NCBI GenBank assembly: GCA_040776945.1
Contig: JAXGZN010000001.1
Coordinates: forward strand, 160,001 to 224,000
Source: Methanomassiliicoccaceae archaeon
GTDB lineage: Archaea; Thermoplasmatota; Thermoplasmata; Methanomassiliicoccales; Methanomassiliicoccaceae
Length of the DNA stretch: 64,000 nt
Direction of reading: 5' to 3'
Shown here: in pieces, positions 1-64,000 of the stretch
How the letters are laid out: each line of letters opens with the position of its first letter
How positions within the stretch are numbered: position 1 is the stretch's first letter
Position numbers and translations under genes: made by a program
Notes under the pieces: generated by a model
Seen by the model: the letters and a program-made list of their open reading frames with translations, nothing else
What the model was told of the DNA's origin: nothing
Databases searched by the model: none

Positions 1-721
1 CGTTCACCGCGCGGCCGTTGAGCACTATCATGCTTCCTTTGTCCAGCTGCATCTCCAGCTTTAGACCGGCCATCGCCGCGGTACGGCCGCACCACGCTCC
101 AGTGGCATTGATGACCATCTCTGGACGGACCGTGATGGCGTTGACGCCTTCACCGAGCATGGCGCCTGATATCCTTCCGTCCTTGACCTCGAAGCACCGC
201 AAAGGAAGGTAGTTGCGGACCTCTGCCCCTGCCTGCCGGGCCGCCTCGACGTTCGACCATACAAGGAAGAAGGGATCTATGGAGGCGTCGGCCACCTTGA
301 CCGCGCGCTGGACGTTGAGACTGAGGCTCGGCTCCGCCTTCCTGGCCTCTGTGACGGACAGTTCTTCGGTCCAGATACCGGCGCTTCGGCATGAGCGCAG
401 GAAGAGGTCCCCATATTCGGGATCGTCCGATGGGAGGGATACGTACATGCCGCCGCAATCCTCGATGCAAGACCGTGCTATCCGCTTCAGCGTAGCGCCC
501 TCCACGGCGCATTCCGCCGCTGCCTGAGGGTCCTTAACGGCATATCGGGCGCCCGAGTGCAGCATCCCGTGGTTGCCTCCGGAGGCTCCGGTGCAGAAGT
601 CACCGGCCTCCGCCAGCAGTACCTGCGCCCCGCGCATCGCCAGGTCCCTGGCGATGCCTGCTCCGGTGGCCCCTCCCCCTATGATCAGAACCTCGGGGGA
701 CGCCGTCCGCGCTCTCTCCAT
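1..721 (-). CDS. glpA: FAD-dependent glycerol-3-phosphate dehydrogenase subunit A-like protein (3' part runs off the window)
   Basis: Not in the ORF track. Manual translation from ATG at 721 gives MERARTASPEVLIIGGGATGAGIARDLAMRG...GASGGNHGMLHSGARYAVKDP...IDPF...VINATGAW, matching the GlpA/GlpD FAD-binding and LHSGxRY motifs. Confidence 0.85.
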   Translation of the reverse strand, partial: MERARTASPEVLIIGGGATGAGIARDLAMRGAQVLLAEAGDFCTGASGGNHGMLHSGARYAVKDPQAAAECAVEGATLKRIARSCIEDCGGMYVSLPSDDPEYGDLFLRSCRSAGIWTEELSVTEARKAEPSLSLNVQRAVKVADASIDPFFLVWSNVEAARQAGAEVRNYLPLRCFEVKDGRISGAMLGEGVNAITVRPEMVINATGAWCGRTAAMAGLKLEMQLDKGSMIVLNGRAVN

Positions 722-756
722 GCTCCCGGTGAGGCGGTACATGGCATAAAGCGTTT

Positions 757-1143
757 TCATGAAGCGCCGCGCGAAGGACCATCATGGGACGGGACAGCGG
801 TCAGCCCGAGTTCTCGTTCCTCCTCCCGCAGCTCAGCGGTCTCCTTCGACAGGACAAAGGTTAGAACCGTTCGGATCAGCACTATGCCTCCCAACCGAAG
901 CACCTCGTCCATGTTGGGAGCAATAATGGTCAGGACAATGTCCGAAGCTATGAGGAAGTCCAGTCCGAAGACGATCTTCCTGGCGAGTTCGCCCCGGATG
1001 CGGGTGAACGTCATCCCCTTATCTCTCTGGATGCCTCCGAGGACCAATCGGACAAGGGCCACGGCCCCTCCGTAGGCTATCACCAGGGCACCGGCGTACG
1101 CTAGGAACAAAGAGATGAGCTGGATGATATTGGGGAGCTCCAC
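757..1143 (-). CDS. DUF1622-family small membrane protein
   Basis: Hydrophobic segments and the motifs GLDFLIASDIVLT and LGGIVLIRTVLTFVL typical of DUF1622. Confidence 0.8.
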   Translation of the reverse strand: MELPNIIQLISLFLAYAGALVIAYGGAVALVRLVLGGIQRDKGMTFTRIRGELARKIVFGLDFLIASDIVLTIIAPNMDEVLRLGGIVLIRTVLTFVLSKETAELREEERELGLTAVPSHDGPSRGAS

Positions 1144-1197
1144 AGTTACGTGTAATGCCGGTCAGGACATTAATCATTTCCAAAGGATGAAGTAAAA

Positions 1198-1275
1198 TGG
1201 TAGCGGGGGGTCGATTTGAACGACCGGTCTCCGGGTTATGAGCCCGACGGGATGTCCTGGCTACCCCACCCCGCT
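1198..1275 (-). tRNA. tRNA-Met(CAT), initiator type, CCA encoded
   Basis: Reverse complement AGCGGGGTGGGGTAGCCAGGACATCCCGTCGGGCTCATAACCCGGAGACCGGTCGTTCAAATCGACCCCCCGCTACCA. It has an A1-U72 pair, three G-C pairs closing the anticodon stem, a CAT anticodon and a GTTCAAATC T-loop. Confidence 0.95.
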
Positions 1276-1337
1276 GTGTATCTCCCGCTATTGCAAGACC
1301 CAATATAAAGCTTTGTGATGCCTTAACGGCCCCAGGT

Positions 1338-1670
1338 TCAGAACAGGTTCCTAAGCCGGAGCATATCATCGATGCTTCCCTTCAGCTTCAGCTTTCTTAG
1401 GGCCAAAGCCTTCATTGGTTTTATCTTTCCAGATATGAGGCCATCCATGGTCTCCGGGTCGGACAGGATGGTGATGTCCGGATCATCGATGCGGCCTGCC
1501 TTGAAGTCGTTGACCCTCTCGTCGTGCAAGTGGAAATTGTATGTTTCGCTCTCGAGGTCGATGAGCACCTTGCGGTCCACTCCCTTGAGCTCGCCGCGTA
1601 TCTTCTCGTCGCTCTCGACCTTGTCATTGAACCTCTTGATGAGTTCTTGCAGTTTCGGCTCGATAGTCAT
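1338..1670 (-). CDS. SCP2 sterol/lipid-binding domain protein
   Basis: C-terminal PMKALALRKLKLKGSIDDMLRL matches the SCP2 signature; ATGA overlap with the rnhB stop. Confidence 0.8.
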   Translation of the reverse strand: MTIEPKLQELIKRFNDKVESDEKIRGELKGVDRKVLIDLESETYNFHLHDERVNDFKAGRIDDPDITILSDPETMDGLISGKIKPMKALALRKLKLKGSIDDMLRLRNLF

Positions 1671-2320
1671 CGTTCATCCATCCAATCTGTCAATCTGGTA
1701 ACCCTGCTTAGCGAATATAAGTCCTTGGCCGTCTTCCAGGTCCCCCGCACGTGGGGCGGCAGAGAGCCGTTCTCCTTCAGCCAGTCCTGTATGAATCCGA
1801 TCGTAGTCCGGTCATGGGCGTAGCCTGAGCCGATCGGTCTCCCAAAAAAACTCTGGATGTCGTCCATGGCCTGGTCCCTCAGTACCTTGGCCACTATTGA
1901 CGCCGCCGCCACCACGGGGTACATGGAATCCGCGTGATGGCTGCAGACCATCTCCGGCCGGCAGATGGTGCGTTCCGTGATGTTCCTGCCGAAGCGCTCC
2001 TCGATGACGTCCGCGGCGTCCACGAACACACGGTCTGGTCGAAGGCGGTCGATGAGGTCGGCGAAAAGGGCTGCCTCAAGGGCGTTCAGGGTGTCCCGTC
2101 CCATGAGCTCATCGATCTCCGCGGCGGAGATGATGGAGACCTCTACAGCAGAGATCTTGCGGATCTCGATGGCCAGTTCCTCCCTCTTCCTCCGGGTCAG
2201 GAGCTTGGAGTCCTTGACCTTGAGCCTCTTAAGAGCCCGGTCGTTCTCGACCATGACCGCGGCAACGACCATCGGCCCCATCACTGGACCTCGGCCGGCC
2301 TCATCCACCCCGCAGATCAC
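1667..2320 (-). CDS. rnhB: Ribonuclease HII
   Basis: CGVDEAGRGPVMGPMVV, VKDSKLL, AAASIVAKV and GSGY motifs; start placed at GTG 2320. Confidence 0.95.
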   Translation of the reverse strand: MICGVDEAGRGPVMGPMVVAAVMVENDRALKRLKVKDSKLLTRRKREELAIEIRKISAVEVSIISAAEIDELMGRDTLNALEAALFADLIDRLRPDRVFVDAADVIEERFGRNITERTICRPEMVCSHHADSMYPVVAAASIVAKVLRDQAMDDIQSFFGRPIGSGYAHDRTTIGFIQDWLKENGSLPPHVRGTWKTAKDLYSLSRVTRLTDWMDER

Positions 2321-2420
2321 GGTACCGCTCAATTTTCTCTCCGTATATAGCAATATCGAACCGAGGGCTGCGGGCGCGGGAAGGTTAATCAATCGCGGCG
2401 GCACTCAGTCCTGCGGTAAT

Positions 2421-3527
2421 ATGTCCGAGGTGTACTTCGCCGACCTGAAGGCCGATCGAGCGTCCAGGAACGTGCCGAACAAGATCCAGAAGCTCTTCCG
2501 GAGGGCCAGACTGGAAAGCACCTTCTCCCCCGGCGACCTGGTGGCGGTGAAGACCCACTTCGGGGAAGAAGGTTTGACCTCATATCTCAGGCCGGAACTG
2601 GTCTCCAAGGTCGTCGACCTCGTGTCCAAGGCCGGCGGGAGGCCTTTCCTCACCGACTGCAGCACCTTGTACAAAGGAATGAGGACCAACGCGGTCGACC
2701 ACCTTCTGCTAGCGGCGAGGCATGGGTTCACCTATCCCGTGATAAACGTCCCGGTGATCATAGCTGATGGGTTGAGGGGCACCGACCATGTGGAGGTTCC
2801 AGTAGGCTTGAGGCACTGCTCCACGGTGAAGTACGGAGCTGCCGCTCATCATGCGGACGCTCTCATGGTGGTGTCGCACTTCAAGGGACACGGCCTGACC
2901 GGCTTCGGCGGGGCGATCAAGAACGTGGCCATGGGCCTGGGGTCCAGGCGGGGCAAGATGGAGATGCATGCTCTGGTCCGCGCGAAGGTTATCGAGAGCA
3001 CGTGCAAGGGGTGTGGGCAATGCGTTGTGCGGTGCCCGGCGGATGCCATTCGGATCAAGGGCCGAAAGGCCGTGATCGATCCGGAGAAGTGCATCGGCTG
3101 CGGCGAGTGCAACGTGGCCTGCCAACACGGGAGCATCGACCTCGGTGATTGGAACAACTACATCGCCCTCCAGGAGCGCATGGTAGAGTACTGTTATGGC
3201 ATTCTCAAGGGCAAGAGGGGCAAGGCCGGGTACATGACCTTCATTATGAACGTGACCCCGCTGTGTGACTGCTACGACTTCAACGACGCCCCGATCGTCC
3301 CGGACATCGGGATATTGGCCTCAAAGGACATCGTGGCCATCGATCAGGCCGCGGCCGATCTTGTGAACCGTGCGCCAGGAATGCCGGACAGCAGGCTGAA
3401 GGACGCTCGCGTTCCCGGGACCGATAAGTTCAGGCAGATAGTGGATGCCGACTGGACCGCCCAGTTGCGGTACGCGGAGGAACTGGGCCTGGGCGAGCGG
3501 ACCTATGATCTCATTAAGGTGAGGTGA
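2421..3527 (+). CDS. DUF362 domain protein with 2x[4Fe-4S] ferredoxin insert
   Basis: VAVKTHFGE, SHFKGH and GGAIKN motifs plus CKGCGQCVVRCP and CIGCGECNVAC. Confidence 0.85.
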   Translation: MSEVYFADLKADRASRNVPNKIQKLFRRARLESTFSPGDLVAVKTHFGEEGLTSYLRPELVSKVVDLVSKAGGRPFLTDCSTLYKGMRTNAVDHLLLAARHGFTYPVINVPVIIADGLRGTDHVEVPVGLRHCSTVKYGAAAHHADALMVVSHFKGHGLTGFGGAIKNVAMGLGSRRGKMEMHALVRAKVIESTCKGCGQCVVRCPADAIRIKGRKAVIDPEKCIGCGECNVACQHGSIDLGDWNNYIALQERMVEYCYGILKGKRGKAGYMTFIMNVTPLCDCYDFNDAPIVPDIGILASKDIVAIDQAAADLVNRAPGMPDSRLKDARVPGTDKFRQIVDADWTAQLRYAEELGLGERTYDLIKVR

Positions 3528-3613
3528 GGTGAGGTGGCTACGCTAACGCCTGTAGCTACAAAATCTATATTGACCTACAGATGTTAGAGCAGGTCGCGCA
3601 ATAGGGTGATATC

Positions 3614-4489
3614 ATCACGACGGACGTTCAGAACCGGAAATTGGCCAACGGCTTCAAGCTCACCAGGGTAGGGGTCACTGGTGTCAAAAAGCCGGTACGG
3701 ATCACTAGGGCCGGAAGGAACAACATCCTTTTCTGTACGATCGATGTATATGTCGATCTTCCGGCGACCCAGAAAGGGTCCCACTTGTCACGCAACCTTG
3801 AGGTCATTAACGAAACGGTCAATCGGAGCATGGTCGACTCGATAGCGGGCATCGAGATAATAGCCGCGGATATCTGCCGGGCCCTGAGAGAGAAGCATGA
3901 GTACTCGAGCTACGCAGAGGTGCGATTGGTGGCCGACTATTTCGTGGAGCGCCCCGGGCCCAGCGGAAAACGGAACCTCGAATCGTTCAAAATAATGGCC
4001 AACGCGGTGAGCAGGAACGGTGACAGCCTAAGGAAAATGATCGGTGTGGAGGTCGTGGGCATGACGGCCTGCCCTTGCGCTATGGAGACGGTCAAGGAGC
4101 AGTACGGGAACAACGTCGCGTTCGAGAACGACCTTCCGATCATAAGCCATAACCAGCGTAACATCGCGACGGTCATGGTGGAGGTCCCAGAAGAGTATGA
4201 TGTTGAGGCCAACGAGCTTATCGACCTCGTTGAATCGTCCTTCTCCTCGGCGACCTATGAGGTACTGAAGAGGGCCGATGAGGCCGCAGTGGTACTGCAG
4301 GCCCACCAACAGCCCAAGTTCGTCGAGGATGTGGTCCGCACCATGCTCTCCAAGCTCTTGGTCCATCTGGAAGACATGCCGGACGGGGCGCTGGTGACGG
4401 TGAGGAGCGAGAGCGAGGAGTCCATCCACAAGCACAACGCCTTCGCCGAGAGGACCGCCAGTCTAGGCGAGCTGCGCACAGGGGATTAG
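3614..4489 (+). CDS. mptA: GTP cyclohydrolase MptA (FolE2/GCYH-IB family); start probably ATC 3614 (ORF-track start TTG 3641)
   Basis: KGSHLSR, MTACPCA, SHNQR, PKFVEDVVR and ESIHKHNA motifs. The N-terminal DVQ motif lies upstream of the TTG. Confidence 0.9.
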   Translation: MTTDVQNRKLANGFKLTRVGVTGVKKPVRITRAGRNNILFCTIDVYVDLPATQKGSHLSRNLEVINETVNRSMVDSIAGIEIIAADICRALREKHEYSSYAEVRLVADYFVERPGPSGKRNLESFKIMANAVSRNGDSLRKMIGVEVVGMTACPCAMETVKEQYGNNVAFENDLPIISHNQRNIATVMVEVPEEYDVEANELIDLVESSFSSATYEVLKRADEAAVVLQAHQQPKFVEDVVRTMLSKLLVHLEDMPDGALVTVRSESEESIHKHNAFAERTASLGELRTGD

Positions 4490-6804
4490 ATCATTGGCCT
4501 GGCGTCCCCGGTGACTGCAGGTAGAAGGACCACGAACCTCGCCCCTTTCGATGGATCGCCGGGCACGCGGTCCTCGACCCATACCCTGCCGTTGAGGTCC
4601 TCGACCAGTTTCTTCACGAGATAGAGGCCCAGACCGCTCCCTGTGGTCTTGGTGCGCCCCCTCATCTTTCGCTGGAAGAGCTTGCTCTTCAGATCATCGG
4701 GGATCCCTGGGCCGTCGTCCTCCACCCACACCTTATAGTGCTCCCTCCCGGCCTCGAAGACCTTGTTGAGCACGATCGATATCTCCACGGGACCGGTGGA
4801 ATGCTTGATCGAGTTGCTCAAGAGATTTGTGAACACGTCCCTCAGCAGGTCTCCGGCCATTACGAACTTCTTGATGGATGCCTTATAGTTTATCTTGACC
4901 TCTCTGCCCGGATAGTGCTCGAACTCCGCCCTTACGTCCTCTAGCAGCCACCCCAGGTCGACCAGTCCGTATTTCGAATCGTGGCTTTCCACCCTTTGGA
5001 TCTTGCGGACTGTCTCGATAAGCTCGTTGCTGCTGGAAAGGATGTCCTGGGACTTGGAGAAGTATTGCATGTTCTTCGCTTCGATGTCCATCTTGTCAAC
5101 GGCAGCCTGGAGATAGCTTGAGACCGCGGCGTTCATATTGCTGATGTCATGCGACAGCAGGTCGATGTAAAGCTCCGCCTGCTCCTTGGCCTCGATGGCA
5201 TCGTGCTCCAGCTTCCTCTGCCTGGTGATGTCCTGAACGACGCTCACCCCCCCGATGATCTTATTCGATCCATCGTGGATGGGCGCTGCCGAGCACAATA
5301 TGGTCCCCCGGCTGCCGTCGAGCCGCTGGATATCGATCACGTTGCCCACGACGGTCTCCCCCTTTCGGATAGCGATGGCGATCGGCCATTCGTCCGGCCG
5401 CACGGTCATGCCGTTATCTGCCCACCAGCCCTTGAGCGCCTTGTAGTCCTTAAGGCTGGACAGGGTAGGCAATCTGCCGCCCCAGATGACGTCAACAAGG
5501 TCATTGCTCATCACTGTCTTTCCAACGTTGTCAGAAACGCTCACGCCCACGGGCAGGTTGTCCAGAATCGCCCTTACCCATCGCTTCTCTGCGTCCGCCC
5601 GGGCGGCCATCTCCTCCATGCGGTTCCTTGCCGAGACCTGTTCCGTTACGTCGGTCAGAAGGACCAGAGCGCCCTTCTCCCCGACCTTGTACTGGATCGG
5701 GACGATCGATATGTTCAGGAACGTCCGCTTGCCATTGAGCGTGATGGTCTCCGCCTCCTTCCGGCCGCTTGGAGCATTGTTCCTCAGCACCGCCTGGACC
5801 TTATCGGTAAGGTCCAGGGGCGGTGCCGACACCTGCGTCAACGGCTTCCCGGCCATCAGCTCTGCCCATACCGTGTCCCCGCAGACATCGGCGAAGGCCT
5901 GGTTCGCCCATCTCACCTTGAGGTCATTGCCCGAGAGCGCCAGTATCCCTGCCGGAGCGTTCTCAATCACCGTCTGGAGCATTTTCCTCTGCTCCTCCAC
6001 CTCCAGCGCCAGGCGGGCCCTCTCCTCCTCGGCGCGCCTGCGTTCGGTGATGTCGTGCACGATCGAGTAGGTATAGGTCCGGTTCTCGATGTGTATCGGG
6101 CCGGTAACGACCTCCACATCGCGTAATTGCCCATCGGCAAGGCGATGCTTGAGGAAGAGAGGGCTCATCTCATTGGACGATGCATCCTCTGCTCCCGGAC
6201 CCTCTGAGCATATTATGTAATGAAGGTCCTTCCCGATAAGGTCCTGCCGGCCATATCCATAGAAGTCAACCGCCGCCTGATTGACGTCCACTATCTTGTT
6301 CTTGGCCGGGTCCGCGATGAACATGACCGCGTGGTTCTCCTTGAACAGGCTGACATAGCGGTCGTTGCTCTCCCTCAGCTCCTCCAGCATTCGCTTTCTC
6401 TGGATAGCGTATCTTATGGCCCGCTCGACGCCTGTCTCGTCCACCTCGCCCTTGACGAGGTAATCCTGAGCGCCTATGGTCATGGCCTTAACGCCCAGCT
6501 CGACGTCGGTGAGGCCGGTCAGCACTATGGTGGGGAGCTTTGGGTAGGAGGCGTTCATCGTTTCCAGGGTTTTCAATCCGGAGGAGTCCGGCAGGCCAAG
6601 ATCGAGGAGCACGATGTCCGGAGCCTCATCCTCCACCATCTTCAGCGCAGCGCTCAGGCGATCGACGGACATCAGTGCGAACCTCGCGGAACGGGACTCG
6701 TTGAGCATCTCGCGCATCAGGGCCACATCCCCAGGGTTGTCTTCCACGAGAAGTACCCTTACTATGTTGTTCGCCGAACCGCTTCGATCAGGATCGTTAA
6801 CCAT
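4486..6804 (-). CDS. Hybrid sensor histidine kinase (REC-PAS-PAS-PAS-HisKA-HATPase)
   Basis: Receiver motifs VLLVEDN and DIVLLDLGLPD; PAS segments; H-box LSHDISN, N-box NLLSNSIKH, DDGPGIP and GSGLGL. Start uncertain (ORF extends to 6921). Confidence 0.9.
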   Translation of the reverse strand: MVNDPDRSGSANNIVRVLLVEDNPGDVALMREMLNESRSARFALMSVDRLSAALKMVEDEAPDIVLLDLGLPDSSGLKTLETMNASYPKLPTIVLTGLTDVELGVKAMTIGAQDYLVKGEVDETGVERAIRYAIQRKRMLEELRESNDRYVSLFKENHAVMFIADPAKNKIVDVNQAAVDFYGYGRQDLIGKDLHYIICSEGPGAEDASSNEMSPLFLKHRLADGQLRDVEVVTGPIHIENRTYTYSIVHDITERRRAEEERARLALEVEEQRKMLQTVIENAPAGILALSGNDLKVRWANQAFADVCGDTVWAELMAGKPLTQVSAPPLDLTDKVQAVLRNNAPSGRKEAETITLNGKRTFLNISIVPIQYKVGEKGALVLLTDVTEQVSARNRMEEMAARADAEKRWVRAILDNLPVGVSVSDNVGKTVMSNDLVDVIWGGRLPTLSSLKDYKALKGWWADNGMTVRPDEWPIAIAIRKGETVVGNVIDIQRLDGSRGTILCSAAPIHDGSNKIIGGVSVVQDITRQRKLEHDAIEAKEQAELYIDLLSHDISNMNAAVSSYLQAAVDKMDIEAKNMQYFSKSQDILSSSNELIETVRKIQRVESHDSKYGLVDLGWLLEDVRAEFEHYPGREVKINYKASIKKFVMAGDLLRDVFTNLLSNSIKHSTGPVEISIVLNKVFEAGREHYKVWVEDDGPGIPDDLKSKLFQRKMRGRTKTTGSGLGLYLVKKLVEDLNGRVWVEDRVPGDPSKGARFVVLLPAVTGDARPMI

Positions 6805-7113
6805 GGTGATGACCATCTCAAGGACCTCGTTGCTCCTCCGCTCCATCCGACCATCGATGGTTCGCGTTGGCTCCCCATATGAATAAAACCTCTCCATGCC
6901 TACGGCGATAGGGTCTTTCACCCATCACGTCGCAACCCCTGTCCGGCGATCGGCCCGTCCAACAGTGCTCTCATCGGCTGAACCGTTCTAACCGGACAAT
7001 GATTAAAGTGGTTTGGGATTATATTAGCCTAACCGTAAGATGGTCCCAATTGCCGCGATGTCGAGAATTGTCCTTTTTATTCCCACATGTGATGAAAGGT
7101 CCGGAGAGCGGAA

Positions 7114-7785
7114 ATGAGCATAAAGGCGATCGTTGTGGACATCGATGGAACGCTAACGGACATGAACAAGCTCATTTTCACCTCAGGCATAGAGGCGCTG
7201 AGGAAGGTGCAGGAGAAAGGCATCCCGGTGAGCTTGGCATCTGGGAACGTCCTTCCGGTCGCCTATGGCCTATCGACCTATCTGGGCCTTAGGGGACCGA
7301 TCGTGGCCGAGAACGGAGGAGTGGTATCGCACCAAGAGCGCATATACCAGGTCGCCGAAGGCATATTGGCGGAGAGGGCCTATGAACACCTACGGTCCAG
7401 GATGCCAGTGGAGCGCTTGTTCACTGACAGGTGGAGGTGCACCGAGGTAGCGCTCCGCCGCACCGCCGACCTCGAGCGAGTGAGGAAGGAGCTGGAGGGT
7501 TGGGATGTGACTATAGAGGCGACCGGCTTTGCCATCCATATCATGGACCGCGGCCATGGAAAGCTAGCAGGGGTAAGGAAGATGGCCGAGATATCCGGCA
7601 TCGACATCTCGCAGATCGCGGCGTTCGGCGACTCAGACAACGATGTGGGGATGCTTAAGGAGTGCGGAGAGAGCGTCGCGGTAGGCAACGCATCGCTGGC
7701 GGCAAAGGCCGCCGCGAGGTACGTGAGCCCCCATCCTCATGCCGCCGGCGTCATTGATGGCCTCCGGAGGCTTGGGCTTCTATAA
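7114..7785 (+). CDS. Archaeal phosphoglycolate phosphatase (HAD subfamily IIB)
   Basis: DIDGTLT, ASGN, AENGG and FGDSDND motifs. Confidence 0.85.
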   Translation: MSIKAIVVDIDGTLTDMNKLIFTSGIEALRKVQEKGIPVSLASGNVLPVAYGLSTYLGLRGPIVAENGGVVSHQERIYQVAEGILAERAYEHLRSRMPVERLFTDRWRCTEVALRRTADLERVRKELEGWDVTIEATGFAIHIMDRGHGKLAGVRKMAEISGIDISQIAAFGDSDNDVGMLKECGESVAVGNASLAAKAAARYVSPHPHAAGVIDGLRRLGLL

Positions 7786-7797
7786 TGGATAAAGGAT

Positions 7798-8301
7798 TTA
7801 CTTGCGCTGAAGGAGCTCCAGCGCGCCGGCCTCGTCCAGGCCGATGGAAAGTAGGAGGTACTTAAGGGACTTCTTAATGACCATCTCCTCCGTCTTATCG
7901 TCCATGTAGGCTTCCATGACCACGGGGGCGCGCTTGAAGTACTCCACCCCGAACTCCGAGTAATAATATGCGGCATTATCGGGGTCCAGTTCGGCGGCCT
8001 TCTTGTAGGCGGCCTCGGCATCGTTGAACAGTCCGGCCTCCACGCAGAACGAGCCCATCGAACTGTGATACATAGGGTTCTTGGGGTCCAGTTCGGCGGC
8101 CTTCTTGTAGGCGGTCAGGATGTCCTCGGTCTTCACCTTGGGCACCAGCACTGCCGCTTCAGCCTTTCCGAACCAGGCCTCTGCATTGTTTGGATCGACC
8201 TTGGTGACCTTCTCGAACTTGGACAATGCCTTCTGATAATCGCCGTCTCCGAGCGATTGATAAGCCTGCTTCATGAGCTTGTCAGAACTCTCCTCTGCCA
8301 T
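7798..8301 (-). CDS. Tetratricopeptide repeat protein
   Basis: 34-aa periodic TPR units (AYKKAAELDP twice); start ATG 8301. Confidence 0.85.
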   Translation of the reverse strand: MAEESSDKLMKQAYQSLGDGDYQKALSKFEKVTKVDPNNAEAWFGKAEAAVLVPKVKTEDILTAYKKAAELDPKNPMYHSSMGSFCVEAGLFNDAEAAYKKAAELDPDNAAYYYSEFGVEYFKRAPVVMEAYMDDKTEEMVIKKSLKYLLLSIGLDEAGALELLQRK

Positions 8302-8605
8302 GTGATCGCCTCTATGGTGGCCTGATGTAAGGTCATGGAATTGATAAATCTTATTGCTCATTGAGGCCTTGATGAGAGCATCTAGGGATGTGACGAACAC
8401 CATCTGGAGGTGGCCGTTGATCCCCTTCGTGCGGCGCTCGGGGGAGCTTGTCGACGCAATGCTCCCATGGCCTCGCCATTTCCATTGAACGCCCCTCTAC
8501 AGCTTGGAGAGAGGGCGGACGGCCAGTCATGCTACGGTCCTGACAAATGTTAAATATCGAGGTCCTAATGCTAAGGGGCGTCCCTCCCCTGGGGGTTCTC
8601 ACCAT

Positions 8606-8878
8606 ATGGACAAGGAGACTATCAGCAGAGTGGCAAAGGTAGCTAGGCTCAAGCTCGCCGATGAGGAGCTGGAGCAGTACGCGGCCGATCTGGAGGACAT
8701 CCTTTCGGCGTTCTCGGTCCTTGACGAGGCGCCGACGCTGGAGGAATACGACCTTGGCCCGGTCAAGGTCGAGAACGTCCTTCGCGAGGATGTGATCTGC
8801 CGGGATTCCGACCCCGCCGAACTGAGAGAGGTCATGAGCACCAGGGACGAATGGGTAAGGGGGCCGAGGCTTTCGTGA
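8606..8878 (+). CDS. gatC: Asp-tRNA(Asn)/Glu-tRNA(Gln) amidotransferase subunit C
   Basis: VAKVARLKL...NVLRED...VRGPR; directly upstream of gatA. Confidence 0.9.
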   Translation: MDKETISRVAKVARLKLADEELEQYAADLEDILSAFSVLDEAPTLEEYDLGPVKVENVLREDVICRDSDPAELREVMSTRDEWVRGPRLS

Positions 8879-10200
8879 CCGCTCTTCCCACAGCGCATGC
8901 CCTAAGAAGGTTGGACGAGAGGCATCAGGTCTTCTGCGAGCGATTGGACGACCCCATGATGATGGGGGACGCGAAGTTCCACTTCTCTGCCAAGGACAGC
9001 CTTTGCTCCAGGGATTTCCAGGCACGGGCCGGGAGCAAGGTTCTGGAAGGGTATCGCCCTCCCTTCGATGCCACCCCCGTTCACCGGCTCAGGGAGGCCG
9101 GCGGGCTACTGATAGGCAAGACCAACATGGACGAGTTCGGGTTCGGGTCCTTCAGCACCAACTCCGGGATCGGCATACCTCGTAACCCATTTGACGTGGG
9201 GAGGAGCTGCGGAGGATCGTCCGGGGGAGCGGCCGCGGCGGCATCTCTAATCGCCGATCATGTGGCCTTGGGCGTCAGTACTGGCGGGTCGATCTCCTGT
9301 CCTGCCTCGTTCTGCGGCGTCATCGGGCTGACACCTACCTATGGCAGGGTCTCCCGATGGGGGCTGATCGATTACAGCAACTCATTGGACAAGGTCGGAT
9401 TGCTCACGAGGACCTATCGTGATCTGGAACGCTACCTTCCGATCATATCCGGGCCGGACCCCAAGGATCCCACATCAATGGCGCAGCCCCCATTGGACAT
9501 GAGGGGAGAGGTCACGACAGCCGCTGTGCCCGCGGAGGCCATGACCGGTCTTTCGCCGGAGGTCAGGTCCGCTTTCGAGGAGGCACTGAAGGAGCTTGGG
9601 CGGAACGGCATCAAGGTCAGAGAGATCAAGATGCCGTCCATTCGTTATGCCCTCCCTGCCTACTATATATTGGGGACATCGGAGGCTTCGACGAACCTGG
9701 CGCGATACTGCGGCATGAGGTTCGGATCGATGAACCATGAGTTCGACCAGGGATTCAACGATTTCTTCTCGCAGACCCGCTCCGAGGATTTGGGTCCAGA
9801 GGCCAAGAGGAGGGTCTTGCTAGGTACCTTCTCGCGCATGGTCGGTCTCCGCAACCGCTATTATGTTAAGGCTCTGCAGGTCAGGCAGCTCATCATCTAC
9901 GAGTACCGCAAGGTGTTCGAGGACTTTGATGCCATCCTCTCACCGACCATGCCGTTCGTGGCCCCGCGGTTCGATGAGATAGCGCGAATGAGGCCCCTTG
10001 AGATGTACCAGGCCGATTTCCTTACAGTCCCGCCGAACCTGGCAGGCATGCCCCATATCTCGCTACCATGCGGATACAGCAGGGGGATGCCCATAGGCAT
10101 GCAGGCCGTTACCCCCCATTGGGCCGAAGGGGCCCTCGTGGACTTCGCCCGGTCGTGGGAGGAGTCCTTCCACTACCGGTTCCCGGAGGCGGTAGCATGA
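8875..10200 (+). CDS. gatA: Amidotransferase subunit A (amidase signature)
   Basis: AKD lysine, GKTNMDEFG, GGSSGGAAAA, STGGSI and PTYGRVSRWGL; GTGA overlap with gatC. Confidence 0.92.
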   Translation: MTALPTAHALRRLDERHQVFCERLDDPMMMGDAKFHFSAKDSLCSRDFQARAGSKVLEGYRPPFDATPVHRLREAGGLLIGKTNMDEFGFGSFSTNSGIGIPRNPFDVGRSCGGSSGGAAAAASLIADHVALGVSTGGSISCPASFCGVIGLTPTYGRVSRWGLIDYSNSLDKVGLLTRTYRDLERYLPIISGPDPKDPTSMAQPPLDMRGEVTTAAVPAEAMTGLSPEVRSAFEEALKELGRNGIKVREIKMPSIRYALPAYYILGTSEASTNLARYCGMRFGSMNHEFDQGFNDFFSQTRSEDLGPEAKRRVLLGTFSRMVGLRNRYYVKALQVRQLIIYEYRKVFEDFDAILSPTMPFVAPRFDEIARMRPLEMYQADFLTVPPNLAGMPHISLPCGYSRGMPIGMQAVTPHWAEGALVDFARSWEESFHYRFPEAVA

Positions 10201-11543
10201 AGATCGGACTGGAGATACATGTGCAGCTCCCGACGAGGTCCAAGCTTTTTTGCGGCTGCTCGACCTCCGGGGACGCTCCGAACAGCTCGGTGTGCCCGAT
10301 CTGCCTAGGCTTCCCCGGCTCAAGACCGTTCCTTAACCGGCGCGCTCTTGAGATGGGCGTGCTCATCGCCAAGTTCCTGAACTGCCAGATCACGGACCGG
10401 GTTTGGTTCGCCCGCAAGACCTATTTCTACCCGGACCTGCCCAAGAACTTCCAGATCACCCAATACGATACTCCGTTGGGTACTGACGGACACTTCATGA
10501 CCGGGGGGAAGAAGGTGGGGATCTGGAGAGTTCACATCGAAGAGGACCCCGGACGGATAAGAAGGGTCGGACGGGCCGGGGAGGAGGTGGCATTGATCGA
10601 CTATAACCGCTCGGGCGTGCCTCTTGTCGAGATCGTCACCGCTCCGGACCTGACATCCCCAGGGGAGGCCCGTGACTTCCTCACCGACCTTATCACCGAA
10701 CTGCGCCGGTTGATCGGCGTCACCGGAGAAGAGCAGACCATGAGGGTCGACGCAAACATCTCGGTGGGCGAGGAGAGGGTCGAGATCAAGAACATCACCG
10801 GTCTGAGGAACGTGGAGAAGGGATTGAGGTCCGAGGTGACCAGACAATCCAAGATGTTGGCCGCAGGGAAGCGCATAGTCAGGGAGACGCGGCACTTCGA
10901 CGAGGAGCGCGGGGTCACCATGCCCGGGCGGGAGAAGGAGTTCGAGGAGGATTACGGTTACATCGACGAGCCAGACCTCGGGACCTATCGCATCGGAGAG
11001 CTCGCTGCCTCCATGGTAGTGCCTGAGACGCCGCTGGTGCGTGCGGCCCGGCTGTCTTCACAACATGAGATAGGGATCGCAGCGGCCAGACAGATAGTCC
11101 TCACCGACTGGGCCCTGGCCGATCTGTTCGAGCTTCTCGCCGCTCGGGTTGGCGGAGAGGCCGCGATGAGCTGGACCATGGGGCCCCTGAGCTCATCTTG
11201 GAAGGAGCTCAAGTGCAAGGTCCCAGAGCTCGAAGGGGACATCATCAATATCATAACCGAGGTCACCGAGGGAAGGATGACCGACAGTGAGGGGAGGATG
11301 CGCCTTGTCGCGCTGGCATGTGGCCATGAGACCGCCTTGAACGCCTCGGAGGAGGCGCCCGATGACCTGGAAGAAATCATCGTCAAGATAGTGCGTGAGC
11401 ACCCCGAGGTGGTCAAGGATTACAGGATCAACGAGAGGGCGGCAAACTTCCTCATCGGCCAGGTCATGAAGGCGACCAAGGGGAGGTATTCCTCCAAAGT
11501 GGTGGCCGAAAGGATGAGAAAGGAATTGGAGAAAGGAGTTTAG
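10197..11543 (+). CDS. gatB: Amidotransferase subunit B
   Basis: MKIGLEIHVQL, RKTYFYPDLPKNFQITQY, DYNRSGVPLVEIVT and FLIGQVMKATKG. Confidence 0.95.
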   Translation: MKIGLEIHVQLPTRSKLFCGCSTSGDAPNSSVCPICLGFPGSRPFLNRRALEMGVLIAKFLNCQITDRVWFARKTYFYPDLPKNFQITQYDTPLGTDGHFMTGGKKVGIWRVHIEEDPGRIRRVGRAGEEVALIDYNRSGVPLVEIVTAPDLTSPGEARDFLTDLITELRRLIGVTGEEQTMRVDANISVGEERVEIKNITGLRNVEKGLRSEVTRQSKMLAAGKRIVRETRHFDEERGVTMPGREKEFEEDYGYIDEPDLGTYRIGELAASMVVPETPLVRAARLSSQHEIGIAAARQIVLTDWALADLFELLAARVGGEAAMSWTMGPLSSSWKELKCKVPELEGDIINIITEVTEGRMTDSEGRMRLVALACGHETALNASEEAPDDLEEIIVKIVREHPEVVKDYRINERAANFLIGQVMKATKGRYSSKVVAERMRKELEKGV

Positions 11544-13372
11544 TTGTCCTCGTCCTCGTCGTCCCCGGCAAGGCAGAGAAGCTGCAGCTCGGAGAGCTTG
11601 CCGTCCTCGACCTTGGCCGGAGCGCCGTCCATAAGGGACTGGAACTTCTTGTTCTTCGGGAAGGCTATCACCTCTCGGATGGTGTCGCAGCCCAGCAGTA
11701 TCGATACCAAACGGTCCACTCCCAGGGCTATGCCGCCGTGGGGAGGCGCCCCGTACCCCAGCGCTTCAAGGAAGAACCCGAAGTCCGAATCGATCTTCTC
11801 GTCCGACATCCCCAGTCGGCGGAACACCTGCCGCTGCACCTCGGGATCATGACATCGGATAGAGCCGGAGCCTATCTCTGAGCCGTCGAGAACAAGGTCG
11901 TAGCTCAGTCCGCCGATCGCGCCCAGGTCCCGGCAGCCCTCGACCTCACTGACCTCAGGGCAGACGAACGGATGATGGAACGCCTCCAGCTGGCCGGAGA
12001 TGCTATCTCTCTGGAAAAGAGGGCAGCCGACCAGCCATACGAACTGGTGGTCCTTTCCCTCGGTGAGACGGAGATCCTTGGCCAGCTTGCGGCGCAGTTC
12101 GCCACCAGCCTTGAGGGCGGCGATCTCGGAGCCGGCAAGGAACAGGAGAAGGTCTCCCTCTTGGGCACCCATCTCGTTCTCCAGCGATCTGGTGATCTCC
12201 TGGGGGAAGTACTTCACAATATTGCTCTGGAGGCCCTCAGAGGTCATGCGCATCCAGGTTAGGCCGCCCATGCCCTGTCCCTTGGCCCATTCGATGAGCC
12301 TGTCGACCTCGTTGCGTCCTACCGCGGCCTCATCGCCCGCCGTGGGCCTCATGAGATCGGCCGTGACGTTCATGCACACGACCCTCCCGCCCTTGGAGAG
12401 CACCTTTTTAAAGATCTCGTAGTTCGCGCCCTGAACGATGTCGGTCACATCGTGCAGCTTCAGATCGTATCGGATGTCCGGAGCGTCGGTGCCGTAACTA
12501 TGCATTGCTTCGTGGAAGGTTACGCGGGGGAACGGCGTCCTCAATTCCCGGCCGTAGATGGCCCGCCACATTGAGGACAGGACCTTCTCGACGAGCGCCT
12601 GGACGTCCCGGTCGTTCACGAAGGACATTTCGATGTCAAGTTGGGTGAACTCGGGCTGACGGTCAGACCTCGAGTCCTCGTCGCGGAAACAGCGGGCCAC
12701 CTGATAGTATTTGTCCATGCCGCCCACCATCAGCATCTGTTTGTACAGCTGGGGCGACTGAGGAAGGGCATAGAACGTCCCTGGCGAGATGCGAGAGGGA
12801 ACGATGAAGTCCCTGGCACCCTCCGGGGTCTGACGGCATAGCGTAGGGGTCTCCACCTCAACGAACCCCAGGTCGTCCAGAGCCCGCCTTGCGGCGGCGA
12901 TGGCTCGATGCCGAAACCTCAGGTTGTTCGCCATCTGGGTCCGCCTCAGGTCCAAGAAACGATACCTTAGCCGGAGGTCTTCCGAGGGAAGCAGCGATCC
13001 CTTCTGATCGGCGACCTCGAACGGCAGAGGTCTTGATGAGTTCAGCAGACAGGCCTCTTCGATCAGCACCTCGAGCTGGCCAGTGGGGTTGCGGGGGTCC
13101 TCTGTCCCGGGCACACGATTCCTGACCGTTCCGCCGACCGAGATTACAGACTCTCGGCCGAAGGACTTGAGCATCCTTTCCAGGCTCTCGCGGTCGCCCT
13201 CTCCTGACATGGCCTCCGGGTCGTACACCACCTGGGTGGTGCCGTATGCGTCCGCCAGGTCGAAGAAGAGGACCCCGCCATGGTCTCTAGAGAACCTAAT
13301 CCAGCCGGCCAGCTGTACATGCATGCCCAGATGATCGGCGCGCAGTTCTCCGCAGGTGTGTGTCCTCATCAT
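11540..13372 (-). CDS. aspS: Aspartyl-tRNA synthetase, bacterial type with GAD insert, probably non-discriminating
   Basis: 610 aa with RTHTCGEL, RDHGG, TPEGARDF, LPQSPQLYKQ, CFRDED, RQPEFTQLD, YGAPPHGGIALGVDR and IREVIAFPK. Confidence 0.93.
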   Translation of the reverse strand: MMRTHTCGELRADHLGMHVQLAGWIRFSRDHGGVLFFDLADAYGTTQVVYDPEAMSGEGDRESLERMLKSFGRESVISVGGTVRNRVPGTEDPRNPTGQLEVLIEEACLLNSSRPLPFEVADQKGSLLPSEDLRLRYRFLDLRRTQMANNLRFRHRAIAAARRALDDLGFVEVETPTLCRQTPEGARDFIVPSRISPGTFYALPQSPQLYKQMLMVGGMDKYYQVARCFRDEDSRSDRQPEFTQLDIEMSFVNDRDVQALVEKVLSSMWRAIYGRELRTPFPRVTFHEAMHSYGTDAPDIRYDLKLHDVTDIVQGANYEIFKKVLSKGGRVVCMNVTADLMRPTAGDEAAVGRNEVDRLIEWAKGQGMGGLTWMRMTSEGLQSNIVKYFPQEITRSLENEMGAQEGDLLLFLAGSEIAALKAGGELRRKLAKDLRLTEGKDHQFVWLVGCPLFQRDSISGQLEAFHHPFVCPEVSEVEGCRDLGAIGGLSYDLVLDGSEIGSGSIRCHDPEVQRQVFRRLGMSDEKIDSDFGFFLEALGYGAPPHGGIALGVDRLVSILLGCDTIREVIAFPKNKKFQSLMDGAPAKVEDGKLSELQLLCLAGDDEDEDN

Positions 13373-13496
13373 TTCTAGACCTCTTTAGAAGTCGCGGTCG
13401 TCCAAATATGTGGCCCCATCATAAACCATTCGGTAGGGGGCCGTCAATTATCATTGTGGTTCGAGCAAAACCATGAGATGAGGAGATGATCGGCGA

Positions 13497-13976
13497 TCAC
13501 GATCCTCCCTCCGGATGGTCCCCGGCGATGTTGAGGTCGGGGATGAACTGGTATGGGTCCTTGATCATGTTAAGGACAACATAGGTATTGGTCTTCTTGA
13601 TCCCATGGATGGTCAGCATCCTTTTTATCAGGTCGGAGAACTGGTCCCTGTTCTTGCAGGCGACCCAGGCTATGGAATCGCATTCACCGGTGACATCAAA
13701 GATCGCGAGCACGTTGTCCATCGCCTTGATCTTTCCCTGGACATCGAGTATGTCCCCCTCGGTGTAAATATGGACGAGGGCCATGAACTCGTAGCCCAGC
13801 TTCAAGTAGTCGATGTTGGCCCGATAGCCCTTGATTATCCCCTTTTCCTCCAAGTTCTTGACCCTCTGGATCAAGGTCGTGGGGTGAACCCCCAGCCTCT
13901 TGGCGATCTGGCGGTAGGAACCTTGACTGGATATGCATAGCTCCTCGATAATCCGCTTATCAAGCCCATCGAGCAT
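13497..13976 (-). CDS. Lrp/AsnC-family transcriptional regulator
   Basis: N-terminal HTH (LDKRII...RQIAKRLG...RVKNLEEKGIIKGY) and RAM domain VTGECD. Confidence 0.92.
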   Translation of the reverse strand: MLDGLDKRIIEELCISSQGSYRQIAKRLGVHPTTLIQRVKNLEEKGIIKGYRANIDYLKLGYEFMALVHIYTEGDILDVQGKIKAMDNVLAIFDVTGECDSIAWVACKNRDQFSDLIKRMLTIHGIKKTNTYVVLNMIKDPYQFIPDLNIAGDHPEGGS

Positions 13977-14106
13977 TGTAACGACCTAATTGGACAAATG
14001 TCTAATGAGATAGGGACTATTAAAACTATTAGGGAGGCCTTTCTCACATTTGTAGGCAAGTTGGTTGTCGCAATAGTTAATATGGGTCAATGATTAAAGA
14101 GCGGCC

Positions 14107-15300
14107 ATGACCGAGTTCCTTTATCTGAGCGATCCTGAATGCCGCGTGTTCGAATCCCGGGTCACCGAGGTCCGCGGGGACTGGGTCGTCCTCGAAAGGA
14201 CCGCGTTCTATCCCGGCGGAGGCGGGCAGGAAGCGGACCGAGGCATACTGTCTGGGCTGGCGGTGGCAGAGGTGAGGAGGGACAACGGTAACGTCCTCCA
14301 CAAGGTGCCGGGCCATCGTTTTTCGGTCGGCGGGACGGTCCGTGGGGAGATCGATTGGACCAGGAGGCGCGATCTCATGATGGGCCACACCGGAGAACAT
14401 CTCTTGTTCTCCTGCCTTCAAAGCGTGAGCCCGGAGATAACGGTGGTCAAGATCTCCATAACGCCAGAGAAGAAAAGCGTCATCATCAACGGCGAGCTCG
14501 ATTGGAGGATGATTGGCCTGGCAGAGGAACGGGCGATGGAGGCCATCTGTTCCAGGCTCGCGGTCAGCGAGAGGACGGTTACACGCGATGATCCCTGCCT
14601 CGAAGGGGCGAGGGCAAAGATGGAGCGCATCCATGGGGATGCTGTCAGGATAGTGGAGATCGGGGAACTGGACCGAGCGGCATGTTCCGGTCTTCATGTG
14701 CGTAACACGGGTGAGCTCGGCATGCTTTTGGTCACCGGCCTTACATCCGCCAGGCCGGCGGGGGACCTGGAGGTCGAGTTCGAGGTGGGAGACCGGGCCA
14801 AGGCAAGAGCGGCCGAGCTCGCCATCATCTCCTTGCACGCGGCAGAGGTCCTTGGGTCCTCGCCCAACAACCTCTTGGGAGCATTGGAGAACGCAGTGCG
14901 CGAGCGCGAAAGGGCCGTCTCGGCCCTTCGGAAATATGGCCTCAAAGCGCTCGAGAACCTTGTACCGTCCTCGATCAGCGGGGTTAGGCTGTATTCTGGC
15001 ATATTCGAGAGCATGGACAAGAGGACCATCACCGACGCTGCCTCTCGATTCATAAAGGAGCACGCGGCGTGCGTGCTGGGGACCGTGGGGGAACGCTTCA
15101 TGCTGGTGGTGGCCTGCAATCCGTCGATCAAGATCGACTGCGTAGGGATACTTAACAAGGCGTTAGAGCAGGTGGGCGGAAGAGGCGGAGGGAAGGCCAA
15201 CTTCGCTACTGGCGGCTCCCCTGCGGCAGATGGGGCGGAGGAAGCGATGGTCGCGGCCATAGCGTCCATGACAGACAGTTTGATGAGTTCGGATATCTAA
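14107..15300 (+). CDS. alaX: Alanyl-tRNA editing protein AlaX with C-terminal DHHA1 domain
   Basis: TAFYPGGGGQ, HTGEH and CSGLHV zinc ligands, GGRGGGK...ATGG. Confidence 0.85.
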   Translation: MTEFLYLSDPECRVFESRVTEVRGDWVVLERTAFYPGGGGQEADRGILSGLAVAEVRRDNGNVLHKVPGHRFSVGGTVRGEIDWTRRRDLMMGHTGEHLLFSCLQSVSPEITVVKISITPEKKSVIINGELDWRMIGLAEERAMEAICSRLAVSERTVTRDDPCLEGARAKMERIHGDAVRIVEIGELDRAACSGLHVRNTGELGMLLVTGLTSARPAGDLEVEFEVGDRAKARAAELAIISLHAAEVLGSSPNNLLGALENAVRERERAVSALRKYGLKALENLVPSSISGVRLYSGIFESMDKRTITDAASRFIKEHAACVLGTVGERFMLVVACNPSIKIDCVGILNKALEQVGGRGGGKANFATGGSPAADGAEEAMVAAIASMTDSLMSSDI

Positions 15301-15366
15301 GACCGGGCATCATTATGAGATATTCGGCTAGAAAATATCTTAACTGATTTCCATATATGCTCACCC

Positions 15367-16707
15367 ATGTCCAGCGAGGAGCTCACGAAAGAGAGCATAA
15401 TAAGGACGGTTAAGGAGCAGAACGTTAAGTTCATCGAGATGCAGTTCTCGGACATCCTGGGCGCGGTCAAGTCCGTTGCCCTTCCCACTTCCAATATCGA
15501 GAAGGCGCTGGACGAGGGCATGTTCATCGACGGCTCATCCATCCTCGGCTATGCTACCATCGAGGAATCGGATATGCGGGCCCAGCCGATCCTCTCCTCA
15601 TTTCAGATCTATCCCTGGACATGCAACGGAGGGATAAGGACCGCACGGCTCTTGTGCCAGATATATGACCATTCTGGATATCGTTTCAAGGGTGACCCCC
15701 GATGGGTATTGGAAAAGATGGTGATCAAGGCCAAGGACAAAGGATATGACGTTAACCTAGGTCCGGAGTTCGAGTTCTTCCTCTTCAACCTGGACAGCAG
15801 GGGCAATCCGATCGCGGTGCCTGCCGATTCCGCCGGCTACTTCGACCTCATGGCCTTGGACAAGGGAGAGGAGGTCAGGAAGCATATCATGCTGAACCTC
15901 GACGTAATGGGCTTTGATTGCGAGGCTTCCCATCATGAGGTCGCGCCCGGGCAGCATGAGGTGGACATGCGGTACAATGATGCCCTAACTGTTGCCGATC
16001 GCTTAATGACCTTCAAGCTGGCGGTGAAGACGATAGCGCTCCAGCATGGACTATATGCGAGCTTCATGCCCAAGCCCATGTATAAGATGGCCGGCTCCGG
16101 CATGCATGTGCACCAGAGCCTCTCCGGCCCCCGGGGCAATGCGTTCGACGACCCTTCAGGCAAGTTCGGACTGAGCGACGTCGCCATGAAGTATCTGGGT
16201 GGTTTGCTGGCTCATTCCAAGGAAACCTGCGCGGTCATCAACTCGCATGTCAATTCGTTCAAGCGCCTGGTGCCTGGTTATGAGGCCCCGTGCTACATCT
16301 CGTGGGCTAACATGAACCGGTCGGCGCTCATCAGAGTGCCGGCAGGCCGAGGCAGCAAGGCCCGCGTCGAACTGCGGAACCCCGACCCTGCCGGGAACCC
16401 CTATCTGCAGTTCGCCATGATGATAGCCTCTGGTCTCAACGGCATAGAGAAGGGGACCTATCCGCCTGATCCGGTTGAGAAGGACATCTATCACATGAGC
16501 AAGGAGGAGAGGCGCCGCAACAAGATCGATTCTCTGCCGGAGAACCTCGGGCAAGCTCTGGAGATCATGTCCGGAAGCGACCTGGTCAGAAGGACACTGG
16601 GAGATCATATTTTCGAGCATTATCTTAAGATCAAAGGGGACGAGTGGGACGAGTACCGCACCTGCGTCACGGACTGGGAGGTCCAGAGGTACCTGAGCCA
16701 ACTTTGA
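15367..16707 (+). CDS. glnA: Glutamine synthetase type I (alpha-like)
   Basis: DGSSI, GPEFEFF, HHEVAPGQHE, FMPKP, GSGMHVHQS, RLVPGYEAP, NRSALIRVP and ELRNPD; 446 aa. Confidence 0.95.
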   Translation: MSSEELTKESIIRTVKEQNVKFIEMQFSDILGAVKSVALPTSNIEKALDEGMFIDGSSILGYATIEESDMRAQPILSSFQIYPWTCNGGIRTARLLCQIYDHSGYRFKGDPRWVLEKMVIKAKDKGYDVNLGPEFEFFLFNLDSRGNPIAVPADSAGYFDLMALDKGEEVRKHIMLNLDVMGFDCEASHHEVAPGQHEVDMRYNDALTVADRLMTFKLAVKTIALQHGLYASFMPKPMYKMAGSGMHVHQSLSGPRGNAFDDPSGKFGLSDVAMKYLGGLLAHSKETCAVINSHVNSFKRLVPGYEAPCYISWANMNRSALIRVPAGRGSKARVELRNPDPAGNPYLQFAMMIASGLNGIEKGTYPPDPVEKDIYHMSKEERRRNKIDSLPENLGQALEIMSGSDLVRRTLGDHIFEHYLKIKGDEWDEYRTCVTDWEVQRYLSQL

Positions 16708-17024
16708 GAGGTTGCCGCACTGTTGCTGGTCTAGCCTCCTGGCAGTTCTGCGATGCCCTTGTCCATTCCCTGAAGCGTAGGCTGGCCCGATCGATAGGTG
16801 GTACCGGACCTATCCACGCTGCGCTTCCCTCAGAAGGGCATCACCCCCTAGATCCCATGACCTATGTCATTATGCACATATAGCAGAACGAACCCTGTGT
16901 GTTCGTTGCCTTTAGCGGAAAAAGCATTGATCTCTTTCCTGCTTATCCGCCCTCAAGTCCACCATATGACTAATGAAAGACTTTATTATTCGAGCGAGAT
17001 ACCGGAAATCGCAAGTGAAATCTC

Positions 17025-18455
17025 ATGGACATGACCATAAGAGAAGCCAAGGAATTCTTTAGGGCCAACAACATCGAGATGGTCGACTTCAAGATGATCG
17101 ATCTAGACGGCAGATGGCGTCATCTGACGATACCTGCCGCCAACTTCACCGATTCGATACTTGAGCATGGCATCGGTTTCGATGGTTCAAACTATGGTTA
17201 TGCTCCGGTAGAGAGGAGCGACATGGTGTTCATACCGGACATAAGCACTATGATCGTCGATCCTTTCACCCTCGTGCCGACGGCCACCATGATAGGCGAC
17301 GTGATGTCCATAGGCAAGAAGAACGAGCCGTTCAACCAATATCCTCGCAACGTGGCCAAGCGGGCCGAGAGCTACTTGAGGGAGAGCGGGATAGCTGATG
17401 AGATGATAATCGGCCCGGAGTTCGAGTTCCATCTGTTCGATTCTGTTTCCTACGAGGTAGGCTCTAGGAGCATGCGATACAGCGTGGATACTCGAGAGGC
17501 GGAGTGGAACGCCGGTGCCAGCTCACCGGAGAATAAGGGCTATCAGATCGCTCAGAAAGGGGGCTACCATATTGACGTTCCCAAGGATGTTACTCATGAT
17601 CTCCGCAGCAGAATGTGCATATTGCTGAACAAGTGCGACGTCCCGGTAAAGTATCATCACCGCGAGGTAAGCGGCTCTGGCCAGGTCGAGATCGAGGTCG
17701 AGCTGGGCAAGATGAGCACGATGGCCGACCGGACCATGATGGTCAAGTATATCGTGAAGAACTGTGCCGCTGCCGAGGGAAAGACCGCGACCTTCATGCC
17801 CAAGCCCATCTACCTTGAGGCAGGGAACGGCATGCATGTTCACATGCTATTGATGAAAGACGGCCGACCCTTGTTCTATGACCCGGAAGGCTATTCGGGC
17901 CTAAGCAGGACAGCTCACTACTTCATCGGCGGCCTGTTAAAGCATATCGCATCCCTCTGTGCCTTGACCAACCCGTCCACCAACTCATACAAGAGGCTGA
18001 TACCAGGGTTCGAGGCGCCGGTCACCATCGGCTACGCTACGGCCAACCGCAGCGCGGTCATCCGCATCCCCGCCTATGCTCGGTCGCCTGAGGCTAAGCG
18101 CTTTGAGCTGAGGAACCCTGACGCGACATGCAATCCCTATTATGCCTATGCGGCCATCCTTATGGCGGGCATCGACGGCATAGAGAACAAGATCGATCCG
18201 TCCGATCATTATTGGGGGCCCTTCGACTTCAACCTCTACAATCTGAGCAAAGAGGAGCAGAAGAGGATCGAGTCGTTGCCAAGGACCCTCGTTGAGGCCC
18301 TGGACGCCCTCGAGACGGACCATGACTACTTGACCAAAGGCGGAGTGTTCCCGAAAGAGCTCTTGATGCACTGGATCGAGAAGAAGCGCAAAGAGGCGAA
18401 CATGATCGACCATATTCCCCATCCCGCCGAGTACAAGATGTACTACGATCTATGA
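17025..18455 (+). CDS. glnA: Glutamine synthetase type I (beta-like, second copy)
   Basis: GFDGS, GPEFEF, KGGY, TFMPKP, GNGMHVH, KRLIPGFEAP, NRSAVIRIP and NLYNL; 476 aa with a beta-type insertion. Confidence 0.93.
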   Translation: MDMTIREAKEFFRANNIEMVDFKMIDLDGRWRHLTIPAANFTDSILEHGIGFDGSNYGYAPVERSDMVFIPDISTMIVDPFTLVPTATMIGDVMSIGKKNEPFNQYPRNVAKRAESYLRESGIADEMIIGPEFEFHLFDSVSYEVGSRSMRYSVDTREAEWNAGASSPENKGYQIAQKGGYHIDVPKDVTHDLRSRMCILLNKCDVPVKYHHREVSGSGQVEIEVELGKMSTMADRTMMVKYIVKNCAAAEGKTATFMPKPIYLEAGNGMHVHMLLMKDGRPLFYDPEGYSGLSRTAHYFIGGLLKHIASLCALTNPSTNSYKRLIPGFEAPVTIGYATANRSAVIRIPAYARSPEAKRFELRNPDATCNPYYAYAAILMAGIDGIENKIDPSDHYWGPFDFNLYNLSKEEQKRIESLPRTLVEALDALETDHDYLTKGGVFPKELLMHWIEKKRKEANMIDHIPHPAEYKMYYDL

Positions 18456-18472
18456 ACAAGGCATCTTCGGGA

Positions 18473-18509
18473 GCGGACGCCCCCGTCCGCCCCACCCCAT
18501 ATTTTTTTT
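18473..18509 (+). terminator. Hairpin plus T-tract terminator after the second glnA
   Basis: GCGGACG-cccc-CGTCCGC (18473-18490) followed by T8 at 18502-18509. Confidence 0.6.
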
Positions 18510-18608
18510 GAACGGGTCGTCGTCGGCCTTGTCCTTGGTCCTGCGGCGTTCTTTTCTAGCCGTCCTATTCATATATTTCCGATTCGAATAGACCGTCCCG
18601 GTGAGTAT

Positions 18609-28650: not shown

Positions 28651-29466
28651 CTATTTTTTTTCACCCGCCGGCGATTCGTCCTTAAGAAGCCGCGTATAGA
28701 CCCGGACCAATGGATGATGGGAGCTTTGGATGATCTTAACGTCGTCCAGTGTGCGCACTCCCATCTCATCCGCGGTCCTCTCCATCCCTAGATCAATATC
28801 TCGGTCCGGCTCGAGGACGAAGGCCTGGAACTGGCGAACGCCCATGTCCCTGGCCGCCAGCACGCGGTGGTGGCCGTCCACCAGTACATAATGGCTGTTC
28901 TTCTGGATGACTATCAGCGGTTCTACCAGGCCGCGCTTTATCTCATATTGCCTTCCTCTCAGCTCGTCGGCGAAGACCTCATGCTGGGTGGGCCTTATCA
29001 TCTCGATGGGGATGACTCTCCTTTTTATCGCTATGGTAACGCCATGCTTCTTCTCAAGGAATGCCTTGAGCATATTGATCTTGTTCGGCGTCGCCTTCTC
29101 GATGTGCGAGCGGATGATGTCTATGTTGGACAGCATCCCGACGGCGAGGCCTTTCTCGTCCACGACCGGGACGTTCCTCAATCCATATCGGAAGAGCACC
29201 CTGGACGCGTCATCGATGTCCATGTCCGGCGACACAGTGATCGTTCCCATCTTGATGATGTCCTTGACCTTGTCCTGCGGTCGAACGATGGCCCTGAGCA
29301 GCTCCTTTGCGGTAACGAAGCCGATGATGCGGCCATTCTCGGCGACCGGGAGACCATGGAACTCGGTCTCGATCAGCTTCTTCCGTGCCTGCTCCACTGT
29401 GTAGTCCGGTGGGATCGAAACTACTTCCCGGACCATGTAATTGCTGACCTTCAGCTTCCCGTCCAT
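28651..29466 (-). CDS. Tandem CBS domain plus ParB/Srx-fold domain protein
   Basis: Two CBS repeats (FHGLPV, LRNVPVVD) followed by IRPTQ, EPLIV and LVDGHHRV. Confidence 0.85.
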   Translation of the reverse strand: MDGKLKVSNYMVREVVSIPPDYTVEQARKKLIETEFHGLPVAENGRIIGFVTAKELLRAIVRPQDKVKDIIKMGTITVSPDMDIDDASRVLFRYGLRNVPVVDEKGLAVGMLSNIDIIRSHIEKATPNKINMLKAFLEKKHGVTIAIKRRVIPIEMIRPTQHEVFADELRGRQYEIKRGLVEPLIVIQKNSHYVLVDGHHRVLAARDMGVRQFQAFVLEPDRDIDLGMERTADEMGVRTLDDVKIIQSSHHPLVRVYTRLLKDESPAGEKK

Positions 29467-29633
29467 GTGCTTCCGGGGGCCATATCCTGCGCCACCAACA
29501 TAAAGCTGATGCGCTGACCGTTCATCGTTGAAAGAACGCGCTCGCATCGAGCGGTTACCTCTGGAAAGAATCCCAGGAGGGGCGGCGCGTCACAAACGCA
29601 TATATAGGACCTACATATTTGGGTGAAAAGCAA

Positions 29634-29709
29634 GCCCTGGTAGTGTAGCGGCCTATCATGAAGCCCTGTCGAGGCTTCGACTCGGGTTCAAATCCCGACC
29701 AGGGCGCCA
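29634..29709 (+). tRNA. tRNA-Asp(GTC), CCA encoded
   Basis: GCCCTGG/CCAGGGC acceptor stem, AAGCC-CT-GTC-GA-GGCTT anticodon arm, GGTTCAAATCC T-arm; TATATA box at 29601-29606. Confidence 0.96.
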
Positions 29710-29721
29710 ACCGCTCTTCTC

Positions 29722-30819
29722 TCACGCATATCTTATCATCTTCTCCACCATGGGCAGGGCCACCTCCTCCTGCTTGGTTATGACCCTGTTCACTTCGGCC
29801 GCTATCTTCTCGGAGGATGTTCCGGCCTCCGGGTCGTGGAGACCGGCGATCCCGTCAGCCCCCTTTGATTGCCCGCCCGTCAGCTCCGCGAACATAATGG
29901 CCCATGTTCTCCTGGTGGCGTCGATATCGTAGCCGCCTCCTCCTAAAACCAGGTACCTGCCGTCGCACAGCTCGTGCGCGAGCGCATGCGTGGCCTTGGA
30001 GATCTCAAGGAAGCCGGCGGTGGTGAGTCCCAGACCCACAAGGGGGTCTTTGTAATGCCCGTCTGCCCCGAACTGGTGGATTATGAACTGGGGCTGGTAC
30101 GCTCGCAGAGCAGGTAGCACTATGGTGCGGTAGGCCTGCAGATATAGATCGTCATCGGTCCCGGCGGGCAGGGGTAGGTTGATGCTGTAGCCTTCTCCCT
30201 CGTCCACCCCGCGCTCTTCCATCCCTCCGGTCCCTGGGAAGAAACCGCGGCCATAACGATGGAGGGAGATTGTCAGAACGCTCTCGCCATAGAACACATA
30301 TTGGGTGCCGTCGCCGTGATGGCCGTCGATGTCCACTATGGCTATGCGCTGGAGACCGTGCTCGCGTTGCAGGTACCGGGCCGCCACCGCGAGGTCGTTG
30401 AACACGCAGAAACCGGAGGCCTGCTCAGGATGAGCATGGTGCAGTCCGCCAGCAGGATTGAAGGCATGCTCGAACTCCCCTCTCATGATCCCTTCCGCTC
30501 CCCGGACGCTGCCTCCCACGGCCGCCAAGGCGCCGGTGAAAAGGCCTGGGTTCCCCGGCGTATCTCCCCGGTCCAGGAGCCCCCCGGCGATGCATTGGCG
30601 CTCGACGTCGGAGACGAAGCTCGGAGGGTGAACCCGGTTCAGTCGTTCCATGCTCACCGGGGAAGGTGCGACGACCATTGCTCGCTCGCTGTCGAGGATG
30701 CCGAGGGACAACAAGGTATCCATAGCCAGCCTCTCCCTCACTGGCTGGAAAGGATGGCTCGGCCCGAACTGATAGAGCATGAAGTCATCATGGTACAGGA
30801 ACGCCGAGATTCCGGTCAT
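29722..30819 (-). CDS. acuC: AcuC/histone deacetylase-family deacetylase
   Basis: HPFQPVR, GGLHHA, SGFCVFND, DIDGHHGDG, FFPGTG, GADGH..DPL and GGGGY. Confidence 0.88.
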   Translation of the reverse strand: MTGISAFLYHDDFMLYQFGPSHPFQPVRERLAMDTLLSLGILDSERAMVVAPSPVSMERLNRVHPPSFVSDVERQCIAGGLLDRGDTPGNPGLFTGALAAVGGSVRGAEGIMRGEFEHAFNPAGGLHHAHPEQASGFCVFNDLAVAARYLQREHGLQRIAIVDIDGHHGDGTQYVFYGESVLTISLHRYGRGFFPGTGGMEERGVDEGEGYSINLPLPAGTDDDLYLQAYRTIVLPALRAYQPQFIIHQFGADGHYKDPLVGLGLTTAGFLEISKATHALAHELCDGRYLVLGGGGYDIDATRRTWAIMFAELTGGQSKGADGIAGLHDPEAGTSSEKIAAEVNRVITKQEEVALPMVEKMIRYA

Positions 30820-30876
30820 AATGCTCGAACATTGCATGACAACAGGCATAAAGCTGTCCCAGGGATCGGGGGGATT

Positions 30877-31674
30877 TCACCGGTCCCGGCATTCCTTGCA
30901 AGAACGAATTATGGCCACGCTGTGCGCCCCTATGCGCTCGTCGTAGTAAACCGATGCCTCGATCCCGAAAACCATGCGCAGGTTCTCTGGAGTGAGAGCA
31001 TCTATCACGTCGCCTGCGGCTACTATCTTCCCCATCTGCATCAATATGAGCTTGTCACAATACCTGGCCGCCAGTGCGAGATCATGGGTGACGAAGATAA
31101 CGATCAGCCTCTCCGTCCTTGCCAATCTGGTGATCAGGTCCAGGATGTCCAGCTGATGATTGACGTCCAGATGCAGTGTTGGCTCGTCCAGGAGCAGGAC
31201 CTTAGGCTTCTGGGCCAGCGCCCGTGCGATGATGACCCTCTGCCTCTCTCCGCCGCTCAGCTGGTCCATCGTTCGGCTGGCCAGGTGGGCCGTGTTGGTC
31301 ATCTCCATCGCCTCCTGGACGATGTCCAGGTCCTTCCTGGACTCCGGTTCGAACCTCCTTATCTCGGGCGTGCGTCCCATAAGGACGATGTCCAGAGCGG
31401 TGAACGGGAAATTGACGTTGGCGCTTTGAGGCACCACTGCCATGCGAGCAGCGATCTCCCGGCGGGTCAGCTCTCGGTAGTCCCTTTCATCGATGAGCAC
31501 AGTGCCGGTCCTGGGCGACAAGGAGCGGTTCAGGCACTTGAGGAGAGTGGTCTTACCAGACCCATTGGGGCCGAGGATCCCGATGATCTCGCCGTCCTTG
31601 GCCTCCAGATCGACCTCGGAAACGACGTCCTTTGTCCCGTAACGATAGCACACTCCAGATGCTTTGAGCCTCAA
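30877..31674 (-). CDS. Iron-chelate/cobalamin ABC transporter ATPase
   Basis: GPNGSGKTT, LSGGERQR and LLLDEPTLHLD. Confidence 0.92.
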   Translation of the reverse strand: MRLKASGVCYRYGTKDVVSEVDLEAKDGEIIGILGPNGSGKTTLLKCLNRSLSPRTGTVLIDERDYRELTRREIAARMAVVPQSANVNFPFTALDIVLMGRTPEIRRFEPESRKDLDIVQEAMEMTNTAHLASRTMDQLSGGERQRVIIARALAQKPKVLLLDEPTLHLDVNHQLDILDLITRLARTERLIVIFVTHDLALAARYCDKLILMQMGKIVAAGDVIDALTPENLRMVFGIEASVYYDERIGAHSVAIIRSCKECRDR

Positions 31675-31675
31675 G

Positions 31676-32716
31676 CTACCACCCCATGGACTTCTTGCGG
31701 GACATCAGCAGATAGATGAAGAAGGGCGCTCCCAGCAGCGAGGTGATTATGCCTACCGGCAGCTCCGCCGGTGCGATGACCGTTCGGGCCAGCGTATCGG
31801 TCCATATGAGGAACAGCGCGCCGCTTACGACCGATGCGGGCAACAGTATGCGGTGGTCCGGGCCCACGAGTATCCGCACGACATGCGGTATTATCAGACC
31901 GACGAAGCCGATGACGCCTGATACGGAAACGGCCATCGCCGTGACCAGTGAGGCCGCCAGCAGTAGGACCAAACGGACCTGGTTGACGTTGATCCCCAGG
32001 TTACCGGCCTGCTCCTCGCCCACCATCATGGCGTTTAGGTCTCTGGACAGCGCCATTATGACCGCCGAGCCCAGGACCATCGGGGCGATGGAGATCAGGA
32101 CCTGGTCCCATTTCGCGTTGTTGAGCCCTCCCATCATCCAGAACACTATTCCGGAGAGCTGCTCTCCGGCGAAATATAGCATTCCGGAGACCAGCGCGCT
32201 GAACAGCGAACCTATGGCAATCCCAGCCAGCAGTAGCGTTTCCACCGGCACATACCCGCTGCGGCTGCGAGAGACGGCGTAGACCAAGAACAGCGTAATG
32301 AAGGCGAACACAAACGCCATCGCAGGTATGGCCAGGGCTCCGCTGGTCCACGATACCCCTAGCACGATGGCCAAGGCGGCCCCGAACGCCGCTCCCGAGG
32401 ATATGCCGAGCACCGAGGGCGAGGCCATTGGATTGCGGAACAGGCCCTGCATTGTCGCCCCAGCAACGGCAAGGGATGCTCCGACTATCGCTGCCAGCAA
32501 GATGCGGGGAAGCCGGATATTGATGATCACCCATCTCTGGCTATCGCTTCCTCCTCCCAGAAGGACCGTCAACACCTGTTCGAACGGTATATTGAAGACC
32601 CCGATGCTGAGGCAGGCGACCATGGTTATGAGAAATGCCAGCATGAGCACGGTCAATATCAAGGTCCAGCGCGCGACCTTGTTCCTCTGCATCTCGATTA
32701 TGTCCTCGACTGGCAT
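31676..32716 (-). CDS. FecCD/BtuC-family ABC permease
   Basis: IRLPR, QGLFRNPMASP, GEEQA..LG, IGFVGLIIPH and ELPVGIIT..GAPFF. Confidence 0.92.
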   Translation of the reverse strand: MPVEDIIEMQRNKVARWTLILTVLMLAFLITMVACLSIGVFNIPFEQVLTVLLGGGSDSQRWVIINIRLPRILLAAIVGASLAVAGATMQGLFRNPMASPSVLGISSGAAFGAALAIVLGVSWTSGALAIPAMAFVFAFITLFLVYAVSRSRSGYVPVETLLLAGIAIGSLFSALVSGMLYFAGEQLSGIVFWMMGGLNNAKWDQVLISIAPMVLGSAVIMALSRDLNAMMVGEEQAGNLGINVNQVRLVLLLAASLVTAMAVSVSGVIGFVGLIIPHVVRILVGPDHRILLPASVVSGALFLIWTDTLARTVIAPAELPVGIITSLLGAPFFIYLLMSRKKSMGW

Positions 32717-32795
32717 CCGGTCCTCCATCCATAATTGGCTATTTGAGCTGATAGCTAGCGGAATGTAAATAAAAAATGGAATGGGTTTGGCCGCT

Positions 32796-33728
32796 TTAAG
32801 GGAACAGCTCGGGATGGAACCATTTTGCAAGCTGCTCCAGCGCGTCAATGACCCGTGGGCTCGTGGTGAGGGTGGTCCCGTCGATGCGATAGATCTTGTC
32901 CTCGGACACTGCGGTCACAGACGGACCGAGCGTCGACCTGAGCTCGTCGTTGGTCTTGGAGCTTTGGTTCTCGATCACGATGATGTCGGGGTTCTTCTCC
33001 AGGATGCTCTCGGTGGAGGCCTTCCAGTTACCGGTGCCGTTGTTGAAGATGTTCGATCCGCCGGCCATCTCGATAAGGTCGTTGCTCATAGTGCCGTTTC
33101 CAACGGTCTGGCCTCCCTTGCTCATAAGCTCCAGGTAAACCTTGGGCCTTTCCGATGCGGGAATGTCGGCGGTCTTCTGGACCACGGCGTCGATGCGGGT
33201 TTGAATGCCTGCGACCATCTGCTGGGCCTTGGCCTTCTCGCCGATAGCCTCTCCCATGACCTCTATGGTGTGCAGGATAGTGGTCACGTTCTTAGGATAG
33301 AACGCTGCCACCGAAATGTTGGAGTTCTCCATGTTCTCGATGAAGGCCGAGTACATGTTGAAGTTCCAAATGACCACCAGGTCTGGGTCCAGGGCCATGA
33401 TCGATTCCACACCCAGGGAGCTCACTCCGCCTAGGTTGGTGATGCCGTCGCCATCGCTTAGCAGCCAAGCCGAGGAACTGTCCACCGCCACCACGCGGTC
33501 CTTGGCGCCAAGGTCGAACGCGATCTCAGTGAACGCCGAGCCGAGACTTATTATGCGCTTAGGTGCGGCGGTGAGATTTATGGTCTTCCCACGGTCGTCG
33601 GTGAAGGAAATATCGCCGGCGATGTTCTCGTTGTTCCCCCCTTTGTTCAATAACAGCATGGCTGCGGCCGCGCTGGCTATTACCAGGACTGCGATGACCG
33701 CAACAACCAATATCGCTCTTTTGTTCAT
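32796..33728 (-). CDS. BtuF/FecB-type substrate-binding protein with N-terminal membrane anchor
   Basis: TDDRG..PKRIISL, ESIMALDPDLV and AGG.N; hydrophobic N-terminal anchor. Confidence 0.88.
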   Translation of the reverse strand: MNKRAILVVAVIAVLVIASAAAAMLLLNKGGNNENIAGDISFTDDRGKTINLTAAPKRIISLGSAFTEIAFDLGAKDRVVAVDSSSAWLLSDGDGITNLGGVSSLGVESIMALDPDLVVIWNFNMYSAFIENMENSNISVAAFYPKNVTTILHTIEVMGEAIGEKAKAQQMVAGIQTRIDAVVQKTADIPASERPKVYLELMSKGGQTVGNGTMSNDLIEMAGGSNIFNNGTGNWKASTESILEKNPDIIVIENQSSKTNDELRSTLGPSVTAVSEDKIYRIDGTTLTTSPRVIDALEQLAKWFHPELFP

Positions 33729-33892
33729 GTGATCCCCTTTATCGTTCGATGGGGGCATGCCGCCCCCATTGACATGCCTTTGAGGGAGGGGGAGCGAAGA
33801 ATAAAAATGTTCTGCAACCTGGCAGGGACCATGCCCGGCGTCTCGACGCGGCATGGGAAAGCTTCTTGAGCTTGTGCAACATCCTCGACAAC

Positions 33893-34252
33893 ATGCGCAG
33901 CGTCCTCCGTGGAAAGATCCACCGTGCCACGGTCACCCATGCCGACCCAGATTATGTCGGCAGCATCATTATAGACCAGGCTCTGCTGGATGACGCGGAC
34001 ATTTGGCCGGGAGAGAAGGTACTGATTTCGGACGTCAACAACGGAGCGAGGTTCGAGACCTACACGGTGTCCGGGGAGAGAGGTTCAGGCGTCATATGCG
34101 TAAACGGGGCGGCGGCCCATCTTGTCCGCCTCGGGGACAAGGTCATCATAATGGCCTTTGAGCTGACCGATCGCCCCATCGAGCCTCGGATAGTACTGGT
34201 GGATGATAACAACTGCCGGACGAGGGTCCTTCGGGCCCCTGGACCAGGATGA
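33893..34252 (+). CDS. panD: Pyruvoyl-dependent aspartate 1-decarboxylase
   Basis: [12 protein letters not shown] self-cleavage site, NNGARFETY and NGAAAH. Confidence 0.93.
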
Positions 34253-34256
34253 TCCC

Positions 34257-34694
34257 GTGAAGCTCAAGGCCTACACAGATGGCGGCTCAAGGGGCAATCC
34301 CGGACCCGCGGCCTTCGCCCTGGTCATTACCGATGAGAGCGGGAGCATAATCAAAGAGTACGGTCGGTATCTGGGAAGGATGACCAACAACGAGGCCGAG
34401 TACAACGGCGCCATCGCCGCCCTCAAAGAGGCGCTTGCTCTCGGCGCGGACGAGATAGATGTATTCAGCGATTCTGAGGTTATGGTCCGCCAGGTGAACG
34501 GCGTGTATAGATGCAAGGCGGCCAATCTTCAGCCCTTTCTTGATCAGGTACGCGAACTGAGGTCCAAGTTCAAGCGCTCGTCCTTCTTTAACGTGCCCCG
34601 GGACCACCCCATGGTCTTCCGTGCTGATCGGCTGCTCAACGAGGAGCAGGACACCATGAGGTCACTGCAGCCCCGGGGCAGGCCCAATCCGTGA
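34257..34694 (+). CDS. rnhA: Ribonuclease HI
   Basis: YTDGGSRGNPGP, TNNEAEY, SDSE and ADRL. Confidence 0.9.
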   Translation: MKLKAYTDGGSRGNPGPAAFALVITDESGSIIKEYGRYLGRMTNNEAEYNGAIAALKEALALGADEIDVFSDSEVMVRQVNGVYRCKAANLQPFLDQVRELRSKFKRSSFFNVPRDHPMVFRADRLLNEEQDTMRSLQPRGRPNP

Positions 34695-34750
34695 CCGTCT
34701 GCCATTTGCAAAGAGGCTTGATGAACAGCATGCCTGCTTGCATCTCTATC

Positions 34751-34868
34751 GTTAAGCCCTGTGGGCGACCGCCAGCAGGTCGCGATCCAGAGCAAATCGC
34801 CTTTCCTTGTAATACGTAGCATAGGTACACCCTATGATGTCCTTTCCCCTCCCTCACAGGGCCTTAAC
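34751..34868. repeat. 118-bp element bounded by a 15-bp imperfect inverted repeat (MITE-like or structured RNA)
   Basis: GTTAAGCCCTGTGGG ... CTCACAGGGCCTTAAC, with internal stems GCGACC/GGTCGC, GCGAT/ATCGC and CATAGG/CCTATG. Confidence 0.45.
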
Positions 34869-34924
34869 ATCAGCACGATATTGAACGCCGTGCCCTTAAG
34901 CGGCCCAATAGTGTCGGAGGGGGC

Positions 34925-35050
34925 ATGATCTTTGTCGGGAACGTTCTGGGGCCCGGCGGACCAGAGGGGCAGAGCTGGAATGAGGTACAGAAGGGAAATG
35001 AGGAGGCCATGAAGCAACATTCAGGATGCGCGTTCTGCTTAGATGCTTAG
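34925..35050 (+). CDS. Putative 41-aa small protein with a C-terminal CxxC
   Basis: GGAGG SD 4 nt before the ATG; MIFVGNVLGPGGPEGQSWNEVQKGNEEAMKQHSGCAFCLDA; no homology recognised. Confidence 0.3.
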   Translation: MIFVGNVLGPGGPEGQSWNEVQKGNEEAMKQHSGCAFCLDA

Positions 35051-35128
35051 AGCTAGGCCGCAGGGCCTTTCTTGAAACGGTTCCTCGACCTCACTTCTTG
35101 CGGGGGAACCGTGAGGCTATTACATAAC

Positions 35129-35136
35129 TTTATATA
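35129..35136 (+). promoter_or_regulatory. Consensus TATA box upstream of the sRNA candidate
   Basis: TTTATATA with no credible plus-strand CDS downstream; the stem begins about 22 nt after it. Confidence 0.6.
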
Positions 35137-35157
35137 GAAGTGTATTATAGGCAATAT

Positions 35158-35242
35158 TAGTGCCTGGGGTCGGTGCCTCTACTCTCCTCCTATCAAGAGC
35201 TTTTTCCTCCGAATCCCCACCAAGCACCGGCCTCGGGCATTA
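35158..35242 (+). ncRNA. Candidate small RNA: 19-bp terminal stem, pyrimidine-rich loop with two CCUCC anti-SD motifs
   Basis: TAGTGCCTGGGGTCGGTGC pairs with GCACCGGCCTCGGGCATTA using four G-U pairs that form only on the plus strand; TATA box upstream. Confidence 0.6.
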
Positions 35243-36493
35243 CTGATCGCATCTTATCTCTGGGACGAGGTTCTCGATCGCCACCAGCCTCTGCTCGCCA
35301 GAGGCCATGTCCCTTATTGCCACTGAGCCTTGGGCCAGTTCTTTCTCCCCTACGATCACTGCCCGCTGGGCATTGATGGAAGCAGCATATTTGAAGTTCT
35401 TAGAGATGCTGCGACCCATCAGGTCAACCTCGGCGGATATGCCTTCCTGGCGCAGCCTGGCCGTGATCTTGAAGGCCTCGTCCTTCATCTTTTCGCTGAC
35501 AGGGATCACGTAAGCGTCGATATGGTATGGTGGCGCCTCATATCCTTCCCGTTCGAGCGCGAGAAGGGTCCTGTCGAAGCCTATTCCAAAACCGGTGGAG
35601 AAGGTTCTCTCCCCACCGAACAGCTCGGTGAGCGAGTAGGAACCGCCGCCGCATATCTGTTTCTCCGCTCCCAGCACAGGGGCGTCCATCTCAAACACCA
35701 AGCCCGTGTAGTAGTCGAGGCCGCGAACGACGCCCAGGTCCACCTCCACATTGGTAAAGCCGTAATCGGACAGTATGCGGAAAACAGCTGCAAGGTGGTC
35801 CTTGGCCTCTCCGCTGATCTTGTCCAAGGCCTCGACCGGACCGCGGGTCTTCGTGATCTCGATGATCCTCTCGACCTCCCCGGAGGAAATCCCGGCCTCT
35901 GCCATCCTGGCTTTAGCCTCTTCGTACTCTTTCTTGTCAAGCTTCTGCAGGATGGGGGGCGCCTGATCGGCGTCGATCCCGGCCTGGGCGAGCGCTCCGC
36001 GGAGGACGCCTATGTGACCGATCCGGATGCTGTACTGCCTGAGGCCGACCCGCCTCATGATCGAGGCCGCGAGAGCGATGACCTCAGCGTCCGATTCAGG
36101 ACCGGGGTTCCCTATCAGCTCTGCCCCGAACTGGTAGAACTCGCGAAAGCGGCCGGACTGCGGTCGCTCATAGCGGAAGCACTGGCCAAAATAGAACATC
36201 TTCAACGGACGTGGACAGTTGGTGAGCTCGTTGACAAAGAACCTCATTGCCGGAGCGGTCAGCTCGGGCCGGAGCGAGATCTCCCTGCCGCCCTTGTCCT
36301 GGAAGGCGTAGATCTCTTCTACCACGTTCGGGCCGGACTTGATGGTGAAGAGCTCGGTATGTTCGAAGATGGGCGTGGAGATCTCACGGAAGCCGAACAG
36401 CGCGGCCTCCCGGCGCATCATGCTCTCCAGACATCTCCTTTTTTCCATCTCCTGTGGGCCGAAGTCTCGGGTTCCCCGTGGCCTTTGGATCAT
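35240..36493 (-). CDS. hisS: Histidyl-tRNA synthetase
   Basis: PRGTRDF, LRPELT, FRYERPQSGRFREF, RGLDYYTG and GFGIGFDR. Confidence 0.96.
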   Translation of the reverse strand: MIQRPRGTRDFGPQEMEKRRCLESMMRREAALFGFREISTPIFEHTELFTIKSGPNVVEEIYAFQDKGGREISLRPELTAPAMRFFVNELTNCPRPLKMFYFGQCFRYERPQSGRFREFYQFGAELIGNPGPESDAEVIALAASIMRRVGLRQYSIRIGHIGVLRGALAQAGIDADQAPPILQKLDKKEYEEAKARMAEAGISSGEVERIIEITKTRGPVEALDKISGEAKDHLAAVFRILSDYGFTNVEVDLGVVRGLDYYTGLVFEMDAPVLGAEKQICGGGSYSLTELFGGERTFSTGFGIGFDRTLLALEREGYEAPPYHIDAYVIPVSEKMKDEAFKITARLRQEGISAEVDLMGRSISKNFKYAASINAQRAVIVGEKELAQGSVAIRDMASGEQRLVAIENLVPEIRCDQ

Positions 36494-36594
36494 CGCGGTC
36501 AAGATGGGGCGGCGTTATAAAATCATTTCTTATCCTGCCCCTGGCCATTGAGCGGAAATGCTTTAGCCCGAACTTCCGATACGGTCAGGATAGC

Positions 36595-37221
36595 ATGGGT
36601 GAAGCGGCATCGGGCGGAGGAAGGGCCGTTGAGGAGCGGGGCAATGGAAGGCTCGTCACGTCCCGCCCCCCTGAGCTCAAGGTGGTAATGGTGGCGGAAA
36701 GCCCATCGTCGGGGCTGATGACCATATTCGAGGCATGCAGTACCTTTGATGATGAGTCGGCCCGCCGCATGATCTTCGCCGCGGGCGAGCCTGGCCGGCT
36801 CCTGGTCCGGGTGCAGCACTTCCTTAGAGAGATGCAGGACGCTCATTATGAGGAGAAGATGAGACAGTTGTTCAAGCTGTTCCGGTTCGGCCATCTGATA
36901 TATCTGAACCCTTGTGCAGGAGAGGAGCGCATGACCTCTCGAACGCAGGACGCTGCCCGTAGGGAGATGGACGATGTCCTTAGCCAGGGGGTCCGGGCGG
37001 TCGTGGCCTTCGGAGACCTGGCCAAGAACTGGGTCCGCACGAACTTTCCACCCGAAGGCCTTGTGGTCGTCTTCCTGCCCCAGCCGTCCAATCACATCTC
37101 AAGCTGGTTTCCCTCCTTTCTGGAGAGGACCGCCAGGGAACGCGGGAGCGACGCCCTGGCCGTCCGTGACGCCATGGCGGTGCAGATCGATAAGCTGGTC
37201 CGTCTGTGCTCTGAACTATGA
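36595..37221 (+). CDS. Hypothetical protein, possibly a degenerate uracil-DNA-glycosylase-superfamily fold
   Basis: KVVMVAESP, VVAFGDLA and LPQPS occur in the order of UDG motifs, but catalytic residues are not conserved. Confidence 0.5.
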   Translation: MGEAASGGGRAVEERGNGRLVTSRPPELKVVMVAESPSSGLMTIFEACSTFDDESARRMIFAAGEPGRLLVRVQHFLREMQDAHYEEKMRQLFKLFRFGHLIYLNPCAGEERMTSRTQDAARREMDDVLSQGVRAVVAFGDLAKNWVRTNFPPEGLVVVFLPQPSNHISSWFPSFLERTARERGSDALAVRDAMAVQIDKLVRLCSEL

Positions 37222-38406
37222 GCACGCGGACCGCAGCGCCTGGTCGAGATCATCCTTCAGGTCCTCGGCGTCCTCGATCCCTACAGACAAGCGGATGAGC
37301 GAGTCCTTGATCCCTAACCTCGCCCGCTCCTCCGGCGGCAACGAGGAATGGGAGGTGTTGAGAGGCATGCTCGCCAGGCTCTCCACCCCTCCCAAGCTGG
37401 TAGCCATCTTGATCAGCTCCATCGACCTGATGGTCCGCTCTGCCGCCATCCTGCCGCCCCTGACCTCAAAGCTCATCATGCCCCCAAAACCGCTCATAAG
37501 CCGCCTCGCCAGCGAATGCTGGGGATGGCTCTCCAGACCAGGATAGTGGACCCTGTCGACCAGGGGATGGTCCTCAAGGAACTCGGCGATGGCCGCTGCG
37601 TTCTCGTTGTGGCGCCCCACCCTCAACGCCAGGGTCTTCATGCCCCTCTCCAACAGGAACGCCACCAGAGGGTCCGCGGAGCCGCCGAGCACGGTGCGCT
37701 TTTCCATCATCGGACCAAGGTCCAGGTCCCTGGTGGCGACCGAACCGGCCAAGAGGTCGGAGTGCCCCCCTAGGTACTTGGTCCCGCTCTCCAGGACCAG
37801 GTCGGCCCCGCTTTCCAGCGGCCTCTGGTTGATGGGGGTGGCGAAGGTGTTGTCCATGAACACAAGTGCACCCCTCTCATGGGCGGCCCGGATCACTTGA
37901 GGATAATCGACCAATTTCAACAGTGGGTTGGTCGGCGACTCCAACCATACCACCTTGGTCTGCGGGGCCATGGCATCGATCAAGGCCTCGGCATCGGCGG
38001 TAGGCGCGAACCTCACGTCGATGTCCAGCGGGGTCAGGTGATGACGGAGGAGGTTGTACGAGCCCCCATAGATGTCCTCCTGAGAGACCACCCGGTCGCC
38101 CGGCCTCAGGAAGGTGAGGAGTGCGGTCGATATCGCGGCCATCCCCGATGCGAAGAGCAGGCACCTCCTTCCTGACTCCAGTTCTGCGATCTTGCGCTCC
38201 GCCGCGACCACCGTGGGGTTGCCATGCCTGGTATAGATATAGGTCCCGTCCGGGACCTCGCCGTTCCAGGTGCGCCGGTCCGATGTCGGGAAAAAGAACG
38301 TGGACGATTGATATATCGGCGTATTGACCGCTCCGATCTCCCTGTCGATGTGCTCGCCCGAGTGCACGGATATCGTGGACAACCCTTTCTGACCGTTCAT
38401 TTGCAT
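37216..38406 (-). CDS. PLP-dependent cystathionine gamma-synthase/methionine gamma-lyase family enzyme
   Basis: PIYQSSTF, YTRHGNPT, ASGMAAI, ESPTNP, DNTFATP, SGTKYLGGHSD, SLGGVESL and RLSVGIED. Confidence 0.9.
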   Translation of the reverse strand: MQMNGQKGLSTISVHSGEHIDREIGAVNTPIYQSSTFFFPTSDRRTWNGEVPDGTYIYTRHGNPTVVAAERKIAELESGRRCLLFASGMAAISTALLTFLRPGDRVVSQEDIYGGSYNLLRHHLTPLDIDVRFAPTADAEALIDAMAPQTKVVWLESPTNPLLKLVDYPQVIRAAHERGALVFMDNTFATPINQRPLESGADLVLESGTKYLGGHSDLLAGSVATRDLDLGPMMEKRTVLGGSADPLVAFLLERGMKTLALRVGRHNENAAAIAEFLEDHPLVDRVHYPGLESHPQHSLARRLMSGFGGMMSFEVRGGRMAAERTIRSMELIKMATSLGGVESLASMPLNTSHSSLPPEERARLGIKDSLIRLSVGIEDAEDLKDDLDQALRSACS

Positions 38407-38443
38407 CGTGTCAAGATATCATCTCGGCCAAGATAGAGATGTA

Positions 38444-39559
38444 CTATTCTCCGCCGCGCTTGACCACGATGGTGACGATGTCCCCGTTCATGAGAAGATG
38501 GTCGGCACCCACGGTCTGCCCGGGGAATTTGGCCGACTCGCCCCACACCGTGGCATAACGAAAGTTCTTCCGGAAGGACCGATGGATGCGGTCGCATAGG
38601 TCGCCGACCGTCGATCCGTTCATGATGACCATCGGTTCGTCCATGTCCGCTTCCTGGCCTTGAGGTTTGAGGAACACGTGGATGAACTCCAGCTTCCTGA
38701 AGATCTCCTCCTTCAGCTCGTCGAGGCCGATGTCCTTGTTGGCCGCCACGTACACCGGGCACCAGGGCTCCATCTTCGCCTTGACCTTGTTCAGGTGCTC
38801 TTCGTCGACCAGATCGATCTTGTTGACCACTACGGCCGATCTGAGATAGACGCGGTTGCCGGTGAGCACGTCGATGAGCTGTTCCTCGTCCACGTCCTCT
38901 CGGATAATGACCTCCGCGTTGATGTGACCGTAGGCCCCGACCATGTCCGCGGCCATCTCCGGGGTGATCTTCGTGAGCGGCACGGTCGGCTTGACCTCTA
39001 TGCCTCCTCGGTCGGTCTTGGTTATGACCACGTTCGGCGGCCTGGCGTTCAGCCTGATGCCGGTGTTGTACAGCTCGTTGACCAGGACATCGATGTTGGT
39101 GTCATAGACATCGATCACGAATAGAATGAGGTCGGAGGTGCGGACGACGGCGAGTACCTCCCTTCCCCGCCCTTTGCCCCGGGAGGCATCGCGGATTAGG
39201 CCGGGCATATCCAGGATCTGTATCTTGGCATATTTGTGATACATGATGCCCGGGATCACGTCCAGAGTGGTGAAGGCGTACGCGGCGACCTCGCTCTTGG
39301 CCCCCGTGAGCTTGTTAAGGAGCGTGGACTTGCCGACGCTCGGAAAACCGACCAGCGCGACCGTGGCATTGCCTGACTTCTTCACCGAGTAGCCTTGCCC
39401 TCCGCCCCCCGACGCGGCCCGGCGCTTCTCCTGCTCCATCCTGAGCCGGGCGATCTTGGCCTTCAGAAGACCTATGTGGCTCTCGGTCTTCTTGTTCTTC
39501 TGCGTCTTGAGGATCTCGTCCTCGATCGCTTTGATCTGCTCATCTATGGTAAGGGCCAC
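38444..39559 (-). CDS. DRG/Rbg-family (OBG class) GTPase with TGS domain
   Basis: TQKNKKTE.H.G.LKAK, GFPSVGKST, YAFTT, DMPG, NKID and C-terminal TGS; GTG start with GGTGA SD. Confidence 0.93.
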   Translation of the reverse strand: MALTIDEQIKAIEDEILKTQKNKKTESHIGLLKAKIARLRMEQEKRRAASGGGGQGYSVKKSGNATVALVGFPSVGKSTLLNKLTGAKSEVAAYAFTTLDVIPGIMYHKYAKIQILDMPGLIRDASRGKGRGREVLAVVRTSDLILFVIDVYDTNIDVLVNELYNTGIRLNARPPNVVITKTDRGGIEVKPTVPLTKITPEMAADMVGAYGHINAEVIIREDVDEEQLIDVLTGNRVYLRSAVVVNKIDLVDEEHLNKVKAKMEPWCPVYVAANKDIGLDELKEEIFRKLEFIHVFLKPQGQEADMDEPMVIMNGSTVGDLCDRIHRSFRKNFRYATVWGESAKFPGQTVGADHLLMNGDIVTIVVKRGGE

Positions 39560-39563
39560 GCGT

Positions 39564-40508
39564 TCACCGGTCGACGATTTGGGTTCCCGCCTTACTTGAC
39601 AATGCCGTATGTAAAAGTTCCGGTCTGGTGATGATGGCCTTGCGGCCCCCGGCACGAACAAAGGCTATGGCCGCCTCTACCTTAGGACCCATGGAGCCAG
39701 CATAGAAATGCCCCTCTCTTAGATAGCGCTCTGCCTCGTCAGCGGTGATCTCGCCCAGCAGCCTCTCCCTAGGAGAACCATGCTCCAGATATACGCCGTC
39801 CACATCCGTAAGCATGATCAGAAGGTCGACCTTCATGCCCTTGGCCAGACAGGCCGAGGCTAGGTCTTTGTCCACCACCGCCTCCACTCCCACGAGACGA
39901 CCATCCTGCCTCACCACCGGTATGCCTCCTCCGCCGGCGGCGATGACCAGGTCTCTGCCGCTGCATATGAGCCTGGAGATCGGCGCTGCCTCGACTATCT
40001 CCACTGGTCGGGGCGATGGCACGACGCGGCACCATCCGCCCCTGGCGCGGTCCTCCCTCATCACGCATCCGGTGGACAGCTCCATCTGCTCGGCCTCAGC
40101 GGCAGTATAGTAAGGCCCTATCGGCTTGGAGGGGCGGGAGAAGGCCTCATCGCCCGGATCTACGATCACGCGGGTCAACATGCATAGGACCGTCCGCTGG
40201 CAGCGGATCGTCTCTAGCTCTTCTGTGAGCGCTTGCTGGAACAGGTAGCCGATCATTCCCTGAGACTGGGCCACGCATACGTCCAATGGCATCGGTGGGA
40301 CCTCATACTTGGCCGCCTCGTTCTGAAGAAGGATGTCGCCCACCTGTGGACCGTTGCCATGGCTCAGGCTGATATTGTAACCGCCAGAGACCATGGCGGC
40401 TATGTGCTTGCTTATGCTCCTAAGGTTCTGCAACTGGTTATCCATCGTCGGCAGCTGCCCTCTTTTTAGGATGGCATTGCCGCCGACCGCCACGACCGCG
40501 GTCGTCAT
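39564..40508 (-). CDS. arcC: Carbamate kinase (copy 1)
   Basis: AVGGNAI, HGNGPQVG, PSKPIGP, RVVPSP, GGGGIPV, EAVVDKD and GSMGPK. Confidence 0.93.
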   Translation of the reverse strand: MTTAVVAVGGNAILKRGQLPTMDNQLQNLRSISKHIAAMVSGGYNISLSHGNGPQVGDILLQNEAAKYEVPPMPLDVCVAQSQGMIGYLFQQALTEELETIRCQRTVLCMLTRVIVDPGDEAFSRPSKPIGPYYTAAEAEQMELSTGCVMREDRARGGWCRVVPSPRPVEIVEAAPISRLICSGRDLVIAAGGGGIPVVRQDGRLVGVEAVVDKDLASACLAKGMKVDLLIMLTDVDGVYLEHGSPRERLLGEITADEAERYLREGHFYAGSMGPKVEAAIAFVRAGGRKAIITRPELLHTALSSKAGTQIVDR

Positions 40509-40598
40509 ATCCGTCCACGTTGCTACCTTCCCATCCATTGAAAAAGGTTGCCCAGTCCAAGCATAGATTTTAAACCCATATGGGCATGCCTTAGGCCG

Positions 40599-41588
40599 AT
40601 GTCAGTGTTGGACGACCTCAAGGGTCGGTTTCTCAAGTTCCGCTCCAACAGATACGCGATCTATGTCGGCCTGGTCCTGACCTTTTTCGTGTGCACGCTG
40701 CTGCTCCTCTACTCATCCTACCTGATATGCTTCGGCCTCCTCCTGGTGGCCCTGGCCGGCTATTACATTCCGGTCCTGTTCGGGATGCGGTCCAGAAAGA
40801 AGCTGGCCGCATGGGGCCTTATCTTGGTCGTGCTCCTGTCCGTCCCTTATACGATGGCCACGATAGAACAGCAGAAGAGCGCTGAGAACATCAGGATCGG
40901 CACTGCCGATGGCTCCATGGTCAATGGCACGGTGACCCCTTTCTATGGCAACGCGTCGACGGTCCACGTGTTCAGCATCGAGGTGACCAACAGCTCGTAC
41001 ACCGACGTGCGCGTCCTGGTGTATGACATTCGCACTTACTCGATGGACGTGAACGCGACCATGGAGCCATCGCAGAACGGAACGCTATTTACCTACAGCA
41101 CCATGCTGAAGAACCAGACCAATTACGGATACCGGTTCGAGGCAAACACCAGTGAAGGGATGAAGGCCACGAGGACAGACAACTTCGGTCCGATGCACAT
41201 GAACGATGCAGAGATGTACGGGTACTTGTTCCCCTTGATACTGGTGGTGGTGCTCATCGAGGTGGGGGTCCTTTACTTCCTCCTCCTGATAATGGGCTTC
41301 TGGATGGAGCGTACCAAAGTAAAAGTGGCCGAGGCTCAGAAACAGCGGCCTAATGTTACCCTGCCGCCAGGTAAGGGCGGGAAAGAGGAAAGGTTCGTAT
41401 GCTCCGAGTGCGGGGCCGAGGTGTCGGACAGCGCCGATCGGTGCCCTCAGTGCGGGGAAAGGTTCGACGAGCCAAAGGACGAGACGAAGCGTCCGAAGAA
41501 GGACGAGTTCGTCTGCACCGAGTGCGGCGCGACCGTGGACGAGAACGCCTTGACGTGCTGGAACTGCGGGAAGGAGTTCGAGAACTGA
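40599..41588 (+). CDS. Membrane protein with an extracellular beta-rich domain and two C-terminal zinc ribbons
   Basis: Three N-terminal TMs, an N-x-S/T-rich loop, a fourth TM, then CSECG...CPQCG and CTECG...CWNCG. Confidence 0.8.
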   Translation: MSVLDDLKGRFLKFRSNRYAIYVGLVLTFFVCTLLLLYSSYLICFGLLLVALAGYYIPVLFGMRSRKKLAAWGLILVVLLSVPYTMATIEQQKSAENIRIGTADGSMVNGTVTPFYGNASTVHVFSIEVTNSSYTDVRVLVYDIRTYSMDVNATMEPSQNGTLFTYSTMLKNQTNYGYRFEANTSEGMKATRTDNFGPMHMNDAEMYGYLFPLILVVVLIEVGVLYFLLLIMGFWMERTKVKVAEAQKQRPNVTLPPGKGGKEERFVCSECGAEVSDSADRCPQCGERFDEPKDETKRPKKDEFVCTECGATVDENALTCWNCGKEFEN

Positions 41589-41648
41589 TGCCGTTGTCGG
41601 CACCCCGCGGTGAAACCTTATAAAACCCCTTAACTTTGAGGTTACGGG

Positions 41649-43643
41649 ATGCCCTCTACTACCGCGCATAAGCTGGCCAAAGGCCAGAAGGAGATCTCGG
41701 TGTCCGAGTTCTTCGAGAAGAACCGTCAGATCCTGGGCTTCGACTCTCCGGTCAAATCGCTCATCATGGGCGTCAAGGAGGCGGTGGACAACGCCCTCGA
41801 CGCCTGCGAGGAGGCCCAGATGTTACCTGAAATCGTGGTCAGGATCGACAAGATCGACCAGAAGGAGTACCGCGTCAGCGTGGAGGACAATGGTCCGGGG
41901 ATCGTGTCCACCTCCATGCCCAACGTTTTCGGCCGGCTTCTGTACGGCTCGAGGTTCCATGCGGTCAGGCAGTCCCGGGGTCAGCAGGGCATCGGAATCT
42001 CCGCGACCATCATGTACGGTCAGATCACCACCGGCAAGGCGGCCACAGCCCGCTCGAAGGTGGAAGGGGCGGAAGCGGCCAAGGAGATCGACATCATTAT
42101 AGACACAAAGAAGAACGCCCCCGTGCTGCTCAGGGAGGACTTCATACCTTGGAACGAGAAGGAGCATGGCACCCGGGTAGCGTTCTACATGAACGGACGC
42201 TATGTCACAGGCAAGCAGTCGGTGCTTGAATACCTGAGGCAAACGGCCATAGTGAACCCCCACGCCAGCATAACCTTTATCGACCCGGACGGCAGGCGGT
42301 ACAACTTTGAGCGGGCGACCGAGCAGATGCCGCCTCTTTCCAAGGAGATAAAACCGCACCCGGACGGCATCGAACTCGGTACGCTAATGAACATGATCAA
42401 AGCCACCAAGGAGAAGACACTGGTCAAGTTCCTGCAGAACGATTTCAACCGGATCTCGGAAAGGGTGGCCAAGGAGATCTGCGCGGCTGCGGCGCTGCCC
42501 GAGAGCACAAGGCCCTCAAACCTTACCCTGGAATCGTCCAAACAGCTGCTGGAGGGCATGGGAAAGGTCAAGATCATGGCGCCGCAGGTGGACTGCCTGT
42601 CGCCCATCGGAGGGAACCTCATCCGCAAGGGCCTTAAGCATGTCCTGATGGACATCAAGCCGGAATTCTACGCGCCGCCCATCAGCAGGGAGCCCAAGGT
42701 GCACACCGGAAATCCGTTCCTGATCGAGGTCGGCATAGTATATGGCGGGGACATGCCGTCAGACCAGCCGGTCCAGATATTGAGGTTCGCCAACCGCGTG
42801 CCCCTGTTGTACCAACAGGGAGCTTGCGTGATAACTAAGGCCATCGAGAGCACCGACTGGAGGCGCTACGGCCTGGAGCAAAGAGGGGGCTCGGGGATAC
42901 CGTTCGGCCCGGCCATCATCCTGGTGCATGTCGCCTCCACCAAGATACCTTTCACCTCCGAGGCCAAGGAGGCCATCGCCTCGGTCCCCGCGATCCAGGA
43001 GGAGATCGCCCTTGCGCTCAAGGCGTGTGGCCGCAGCCTGAAGACGCACCTGAACAAGAAGGAAAGGAAGACCAGGACGCGCTCCAAGTTCGAGATCGTC
43101 CAGATCATAATCCCGCTGATGGCCGAGAAGACCGCCAAGATCGTCGGCAAGCCCGTTCCGGACCTTAGGGGAACGCTCACGAAGATCATGAATGTGGTGT
43201 GGATCGATGATTCGGTAATTTATGAGAAGAAACGGCACCGGGTGAAGGTGCAGGTGTACAACTACACTCCCAAGCAACAGAGGTTCAAGGTGCACACCGT
43301 CCTGCCCAAGGGAGGCTTGGACCTGGCGTCGTGCAGCCTGAGGCCCTCGGAGATCAAGGATGACGAGAAGATCACCTGGGAGCTGCCTAAGATCGCCTCC
43401 ACGGCCCTGTACGAGATCAGCTTCGAGCTGAAGGGCCTGGACCAGGACGCCTTCTCCGAGACCGAACTGTATGTCTCTGGCATCAACCCGGTGGACGTGA
43501 TGGGCGCCGATCCGCTCCCCGGTGACTGGGACCTCGAAGGGGTGAACTTCACCGAGACCGAGGCGCCGGCAGCGGAGAAGGCCGAGGACGAGGAGGACGA
43601 GCCGGATTACGACGAGTCGGGAGAGGAGCTCAATGACGAATAA
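41649..43643 (+). CDS. top6B: DNA topoisomerase VI subunit B
   Basis: SVSEFFEKN, KEAVDNALDA, EDNGPGI, SRGQQGIG, RFANRVPLLY and STKIPF. Confidence 0.96.
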   Translation: MPSTTAHKLAKGQKEISVSEFFEKNRQILGFDSPVKSLIMGVKEAVDNALDACEEAQMLPEIVVRIDKIDQKEYRVSVEDNGPGIVSTSMPNVFGRLLYGSRFHAVRQSRGQQGIGISATIMYGQITTGKAATARSKVEGAEAAKEIDIIIDTKKNAPVLLREDFIPWNEKEHGTRVAFYMNGRYVTGKQSVLEYLRQTAIVNPHASITFIDPDGRRYNFERATEQMPPLSKEIKPHPDGIELGTLMNMIKATKEKTLVKFLQNDFNRISERVAKEICAAAALPESTRPSNLTLESSKQLLEGMGKVKIMAPQVDCLSPIGGNLIRKGLKHVLMDIKPEFYAPPISREPKVHTGNPFLIEVGIVYGGDMPSDQPVQILRFANRVPLLYQQGACVITKAIESTDWRRYGLEQRGGSGIPFGPAIILVHVASTKIPFTSEAKEAIASVPAIQEEIALALKACGRSLKTHLNKKERKTRTRSKFEIVQIIIPLMAEKTAKIVGKPVPDLRGTLTKIMNVVWIDDSVIYEKKRHRVKVQVYNYTPKQQRFKVHTVLPKGGLDLASCSLRPSEIKDDEKITWELPKIASTALYEISFELKGLDQDAFSETELYVSGINPVDVMGADPLPGDWDLEGVNFTETEAPAAEKAEDEEDEPDYDESGEELNDE

Positions 43644-44736
43644 TGAACGCAACACCGAGGCCATAAAGCGGCTCTATTCCATCTCCGAGTCCATCTATGA
43701 GCAGTTGGACAAGGGACAGATACCCAAGATGGTCCTGCCCTTGAGGACCAAGGCCAACATCAAGTTCGATGCGCGCACCAACGTGTGGAAGTACGGCAGC
43801 CTGAGGGGAGCCCGCAGTGCCAAGAAGGTCAAGGGGGCCATGATGCTCCTGCGCACCTCGTACATGCTGGAGCTCATCCAAGAGATGATCGAGACCAACA
43901 AGTCCTCGACGCTCAGGGAAGCCTACTACATCTCTGAGGGTTGGGGGAAAGCGAAGTTCCATTCCCAGGACGAGTCGAACTTGCTGACCGAGGACCTTGA
44001 GATCGTGACCCAGTGCCTGCGCGAGGATTTCAAGCTCCGTCCGGAGGAGAACGGGGCGAGCATCATCGGCGACATAAACATCGTGGAGACGGACCGCAAG
44101 GGCCGCAAGAAGGCGGTCAACTGCCGCGACGACGTGGGCGACTCCGGGTACGGGATACCGTACAACGTGGAGAAGGAGAAGATCGAGATCAAGAACACCT
44201 CGGCGAGGTTCGTGGTGGCGGTGGAGACGGGAGGCATGTTCGACCGGCTGGTGGAGAACGGCTTCGATGAGGACCAGAACGCCATCCTGGTGCACCTCAA
44301 GGGGCAGCCGGCCCGCTCCACCCGGAGGTTCATCCGCCGGCTCAACGACGAACTGCGCCTGCCGGTCATCGTCTTCACCGACGGCGACCCCTGGTCGTTC
44401 CGCATCTATGCGTCGGTGGCATACGGGGCGATCAAGACCGCTCACCTGTCCGAGTACCTCGCTACGCCAACGGCGGAGTTCATCGGGATCACCGCCTCGG
44501 ACATCGAGAACTACGATCTGCCGACTGACAAGCTGACGGACATGGACACCCGGGCGCTCAACGCAGAGCTCAAGGACCCGAGGTTCAATACCGCCTTTTG
44601 GAAGGGAGAGATAGATCTCATGCTGAAGCTCGGCCGGAAGTCGGAGCAGCAGGCGTTGGCGAAATACGGCCTGAACTTCGTCACCGACACCTACCTGCCG
44701 GACAAGCTCAACGAGCTGGGCCTCCTGAAGAAATGA
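43633..44736 (+). CDS. top6A: DNA topoisomerase VI subunit A
   Basis: STLREAYY catalytic Tyr, VETGG, KGQP, TDGDP and KSEQQAL. Confidence 0.96.
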   Translation: MTNNERNTEAIKRLYSISESIYEQLDKGQIPKMVLPLRTKANIKFDARTNVWKYGSLRGARSAKKVKGAMMLLRTSYMLELIQEMIETNKSSTLREAYYISEGWGKAKFHSQDESNLLTEDLEIVTQCLREDFKLRPEENGASIIGDINIVETDRKGRKKAVNCRDDVGDSGYGIPYNVEKEKIEIKNTSARFVVAVETGGMFDRLVENGFDEDQNAILVHLKGQPARSTRRFIRRLNDELRLPVIVFTDGDPWSFRIYASVAYGAIKTAHLSEYLATPTAEFIGITASDIENYDLPTDKLTDMDTRALNAELKDPRFNTAFWKGEIDLMLKLGRKSEQQALAKYGLNFVTDTYLPDKLNELGLLKK

Positions 44737-45139
44737 GGTTGGCCGTCCTCTTTTTTCAATTTTCTCCCAACTCCATGATCAGGCATAGCCTCGGCCGAAT
44801 GTGATGACCGGTCTCAATGCCCTTCCGGGCCGATCCGTTCACAGCACATTGTCCATCTATGAAGGCAAAGGGCGTGTAAGTGGGGGGGGGCTGAAATGAC
44901 CCATGAAGGTGGAAGGGGCAGTGATCGCAGAGGGTCCGACCGCCACTGGAATGTTATTCTGCGGCCCTTTATGGCAAAGGAGGGTCCGTTGCTCCTGAAC
45001 GTCGGGGGCGCTTTCGCTGACGAGCTTTTTGCCGTAAGCTGACCAGCGATATCATTGGGGTCCATGAAATGCGCGCTTTTTTCCTGAACCATCGGGAGGG
45101 GATCGAATCGTTGGGACCGGTACAGCGATCGCCTGCGGC

Positions 45140-46684
45140 CTACTTTCCCGCTTCCCTGATCCGGCCGAGCACGAAGTCCCGGTCCAACGTCGAAAGGAAG
45201 AACCCGAGCCTCGGCCCTTGTTTCTGGTCGCAGAAGATGCGGTAAAGCGTCTGGAACCCTCCCCGGGCGCCGATGGCCGCACCCTTGGCGCAGCCGTACA
45301 TGGCATCGTGGATCCTCTCGCCCTTCCATTCCACCCCTTCCATAGCCGCCAAGAGGTCGCGCAGGAAGGTCTTCTCCTGCTCCGTGAGCTCGCATGCAGG
45401 CATTGCCTCACACACCGCGAACTTGACCTCGTTGGGAGCGAAGGAGTCGAGCCAGTAGCGGACACAGTCGACCCTCTGCTTCAAGATGCCCATGTCCTCA
45501 GGGGAGACGGAGTCGTCGATGGCGCCCATGCGCCTGAGAACGGAGAGCACGCCGTCGAAGCCGTCGGTGATCTGCACCAGCGATACCAGGTGACGGTACG
45601 GTACCTGCAGTGGCAGCTTGGAGCGCGGACCTTCGGGCTGCGACAGCTCGTACCCGCGCAGCAGGTCCCTGTCCCTCTCCTCGCATCCCCCGCAGTAGTA
45701 CATGTTCTCCACACGGTCGTACTCATCGACCATGTCCAATATGCCCAACCCGGCGTCGTAGTCGATGTGGCGGTTGGGGTTCACCCGGAGCACGATGTAG
45801 TTCATCACCGAGGCCGGGGTGATCCTAAGGGCATCAACGCCGGTGACCGAGGAGCCAGTGGACTTGTGCATCTGTCCCTTGCCCTTCAGCTGCACGAACT
45901 CGTAGGGAATGGGGTGCGGGGGATCTATGCCGAAGACCTCTCTGGCCAGCCTCACCCCGGTATCATAGGACCCGCCGGCCGCGGCATGGTCTTTACCGAA
46001 CGGCTCGCAGGTGACGCCGAAGACCTTCCACTTGGCGGCCCACTCCACCCGCCAGGGCATCTTGCCGTCCGCCCTCCTGATGTCCGCTCTGCCATGATGG
46101 CCGCAGGCGCAGGTGTACGACACGTACGGGAACTCGTACCCCTCGACCTTGGCGTGGGTGAGCCGCCCGCACTCGGAGCAGCGCGGCGAGTAAGGATAGA
46201 AGCCCTTGGGAACGTCCCGGCCGGAGACCTCCTTGAGGATCTGCGTTACAAGGTCCTTCTTTGTGATGGCCATGTCGATGACCTCGGCGAACTTGCCCTG
46301 CTCATATTGCTCGTGGGTCCACAGCACGTCGCAATGGATGCCAAGTTCCTTGATGGAGTCCAGGAACGGCTGGATGTAATGCTGGGCGTAGTTCTTGTGC
46401 TCACCGCAGGGACATGGAATGTATGCCAGCGCCCGTCCGACCTCGGCCTCAAAGCTCTCCGGCAGGAAGGGATACCGCTTGCGAAGGGGATCGAAGGAAT
46501 CGACCAGATAGATCATGCGGACGTTCGCTCCCAGCTTGGCGACCGCCTTCCTTACTGCCTCAGCGGTTATGGCCTCCCTCAAAGTACCGACATGCAAGGT
46601 GCCGGATGGGGTGATGCCGGTATTGATGAGATGTATGCTGCCCTTTTGCAGCAGGGTATTGGCCTCTACGTCTGCCCAGTGCAT
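45140..46684 (-). CDS. lysS: Class I lysyl-tRNA synthetase
   Basis: MHWAD, GITPSG.LHVG.LRE, GKMPWRVEW, EPFGKDH, MHKSTG and GPRLG. Confidence 0.95.
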   Translation of the reverse strand: MHWADVEANTLLQKGSIHLINTGITPSGTLHVGTLREAITAEAVRKAVAKLGANVRMIYLVDSFDPLRKRYPFLPESFEAEVGRALAYIPCPCGEHKNYAQHYIQPFLDSIKELGIHCDVLWTHEQYEQGKFAEVIDMAITKKDLVTQILKEVSGRDVPKGFYPYSPRCSECGRLTHAKVEGYEFPYVSYTCACGHHGRADIRRADGKMPWRVEWAAKWKVFGVTCEPFGKDHAAAGGSYDTGVRLAREVFGIDPPHPIPYEFVQLKGKGQMHKSTGSSVTGVDALRITPASVMNYIVLRVNPNRHIDYDAGLGILDMVDEYDRVENMYYCGGCEERDRDLLRGYELSQPEGPRSKLPLQVPYRHLVSLVQITDGFDGVLSVLRRMGAIDDSVSPEDMGILKQRVDCVRYWLDSFAPNEVKFAVCEAMPACELTEQEKTFLRDLLAAMEGVEWKGERIHDAMYGCAKGAAIGARGGFQTLYRIFCDQKQGPRLGFFLSTLDRDFVLGRIREAGK

Positions 46685-46819
46685 GATATCGACCATTCGC
46701 GAAAACAAAGCACCATAATTAAACTATCTCGCCGTCGCCGCAACGAGATCAAGTCACGTTGAAATATCGAACGAGCTAGAGAAAATGGGATATGCATGAA
46801 GGGACCATAATAAGTATTT

Positions 46820-47176
46820 ATGTCGACCTTGCCAATGATCAGGAACATCGCGGTCGAGAGAGCCAGGGAGCTTCAGGAACATTGTCCTGAGGCTCAGGTC
46901 ACCCATGAGCTGTTGGAGGACCGCGCCATAATATCGGTCCGCCTTCACGACAGGATTTTGGAGACCGATTTCATCGAGTCACGCCGCTCGATATCGCATC
47001 CGCGAAGGAGCAATGAATACTACGACGTGCTGGCGCAGGGCATCAAGCTTGGGATCCTGGTGCCCCGCAGGGACGTGGAAGGAGAGAAGGTAAAAATGAA
47101 GAGAGTGAAAGGCCCGGACCGCCTTGTGGTCATCGGGTACGATGAGGAGTTCGGCTATCGTCCTGCGATCATCTAG
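46820..47176 (+). CDS. Hypothetical protein (118 aa)
   Basis: Fills the gap between lysS and Sec61beta with protein-like composition; no family recognised. Confidence 0.6.
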   Translation: MSTLPMIRNIAVERARELQEHCPEAQVTHELLEDRAIISVRLHDRILETDFIESRRSISHPRRSNEYYDVLAQGIKLGILVPRRDVEGEKVKMKRVKGPDRLVVIGYDEEFGYRPAII

Positions 47177-47227
47177 GCCGTACCTCAAAATATTTAATAT
47201 CCGGAGCGTTTCTGGAGGTTTGAGCAT

Positions 47228-47398
47228 ATGCCTCCGAAGAGCAAGAAGAACACGGGGTTCCAGTCTGCCGCCGGCCTTATCCGCTATTTTGACAACGAGG
47301 CCGAGAAAGGGCCGGTGCTGAAGCCCTGGTACGTCGTTGGCGGGATCGTCGCCATCGTGGTCATAGTATCCCTGGCCAAGGTCATCTGGCCGATGTGA
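47228..47398 (+). CDS. secG: Preprotein translocase subunit Sec61beta (archaeal SecG)
   Basis: Missing from the ORF track (56 aa): MPPKSKKNTGFQSAAGLIRYFDNEAEKGPVLKPWYVVGGIVAIVVIVSLAKVIWPM, with the AGLIRYF motif and one TM. Confidence 0.9.
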   Translation: MPPKSKKNTGFQSAAGLIRYFDNEAEKGPVLKPWYVVGGIVAIVVIVSLAKVIWPM

Positions 47399-47546
47399 TC
47401 GCTCCACCGTCCCAGCGGCCCAAGCCCTTTGCCTATAAACCGAATTATCTGCAGTTCATGCTTGCAGGCCGGCCGGTCCACGGTCAGCTACCGGCTTGGA
47501 AATCATTAAATCGGAGGTTCATGGTCCCAGGTCGAGTGAACATCAT

Positions 47547-48077
47547 ATGACCATGTGGAAAGAACTGCCGGTAGGGAGAGATCCACCTAACATCATCAAC
47601 GTCATAGTGGAGACCCCGAAGGGCAGCAAGAACAAATATGAAGTGTCCAAAGACTATGACGCGATCGTGCTGGACAGGGTCCTGCACTCCAGCGTGGTGT
47701 TCCCACTCGAGTATGGAATGGTCCCTCGGACCTTCTATGAGGACGGTGACGCCATTGACGCCATGGTCGTAATGTCGGAGCCCACTTTCACTGGGTGCAT
47801 CGTGGAGGCCCGGCCCATAGGGGTCCTGCGCATGAGGGACGAAAAGGGCGCGGACGATAAGGTGTTGTGCGCCGCGACCAGGGACCCTCGGAACCGTGAG
47901 TATCATGATCTGAGCGACCTTCCCACCCACTACCTGGAAGAGATCGCGGAGTTCTTCCGGACATATAAGCGCCTTGAGGAGGGGAAGAACACCGAGGTCC
48001 TAGGATGGGAGGGCAAGAGGTCCGGTCTCGAGTGCATTCTCAACGGGATGGAACTTTTCAAGAAGAGCTTCGAGTAA
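47547..48077 (+). CDS. ppa: Family I inorganic pyrophosphatase
   Basis: ETPKGSKNKYE, LDRVL, YGMVP.T..EDGDAID, DDKV and FFRTYK.LE. Confidence 0.95.
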   Translation: MTMWKELPVGRDPPNIINVIVETPKGSKNKYEVSKDYDAIVLDRVLHSSVVFPLEYGMVPRTFYEDGDAIDAMVVMSEPTFTGCIVEARPIGVLRMRDEKGADDKVLCAATRDPRNREYHDLSDLPTHYLEEIAEFFRTYKRLEEGKNTEVLGWEGKRSGLECILNGMELFKKSFE

Positions 48078-48099
48078 AAGGAACGGGGGTCGGACCCCC

Positions 48100-48768
48100 T
48101 TACTTCTCATCCCCCCGGCGCTCGACCCTGTAGGTCTCCTTCCTGATCTCAGTCGCTCCCTTGCGTGCGGGCTCAGACATCGAGGGATCTGCACCATGGC
48201 GGCCTTCCCTGCCTGCCCGGCCCTCATGGCCTTTTTGCCCTTTATGCCCCTCGAGCCCCTTCTTGAGACCTGAGCCGATCTCCTTTGTGACGGAGACCGT
48301 TTTACGGATTGCCCGCCCTATCGCCTCTCCGGCACGGCCAGCGATGTCTTCGACCTTCTGGCCGCTCCCCGTTGCCTTGGCCTGTCCAGCCGGCCTGATT
48401 CCGCCTTCCCTGCTGACGTTCTCGCCGGTGGTGATATGTTCGCCTTCATATGCCGGTCTGCCACCTCCGCCGGCTCCGTATTGTCCAGTTTCTGTGGGCG
48501 GCCGAGGCGCGCCCTCTTTGCCCCACATGGCCATCTGGGCCTGCCGGGTCTCCCCCAGGCCGCTATGGGTCCCCTCTCTGGCGAACCCTTGGATCGTTTT
48601 CTCCTGGGGGGTTAGCTGGGGGGCCTCTCTGGTCTCGCCTCCCCGGGAAAGCTGGACCCGTTCCATCTCGAGCTGGGCCCTCATATCCTCGCCACCCTCT
48701 CTCATCATGCGGACACGGTCCTCGTCCTCCAGCTTCCTCCTGATCTCCGCTTGCTTTTGCTCATTCAT
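48100..48768 (-). CDS. Gly/Glu/Arg-rich, probably disordered hydrophilic protein
   Basis: GAGGT SD before ATG 48768; 222 aa, no Cys, very few aromatics, one amphipathic segment AGEAIGRAIRKTVSVTKEIGSGLKKGL. Confidence 0.65.
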   Translation of the reverse strand: MNEQKQAEIRRKLEDEDRVRMMREGGEDMRAQLEMERVQLSRGGETREAPQLTPQEKTIQGFAREGTHSGLGETRQAQMAMWGKEGAPRPPTETGQYGAGGGGRPAYEGEHITTGENVSREGGIRPAGQAKATGSGQKVEDIAGRAGEAIGRAIRKTVSVTKEIGSGLKKGLEGHKGQKGHEGRAGREGRHGADPSMSEPARKGATEIRKETYRVERRGDEK

Positions 48769-49025
48769 GGATGTACCTCTCTTCCGTGATCTTTGCCCTA
48801 GCCTGTGCGTCCCGGCCCGGGGCCGGTTCACCCGACTCTGGAAGATCATCGGCCCGCACTGCCCTGACAACGTAGCTTTTTGGAGCCTACAATATAAACA
48901 ATTTACTGCTATCGCATTAGATATTGCTCAGCCCAGACAAAACAAAATTGATAATAACATATTATAAAATAAATTATATTGCATTGGAATCTTCAATAGG
49001 GCAGGCATCGCCAGGTCAGGGGGCC

Positions 49026-49826
49026 CTAGAACATCTCCAGGGTGCCTTTGCGGCGGGATAGGTGCTCGAACATCAGCATCATGAGGTAGCCGATAAGGAT
49101 GGCAGCCGTCATTACGATCAGCTCTGAGCCGAGAAGACCGCTCACGTCAGCCAGGCTGGCCCCGTCGACCGCCATACGGGCCGCGTCGGTGGCGTAGGTG
49201 ATCGGGAAGATGTACGACACCGGCTGCAGGTACTCCGGAAGCATGCTCACCGGGAAGTTGACCCCGCAGAACAGCAGGCCCAGGAACAGGAATATGTTGG
49301 CCACAACCATAGATGTCCTCAGGTAGAAGCCCAGAGACGATAGCATCAGCCCGAAGCCAACGGTGGCGAAGGCGGTGACCAGGACGACCACGCCCAAGGT
49401 CAGGAAGTCGGCCCTAGAGAAGTCCACGCCGAACACCGCCGCAGCGTAGAACAGCCCTATGGCCACCGTGGCCATGCTGTTCACCACTTGGAACATGGCC
49501 CTGCCTACGAAAAGTGAGAACCTGTTGGCCGGCGTGACCAATATTCCCGGCAGCGTTCCGGCCTCCTTCTCCTCGGTGGTTACGTTGGTGACAGCGAAGA
49601 TGGCCACATATGCGATGCTCTGGATGGCGTTCCCGACCGCGACGTAGGCTACACTGGCCTGAGGATTGCCCACATACATCGATATGTACACGAAGAAGGC
49701 CATCTGGAACAGGGACATGGTGAACATCTGCATGAGCCACAGTCCCGGCGATAACCATGCGAAGAGCGCTTTCTTGGCTATGACCGCCGAGGACCAGAAG
49801 ACCCTGGCCGATCTAATGATGTTCAT
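49026..49826 (-). CDS. ABC-2 type exporter permease
   Basis: About six TMs, EKEAGTL..ILVTP and GVNFPVSMLP. Confidence 0.88.
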   Translation of the reverse strand: MNIIRSARVFWSSAVIAKKALFAWLSPGLWLMQMFTMSLFQMAFFVYISMYVGNPQASVAYVAVGNAIQSIAYVAIFAVTNVTTEEKEAGTLPGILVTPANRFSLFVGRAMFQVVNSMATVAIGLFYAAAVFGVDFSRADFLTLGVVVLVTAFATVGFGLMLSSLGFYLRTSMVVANIFLFLGLLFCGVNFPVSMLPEYLQPVSYIFPITYATDAARMAVDGASLADVSGLLGSELIVMTAAILIGYLMMLMFEHLSRRKGTLEMF

Positions 49827-49827
49827 T

Positions 49828-50635
49828 TCAGATCCTCCCCAGATTGCCGTCGATCCTGGCCCGGCGGTCCACGACCCTGAAGAGGTTGAAGGCGATGACC
49901 AGGTAGGCTAGGGCCATGATGATGACCACGGCTATGTCCACCATGAACGCGGAACCGGGGTCCAGGGTTCCAACGAACCCGTCCCAGAGGCCCTGTGGGT
50001 TGTATCCGGCGGCGATGCGGATGGCATCGATGCCCCACGAGGGGGCGAGCGACAGCGACAGCGGGCCGGCCCAGAACGGAAGGATGGCGATCGGGTACAT
50101 GCACCCGGTGGCCACATAGATGGGGAACTCCAGACCGTTGGTCAGCACGCCCGCCTGGCGGGTGAGGACGAAGGCAGAGCTGAACACCAGGCCCAGGGCG
50201 GCCAGGGACAGCAAGGTGATGAGGAACGCAAGCAAGAACATCGGCAGATCGGCAACGGTCACCGGAGCATGGAGGACGAACACCGCGACGACCAGGATGG
50301 CGACGCCGTTAACTATACCGATCAAGGCGTTCCATATGGTCCTCCCGGCGATGATCCATATAAGCGGCGTGGGCACGGCTAGGATCGACTCCAGAGTGCC
50401 CCACCATCTCTCCGACTGTATAGAATAACCAGATGCGTACAGCGTGTTTCCCCACATCCCCATCATGCCCCCGCCCAGAACGGCGTACATGACGATCGGG
50501 CCCTCGTTGCTGCTGTACAGCATCAGCGCCACCAGGGTTATGACGAAGGGCAATATGATGTTGGGGATCAGCCATCCCGGGTCGGACAGGAAATGCCTGG
50601 CCTGGTGCTCGAAGGCCGCCTTCACCGCCCGCATC

Positions 50636-50643
<8 letters not shown>
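49828..50643 (-). CDS. ABC-2 type exporter permease
   Basis: ERWWGTLE.IL..P and G.MYPI..LP.W. Confidence 0.88.
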
Positions 50644-51610
<967 letters not shown>

Positions 51611-51792
51611 GGCCTGGCCGGCGACGCTTTGTTGTTATTAAACGATATCGCAGGTGGCATCTTGTCGAGACGCGGCGATCGCCGAGGCCGTTCGGACCAC
51701 CGGTCATCAAGGATAGCCGTTCATGGTCCCATTTCCGGGTAAGATGCGAGGTTATCGCAGTTTATATAGGTCCGGGTGAAATATTCGAAAGC

Positions 51793-52125
51793 ATGGCTGA
51801 ACTTCTCGACATCACGGTAGGTTTCATTATCGCACTGATCGTCAGCTCGATCATAATCTGGTTCGTGGCAAAGATCACTGGGGAGAAGGAGGGCATCGGG
51901 ACCGCGTTTCTGGCCGCGTTGGTCGGTGCGATCATATACGCCATTGTATACTTTCTGCTGGGCAACGGACTACTTGCAGCGATCGTAGGAGGCATCATAT
52001 GGCTGCTAGCGCTGAAGGCGCTTTACAAGATCGGATGGCTCAAGGCCCTGCTCATCGCTATCCTCATCTGGATAATCACCGCGATCGTTGGGATCTTCCT
52101 CCCTACGCTAGCCGGCCCTTTGTAG
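51793..52125 (+). CDS. Small four-TM membrane protein
   Basis: 110 aa, almost entirely hydrophobic; TTTATATA box upstream. Confidence 0.75.
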   Translation: MAELLDITVGFIIALIVSSIIIWFVAKITGEKEGIGTAFLAALVGAIIYAIVYFLLGNGLLAAIVGGIIWLLALKALYKIGWLKALLIAILIWIITAIVGIFLPTLAGPL

Positions 52126-52214
52126 ATGGGCCCTGGGAACCACATAGGGCCTGCAGGGGCCCTTCCTCACATCGATGACCGGGCCTGAGGAACGTCGTGC
52201 CCGGAGCGTTTCGT

Positions 52215-52763
52215 TCAAAGCGATCTTCCCACTGACCTGGCCTCCTCCATGAGGTCCTTACGGTTTCGAGCTGCCGAGGGATCGTTCCCGGCCACCATGT
52301 GGATCCCCCCGACCTTAAGGAAGCCGTAGGTCGTCAGGAGCTTGTCGAAGTCCGTCAGGACGTTATTGAACGCCTGAACGTCCGGATTCCCCTGGCTGGT
52401 GATGACCACTGCCTTCTTTCCCTTAGGCAGCTTCACCGTGAAATCGGGGTTGAGGAACATATACAGCCGGTCGATGAACGTCCGGAACTGGCTGGTGAAC
52501 TCCCAGTAGTAGAGGGGGGACCCAAACACCACGGCGTCCGCCGTCTTCATCGATTCCATCAAGCGTGAGATATCATCATCCTGGTGGCAGCGGTCATGGG
52601 TCTTACAATACATGCAGGCTTGGCACCCTTTGCCATCCATCTGGTTGAGATAGTAGGTCTCGACCTGGTATCCGTTCTCCGATGCGGCGCTCAAAACCTC
52701 TCTGACCAAAGTGTCAGTGTTGCCGTCCTTGCGGGGGCTTGCTATGATGCCTATGGCCTTCAT
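52215..52763 (-). CDS. Iron-sulfur flavoprotein (flavodoxin-fold, Isf family)
   Basis: ASPRKDGNT, CQACMYCKTHDRC, GSPLY and FIDR. Confidence 0.88.
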   Translation of the reverse strand: MKAIGIIASPRKDGNTDTLVREVLSAASENGYQVETYYLNQMDGKGCQACMYCKTHDRCHQDDDISRLMESMKTADAVVFGSPLYYWEFTSQFRTFIDRLYMFLNPDFTVKLPKGKKAVVITSQGNPDVQAFNNVLTDFDKLLTTYGFLKVGGIHMVAGNDPSAARNRKDLMEEARSVGRSL

Positions 52764-52941
52764 TCCGATCGTTCCCGAAAGGTTCTCTCCATTACATTAA
52801 TGACCGCCTCGGGTCCGCCGTCATGAGACGCAGGGAAGAGCACCTTCAGCCGGTTCTTACAAGGCGATGACGCATCGATCTGCGGTGATAGCTTTAATTT
52901 CCAGAAAACGATAATGCTTGTGCAGGGAGGATAGGAGCGAA

Positions 52942-53406
52942 ATGAGGGTTCTGATGGTCTACGACACAGTCTCTGATGCTAAGGTCACCGGGCAGGTCGC
53001 TGAAACTATCGTTGCGGCGATGAGGGAGGCCTCCATGCAGGTAGAGGCATACCTGACGGAGGACGCGGACAAAGCCAGCATAAAGGACTTTGACTGCCTA
53101 GTGGTAGGGGCCCCTACCATGGCATGGAGGCCATCGAAGCGAATGAAGGCCTATTTGACAGGTCTCGCGGCGAACGATCACACGGGTAAAAAGGCCGCAG
53201 CCTTTGACACTCAAATAAGATCGAGCGTCAGCGGTAATGCCACCAAGCACATGGAAAGAAGCCTGACCGCCATGGGCTTCAAGATAGTCGCTCCTGCCCT
53301 GATCGCATATGTCGAGAGCAAGGACCATGCGTACCGCCTCAAGAACGGGGAGATGGAAAAAGCGAGGAACTGGGGAAAGGAGCTGGCCCGGATCTTGACG
53401 AAATAG
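52942..53406 (+). CDS. Flavodoxin-domain protein
   Basis: YDT...TGQVAE, VVGAPT, AAAFDT and ARNWGKEL. Confidence 0.8.
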   Translation: MRVLMVYDTVSDAKVTGQVAETIVAAMREASMQVEAYLTEDADKASIKDFDCLVVGAPTMAWRPSKRMKAYLTGLAANDHTGKKAAAFDTQIRSSVSGNATKHMERSLTAMGFKIVAPALIAYVESKDHAYRLKNGEMEKARNWGKELARILTK

Positions 53407-53757
53407 GGTTTTCTGAATGGTCTGAACGGAACAGGCTGATGGGCGCCTGCAGCAATGGAGGCCATTGATCCCTAGGGCTTCCGGAGCTGACCGTGGACCC
53501 GACCGCCATGCTCACCTGATCGGATGCTTCGGTCAAGCCGCTCGAAGCTCACACGGCTACCGGGCACTTATAAAAGGTCGCAAGAACCGCCTCCCCATTG
53601 CCCGTTGACGACAGCCGGAACCTCCGCTTGGCCATGATCGTGCGCAATGTTCCAACATCCATCGGGATGCATTGCCCTTGGCCAGCCAGGTAAGGAAATC
53701 AAGGGGCGGTGGGGGCGCTATCGCTAAATACGGCAAGTGTAGAAAGCAAGGTGATGG

Positions 53758-56301
53758 ATGAGCGAAGATGCGAAGGGTCCTGCAAACGGTAAAGAACAGG
53801 AATTGCAGGACTCGGCCCAGGTCCTTGAGACAAGGACCATGGATGAGGCGTTCGAGCGCCTCTCGAGCAGCGAGAGGGGCCTGAGCGATGAGGATGTTAA
53901 AGAACGGCGCGAAAAGTATGGGCCCAATGAGATAACGGAGAAAAGGGTCGGCCCGCTGCGCAAGTTCTTGGGATACTTCTGGGGCCCCATCCCGATCATG
54001 ATCATCGTGGCCGTCGTCCTCTCTGCGATCATCGGCCACTGGGACGATTTCTTCATCATCCTAGCACTTCTGTTCGTTAACGCCATAGTCGGATTCTATC
54101 AGGAGAACAAGGCGACCGACGCCATAGAGCTTCTGAAGGAACGTCTTGCACCGGAGGCCAGGGTCCTGCGGAATGGCGAGTGGAGCAATTTGCCGTCTCG
54201 GGAACTGGTCCCGGGGGACGTCGTCCGTGTGCGCCTGGGAGACATAGTTCCCGCCGACATCAAGCTCTTCCAGGGCGATTATCTGGAGGTCGACCAATCG
54301 GCACTGACCGGAGAGTCTCTGCCAGTGGACAAGAAGAACGGCAATGTGGCGTTCTCCGGCTCCATCATCCGCAAGGGAGAGATGAACGGCCTCGTGTTCG
54401 CCACCGGCCTTAACACCTTCTTCGGACGAACCGCCAAGCTGGTGGGAGAGGCCAAAACCATCAGCCATTTCCAGCGAAACGTGATGAAGATCGGGGACTA
54501 CCTCATCGTTCTTGACGTAATACTGGTCGCATTGGTCTTCATCATGGCCATCCTGCGCCACCAGAGCCTCTTGGAGACCTTGCAGTTCGCCCTGGTCCTG
54601 ACCATAGCCGCCATACCAGTGGCCCTGCCTGCGGTGCTCTCGGTGACCATGGCAGTAGGCGCCATCGCACTGGCGAAGAAGGAGGCGATTGTCAGCAGAC
54701 TGATCGCCATCGAGGAGATGGCGGGCATGGACATCCTATGCTCGGACAAGACCGGCACCATAACCCAGAACCTGCTGAGCGTGGCCAAGGTGATCACCTA
54801 TGGAGACACCTCCGAGGCCGAGGTCCTGACCGAGGCCGCACTTGCTTCCAGGACCGAGGACGAGGACCCCATAGACAACGCCATAATAAAGAGGGCGGAG
54901 GACACCCAAGGGGTCAAAGAAAGTATGGCGGAATACAGGGTAACGGGCTTCACCCCCTTCGATCCGGTAATTAAGCACACCGAGGCCGTTTTGGAAGGGA
55001 AGGGGGGAGAGATCAAGGTGGCCAAGGGAGCTCCCCAGGCCATCTTGGAGATGTCGGCCAACAAGGGCCCCATAGGCGATAAGGTAAATAAGGACGTCCA
55101 AGACCTGGCTTCCCTCGGATACCGTGCCCTTGGTGTCGCGAGGGCAACGGACGGAAGATGGCAGTTCACGGGGCTCATCGGGCTCCACGACCCTCCTCGC
55201 GAGGATTCAAAAAGGACGATAAGTGCGGCCGAAAGGATGGGACTGGACGTCAAGATGGTCACCGGGGACCATACGGATATTGCCAAGGAGATAGCCAAGG
55301 AGGTCGACATGGATCCGAACATCCTTCCCGCGAGCTCCTTCATCGATGCTCCGGACGACAAGGCCGGGGACATGGCGGAAAGGGCCGATGGGTTCGCCGA
55401 GGTGTTCCCTGAGCATAAGTTCCGCATAGTCAAGCTTCTCCAGGACAGAGGCCATATAGTAGGAATGACCGGAGATGGGGTCAATGATGCCCCGGCCCTT
55501 AAGAAGGCGGACGCGGGGATCGCAGTGGAGGGATCCACGGACGCTGCTAAATCAGCGGCGGACATCGTGCTCACGCGTCCCGGCCTGAGCGTGATAGTCG
55601 ATGCCATCATCGAGAGCAGGAAGATATTCCAGCGGATGATCAACTATTCCATCTACCGCATCTCGGAGACCTTCCGGGTATTGATATTCGTCACCATTTC
55701 CATATTAATATTCCAATTTTACCCGATAACCGCATTGATGATCGTTCTTCTGGCATTGTTGAACGATCTTCCTATCCTTACCATAGCCTTCGACAACGTG
55801 CGATTCTCGGCCAAGCCGGAAAAATGGGACATGCGGATCATCATCCTGGTGGGTTCGTATCTCGGAGCGATAGGGGTGGCCCAATCATTGGTCATCATGT
55901 ATATTGGCCTTGAGGTCTTTCATCTGAACCTATCGGTGCTCCAATCCTACATCTACCTGGTGCTTTCCGTTGGCGGGCACCTGGTCCTCCTGGCCGCCCG
56001 TACTAAAGGCCCGTTCTGGTCGGTGAGACCCGCGCCCAGGCTCCTGTGGGCCATCATACTGACCCAGTTGACAGCGACCATACTCGTGCTCTTCGGAATA
56101 TTATTGCCTCAACTGGACCCTATCTACGTCGCGTTCATATGGGGCCAAGGGCTTCTTACCTTCCTCATTGTGGACTCCACCAAGGTCATGCTGTACAAGT
56201 ATCTGATCAAGAAGGGACTTGTAGGAAAAGGCATCTCGGACCCTGAGAGCATCGGCAAGGAAGGAAAAAGACCGGTCGCTGCCGATGTGGCTGAGCGATA
56301 G
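53758..56301 (+). CDS. P3A-type plasma-membrane proton-efflux P-type ATPase
   Basis: FWGPIP, TGES, IPVALPAV, CSDKTGT, KGAP, TGD, GDGVNDAP and LLNDLP (proton-site Asp). Confidence 0.92.
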   Translation: MSEDAKGPANGKEQELQDSAQVLETRTMDEAFERLSSSERGLSDEDVKERREKYGPNEITEKRVGPLRKFLGYFWGPIPIMIIVAVVLSAIIGHWDDFFIILALLFVNAIVGFYQENKATDAIELLKERLAPEARVLRNGEWSNLPSRELVPGDVVRVRLGDIVPADIKLFQGDYLEVDQSALTGESLPVDKKNGNVAFSGSIIRKGEMNGLVFATGLNTFFGRTAKLVGEAKTISHFQRNVMKIGDYLIVLDVILVALVFIMAILRHQSLLETLQFALVLTIAAIPVALPAVLSVTMAVGAIALAKKEAIVSRLIAIEEMAGMDILCSDKTGTITQNLLSVAKVITYGDTSEAEVLTEAALASRTEDEDPIDNAIIKRAEDTQGVKESMAEYRVTGFTPFDPVIKHTEAVLEGKGGEIKVAKGAPQAILEMSANKGPIGDKVNKDVQDLASLGYRALGVARATDGRWQFTGLIGLHDPPREDSKRTISAAERMGLDVKMVTGDHTDIAKEIAKEVDMDPNILPASSFIDAPDDKAGDMAERADGFAEVFPEHKFRIVKLLQDRGHIVGMTGDGVNDAPALKKADAGIAVEGSTDAAKSAADIVLTRPGLSVIVDAIIESRKIFQRMINYSIYRISETFRVLIFVTISILIFQFYPITALMIVLLALLNDLPILTIAFDNVRFSAKPEKWDMRIIILVGSYLGAIGVAQSLVIMYIGLEVFHLNLSVLQSYIYLVLSVGGHLVLLAARTKGPFWSVRPAPRLLWAIILTQLTATILVLFGILLPQLDPIYVAFIWGQGLLTFLIVDSTKVMLYKYLIKKGLVGKGISDPESIGKEGKRPVAADVAER

Positions 56302-56761
56302 TGCGGGGGAGCATCATCTCCTGCACGCCGCGACCTCTGGAACTGATGGAGAACTATGCGGTCCTGGCATGACAGCAGCATCTCGTGCTGGGCCTGCGCC
56401 CGCTTCTTCAAGAGCCGCAGATCCGATAGGGCTCTGGGCCCTGCCTGATCGGGACGACTTCCGTCAGGTGGTCTTGTAAAAACCATAGATAACTTTCATG
56501 CAGTGGCAGGTGTCCCATGGCCGTCGAGGATGGCGACCGTGCTCGGTCGGCCGTTGAAGGGCGGTACATGCCGTCATGCCTTAAGGCAAGAAGATGGAGG
56601 ACAGGCCTTCCCTTGCGTTTCGTGGACCGTTGAGCGAGGACGGAACAGGGAGCCAGGGAACACAGGTGCGTTACCGTGCCGTGAGCCAGGCGATGGATGT
56701 TTTGAGCCATCATTCCCATTGTGGAGCGTAAAGATGATGCGGGCATCGGTCCTGGACCGGA

Positions 56762-57565
56762 TCAACCGAACGGACCGCAATTGCTCCGCCAATTGCGAAA
56801 GATGTACCATATTCCAGAGATTATGTCGCTGCCGCTTGAATGGCCATACTTGGTGAGATCATAAGCGGCTTGACCGATCTTTCCGTTCCCCAACATCGCA
56901 TCCCCCAACCTCTTCACCGGAAGCGCGTACTGGCCGTCGAGGGCATCGAGCAGAATGGTCCGGGAAAGAGGATTTTCATAGGCCTCCACTATACCGCGGA
57001 CCTCCTGGACGCTTGACCCTACCAGTTCGTGGGCGAGGATGATGCCTAAGATGAAGTCGTCCCCCGAGGGCGTGAGCCCATAGCCCAGACCAAGCATCCT
57101 TCGGGCAAGCTCGATCGGCCCGGGGGACCCCTCGAGCAACGACGCTTGCTTCCTGGCCATCCACCCCTCCATCCCCTCCGGCGCTTCGGCCCGGCCAAGG
57201 TGCATGAGGAGCGGGGTCGTCATGCTCATCCTCTTCTTAACGATGAATGGGGTCAAGGAACGGAGGCATGGGACCATATCGAGCGGGCCGGACGGTTCCA
57301 GGGCCAGGTCCTTGGGCTCGCAGAGCTGCACGGAGTAGTTCCCCGCGTCAAGAACACCGTCGACCATGGCGGCGTGGTCCGAGCGCGGCATCTCCTCGAT
57401 CTCCACCACTATGCTCGAAGGGGCCGCGGTCCCCTCTTTATTGGTCAGGGTGACCGTTCTGTTGCCGAAGAGGAAGGCGCACGCTTTCTTAGAGCGGAGC
57501 AGCATCGTCCCCTTGCCCGATCTGGCGACCCGGTTGCCGCAGAACATCGAGCCGAGCGTCAACAT
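56762..57565 (-). CDS. DUF2877 protein (YahE/YlbF(AllH)-like)
   Basis: LGLGYGLTPSGDDFILG and GHSSGSD motifs. Confidence 0.85.
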   Translation of the reverse strand: MLTLGSMFCGNRVARSGKGTMLLRSKKACAFLFGNRTVTLTNKEGTAAPSSIVVEIEEMPRSDHAAMVDGVLDAGNYSVQLCEPKDLALEPSGPLDMVPCLRSLTPFIVKKRMSMTTPLLMHLGRAEAPEGMEGWMARKQASLLEGSPGPIELARRMLGLGYGLTPSGDDFILGIILAHELVGSSVQEVRGIVEAYENPLSRTILLDALDGQYALPVKRLGDAMLGNGKIGQAAYDLTKYGHSSGSDIISGIWYIFRNWRSNCGPFG

Positions 57566-57567
57566 AG

Positions 57568-58848
57568 CTACAGTCCGTATCGCGAAGCGTACCTCCTCAG
57601 GGCATCATTGAACGCTTCCATCGGCGCGTGCGATATGCCGCCCCCGATCTGTCCGACCCCCGGTTTCTTGGCAGCGATCCCGGTGTTCGACTTGGGCAGG
57701 AGGCCGGTGCGGTTCACCTTGATCATGTCTATGCCAAGGGGGCAGCCCTTGAAGTTCAGCGACGGGATCATGAAGTCCCTGTTAACCCCGTGACAGACCT
57801 TGTAACCGTCCATGGTCATCTGGACGGCATCCTGGACCGTGCCGCCAACGAACCTCGTCACGGCGGGCGACGCGGCCGACGCATATCCGCCCAGCCCCAT
57901 GACCTCCATGATCGCGCTGTCCCCGAAATCCCCTGCGGCGTCGGATTCGCTGAAACCTGGGAAGTACAGTCCTTTGGGGATCACCACGGGCCCCACGAAC
58001 CATTCTCCTTTCAGGCCGCTGATGCCGATGCCGTAACCGACGCCGTTCCTCGTCAACCTGGTGACTATGGTGCTGTTCTCGATCCCGTCAGCGGGATCTG
58101 CCAGTGCCTTCATGGCAGGCATGGCGAGGTTCAGGTAGTACTGCTCCCTGTCGCTGATGAACTTGATGACCTCCTTGCCTTCCGGCTGGTCCAGCAGGCC
58201 ATCTAGGACTGTCCTCAAGAACAACAGGCTCGAGGCATCATATCGCTCGTGGAGCTCATCACCCATCACCAGGCCCTTGGAGACGATGACCTTCAGATCG
58301 ATGGGGCTCTTCTTGACCACCTTCCTCAGCGCCGGGGCCAGCACGTCGTTCATCCATTGCAACCGCTTCAGCACCTCTTCGTCCCAGCCGCCGAAGCGAA
58401 GGATCTTGCCCCTTCCCTCGTGAAGGTTGCAGTAGGCTCGATTGCCAAAGGTCGGGTTCTCCACCACGCATACCATTTTCCCAGGCGTCACTATCCCGGC
58501 CATGGGCGCCACCGTGGAGTGCTCGTGACAAGGGGAGAACTCCAGCTCCCCGCTCCTGGCCAGCTCGTCCGCTTGCTTCAGGTCCTTGGCCTTGCCTTCG
58601 AACACCAGCGATCCCTGTACGGCAGCCTGCATGGGTGCGATCATCTTCTCATATTCAATGGGAGGGCCGGCGTGGAGGACAGTGTTGTCCTTCATTCCGG
58701 GGATCACGTTCTTGGCAAGGTCGAAATCGACCAGCATGGCGCGGCCCTTGTTCATCCTGTCCACTGCCTTGTCGTTCGCTTCGGCGATCCTGTCCATCAC
58801 CGCGGTAGAGGGCCGCTCCTTGTGGGCCGTTGTGGATGAGGGGGTCAT
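57568..58848 (-). CDS. DUF1116 protein (YahG/YlbE(AllG)-like)
   Basis: LHAGPPI, PCHE...PMAG, MGDELH, RNG, GDSAI and NTGIA...G.GQIGGG; start by ATGA coupling at 58848. Confidence 0.88.
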   Translation of the reverse strand: MTPSSTTAHKERPSTAVMDRIAEANDKAVDRMNKGRAMLVDFDLAKNVIPGMKDNTVLHAGPPIEYEKMIAPMQAAVQGSLVFEGKAKDLKQADELARSGELEFSPCHEHSTVAPMAGIVTPGKMVCVVENPTFGNRAYCNLHEGRGKILRFGGWDEEVLKRLQWMNDVLAPALRKVVKKSPIDLKVIVSKGLVMGDELHERYDASSLLFLRTVLDGLLDQPEGKEVIKFISDREQYYLNLAMPAMKALADPADGIENSTIVTRLTRNGVGYGIGISGLKGEWFVGPVVIPKGLYFPGFSESDAAGDFGDSAIMEVMGLGGYASAASPAVTRFVGGTVQDAVQMTMDGYKVCHGVNRDFMIPSLNFKGCPLGIDMIKVNRTGLLPKSNTGIAAKKPGVGQIGGGISHAPMEAFNDALRRYASRYGL

Positions 58849-59000
58849 CCTCCCACCGCCTGCAAAATGCGGGAGATGTCCTCCGGCACTTCGATCGGGG
58901 GCGTCCAGTCCACCTTCTCCACATCCATCTCCTGGCTGACCATCTCGCGGAGGAACCATTCCGAACCTACACAGAAGACCTTTAACTGACCTTTCATCAT
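58845..59000 (-). CDS. Stand-alone FdrA C-terminal module (51 aa)
   Basis: Missing from the ORF track: MMKGQLKVFCVGSEWFLREMVSQEMDVEKVDWTPPIEVPEDISRILQAVGG, with the V-D-W-x-P-P motif and ATGA overlaps at both ends. Confidence 0.8.
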   Translation of the reverse strand: MMKGQLKVFCVGSEWFLREMVSQEMDVEKVDWTPPIEVPEDISRILQAVGG

Positions 59001-60454
59001 CCAACATCACCCATGACCTTCGCGGCATACGCCGCAGCATTGCCAGATGATCCGAACACTACCACTCCGAGGTCCTTCAGCTCATCGGCTATCCTATCAT
59101 AGTCTTGCTTATCCGCCTTCGTTCCGCATATCGAGGCTATCGCCAGAGGGCCCCTCTGCAGACCGTCCAGCCCGGCCAACGGATCATCGGCGCTTCCCCA
59201 GCCGAGCATGATCTCGAACAGCAGCACCGCGACATCGTCCCTCCTGCTCTCCTTGACCAGCCACGAGTTCCTGGCCTGGGGATCGATCATCGGATGGGGC
59301 CTGCCTTTGACATACTCCTCGGCACCGGTATCGATGCACACGTTGAGGTTATCGTAATCATCCGGGAGGGACAGTTCCTTCTTTGTCGGGGCGTTCGAGT
59401 ATACCTTGATGCCCGCCTTCCCAATGATGGCCTGGGCCTGATAACATAGGCTGCCACCGACGAAGAGCCCTCGAAGATACTTACGGCCGTCCAGCTTGGC
59501 GCTCTCCTTGGGTGCCGCTTCCCGCAGCTCGGCCTTGCCCATCGCTTTCAGGATGTGGTCCACCCCTCGATCGATGGAGCCGGTCGAAAGGATATCGCCC
59601 TCTATGTGCTCCTCGCTCTCTCCCAGGGAGATGAACGCCGCCTTGCGTCCTTTGATCATGCTCAATATCTCATCTTTGACCCTCTTGTCCGGTTTCTTGC
59701 CTATTATGATGAGCCCATCGGAGACGCCAAGGCTTTCAATGGCCATCTTGGTCATCGTCCCGTCGATCTCCTCGGTCATGTCCTTGCTGCCCACCCCAAT
59801 GGCATATGAAGTCCCCAGGCCGCCCCTGTCCAGAAGGACCGTGGTCTCCTGCATTCCCGATCCCGAAGAGCCGATGACCGCGACATTTCCCGTCTTGACC
59901 GCATTGGCGAAGCCGAGGCCTTTGCCATCGATTATCACCGTGCCGGCGTCCGGGCCCATCACGAGAAGCCCTTTTTCCTTCCCTTTCCTCTTCAGGCTCA
60001 TCTCCACCTCGGTCGGCACGTTGCTGCTGAAGATGTGGAGATGGGCGCCCGCATCGAGACCGTCGTTCGCCAGCTTTTCGACGTACTGCCCCGGCGTGGA
60101 TATGAACAGGATCGGAAGGTCGCCCTTCCGTATCGTGTCCTTGAGCGTTCCCATGGTGGTGATCTCGACCTGGGGGCCTGACGTCTTCTCCCTGTCCATG
60201 AGGTCGATCGCGCTCTTGATGGCCGCCTCGGCGTGCTCATCATTGTCGGCCTCTATGGCGATCAATATGGATGAGGGCTTGACATTGGAAGGAGGGGAGA
60301 ACCCGGCGTTCCTCAGGAGGTCCAGGTTCTCCTTGGTCGCGGTGACCATGCCTGCCTTCTTCACTCCTATTTCCTTCTCCACGTCCCTGCTTACACCCAT
60401 GAGGAGGACCGAGTCCATGTATCGGTTCTCTATTTCGTGATAGCGTGTGCTCAT
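58997..60454 (-). CDS. fdrA: FdrA/YahF (AllF-like) protein, succinyl-CoA-synthetase-related fold
   Basis: YMDSVLLM, ISTPG.Y, LVMGPDAGT, GFAN, SGSGMQE, G.GSKD, RGLF.GG.LC and GRPHPMIDP. Confidence 0.88.
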   Translation of the reverse strand: MSTRYHEIENRYMDSVLLMGVSRDVEKEIGVKKAGMVTATKENLDLLRNAGFSPPSNVKPSSILIAIEADNDEHAEAAIKSAIDLMDREKTSGPQVEITTMGTLKDTIRKGDLPILFISTPGQYVEKLANDGLDAGAHLHIFSSNVPTEVEMSLKRKGKEKGLLVMGPDAGTVIIDGKGLGFANAVKTGNVAVIGSSGSGMQETTVLLDRGGLGTSYAIGVGSKDMTEEIDGTMTKMAIESLGVSDGLIIIGKKPDKRVKDEILSMIKGRKAAFISLGESEEHIEGDILSTGSIDRGVDHILKAMGKAELREAAPKESAKLDGRKYLRGLFVGGSLCYQAQAIIGKAGIKVYSNAPTKKELSLPDDYDNLNVCIDTGAEEYVKGRPHPMIDPQARNSWLVKESRRDDVAVLLFEIMLGWGSADDPLAGLDGLQRGPLAIASICGTKADKQDYDRIADELKDLGVVVFGSSGNAAAYAAKVMGDVG

Positions 60455-60463
60455 CCCATCACC

Positions 60464-61066
60464 TCAACCCGTCTTGGCCTTCGCCGGCTCACCGGGCACC
60501 TCGACCTCCTTGGGGAAGGAGAGGTATATCTGAAGATAGCCCCAGATCGGTCCGAGCAGGTTCATGAGCAGACCGCTGAACCAGGCCACGACGACCTCTG
60601 CACCTCCGAAGCCGGGCATCAGGCCGAACAGGCCGAAGTAGGTGGCAAAGAAGGTGGCGAAGCCATAGAAGTGGGCCGGCGTGTACGAAAGCGTCTTGAT
60701 GTACTTCGAACCCCAGAGGATCGGCTGGTTCACCAGGAAGATTACAAGGACATCAAAGGCCAGCATCCACACCAGATTATCTGCCAGCGGCGGGTTGCCG
60801 AAGGTCATCAATACGCCAGCGATAAAACCCCAGAACGACCCCCATATGATGCATGGATAGATCTTCTTATAGACCTCCTTGGTCTTGCCCGGTCCTCCTC
60901 CTCCCGCCGCGAAATATCCGGCCCAGGTTATGAAGACGCCCCATCCGCCGAAGTTGAGGGCGAATGGAGCGGCGAGCACCCCCGGGATCGACATGAAGAC
61001 CGTCAATGCTGCAAGGATCCCGCCGGTGAACGCCGTCGGGACCCTCTCCTTCGTCACTTTGGCCAT
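60464..61066 (-). CDS. DUF1097-like (YahC-like) membrane protein
   Basis: About six TMs with W..FI.WA.YFA.GG and P..F.GFA.FF patterns. Confidence 0.7.
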   Translation of the reverse strand: MAKVTKERVPTAFTGGILAALTVFMSIPGVLAAPFALNFGGWGVFITWAGYFAAGGGGPGKTKEVYKKIYPCIIWGSFWGFIAGVLMTFGNPPLADNLVWMLAFDVLVIFLVNQPILWGSKYIKTLSYTPAHFYGFATFFATYFGLFGLMPGFGGAEVVVAWFSGLLMNLLGPIWGYLQIYLSFPKEVEVPGEPAKAKTG

Positions 61067-61083
61067 AAGGCATCACACGCCCC

Positions 61084-62388
61084 TCAGGCTCGAAGCACCT
61101 CAGGCTGCCTGATCTCCATTGGCTCATTGGGATCGATGCGCCCCCCGCTCCATTTCATGACCTCGGGGTGCTCGCTGCGGTAGATCATCTTCCCTCTCTT
61201 GATGATGTAGCGGCGGATCGGGGGATCTATGAAGATGTCCCCCACGTGCTTGGAGCCGAGGACGACGAGGTCCGCGTTCTTGCCCTCCTCTAGCCCGTAG
61301 GTGTCCTCTATGTGCAACACCTTGGCCGGGTTCCTCGTGATCATGTCCAACAGCATCCTCTGATCGGCAGGGGTGCCGAGGTAGCAGGCGTGGGCATAAA
61401 GATTGCCGATCAGCAGCAGGTCCCCGTTCCCGAACGGCGTGAACCCGTTCTGGATGTTGTTGGTGGAGAAGCAATGGTTGACGCCCTTCTCTATGAACGG
61501 CTTTGGACTGAGGAGCCCTCTGCGCTTCGCCTTCTCATCGTTCCTTCCGCTCAGGAACATGTCCGTCGCTGCCAAGGTTATCAGGTTGATCTTGGCCTCC
61601 GCCATGCGCTTGGCGGTGTCGTCACGCACCTTCGGGTCCACGCTGGAGAGCGTGGTCATATGCCCGACCGAAACCCTTCCTTGGTACCCGTTCTCGATGG
61701 TCTGCTTGATTATGTAGTCGATGGAACGATAGCGCATGTCGTCGACATTATCCCCAAAGTCGGCATGGAACGAGCAATCCTTATCATACTTCTTCGCCAG
61801 TTCGAAGATCGCATCCACGTGTTGCTTTGTCCCTTCGAAATCATTCTCGTTGTAGGGGCATCCAGCCACCGAGTCCGCGCCCTTCTTCAAGGCCTGGTCC
61901 AGGAAATCATAGGCGGTTGGAGCCTTGACTATGCCTTCCTGAGCGAAGGCACAGACGTGCATGTCCACGTATTCCTTGTAGTCCTCCTTCAGCCTCATCA
62001 TCGCATCGAAGCCGACCAGCCTTGCGAGCGGGTCCGTATCGGGCTGCGCCTTGATGATGGTCGAGCCATGGCGAAGGCACATTTCCAGCACCTGCTTGGA
62101 ACGTTCATAGACCTCTTCGTCCTGGAAGGCCTTCTTCAGCTCCCCAGTGGTCTTGATCGCCCCCATGAGGGTGCCCTCCTTGTTCGGCCTGACCTTTTCC
62201 AGCAGAGCCTTGTCGATGTGTATGTGGCTCTCGATGAACGTTGGAACCACCACATCACCGGCGAGGTCGACCTCGATATCGCCTCTTAGACCGGTCCCTA
62301 TTTCCGATATCTTACCCTTGTCGATCGCAATGTCGGTCAAAGGCCTTTCATCATCGATCCTCGCGTTTTTCAATACCAGTTCAGGCAT
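61084..62388 (-). CDS. Cytosine-deaminase (CodA)-fold metallo-amidohydrolase, atypical active site
   Basis: ESHIHIDK, FAQEG, FHADF, VGHMT, STNNIQN..TPFG and G..ADLVV. Confidence 0.85.
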   Translation of the reverse strand: MPELVLKNARIDDERPLTDIAIDKGKISEIGTGLRGDIEVDLAGDVVVPTFIESHIHIDKALLEKVRPNKEGTLMGAIKTTGELKKAFQDEEVYERSKQVLEMCLRHGSTIIKAQPDTDPLARLVGFDAMMRLKEDYKEYVDMHVCAFAQEGIVKAPTAYDFLDQALKKGADSVAGCPYNENDFEGTKQHVDAIFELAKKYDKDCSFHADFGDNVDDMRYRSIDYIIKQTIENGYQGRVSVGHMTTLSSVDPKVRDDTAKRMAEAKINLITLAATDMFLSGRNDEKAKRRGLLSPKPFIEKGVNHCFSTNNIQNGFTPFGNGDLLLIGNLYAHACYLGTPADQRMLLDMITRNPAKVLHIEDTYGLEEGKNADLVVLGSKHVGDIFIDPPIRRYIIKRGKMIYRSEHPEVMKWSGGRIDPNEPMEIRQPEVLRA

Positions 62389-62538
62389 TCGTAACACCCT
62401 TGGTCTCAGGTGTCCAGGCACGATATTTAGCCTTTAACCGCAAAATGTGTGGCCTATCCCGACGAACCCATATTGCAAGGACGGTCCCAGAGCGGTCTCG
62501 CGCAGGATGAAATACGAGGAGGGTGCAAAGGGAGGGGC

Positions 62539-63492
62539 ATGGACGATGCGGAAAGGGGGAGCGTGCTCGTCGCTCTCGGCGGAAATGCGATCCTCAAGCA
62601 TACCGAGCAGGGCACGGCGGAGGAACAGAGACACAACATCGGCGTCACCGCAACATGGCTGGTCGAGATGATCAAGCACGGTTTCAGAATTGCCATCACT
62701 CACGGCAACGGTCCTCAGGTGGGAGATATCCTGCTCAAGAACGAGATCGCCAAGGGAACGTTGCCGCCAATGCCCATCGATGTCTGCGGAGCGGAGAGCC
62801 AGGGCCTTATCGGCTACTTCCTGCAGCAGACGATGCACAACGAGCTGGTCCGGCAAGGGTTGAACCTGCCATTGGCGACCGTCCTCAGCCAATGCATCGT
62901 CGGGGAGGACGATCCCGCGCTAAAGGACCCTTCCAAGCCTATCGGGCCGTTCTATACTGTAATGGAGGCATCGAAGCTTAGGGAGGAACGGGGGTGGACA
63001 ATGATAGATGACAGTGGAAGAGGTTGGCGTCGTGTGGTGCCCTCTCCCAAGCCCGTGTCCATCGTCGAGGGGCAGGTCATCAAGAGACTGTATGATGAAG
63101 GCTTCATCGTCATCGCCTGCGGCGGGGGCGGCGTGCCCGTGGTGCGGGAAGAGGGCGACCGCCTCAAGGGCATAGAGGCCGTTATCGATAAGGACCATAC
63201 CGCGTCGGCCCTCGCCAGGCTGATCGGGGCCGATACGCTGCTTATCCTGACGGACGTTGAGGGCGTCTACGCCCATTTCGGGAAGAAGGAGCAATCACTG
63301 ATCGGGGAGCTGACGGCGGATAAGGCCAGGGATATCATCGTCAATGGCAGCCTGCCCTCCGGGAGCATGAGGCCGAAGGTCGAGGCTGCCGTGCAGTTCG
63401 TGGAGGGAGGCGGGAAGAGGGCGATAATCACCTGCCTGGAATGTGCCCTTCTTGGACTGGAGGGCAAGAGGGGGACAACCATAATTAAGTGA
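62539..63492 (+). CDS. arcC: Carbamate kinase (copy 2, divergent from the fdrA operon)
   Basis: ALGGNAI, HGNGPQVG, PSKPIGP, WRRVVPSP, GGGGVPV, EAVIDKD and GSMRPK; GGAGG SD. Confidence 0.93.
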   Translation: MDDAERGSVLVALGGNAILKHTEQGTAEEQRHNIGVTATWLVEMIKHGFRIAITHGNGPQVGDILLKNEIAKGTLPPMPIDVCGAESQGLIGYFLQQTMHNELVRQGLNLPLATVLSQCIVGEDDPALKDPSKPIGPFYTVMEASKLREERGWTMIDDSGRGWRRVVPSPKPVSIVEGQVIKRLYDEGFIVIACGGGGVPVVREEGDRLKGIEAVIDKDHTASALARLIGADTLLILTDVEGVYAHFGKKEQSLIGELTADKARDIIVNGSLPSGSMRPKVEAAVQFVEGGGKRAIITCLECALLGLEGKRGTTIIK

Positions 63493-63609
63493 GCCTCAGG
63501 GCATGGACGTAGACGGTCGTTAGCTTCTGCCAGGCCCATGTTCTGGGGCCAAAGGCCGGCCGTTCGATGTGCCATTGCTCCTTGATCCCTCCGTCCGTAG
63601 CTCCTGCCC

Positions 63610-64000
63610 CTATTTTGAGCCCATTTCCGCCGCGACCTTTCCTTTGGGCCGCGGACGGTGATACTTCCTGAAGAAGAGCATCGTGAGCCCGGAAATTACC
63701 TGAAATGTACCGAGCATCACCAGTCCCAGAGAGTATGTTCCGGTCAAGGCCACGGCCAGGCCCACCAGGACCGTCCCGAACACGCCTGAGCCGTTCGAGA
63801 CGCCGTTGAGAAAACCTGTAGCGCCCCCGATCTGTTCTTCTGGAGCGATGTCCTGCAGCAGGGTGAACTGGTTCGGCTGAATGATGGAGATGAAGAAGAA
63901 CACCATGGTCATGAAAAATATGATCACGATGAAATCGGCGATGGGGATGACCAGAAAGATGAACGCTCCGGAAAGGATGCCGAATATCATGGCGATCTCC
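63610..64000 (-). CDS. MFS transporter, C-terminal part (5' end outside the window)
   Basis: TM segments with P.EQIG.ATG..N...N..G...G. Confidence 0.75.
   Translation of the reverse strand, partial: EIAMIFGILSGAFIFLVIPIADFIVIIFFMTMVFFFISIIQPNQFTLLQDIAPEEQIGGATGFLNGVSNGSGVFGTVLVGLAVALTGTYSLGLVMLGTFQVISGLTMLFFRKYHRPRPKGKVAAEMGSK

Follow-up and report, generated by a model that had tools for sequence, protein, structure and literature searches.

A candidate ureide-breakdown operon with AllFGH-like subunits, an Asn-Asn amidohydrolase and a second carbamate kinase in a methanogenic archaeon

Background

The only biochemical data for a trio of FdrA, DUF1116 and DUF2877 proteins, as presented by Kim and Kim (2024, PMC11326118), concern E. 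coli, where the trio is a transcarbamylase. According to that account, E. coli AllFGH was assayed with carbamoyl phosphate and oxamate as substrates, and breakdown is the role characterised for the family; the three genes lie together and a carbamate kinase, AllK, adjoins them. The same families recur in the E. coli yah cluster (yahC, yahD, yahE, yahF, yahG, yahI, yahJ), which encodes DUF1097, DUF2877, FdrA-like, DUF1116, carbamate-kinase-like and amidohydrolase proteins, and in an oxalurate cluster of Enterococcus faecalis comprising PucR, an AllF-AllG fusion, AllH, an MFS transporter, arcC, allD, a membrane protein and an amidohydrolase. As reported in PMC12625717, ammonia-oxidising archaea and comammox MAGs have allFGHK adjacent to biuH and bmpA-nupABC; there, as in the locus analysed here, archaeal AllFGH and a carbamate kinase occur without an upstream purine pathway. 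The arginine and agmatine deiminase pathways have a similar logic, in that a ureido compound is made and phosphorolysed to carbamoyl phosphate, which gives ATP via carbamate kinase; a dedicated transporter is often present as well.

Here we compare with these systems a locus in a methanogen archaeon from digester sludge; the window is the whole 64,000-nt stretch of DNA that was analysed. A first-pass annotation had proposed that an archaeon carries genes of AllFGH/yah type together with a carbamate kinase, which is borne out by the present analysis, the genome bearing McrA. On balance, we favour reading the operon as a breakdown module, in which a ureide would yield carbamoyl phosphate and then ATP and ammonia.

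Results and discussion

Organization of the locus

Six tightly coupled genes run on the minus strand from 62388 to 56762: a CodA/AtzC-fold amidohydrolase of an "Asn-Asn" subfamily (61084..62388, 434 aa), a DUF1097 membrane protein (60464..61066, 200 aa), an AllF/FdrA-like subunit without the FdrA tail (58997..60454, 485 aa), a 51-aa microprotein (58845..59000), an AllG-like DUF1116 subunit (57568..58848, 426 aa) and an AllH-like DUF2877 subunit (56762..57565, 267 aa). The amidohydrolase-DUF1097 and DUF1097-AllF junctions have gaps of 17 and 9 nt, the 51-aa ORF is joined to AllF and to AllG by ATGA overlaps, and 2 nt separate AllG from AllH. Carbamate kinase CK2 (62539..63492, plus strand, 317 aa), most likely starting at ATG 62539, is divergent from the operon across a 150-bp intergenic region (62389..62538), in which 62422-62429 is A+T-rich and TATA-like. 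A convergent gene for an anion-type MFS transporter (minus strand, 426 aa) has its 3' part within the window (63610..64000) and runs on to ~64890.

All genes named in the first-pass annotation lie in this arrangement where it had placed them, with Pfam and NCBIfam matches well beyond chance. Some boundaries are revised: the most likely start of AllG is 58848 in place of 59040, that of the amidohydrolase is ATG 62388 in place of GTG 62421 (from which the ORF is open too), and the MFS gene is the frame ending at 63610 and extending past the window, in place of frame 63485. In three RNA-library runs, contigs stop at 62389 or 62390, 1-2 nt short of ATG 62388, which weakly suggests that transcripts there are leaderless.

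Transferase subunits and the free junction module

AllF matches the NCBIfam FdrA subfamily at 6.8e-82 (275.7 bits, below the 433-bit cut-off) and PDB 3dmy (FdrA) at 6.1e-50, has Pfam CoA_binding and Ligase_CoA domains, and is 31-32% identical to YahF and FdrA. It is short, as YahF is, and of 53 database clusters at least 47% identical to it 51 measure 467-492 aa, the remaining two (403 and 268 aa) aligning with part of the query only. AllG (Pfam PF06545, 6.5e-76; PDB 3clq, 7.1e-112) is 44% identical to YahG and 43% to YlbE/AllG. AllH (Pfam PF11392, 3.1e-17) is 31% identical to YlbF and YahE across ~100 aa, and its gene lies downstream of AllG in loci L005, L006 and L007 as well. The one enzyme of this type to have been tested has three subunit families, and the occurrence of all of them here, in translational coupling, supports the breakdown-module reading; the FdrA score below the NCBIfam cut-off counts against it.

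The 51-aa ORF is a real gene. Its earlier description as an FdrA tail agrees with its alignment to the C-tail of E. coli FdrA; the N-terminus of YahG is matched as well, at residues 10-39 by BLASTP. Judged by these alignments, the protein is a stand-alone version of a ~45-aa module, which in other settings forms the C-tail of FdrA or the N-terminus of YahG. A module of this kind occupies the AllF-AllG junction both in E. coli AllFGH and in the window, but as the AllF C-tail in the former and as a free gene in the latter; it is fused to the YahG N-terminus in the yah cluster and internal to the fused AllF-AllG of E. faecalis. The free ORF is present in 4/4 archaeal loci (the window, L005, L006 and L007), with 53-59% identity and 22 invariant columns. 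A complex model places the 51-aa protein between AllF and AllG with a score of 0.88 (best control 0.63), a mark attained by 116 of 157 complexes of solved structure and by 2 of 215 pairs that were mismatched. Three runs share at least 94% of contacts, with partner pLDDT of at least 82, although the outcome may be partly owed to the solved FdrA chain 3dmy. The protein would then act as a bridge between AllF and AllG, fused to either one in other lineages.

In the AllG/AllF tree the window forms a separate clade with L005, L006 and L007, outside the clade of the tested E. coli/Enterococcus oxamate transcarbamylase and with 31-43% identity to the E. coli subunits. The stems parting it from the tested enzyme are long (0.98 and 1.92 changes per column), so that the carbamoyl acceptor, and the chemistry, may differ. 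The proposed tie to Yah is not upheld either, since the tree joins the window clade neither to Yah nor to the tested enzyme; the yah gene order is also unlike that of the window, and no homologue of the ankyrin protein YahD was found.

An amidohydrolase with an altered active site

The amidohydrolase matches Pfam Amidohydro_3 (2.2e-25) and also Amidohydro_1, and its top NCBIfam match is PRK07572 (246.7 bits, below the 438-bit cut-off). By sequence, the closest solved structures are CodA (5.4e-48) and AtzC, to which the predicted model (pLDDT 88.8) has Foldseek TM-scores of 0.82-0.92. With these subtype III amidohydrolases it shares the fold, the HxH motif, the beta-5 and beta-6 His and the Gln. 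In contrast to them, the beta-8 Asp ligand is Asn in all 21 rows of its subfamily: the invariant Asn310/Asn311 stand at CodA Asp313/Asp314, an Asn-Asn replacing the usual metal-binding Asp-Asp. Asn214 aligns with CodA Glu217, a position that is not conserved, and a 3-residue insert follows the beta-5 His. Without the metal-binding Asp of beta-8 and the Glu of HxxE, the protein could be inactive or non-hydrolytic. Gln150, Lys60 and Asn311 are kept, the last two corresponding to AtzC Lys65 and Asn304, which bind ring carbonyls as described in PMC4577212; the retention of these residues supports an amidohydrolase acting first. The suggested equivalence to YahJ does not hold, as identity is just 21% over 299 aa and the active-site make-up is different, YahJ keeping the Asp.

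The altered active site could also favour cyclisation, and ring closure in pyrimidine synthesis is catalysed by amidohydrolases of the same superfamily. The operon might on these grounds run in the building direction: CK2 would make carbamoyl phosphate, the AllFGH-like complex would carbamoylate an amide, and the amidohydrolase would close the ring of a heterocycle that is then exported, much as carbamoyl phosphate passes via ATCase to dihydroorotase. In agreement with this direction, the substrates supplied in assays of the E. coli enzyme were carbamoyl phosphate and oxamate, while the family role characterised in the same source is breakdown (PMC11326118). Homologous clusters, moreover, carry uptake-type permeases (NCS1, BmpA-ABC) and catabolic regulators (PucR), there is no known candidate product, and carbamoyl phosphate is already supplied by CarB, which the genome encodes, so that the kinases are not required for its synthesis. 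We therefore give this direction very little credence.

DUF1097 (Pfam PF06496, 2.4e-12) has hydrophobic segments and occupies the same position in L006 and L007. In metagenome loci it pairs with the amidohydrolase, not with the transferase: among 66 loci with at least 600 nt downstream of an amidohydrolase homologue, DUF1097 lies directly 3' of it in 14, and in 11 of the 23 at 40% identity or above. An unrelated multi-pass membrane protein precedes the homologue in 7 loci, and an NCS1 permease adjoins it in L016; such recurrent membrane-protein neighbours support an amidohydrolase that acts first. AllF/AllG lie beside amidohydrolase homologues in 10 of 80 metagenome loci. Four of the 10 belong to the clade of the tested transcarbamylase, and L029, among these four, has no allD match within its 21 kb. 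For most amidohydrolase-DUF1097 pairs, AllF/AllG are absent from the vicinity (70 of 80 loci, many on short contigs), which counts against the breakdown-module reading, and GGT-like genes or cyanase adjoin some pairs instead. In a further difference from E. coli AllFGH, the window operon has DUF1097 and the Asn-Asn amidohydrolase as constant components.

Carbamate kinases and transporter

CK2 matches Pfam AA_kinase (3.4e-29) and, above the 358.25-bit equivalog cut-off, TIGR00746 arcC (1e-115, 386 bits). It had been called a second carbamate kinase, correctly: CK1, at 39564-40538 (arcC, 380.9 bits), is 48% identical to it. CK2 is the extra copy: it is CK1 that retains the neighbours (GTPase, Zn-ribbon and TopoVI-B) of its counterparts in the congeners G009 and G001 (67-75% identity). 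Among 60 relatives, those with an above-cut-off carbamate kinase mostly have one match, with two in G017 and G043, as in G000. A divergent kinase that exceeds the equivalog cut-off and is an extra copy supports the breakdown-module reading.

The MFS protein matches MFS_1 (3.8e-43), its top NCBIfam match being TIGR00893, the D-galactonate/anion:cation symporter group (160 bits, below cut-off). The kinase and MFS links to the operon are not tight. CK2 is 78.5% identical to a kinase of the congener G002 that also adjoins an MFS gene, in a genome without the operon, and G057 has the operon beside a 58%-identical MFS copy with no adjacent kinase. This looseness counts against the breakdown-module reading, as does the mere 21% identity between the window MFS and that of the E. 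faecalis cluster.

Both of these cases, together with the CoA-related domains of AllF and the NCBI family name "acyl-CoA synthetase FdrA", would also suit a scheme with no carbamoyl transfer, in which the FdrA-like protein is an acyl-CoA-synthetase- or succinyl-CoA-synthetase-alpha-type enzyme acting on the amidohydrolase product and the adjacent kinase is coincidental. This scheme seems very unlikely, given that a carbamate kinase lies near AllF/AllG in four metagenome loci (L021, L023, L029 and L051), in E. coli and in E. faecalis, and that transcarbamylase activity is the sole biochemical finding for the trio in PMC11326118.

Pathway context and the oxalurate question

The reported lack of allantoin upper-pathway genes extends from the window to the whole genome, where tblastn with E. 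coli queries found no AllA, AllC, AllD or AllE. A lone AllB-like match in the genome scores as dihydroorotase. That no allB, allC, allD or allE was detected is a further difference from E. coli, which, like the host, is anaerobic and without urease. Urease and arginine deiminase were both looked for in the genome and not found.

It had been suggested that the substrate may not be oxalurate, but oxalurate has to stay among the candidates, since the E. faecalis cluster with allD and the AllF-AllG fusion contains an amidohydrolase of the same Asn-Asn subfamily (44% identity). That cluster also resembles the window in its adjoining membrane protein, MFS gene and carbamate kinase, and differs in carrying allD, an ankyrin gene and another amidohydrolase, which is YahJ-like (36% identical to YahJ). 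Under plain scavenging, oxalurate from neighbouring purine degraders would be imported, the AllFGH-like complex would produce carbamoyl phosphate and oxamate, and the amidohydrolase would then convert oxamate to oxalate and a third ammonia. The E. faecalis homologue sits where allD already makes oxalurate, the MFS is of organic-anion type, and in a genome without urease each amide nitrogen counts; AtzC, as described in PMC4577212, holds the small dicarboxylate malonate via residues conserved in the window protein. We nevertheless consider this scheme unlikely. The known oxamate amidohydrolase HpxW (PDB 5HFT) belongs to the GGT family on the account in PMC12360370, and in L005, L006 and L051 the operon is followed by a gene of this family; if that gene handles oxamate, there would be no need for another oxamate amidase. 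The pairing with membrane proteins suits a first post-uptake step better, and the window AllG clade stands outside the tested oxalurate clade.

Distribution and expression

The gene cluster is rare and patchy: AllG turned up in 2 of 60 relatives, in none of 10 congeners and, in a phylum sample of 400 genomes, in 2. The McrA-bearing G057 has the same six-gene order (AllG 76% identical), the uncultured archaeon L006 has all six genes in the window order, and L005, from a Thorarchaeota MAG whose contig is cut within AllF, has the last four only. The archaeal match lists of the amidohydrolase and AllF have 18 longest-contig sizes in common, which suggests that the two lie on the same contig in many more MAGs. 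Another member of the host's order, G051, has the ABC-transporter type of allFGHK locus (L008), from which the window clade is distinct (AllG 38% identical); this type, as described for ammonia oxidisers and comammox in PMC12625717, is without the CodA-like amidohydrolase and DUF1097.

Such patchiness could indicate a recently acquired passenger cluster that the host does not use, an explanation to which we assign a very low probability. All six frames are uninterrupted and coupled, their G+C content of 0.57-0.63 is similar to that of the flanking DNA, and identities of 53-76% across four archaeal loci imply selection on the proteins. The operon is spanned by contigs from four RNA libraries with identities of 99% or more, which weakly indicates expression, as RNA libraries may contain DNA.

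Conclusions

The order of import, hydrolysis, phosphorolysis and ATP gain proposed in the first-pass annotation is an inference that fits the evidence. In the breakdown module that we favour, DUF1097 and/or the MFS transporter would import an anionic cyclic ureide or acyl-urea, which the Asn-Asn amidohydrolase would open or trim to an N-acyl-urea of the oxalurate type. A four-polypeptide complex of AllF, the 51-aa protein, AllG and AllH would move the carbamoyl group to phosphate, giving carbamoyl phosphate and an amide, and CK2 would turn carbamoyl phosphate and ADP into ATP, ammonia and CO2. Its enzymes, the kinase excepted, are unrelated to those of the arginine and agmatine deiminase pathways, in which the acceptor is an amine whereas here it is probably an amide. 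As a tentative best lead for the substrate we suggest oxalurate from parabanate, or a similar trioxo-heterocycle; a 1965 paper, as cited in PMC6022934, reports that oxamate transcarbamylase is induced by parabanic acid in a Streptococcus. For this methanogen, the operon would thus link the uptake of a ureide to a supply of both ammonia and ATP.

Gene content and layout of the locus

The ORF listing and family scans place six genes in a run on the minus strand, from 62388 to 56762. The first encodes an amidohydrolase of 434 aa (62388 to 61084) with Amidohydro_3/1 domains, whose best NCBIfam match, the PRK07572 'cytosine deaminase' model, reaches 246.7 bits and thus stays below the cut-off of 438. 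It is followed by a DUF1097 membrane protein (61066 to 60464; 200 aa; PF06496, 2.4e-12), the FdrA-like protein AllF (60454 to 58997; 485 aa; NF004760, 6.8e-82), a small ORF of 51 aa (59000 to 58845), AllG (DUF1116; 58848 to 57568; 426 aa; PF06545, 6.5e-76, 255.1 bits against a cut-off of 27) and AllH (DUF2877; 57565 to 56762; 267 aa; PF11392, 3.1e-17, 63.6 bits against a cut-off of 25). FdrA-type, DUF1116 and DUF2877 proteins, the family set of AllFGH, are therefore co-encoded, although the FdrA-like protein falls below the NF004760 cut-off (275.7 versus 433 bits). Direct reading of the DNA shows the 51-aa ORF to be flanked on both sides by ATGA start/stop overlaps, and the remaining junctions of the operon are gaps of 17, 9 and 2 nt.

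A carbamate kinase gene, CK2, is transcribed divergently 150 bp from the operon, and its product scores 386 bits with the arcC model TIGR00746, above the equivalog cut-off of 358.25. Convergent to it lies the gene of an MFS transporter (426 aa in full), which runs out of the window and whose best NCBIfam match, below cut-off, is the D-galactonate/anion:cation symporter group. The first-pass annotation had described this same arrangement of operon, divergent kinase and convergent transporter, and it is confirmed here apart from the frame of the transporter, which ends at 63610 and not at 63485. Its naming of CK2 as a second carbamate kinase is also borne out, as another one, CK1, is encoded on the minus strand at 39564-40538 (380.9 bits, same cut-off).

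The host genome (2.17 Mb in 2 contigs, 99.84% complete) encodes McrA, and the window itself contains archaeal markers, among them topoisomerase VI and class I LysRS. The window also contains a 610-aa AspRS with a GAD domain adjoining GatA-like and GatB-like genes, and two glutamine synthetase genes in tandem (11540-13372, minus strand; 8851-11543 and 15367-18455, plus strand).

Metabolic context and transcription

The absence of allB, allC and allD, noted previously for the window, extends to the whole genome: tblastn with E. coli AllA, AllC, AllD and AllE gave no match at E <=1e-3, and the single AllB-like ORF passes the dihydroorotase model and not the allantoinase model. No allantoin gene that could supply oxalurate, ureidoglycolate dehydrogenase included, was thus found in linkage with the operon. 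Searches of the genome for the urease alpha subunit and arginine deiminase found neither; it holds four Hydantoinase_A-family ORFs, two OTC/ATC-family genes, CarB and an agmatine-deiminase-like gene (G000:C1:490939-491949).

The sequencing runs that contain near-identical DNA carry the labels anaerobic digester, bioreactor sludge and activated sludge metagenome, and many of them may be where the genome came from. Four RNA libraries contained 23-57% of the sampled words, and their contigs (at least 99% alike) covered 29, 21, 17 and 13 of 30 bins; such libraries may contain DNA, their contig depth cannot rank genes, and the uncovered parts in runs X16 to X18 carry no meaning. In three of these libraries the RNA contigs stop at 62389 or 62390, short of the ATG at 62388 by 1-2 nt, which weakly suggests a leaderless start with this ATG as the start codon.

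Origin of the carbamate kinases and the transporter

Carbamate kinases are common in the archaeal order, 35 of 61 genomes scoring above the arcC cut-off. Among the 60 relatives, those that have the kinase mostly have one, and two are found in G017 and G043, as in the host. Of the two copies in the host, CK1 is the inherited one, sharing 67-75% identity with the only kinase of the congeners G009 and G001, and its neighbours are also theirs (a GTPase, a Zn-ribbon protein and TopoVI-B). CK2 shares 48% identity with CK1 and 58% with the only kinase of G057, a relative that carries the same operon. Its closest counterpart, at 78.5% identity, is the only kinase above the cut-off in a congener, G002, where it is convergent with a 75.5%-identical MFS gene and has no operon beside it (G002:C43, 2575-4938); a search of that whole genome for AllG gave no match. 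The kinase and the transporter thus form a pair of their own, which in the host genome has the operon joined to it. In G057 the operon adjoins an MFS gene and a P-type H+-ATPase gene, not a kinase. An anabolic role for CK2 is unlikely given the presence of CarB.

Distribution of the operon

The operon is rare near the host. PF06545 was detected in two of the 60 relatives and in none of 10 congeners, and in a sample of 400 further genomes of the phylum the AllG protein query matched two (45-47% identity). G057, which belongs to the same order but to a different family and has McrA, shows the same six genes in the same order, with AllG and the amidohydrolase each 76% identical to those of the window. 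All six genes in this order were also found in an uncultured archaeon (L006), and the last four in a Thorarchaeota MAG (L005) whose contig is cut within AllF; the AllG proteins of these two are 67-68% identical to that of the window.

The second AllG-bearing relative, G051, a member of the host's order that also has McrA, has a different type of locus (L008; G051:C26, 2117-10680) with AllG, a four-gene BmpA-type ABC transporter, AllH, AllF and a free copy of the small ORF, resembling the allFGHK loci reported for nitrifier MAGs (PMC12625717). An H+ P-type ATPase of the plasma-membrane type (TIGR01647, 1020 bits) adjoins the operon in both the host (53758-56301, plus strand) and G057 (L007:14219-16735), in differing orientations. 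It was considered as part of an island and rejected, since homologues in 14 of the 60 relatives make it not specific to the operon.

Beyond these genomes, the sources named for close protein matches include MAGs of Thermoplasmata, Thermoplasmatales, Methanomassiliicoccales, Micrarchaeia, Parvarchaeota and Thaumarchaeota. Eighteen longest-contig sizes appear in the match lists of the amidohydrolase and of AllF alike, an indirect sign that both genes lie on common contigs. Against 1.84 billion representative proteins, AllG had 446 matches at E <=1e-30, the nearest 58% identical and the next at most 48%.

Phylogeny of AllF and AllG and comparison with the yah cluster

In the AllG tree (18 rows), the window protein groups with those of G057 (L007), L006 and L005 in a clade with 100/100 support and a stem of 0.98. 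A second clade, also at 100/100, excludes the window and unites E. coli AllG, part of the oxamate transcarbamylase AllFGH (Kim and Kim 2024, PMC11326118), with E. faecalis, L023, L027 and L029. YahG lies outside both clades, and the backbone is a polytomy. The AllF tree, built from 14 rows by a quick method, agrees, with a stem of 1.92 for the window clade. A phylogeny of these proteins, proposed in the earlier reading of the locus as a check, thus resolves the window clade itself and leaves its tie to YahG and YahF as a polytomy. As the window clade stands apart from that of the E. coli enzyme and YahG falls in neither, the system is, judged from these trees, a third lineage, distinct from the characterised oxamate transcarbamylase and not demonstrably Yah.

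The first-pass annotation had also likened the locus to the E. coli yah cluster. The likeness holds for the families, as both have DUF1097, DUF2877, FdrA-like and DUF1116 proteins, a kinase and an amidohydrolase. It does not extend to the type of amidohydrolase, YahJ being 21% identical to the window protein over 299 aa and keeping Asp where the latter has Asn, nor to the ankyrin protein YahD, for which tblastn of the whole genome found no homologue at E <=1e-5. A literature search on the yah gene names found no account of their function.

A mobile module at the AllF-AllG junction

The 51-aa ORF corresponds to a module known from larger proteins: in BLASTP it aligns with residues 10-39 of E. 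coli YahG, and the C-end of FdrA shows the same pattern. A profile built from six copies and run against all fetched loci found the module confined to AllF and AllG genes, in four states. It is a free small ORF in the window, L005, L006, L007, L051 and L008; the C-end of AllF in E. coli FdrA, L029, L046, L023 and L095; the N-end of AllG in YahG, L040, L076, L044 and L094; and an internal segment in the 1003-aa AllF-AllG fusion of E. faecalis. Four archaeal free copies have 22 invariant columns in common. Archaeal AllF relatives at >=47% identity fall into 53 clusters, of which 51 are 467-492 aa long and so lack the tail; two more, of 403 and 268 aa, cover the query only in part. In L006 the 3' end of AllF is masked by a stretch of N at about 4575-4680. 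A protein search for free homologues gave two clusters, which are not taken as evidence of rarity because the search relies on shared words and overlapping small ORFs are often missed by gene callers.

A three-chain model of AllF and AllG with the 51-aa tail as partner scored 0.88, with contact agreement between runs of at least 94% and a partner pLDDT of at least 82. The best control scored 0.63 against this 0.88, a mark attained by 116 of 157 solved complexes and by 2 of 215 mismatched pairs. Residues 6-12 of the modelled tail pair with AllF 113-120, and its other residues contact AllG in both its N- and C-terminal parts. With the tail and AllG kept and AllF replaced, a control still scored 0.63, which fits the tail as a predicted bridge between AllF and AllG. 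Since the E. coli FdrA chain 3dmy has been solved and may hold the tail in cis, the passing score may in part reflect that known structure.

An Asn-Asn subfamily of amidohydrolases

The amidohydrolase can be aligned over its full length with CodA and AtzC, and its structure model (pLDDT 88.8) gives Foldseek TM-scores of 0.82-0.92 to these enzymes. The HxH motif and the histidines of beta-5 and beta-6 are kept (H55, H57, H208 and H243, all invariant). The main departure lies at CodA Asp313-Asp314, which correspond to Asn310-Asn311 in the window protein, both invariant in 21 of 21 rows of the subfamily; CodA Glu217 corresponds to Asn214, after a three-residue insert. Literature numbering of CodA equals translation numbering minus one. 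The beta-8 aspartate (CodA Asp313, AtzC Asp303) is described in PMC4577212 as both metal ligand and proton shuttle, and this hallmark residue of the superfamily is Asn in all 21 rows. The same holds in metagenomes: among the best 80 of 565 stretches that passed a tblastn check, the motif pattern was matched in 66, and all 66 carry Asn-Asn. The family is large, and no characterised member was seen.

Lys60 and Asn311 of the window protein are equivalent to AtzC Lys65 and Asn304, which according to PMC4577212 hold the ring carbonyls of ammelide together with a conserved Gln. This correspondence, which includes the Gln, points to a putative substrate with an imide or ureide face.

Gene neighbourhoods were compared in the same best 80 loci by tblastn (E <=1e-8, at least half of the query covered), and the counts are lower bounds as many contigs are short. 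DUF1097 was counted separately. Of the 66 loci whose downstream sequence is 600 nt or longer, 14 have it directly downstream, starting 15-166 nt past the end of the alignment, and these include 11 of the 23 at >=40% identity. An unrelated multi-pass membrane protein lies directly upstream in at least seven of the 80 loci; AllF and/or AllG are near the amidohydrolase in at least ten, a carbamate kinase in at least five and a GGT-like gene in at least five. An NCS1 permease and an amidase adjoin it in L016. Given its usual pairing with a membrane protein, we read the amidohydrolase as the first step after uptake. An apparent amidohydrolase-DUF1097 fusion in L025 was rejected, as the long ORF is in a frame other than that of the amidohydrolase match and the two are read as adjacent. 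DUF1097 itself gave a model from a four-row alignment that was too poor for structure search (pLDDT 45.9), and an ESM Atlas search returned only DUF1097 clusters.

Some metagenome loci have other settings. Asn-Asn homologues of ~40% identity occur in cyn-like operons with LysR and cyanase or carbonic anhydrase (L036:8778-11224 and L038:8422-11194). In L015, L018 and L020 a GGT-like gene, an Asn-Asn amidohydrolase and DUF1097 recur together, with no AllF or AllG in the available flanks; this trio is preceded by a PAS histidine kinase gene in L015 and L020, and in L020 also by a LuxR-type regulator gene.

Candidate substrates

The best match to the amidohydrolase in a plasmid collection, at 44% identity, is in an E. 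faecalis record, where it ends a run of genes encoding PucR, the 1003-aa FdrA fusion, DUF2877, MFS, arcC, a dicarboxylate symporter, allD, a membrane protein and the amidohydrolase. Upstream of this run (L012:1-1458) are an ankyrin gene and another amidohydrolase gene, the latter YahJ-like at 36% identity, so that yah-like and all-like parts are combined in this cluster. The review PMC6022934 cites an oxalurate pathway of Streptococcus faecalis with its own carbamate kinase and a 1965 report of oxamate transcarbamylase induced by parabanic acid in a Streptococcus; parabanic acid is described as hydrolysing to oxaluric acid at neutral pH (PMC5703782). The L029 locus, from the clade of the E. 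coli enzyme, has the order membrane protein, amidohydrolase, AllF, AllG and MFS, with no allD match within 21 kb. From the E. faecalis cluster, the parabanate reports and L029 together, it is a reasonable lead, not a result, that the amidohydrolase would open a cyclic ureide to oxalurate. The window clade may use a compound other than oxalurate.

In L005, L006 and L051 the operon is followed by a GGT-like gene, and PMC12360370 assigns the oxamate amidohydrolase HpxW (5HFT) to the GGT family. An HpxW-type identity for the L006 protein was not upheld: it scores 391 bits to 2nlz, 232 to E. coli GGT and 123 to 5hft_A. Since GGT-like proteins other than HpxW are closer to it, it could be called an oxamate amidohydrolase by analogy only. 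No GGT homologue was found in the host genome.

Conclusions

On balance, we lean slightly towards reading the operon as a breakdown module that would convert a ureide to carbamoyl phosphate and then to ATP and ammonia. Such a module would consist of two sub-modules, the amidohydrolase with DUF1097 and AllF/51-aa/AllG/AllH, joined to the second kinase and an anion transporter. A bolder version appears rather unlikely to us at present: that a methanogen draws ATP from a source besides methanogenesis, through fermentation of a cyclic ureide taken up from outside (of the parabanate/oxalurate type or an unnamed heterocycle), using a four-polypeptide lineage of the phosphorolytic AllFGH carbamoyltransferase in which the 51-aa subunit staples AllF to AllG, and a membrane-coupled amidohydrolase working without the beta-8 aspartate. 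Both of these components would then be new.

The AllFGH enzyme family was defined in 2024 (PMC11326118) and noted in archaeal MAGs in 2025 (PMC12625717); a search of the DUF1116/DUF2877/FdrA literature gave the work on E. coli and a floodplain nitrifier MAG study. Our literature searches found no paper describing the lineage, the split subunit, the fixed Asn-Asn amidohydrolase or the presence of the cluster in methanogens.

The locus offers a handle on the yah question through two fixed pairings, amidohydrolase with DUF1097 and AllF with AllG via a movable 45-aa module, and its four-gene archaeal version is expressible and assayable. If the bolder version is true, an amidohydrolase without the hallmark beta-8 aspartate would represent a new catalytic type. 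To our knowledge, methanogens are held to conserve energy through methanogenesis only. A dedicated route from ureide through carbamoyl phosphate to ATP would be a side income of ATP and ammonia in a digester methanogen, and would tie such organisms to purine-waste cross-feeding in sludge.
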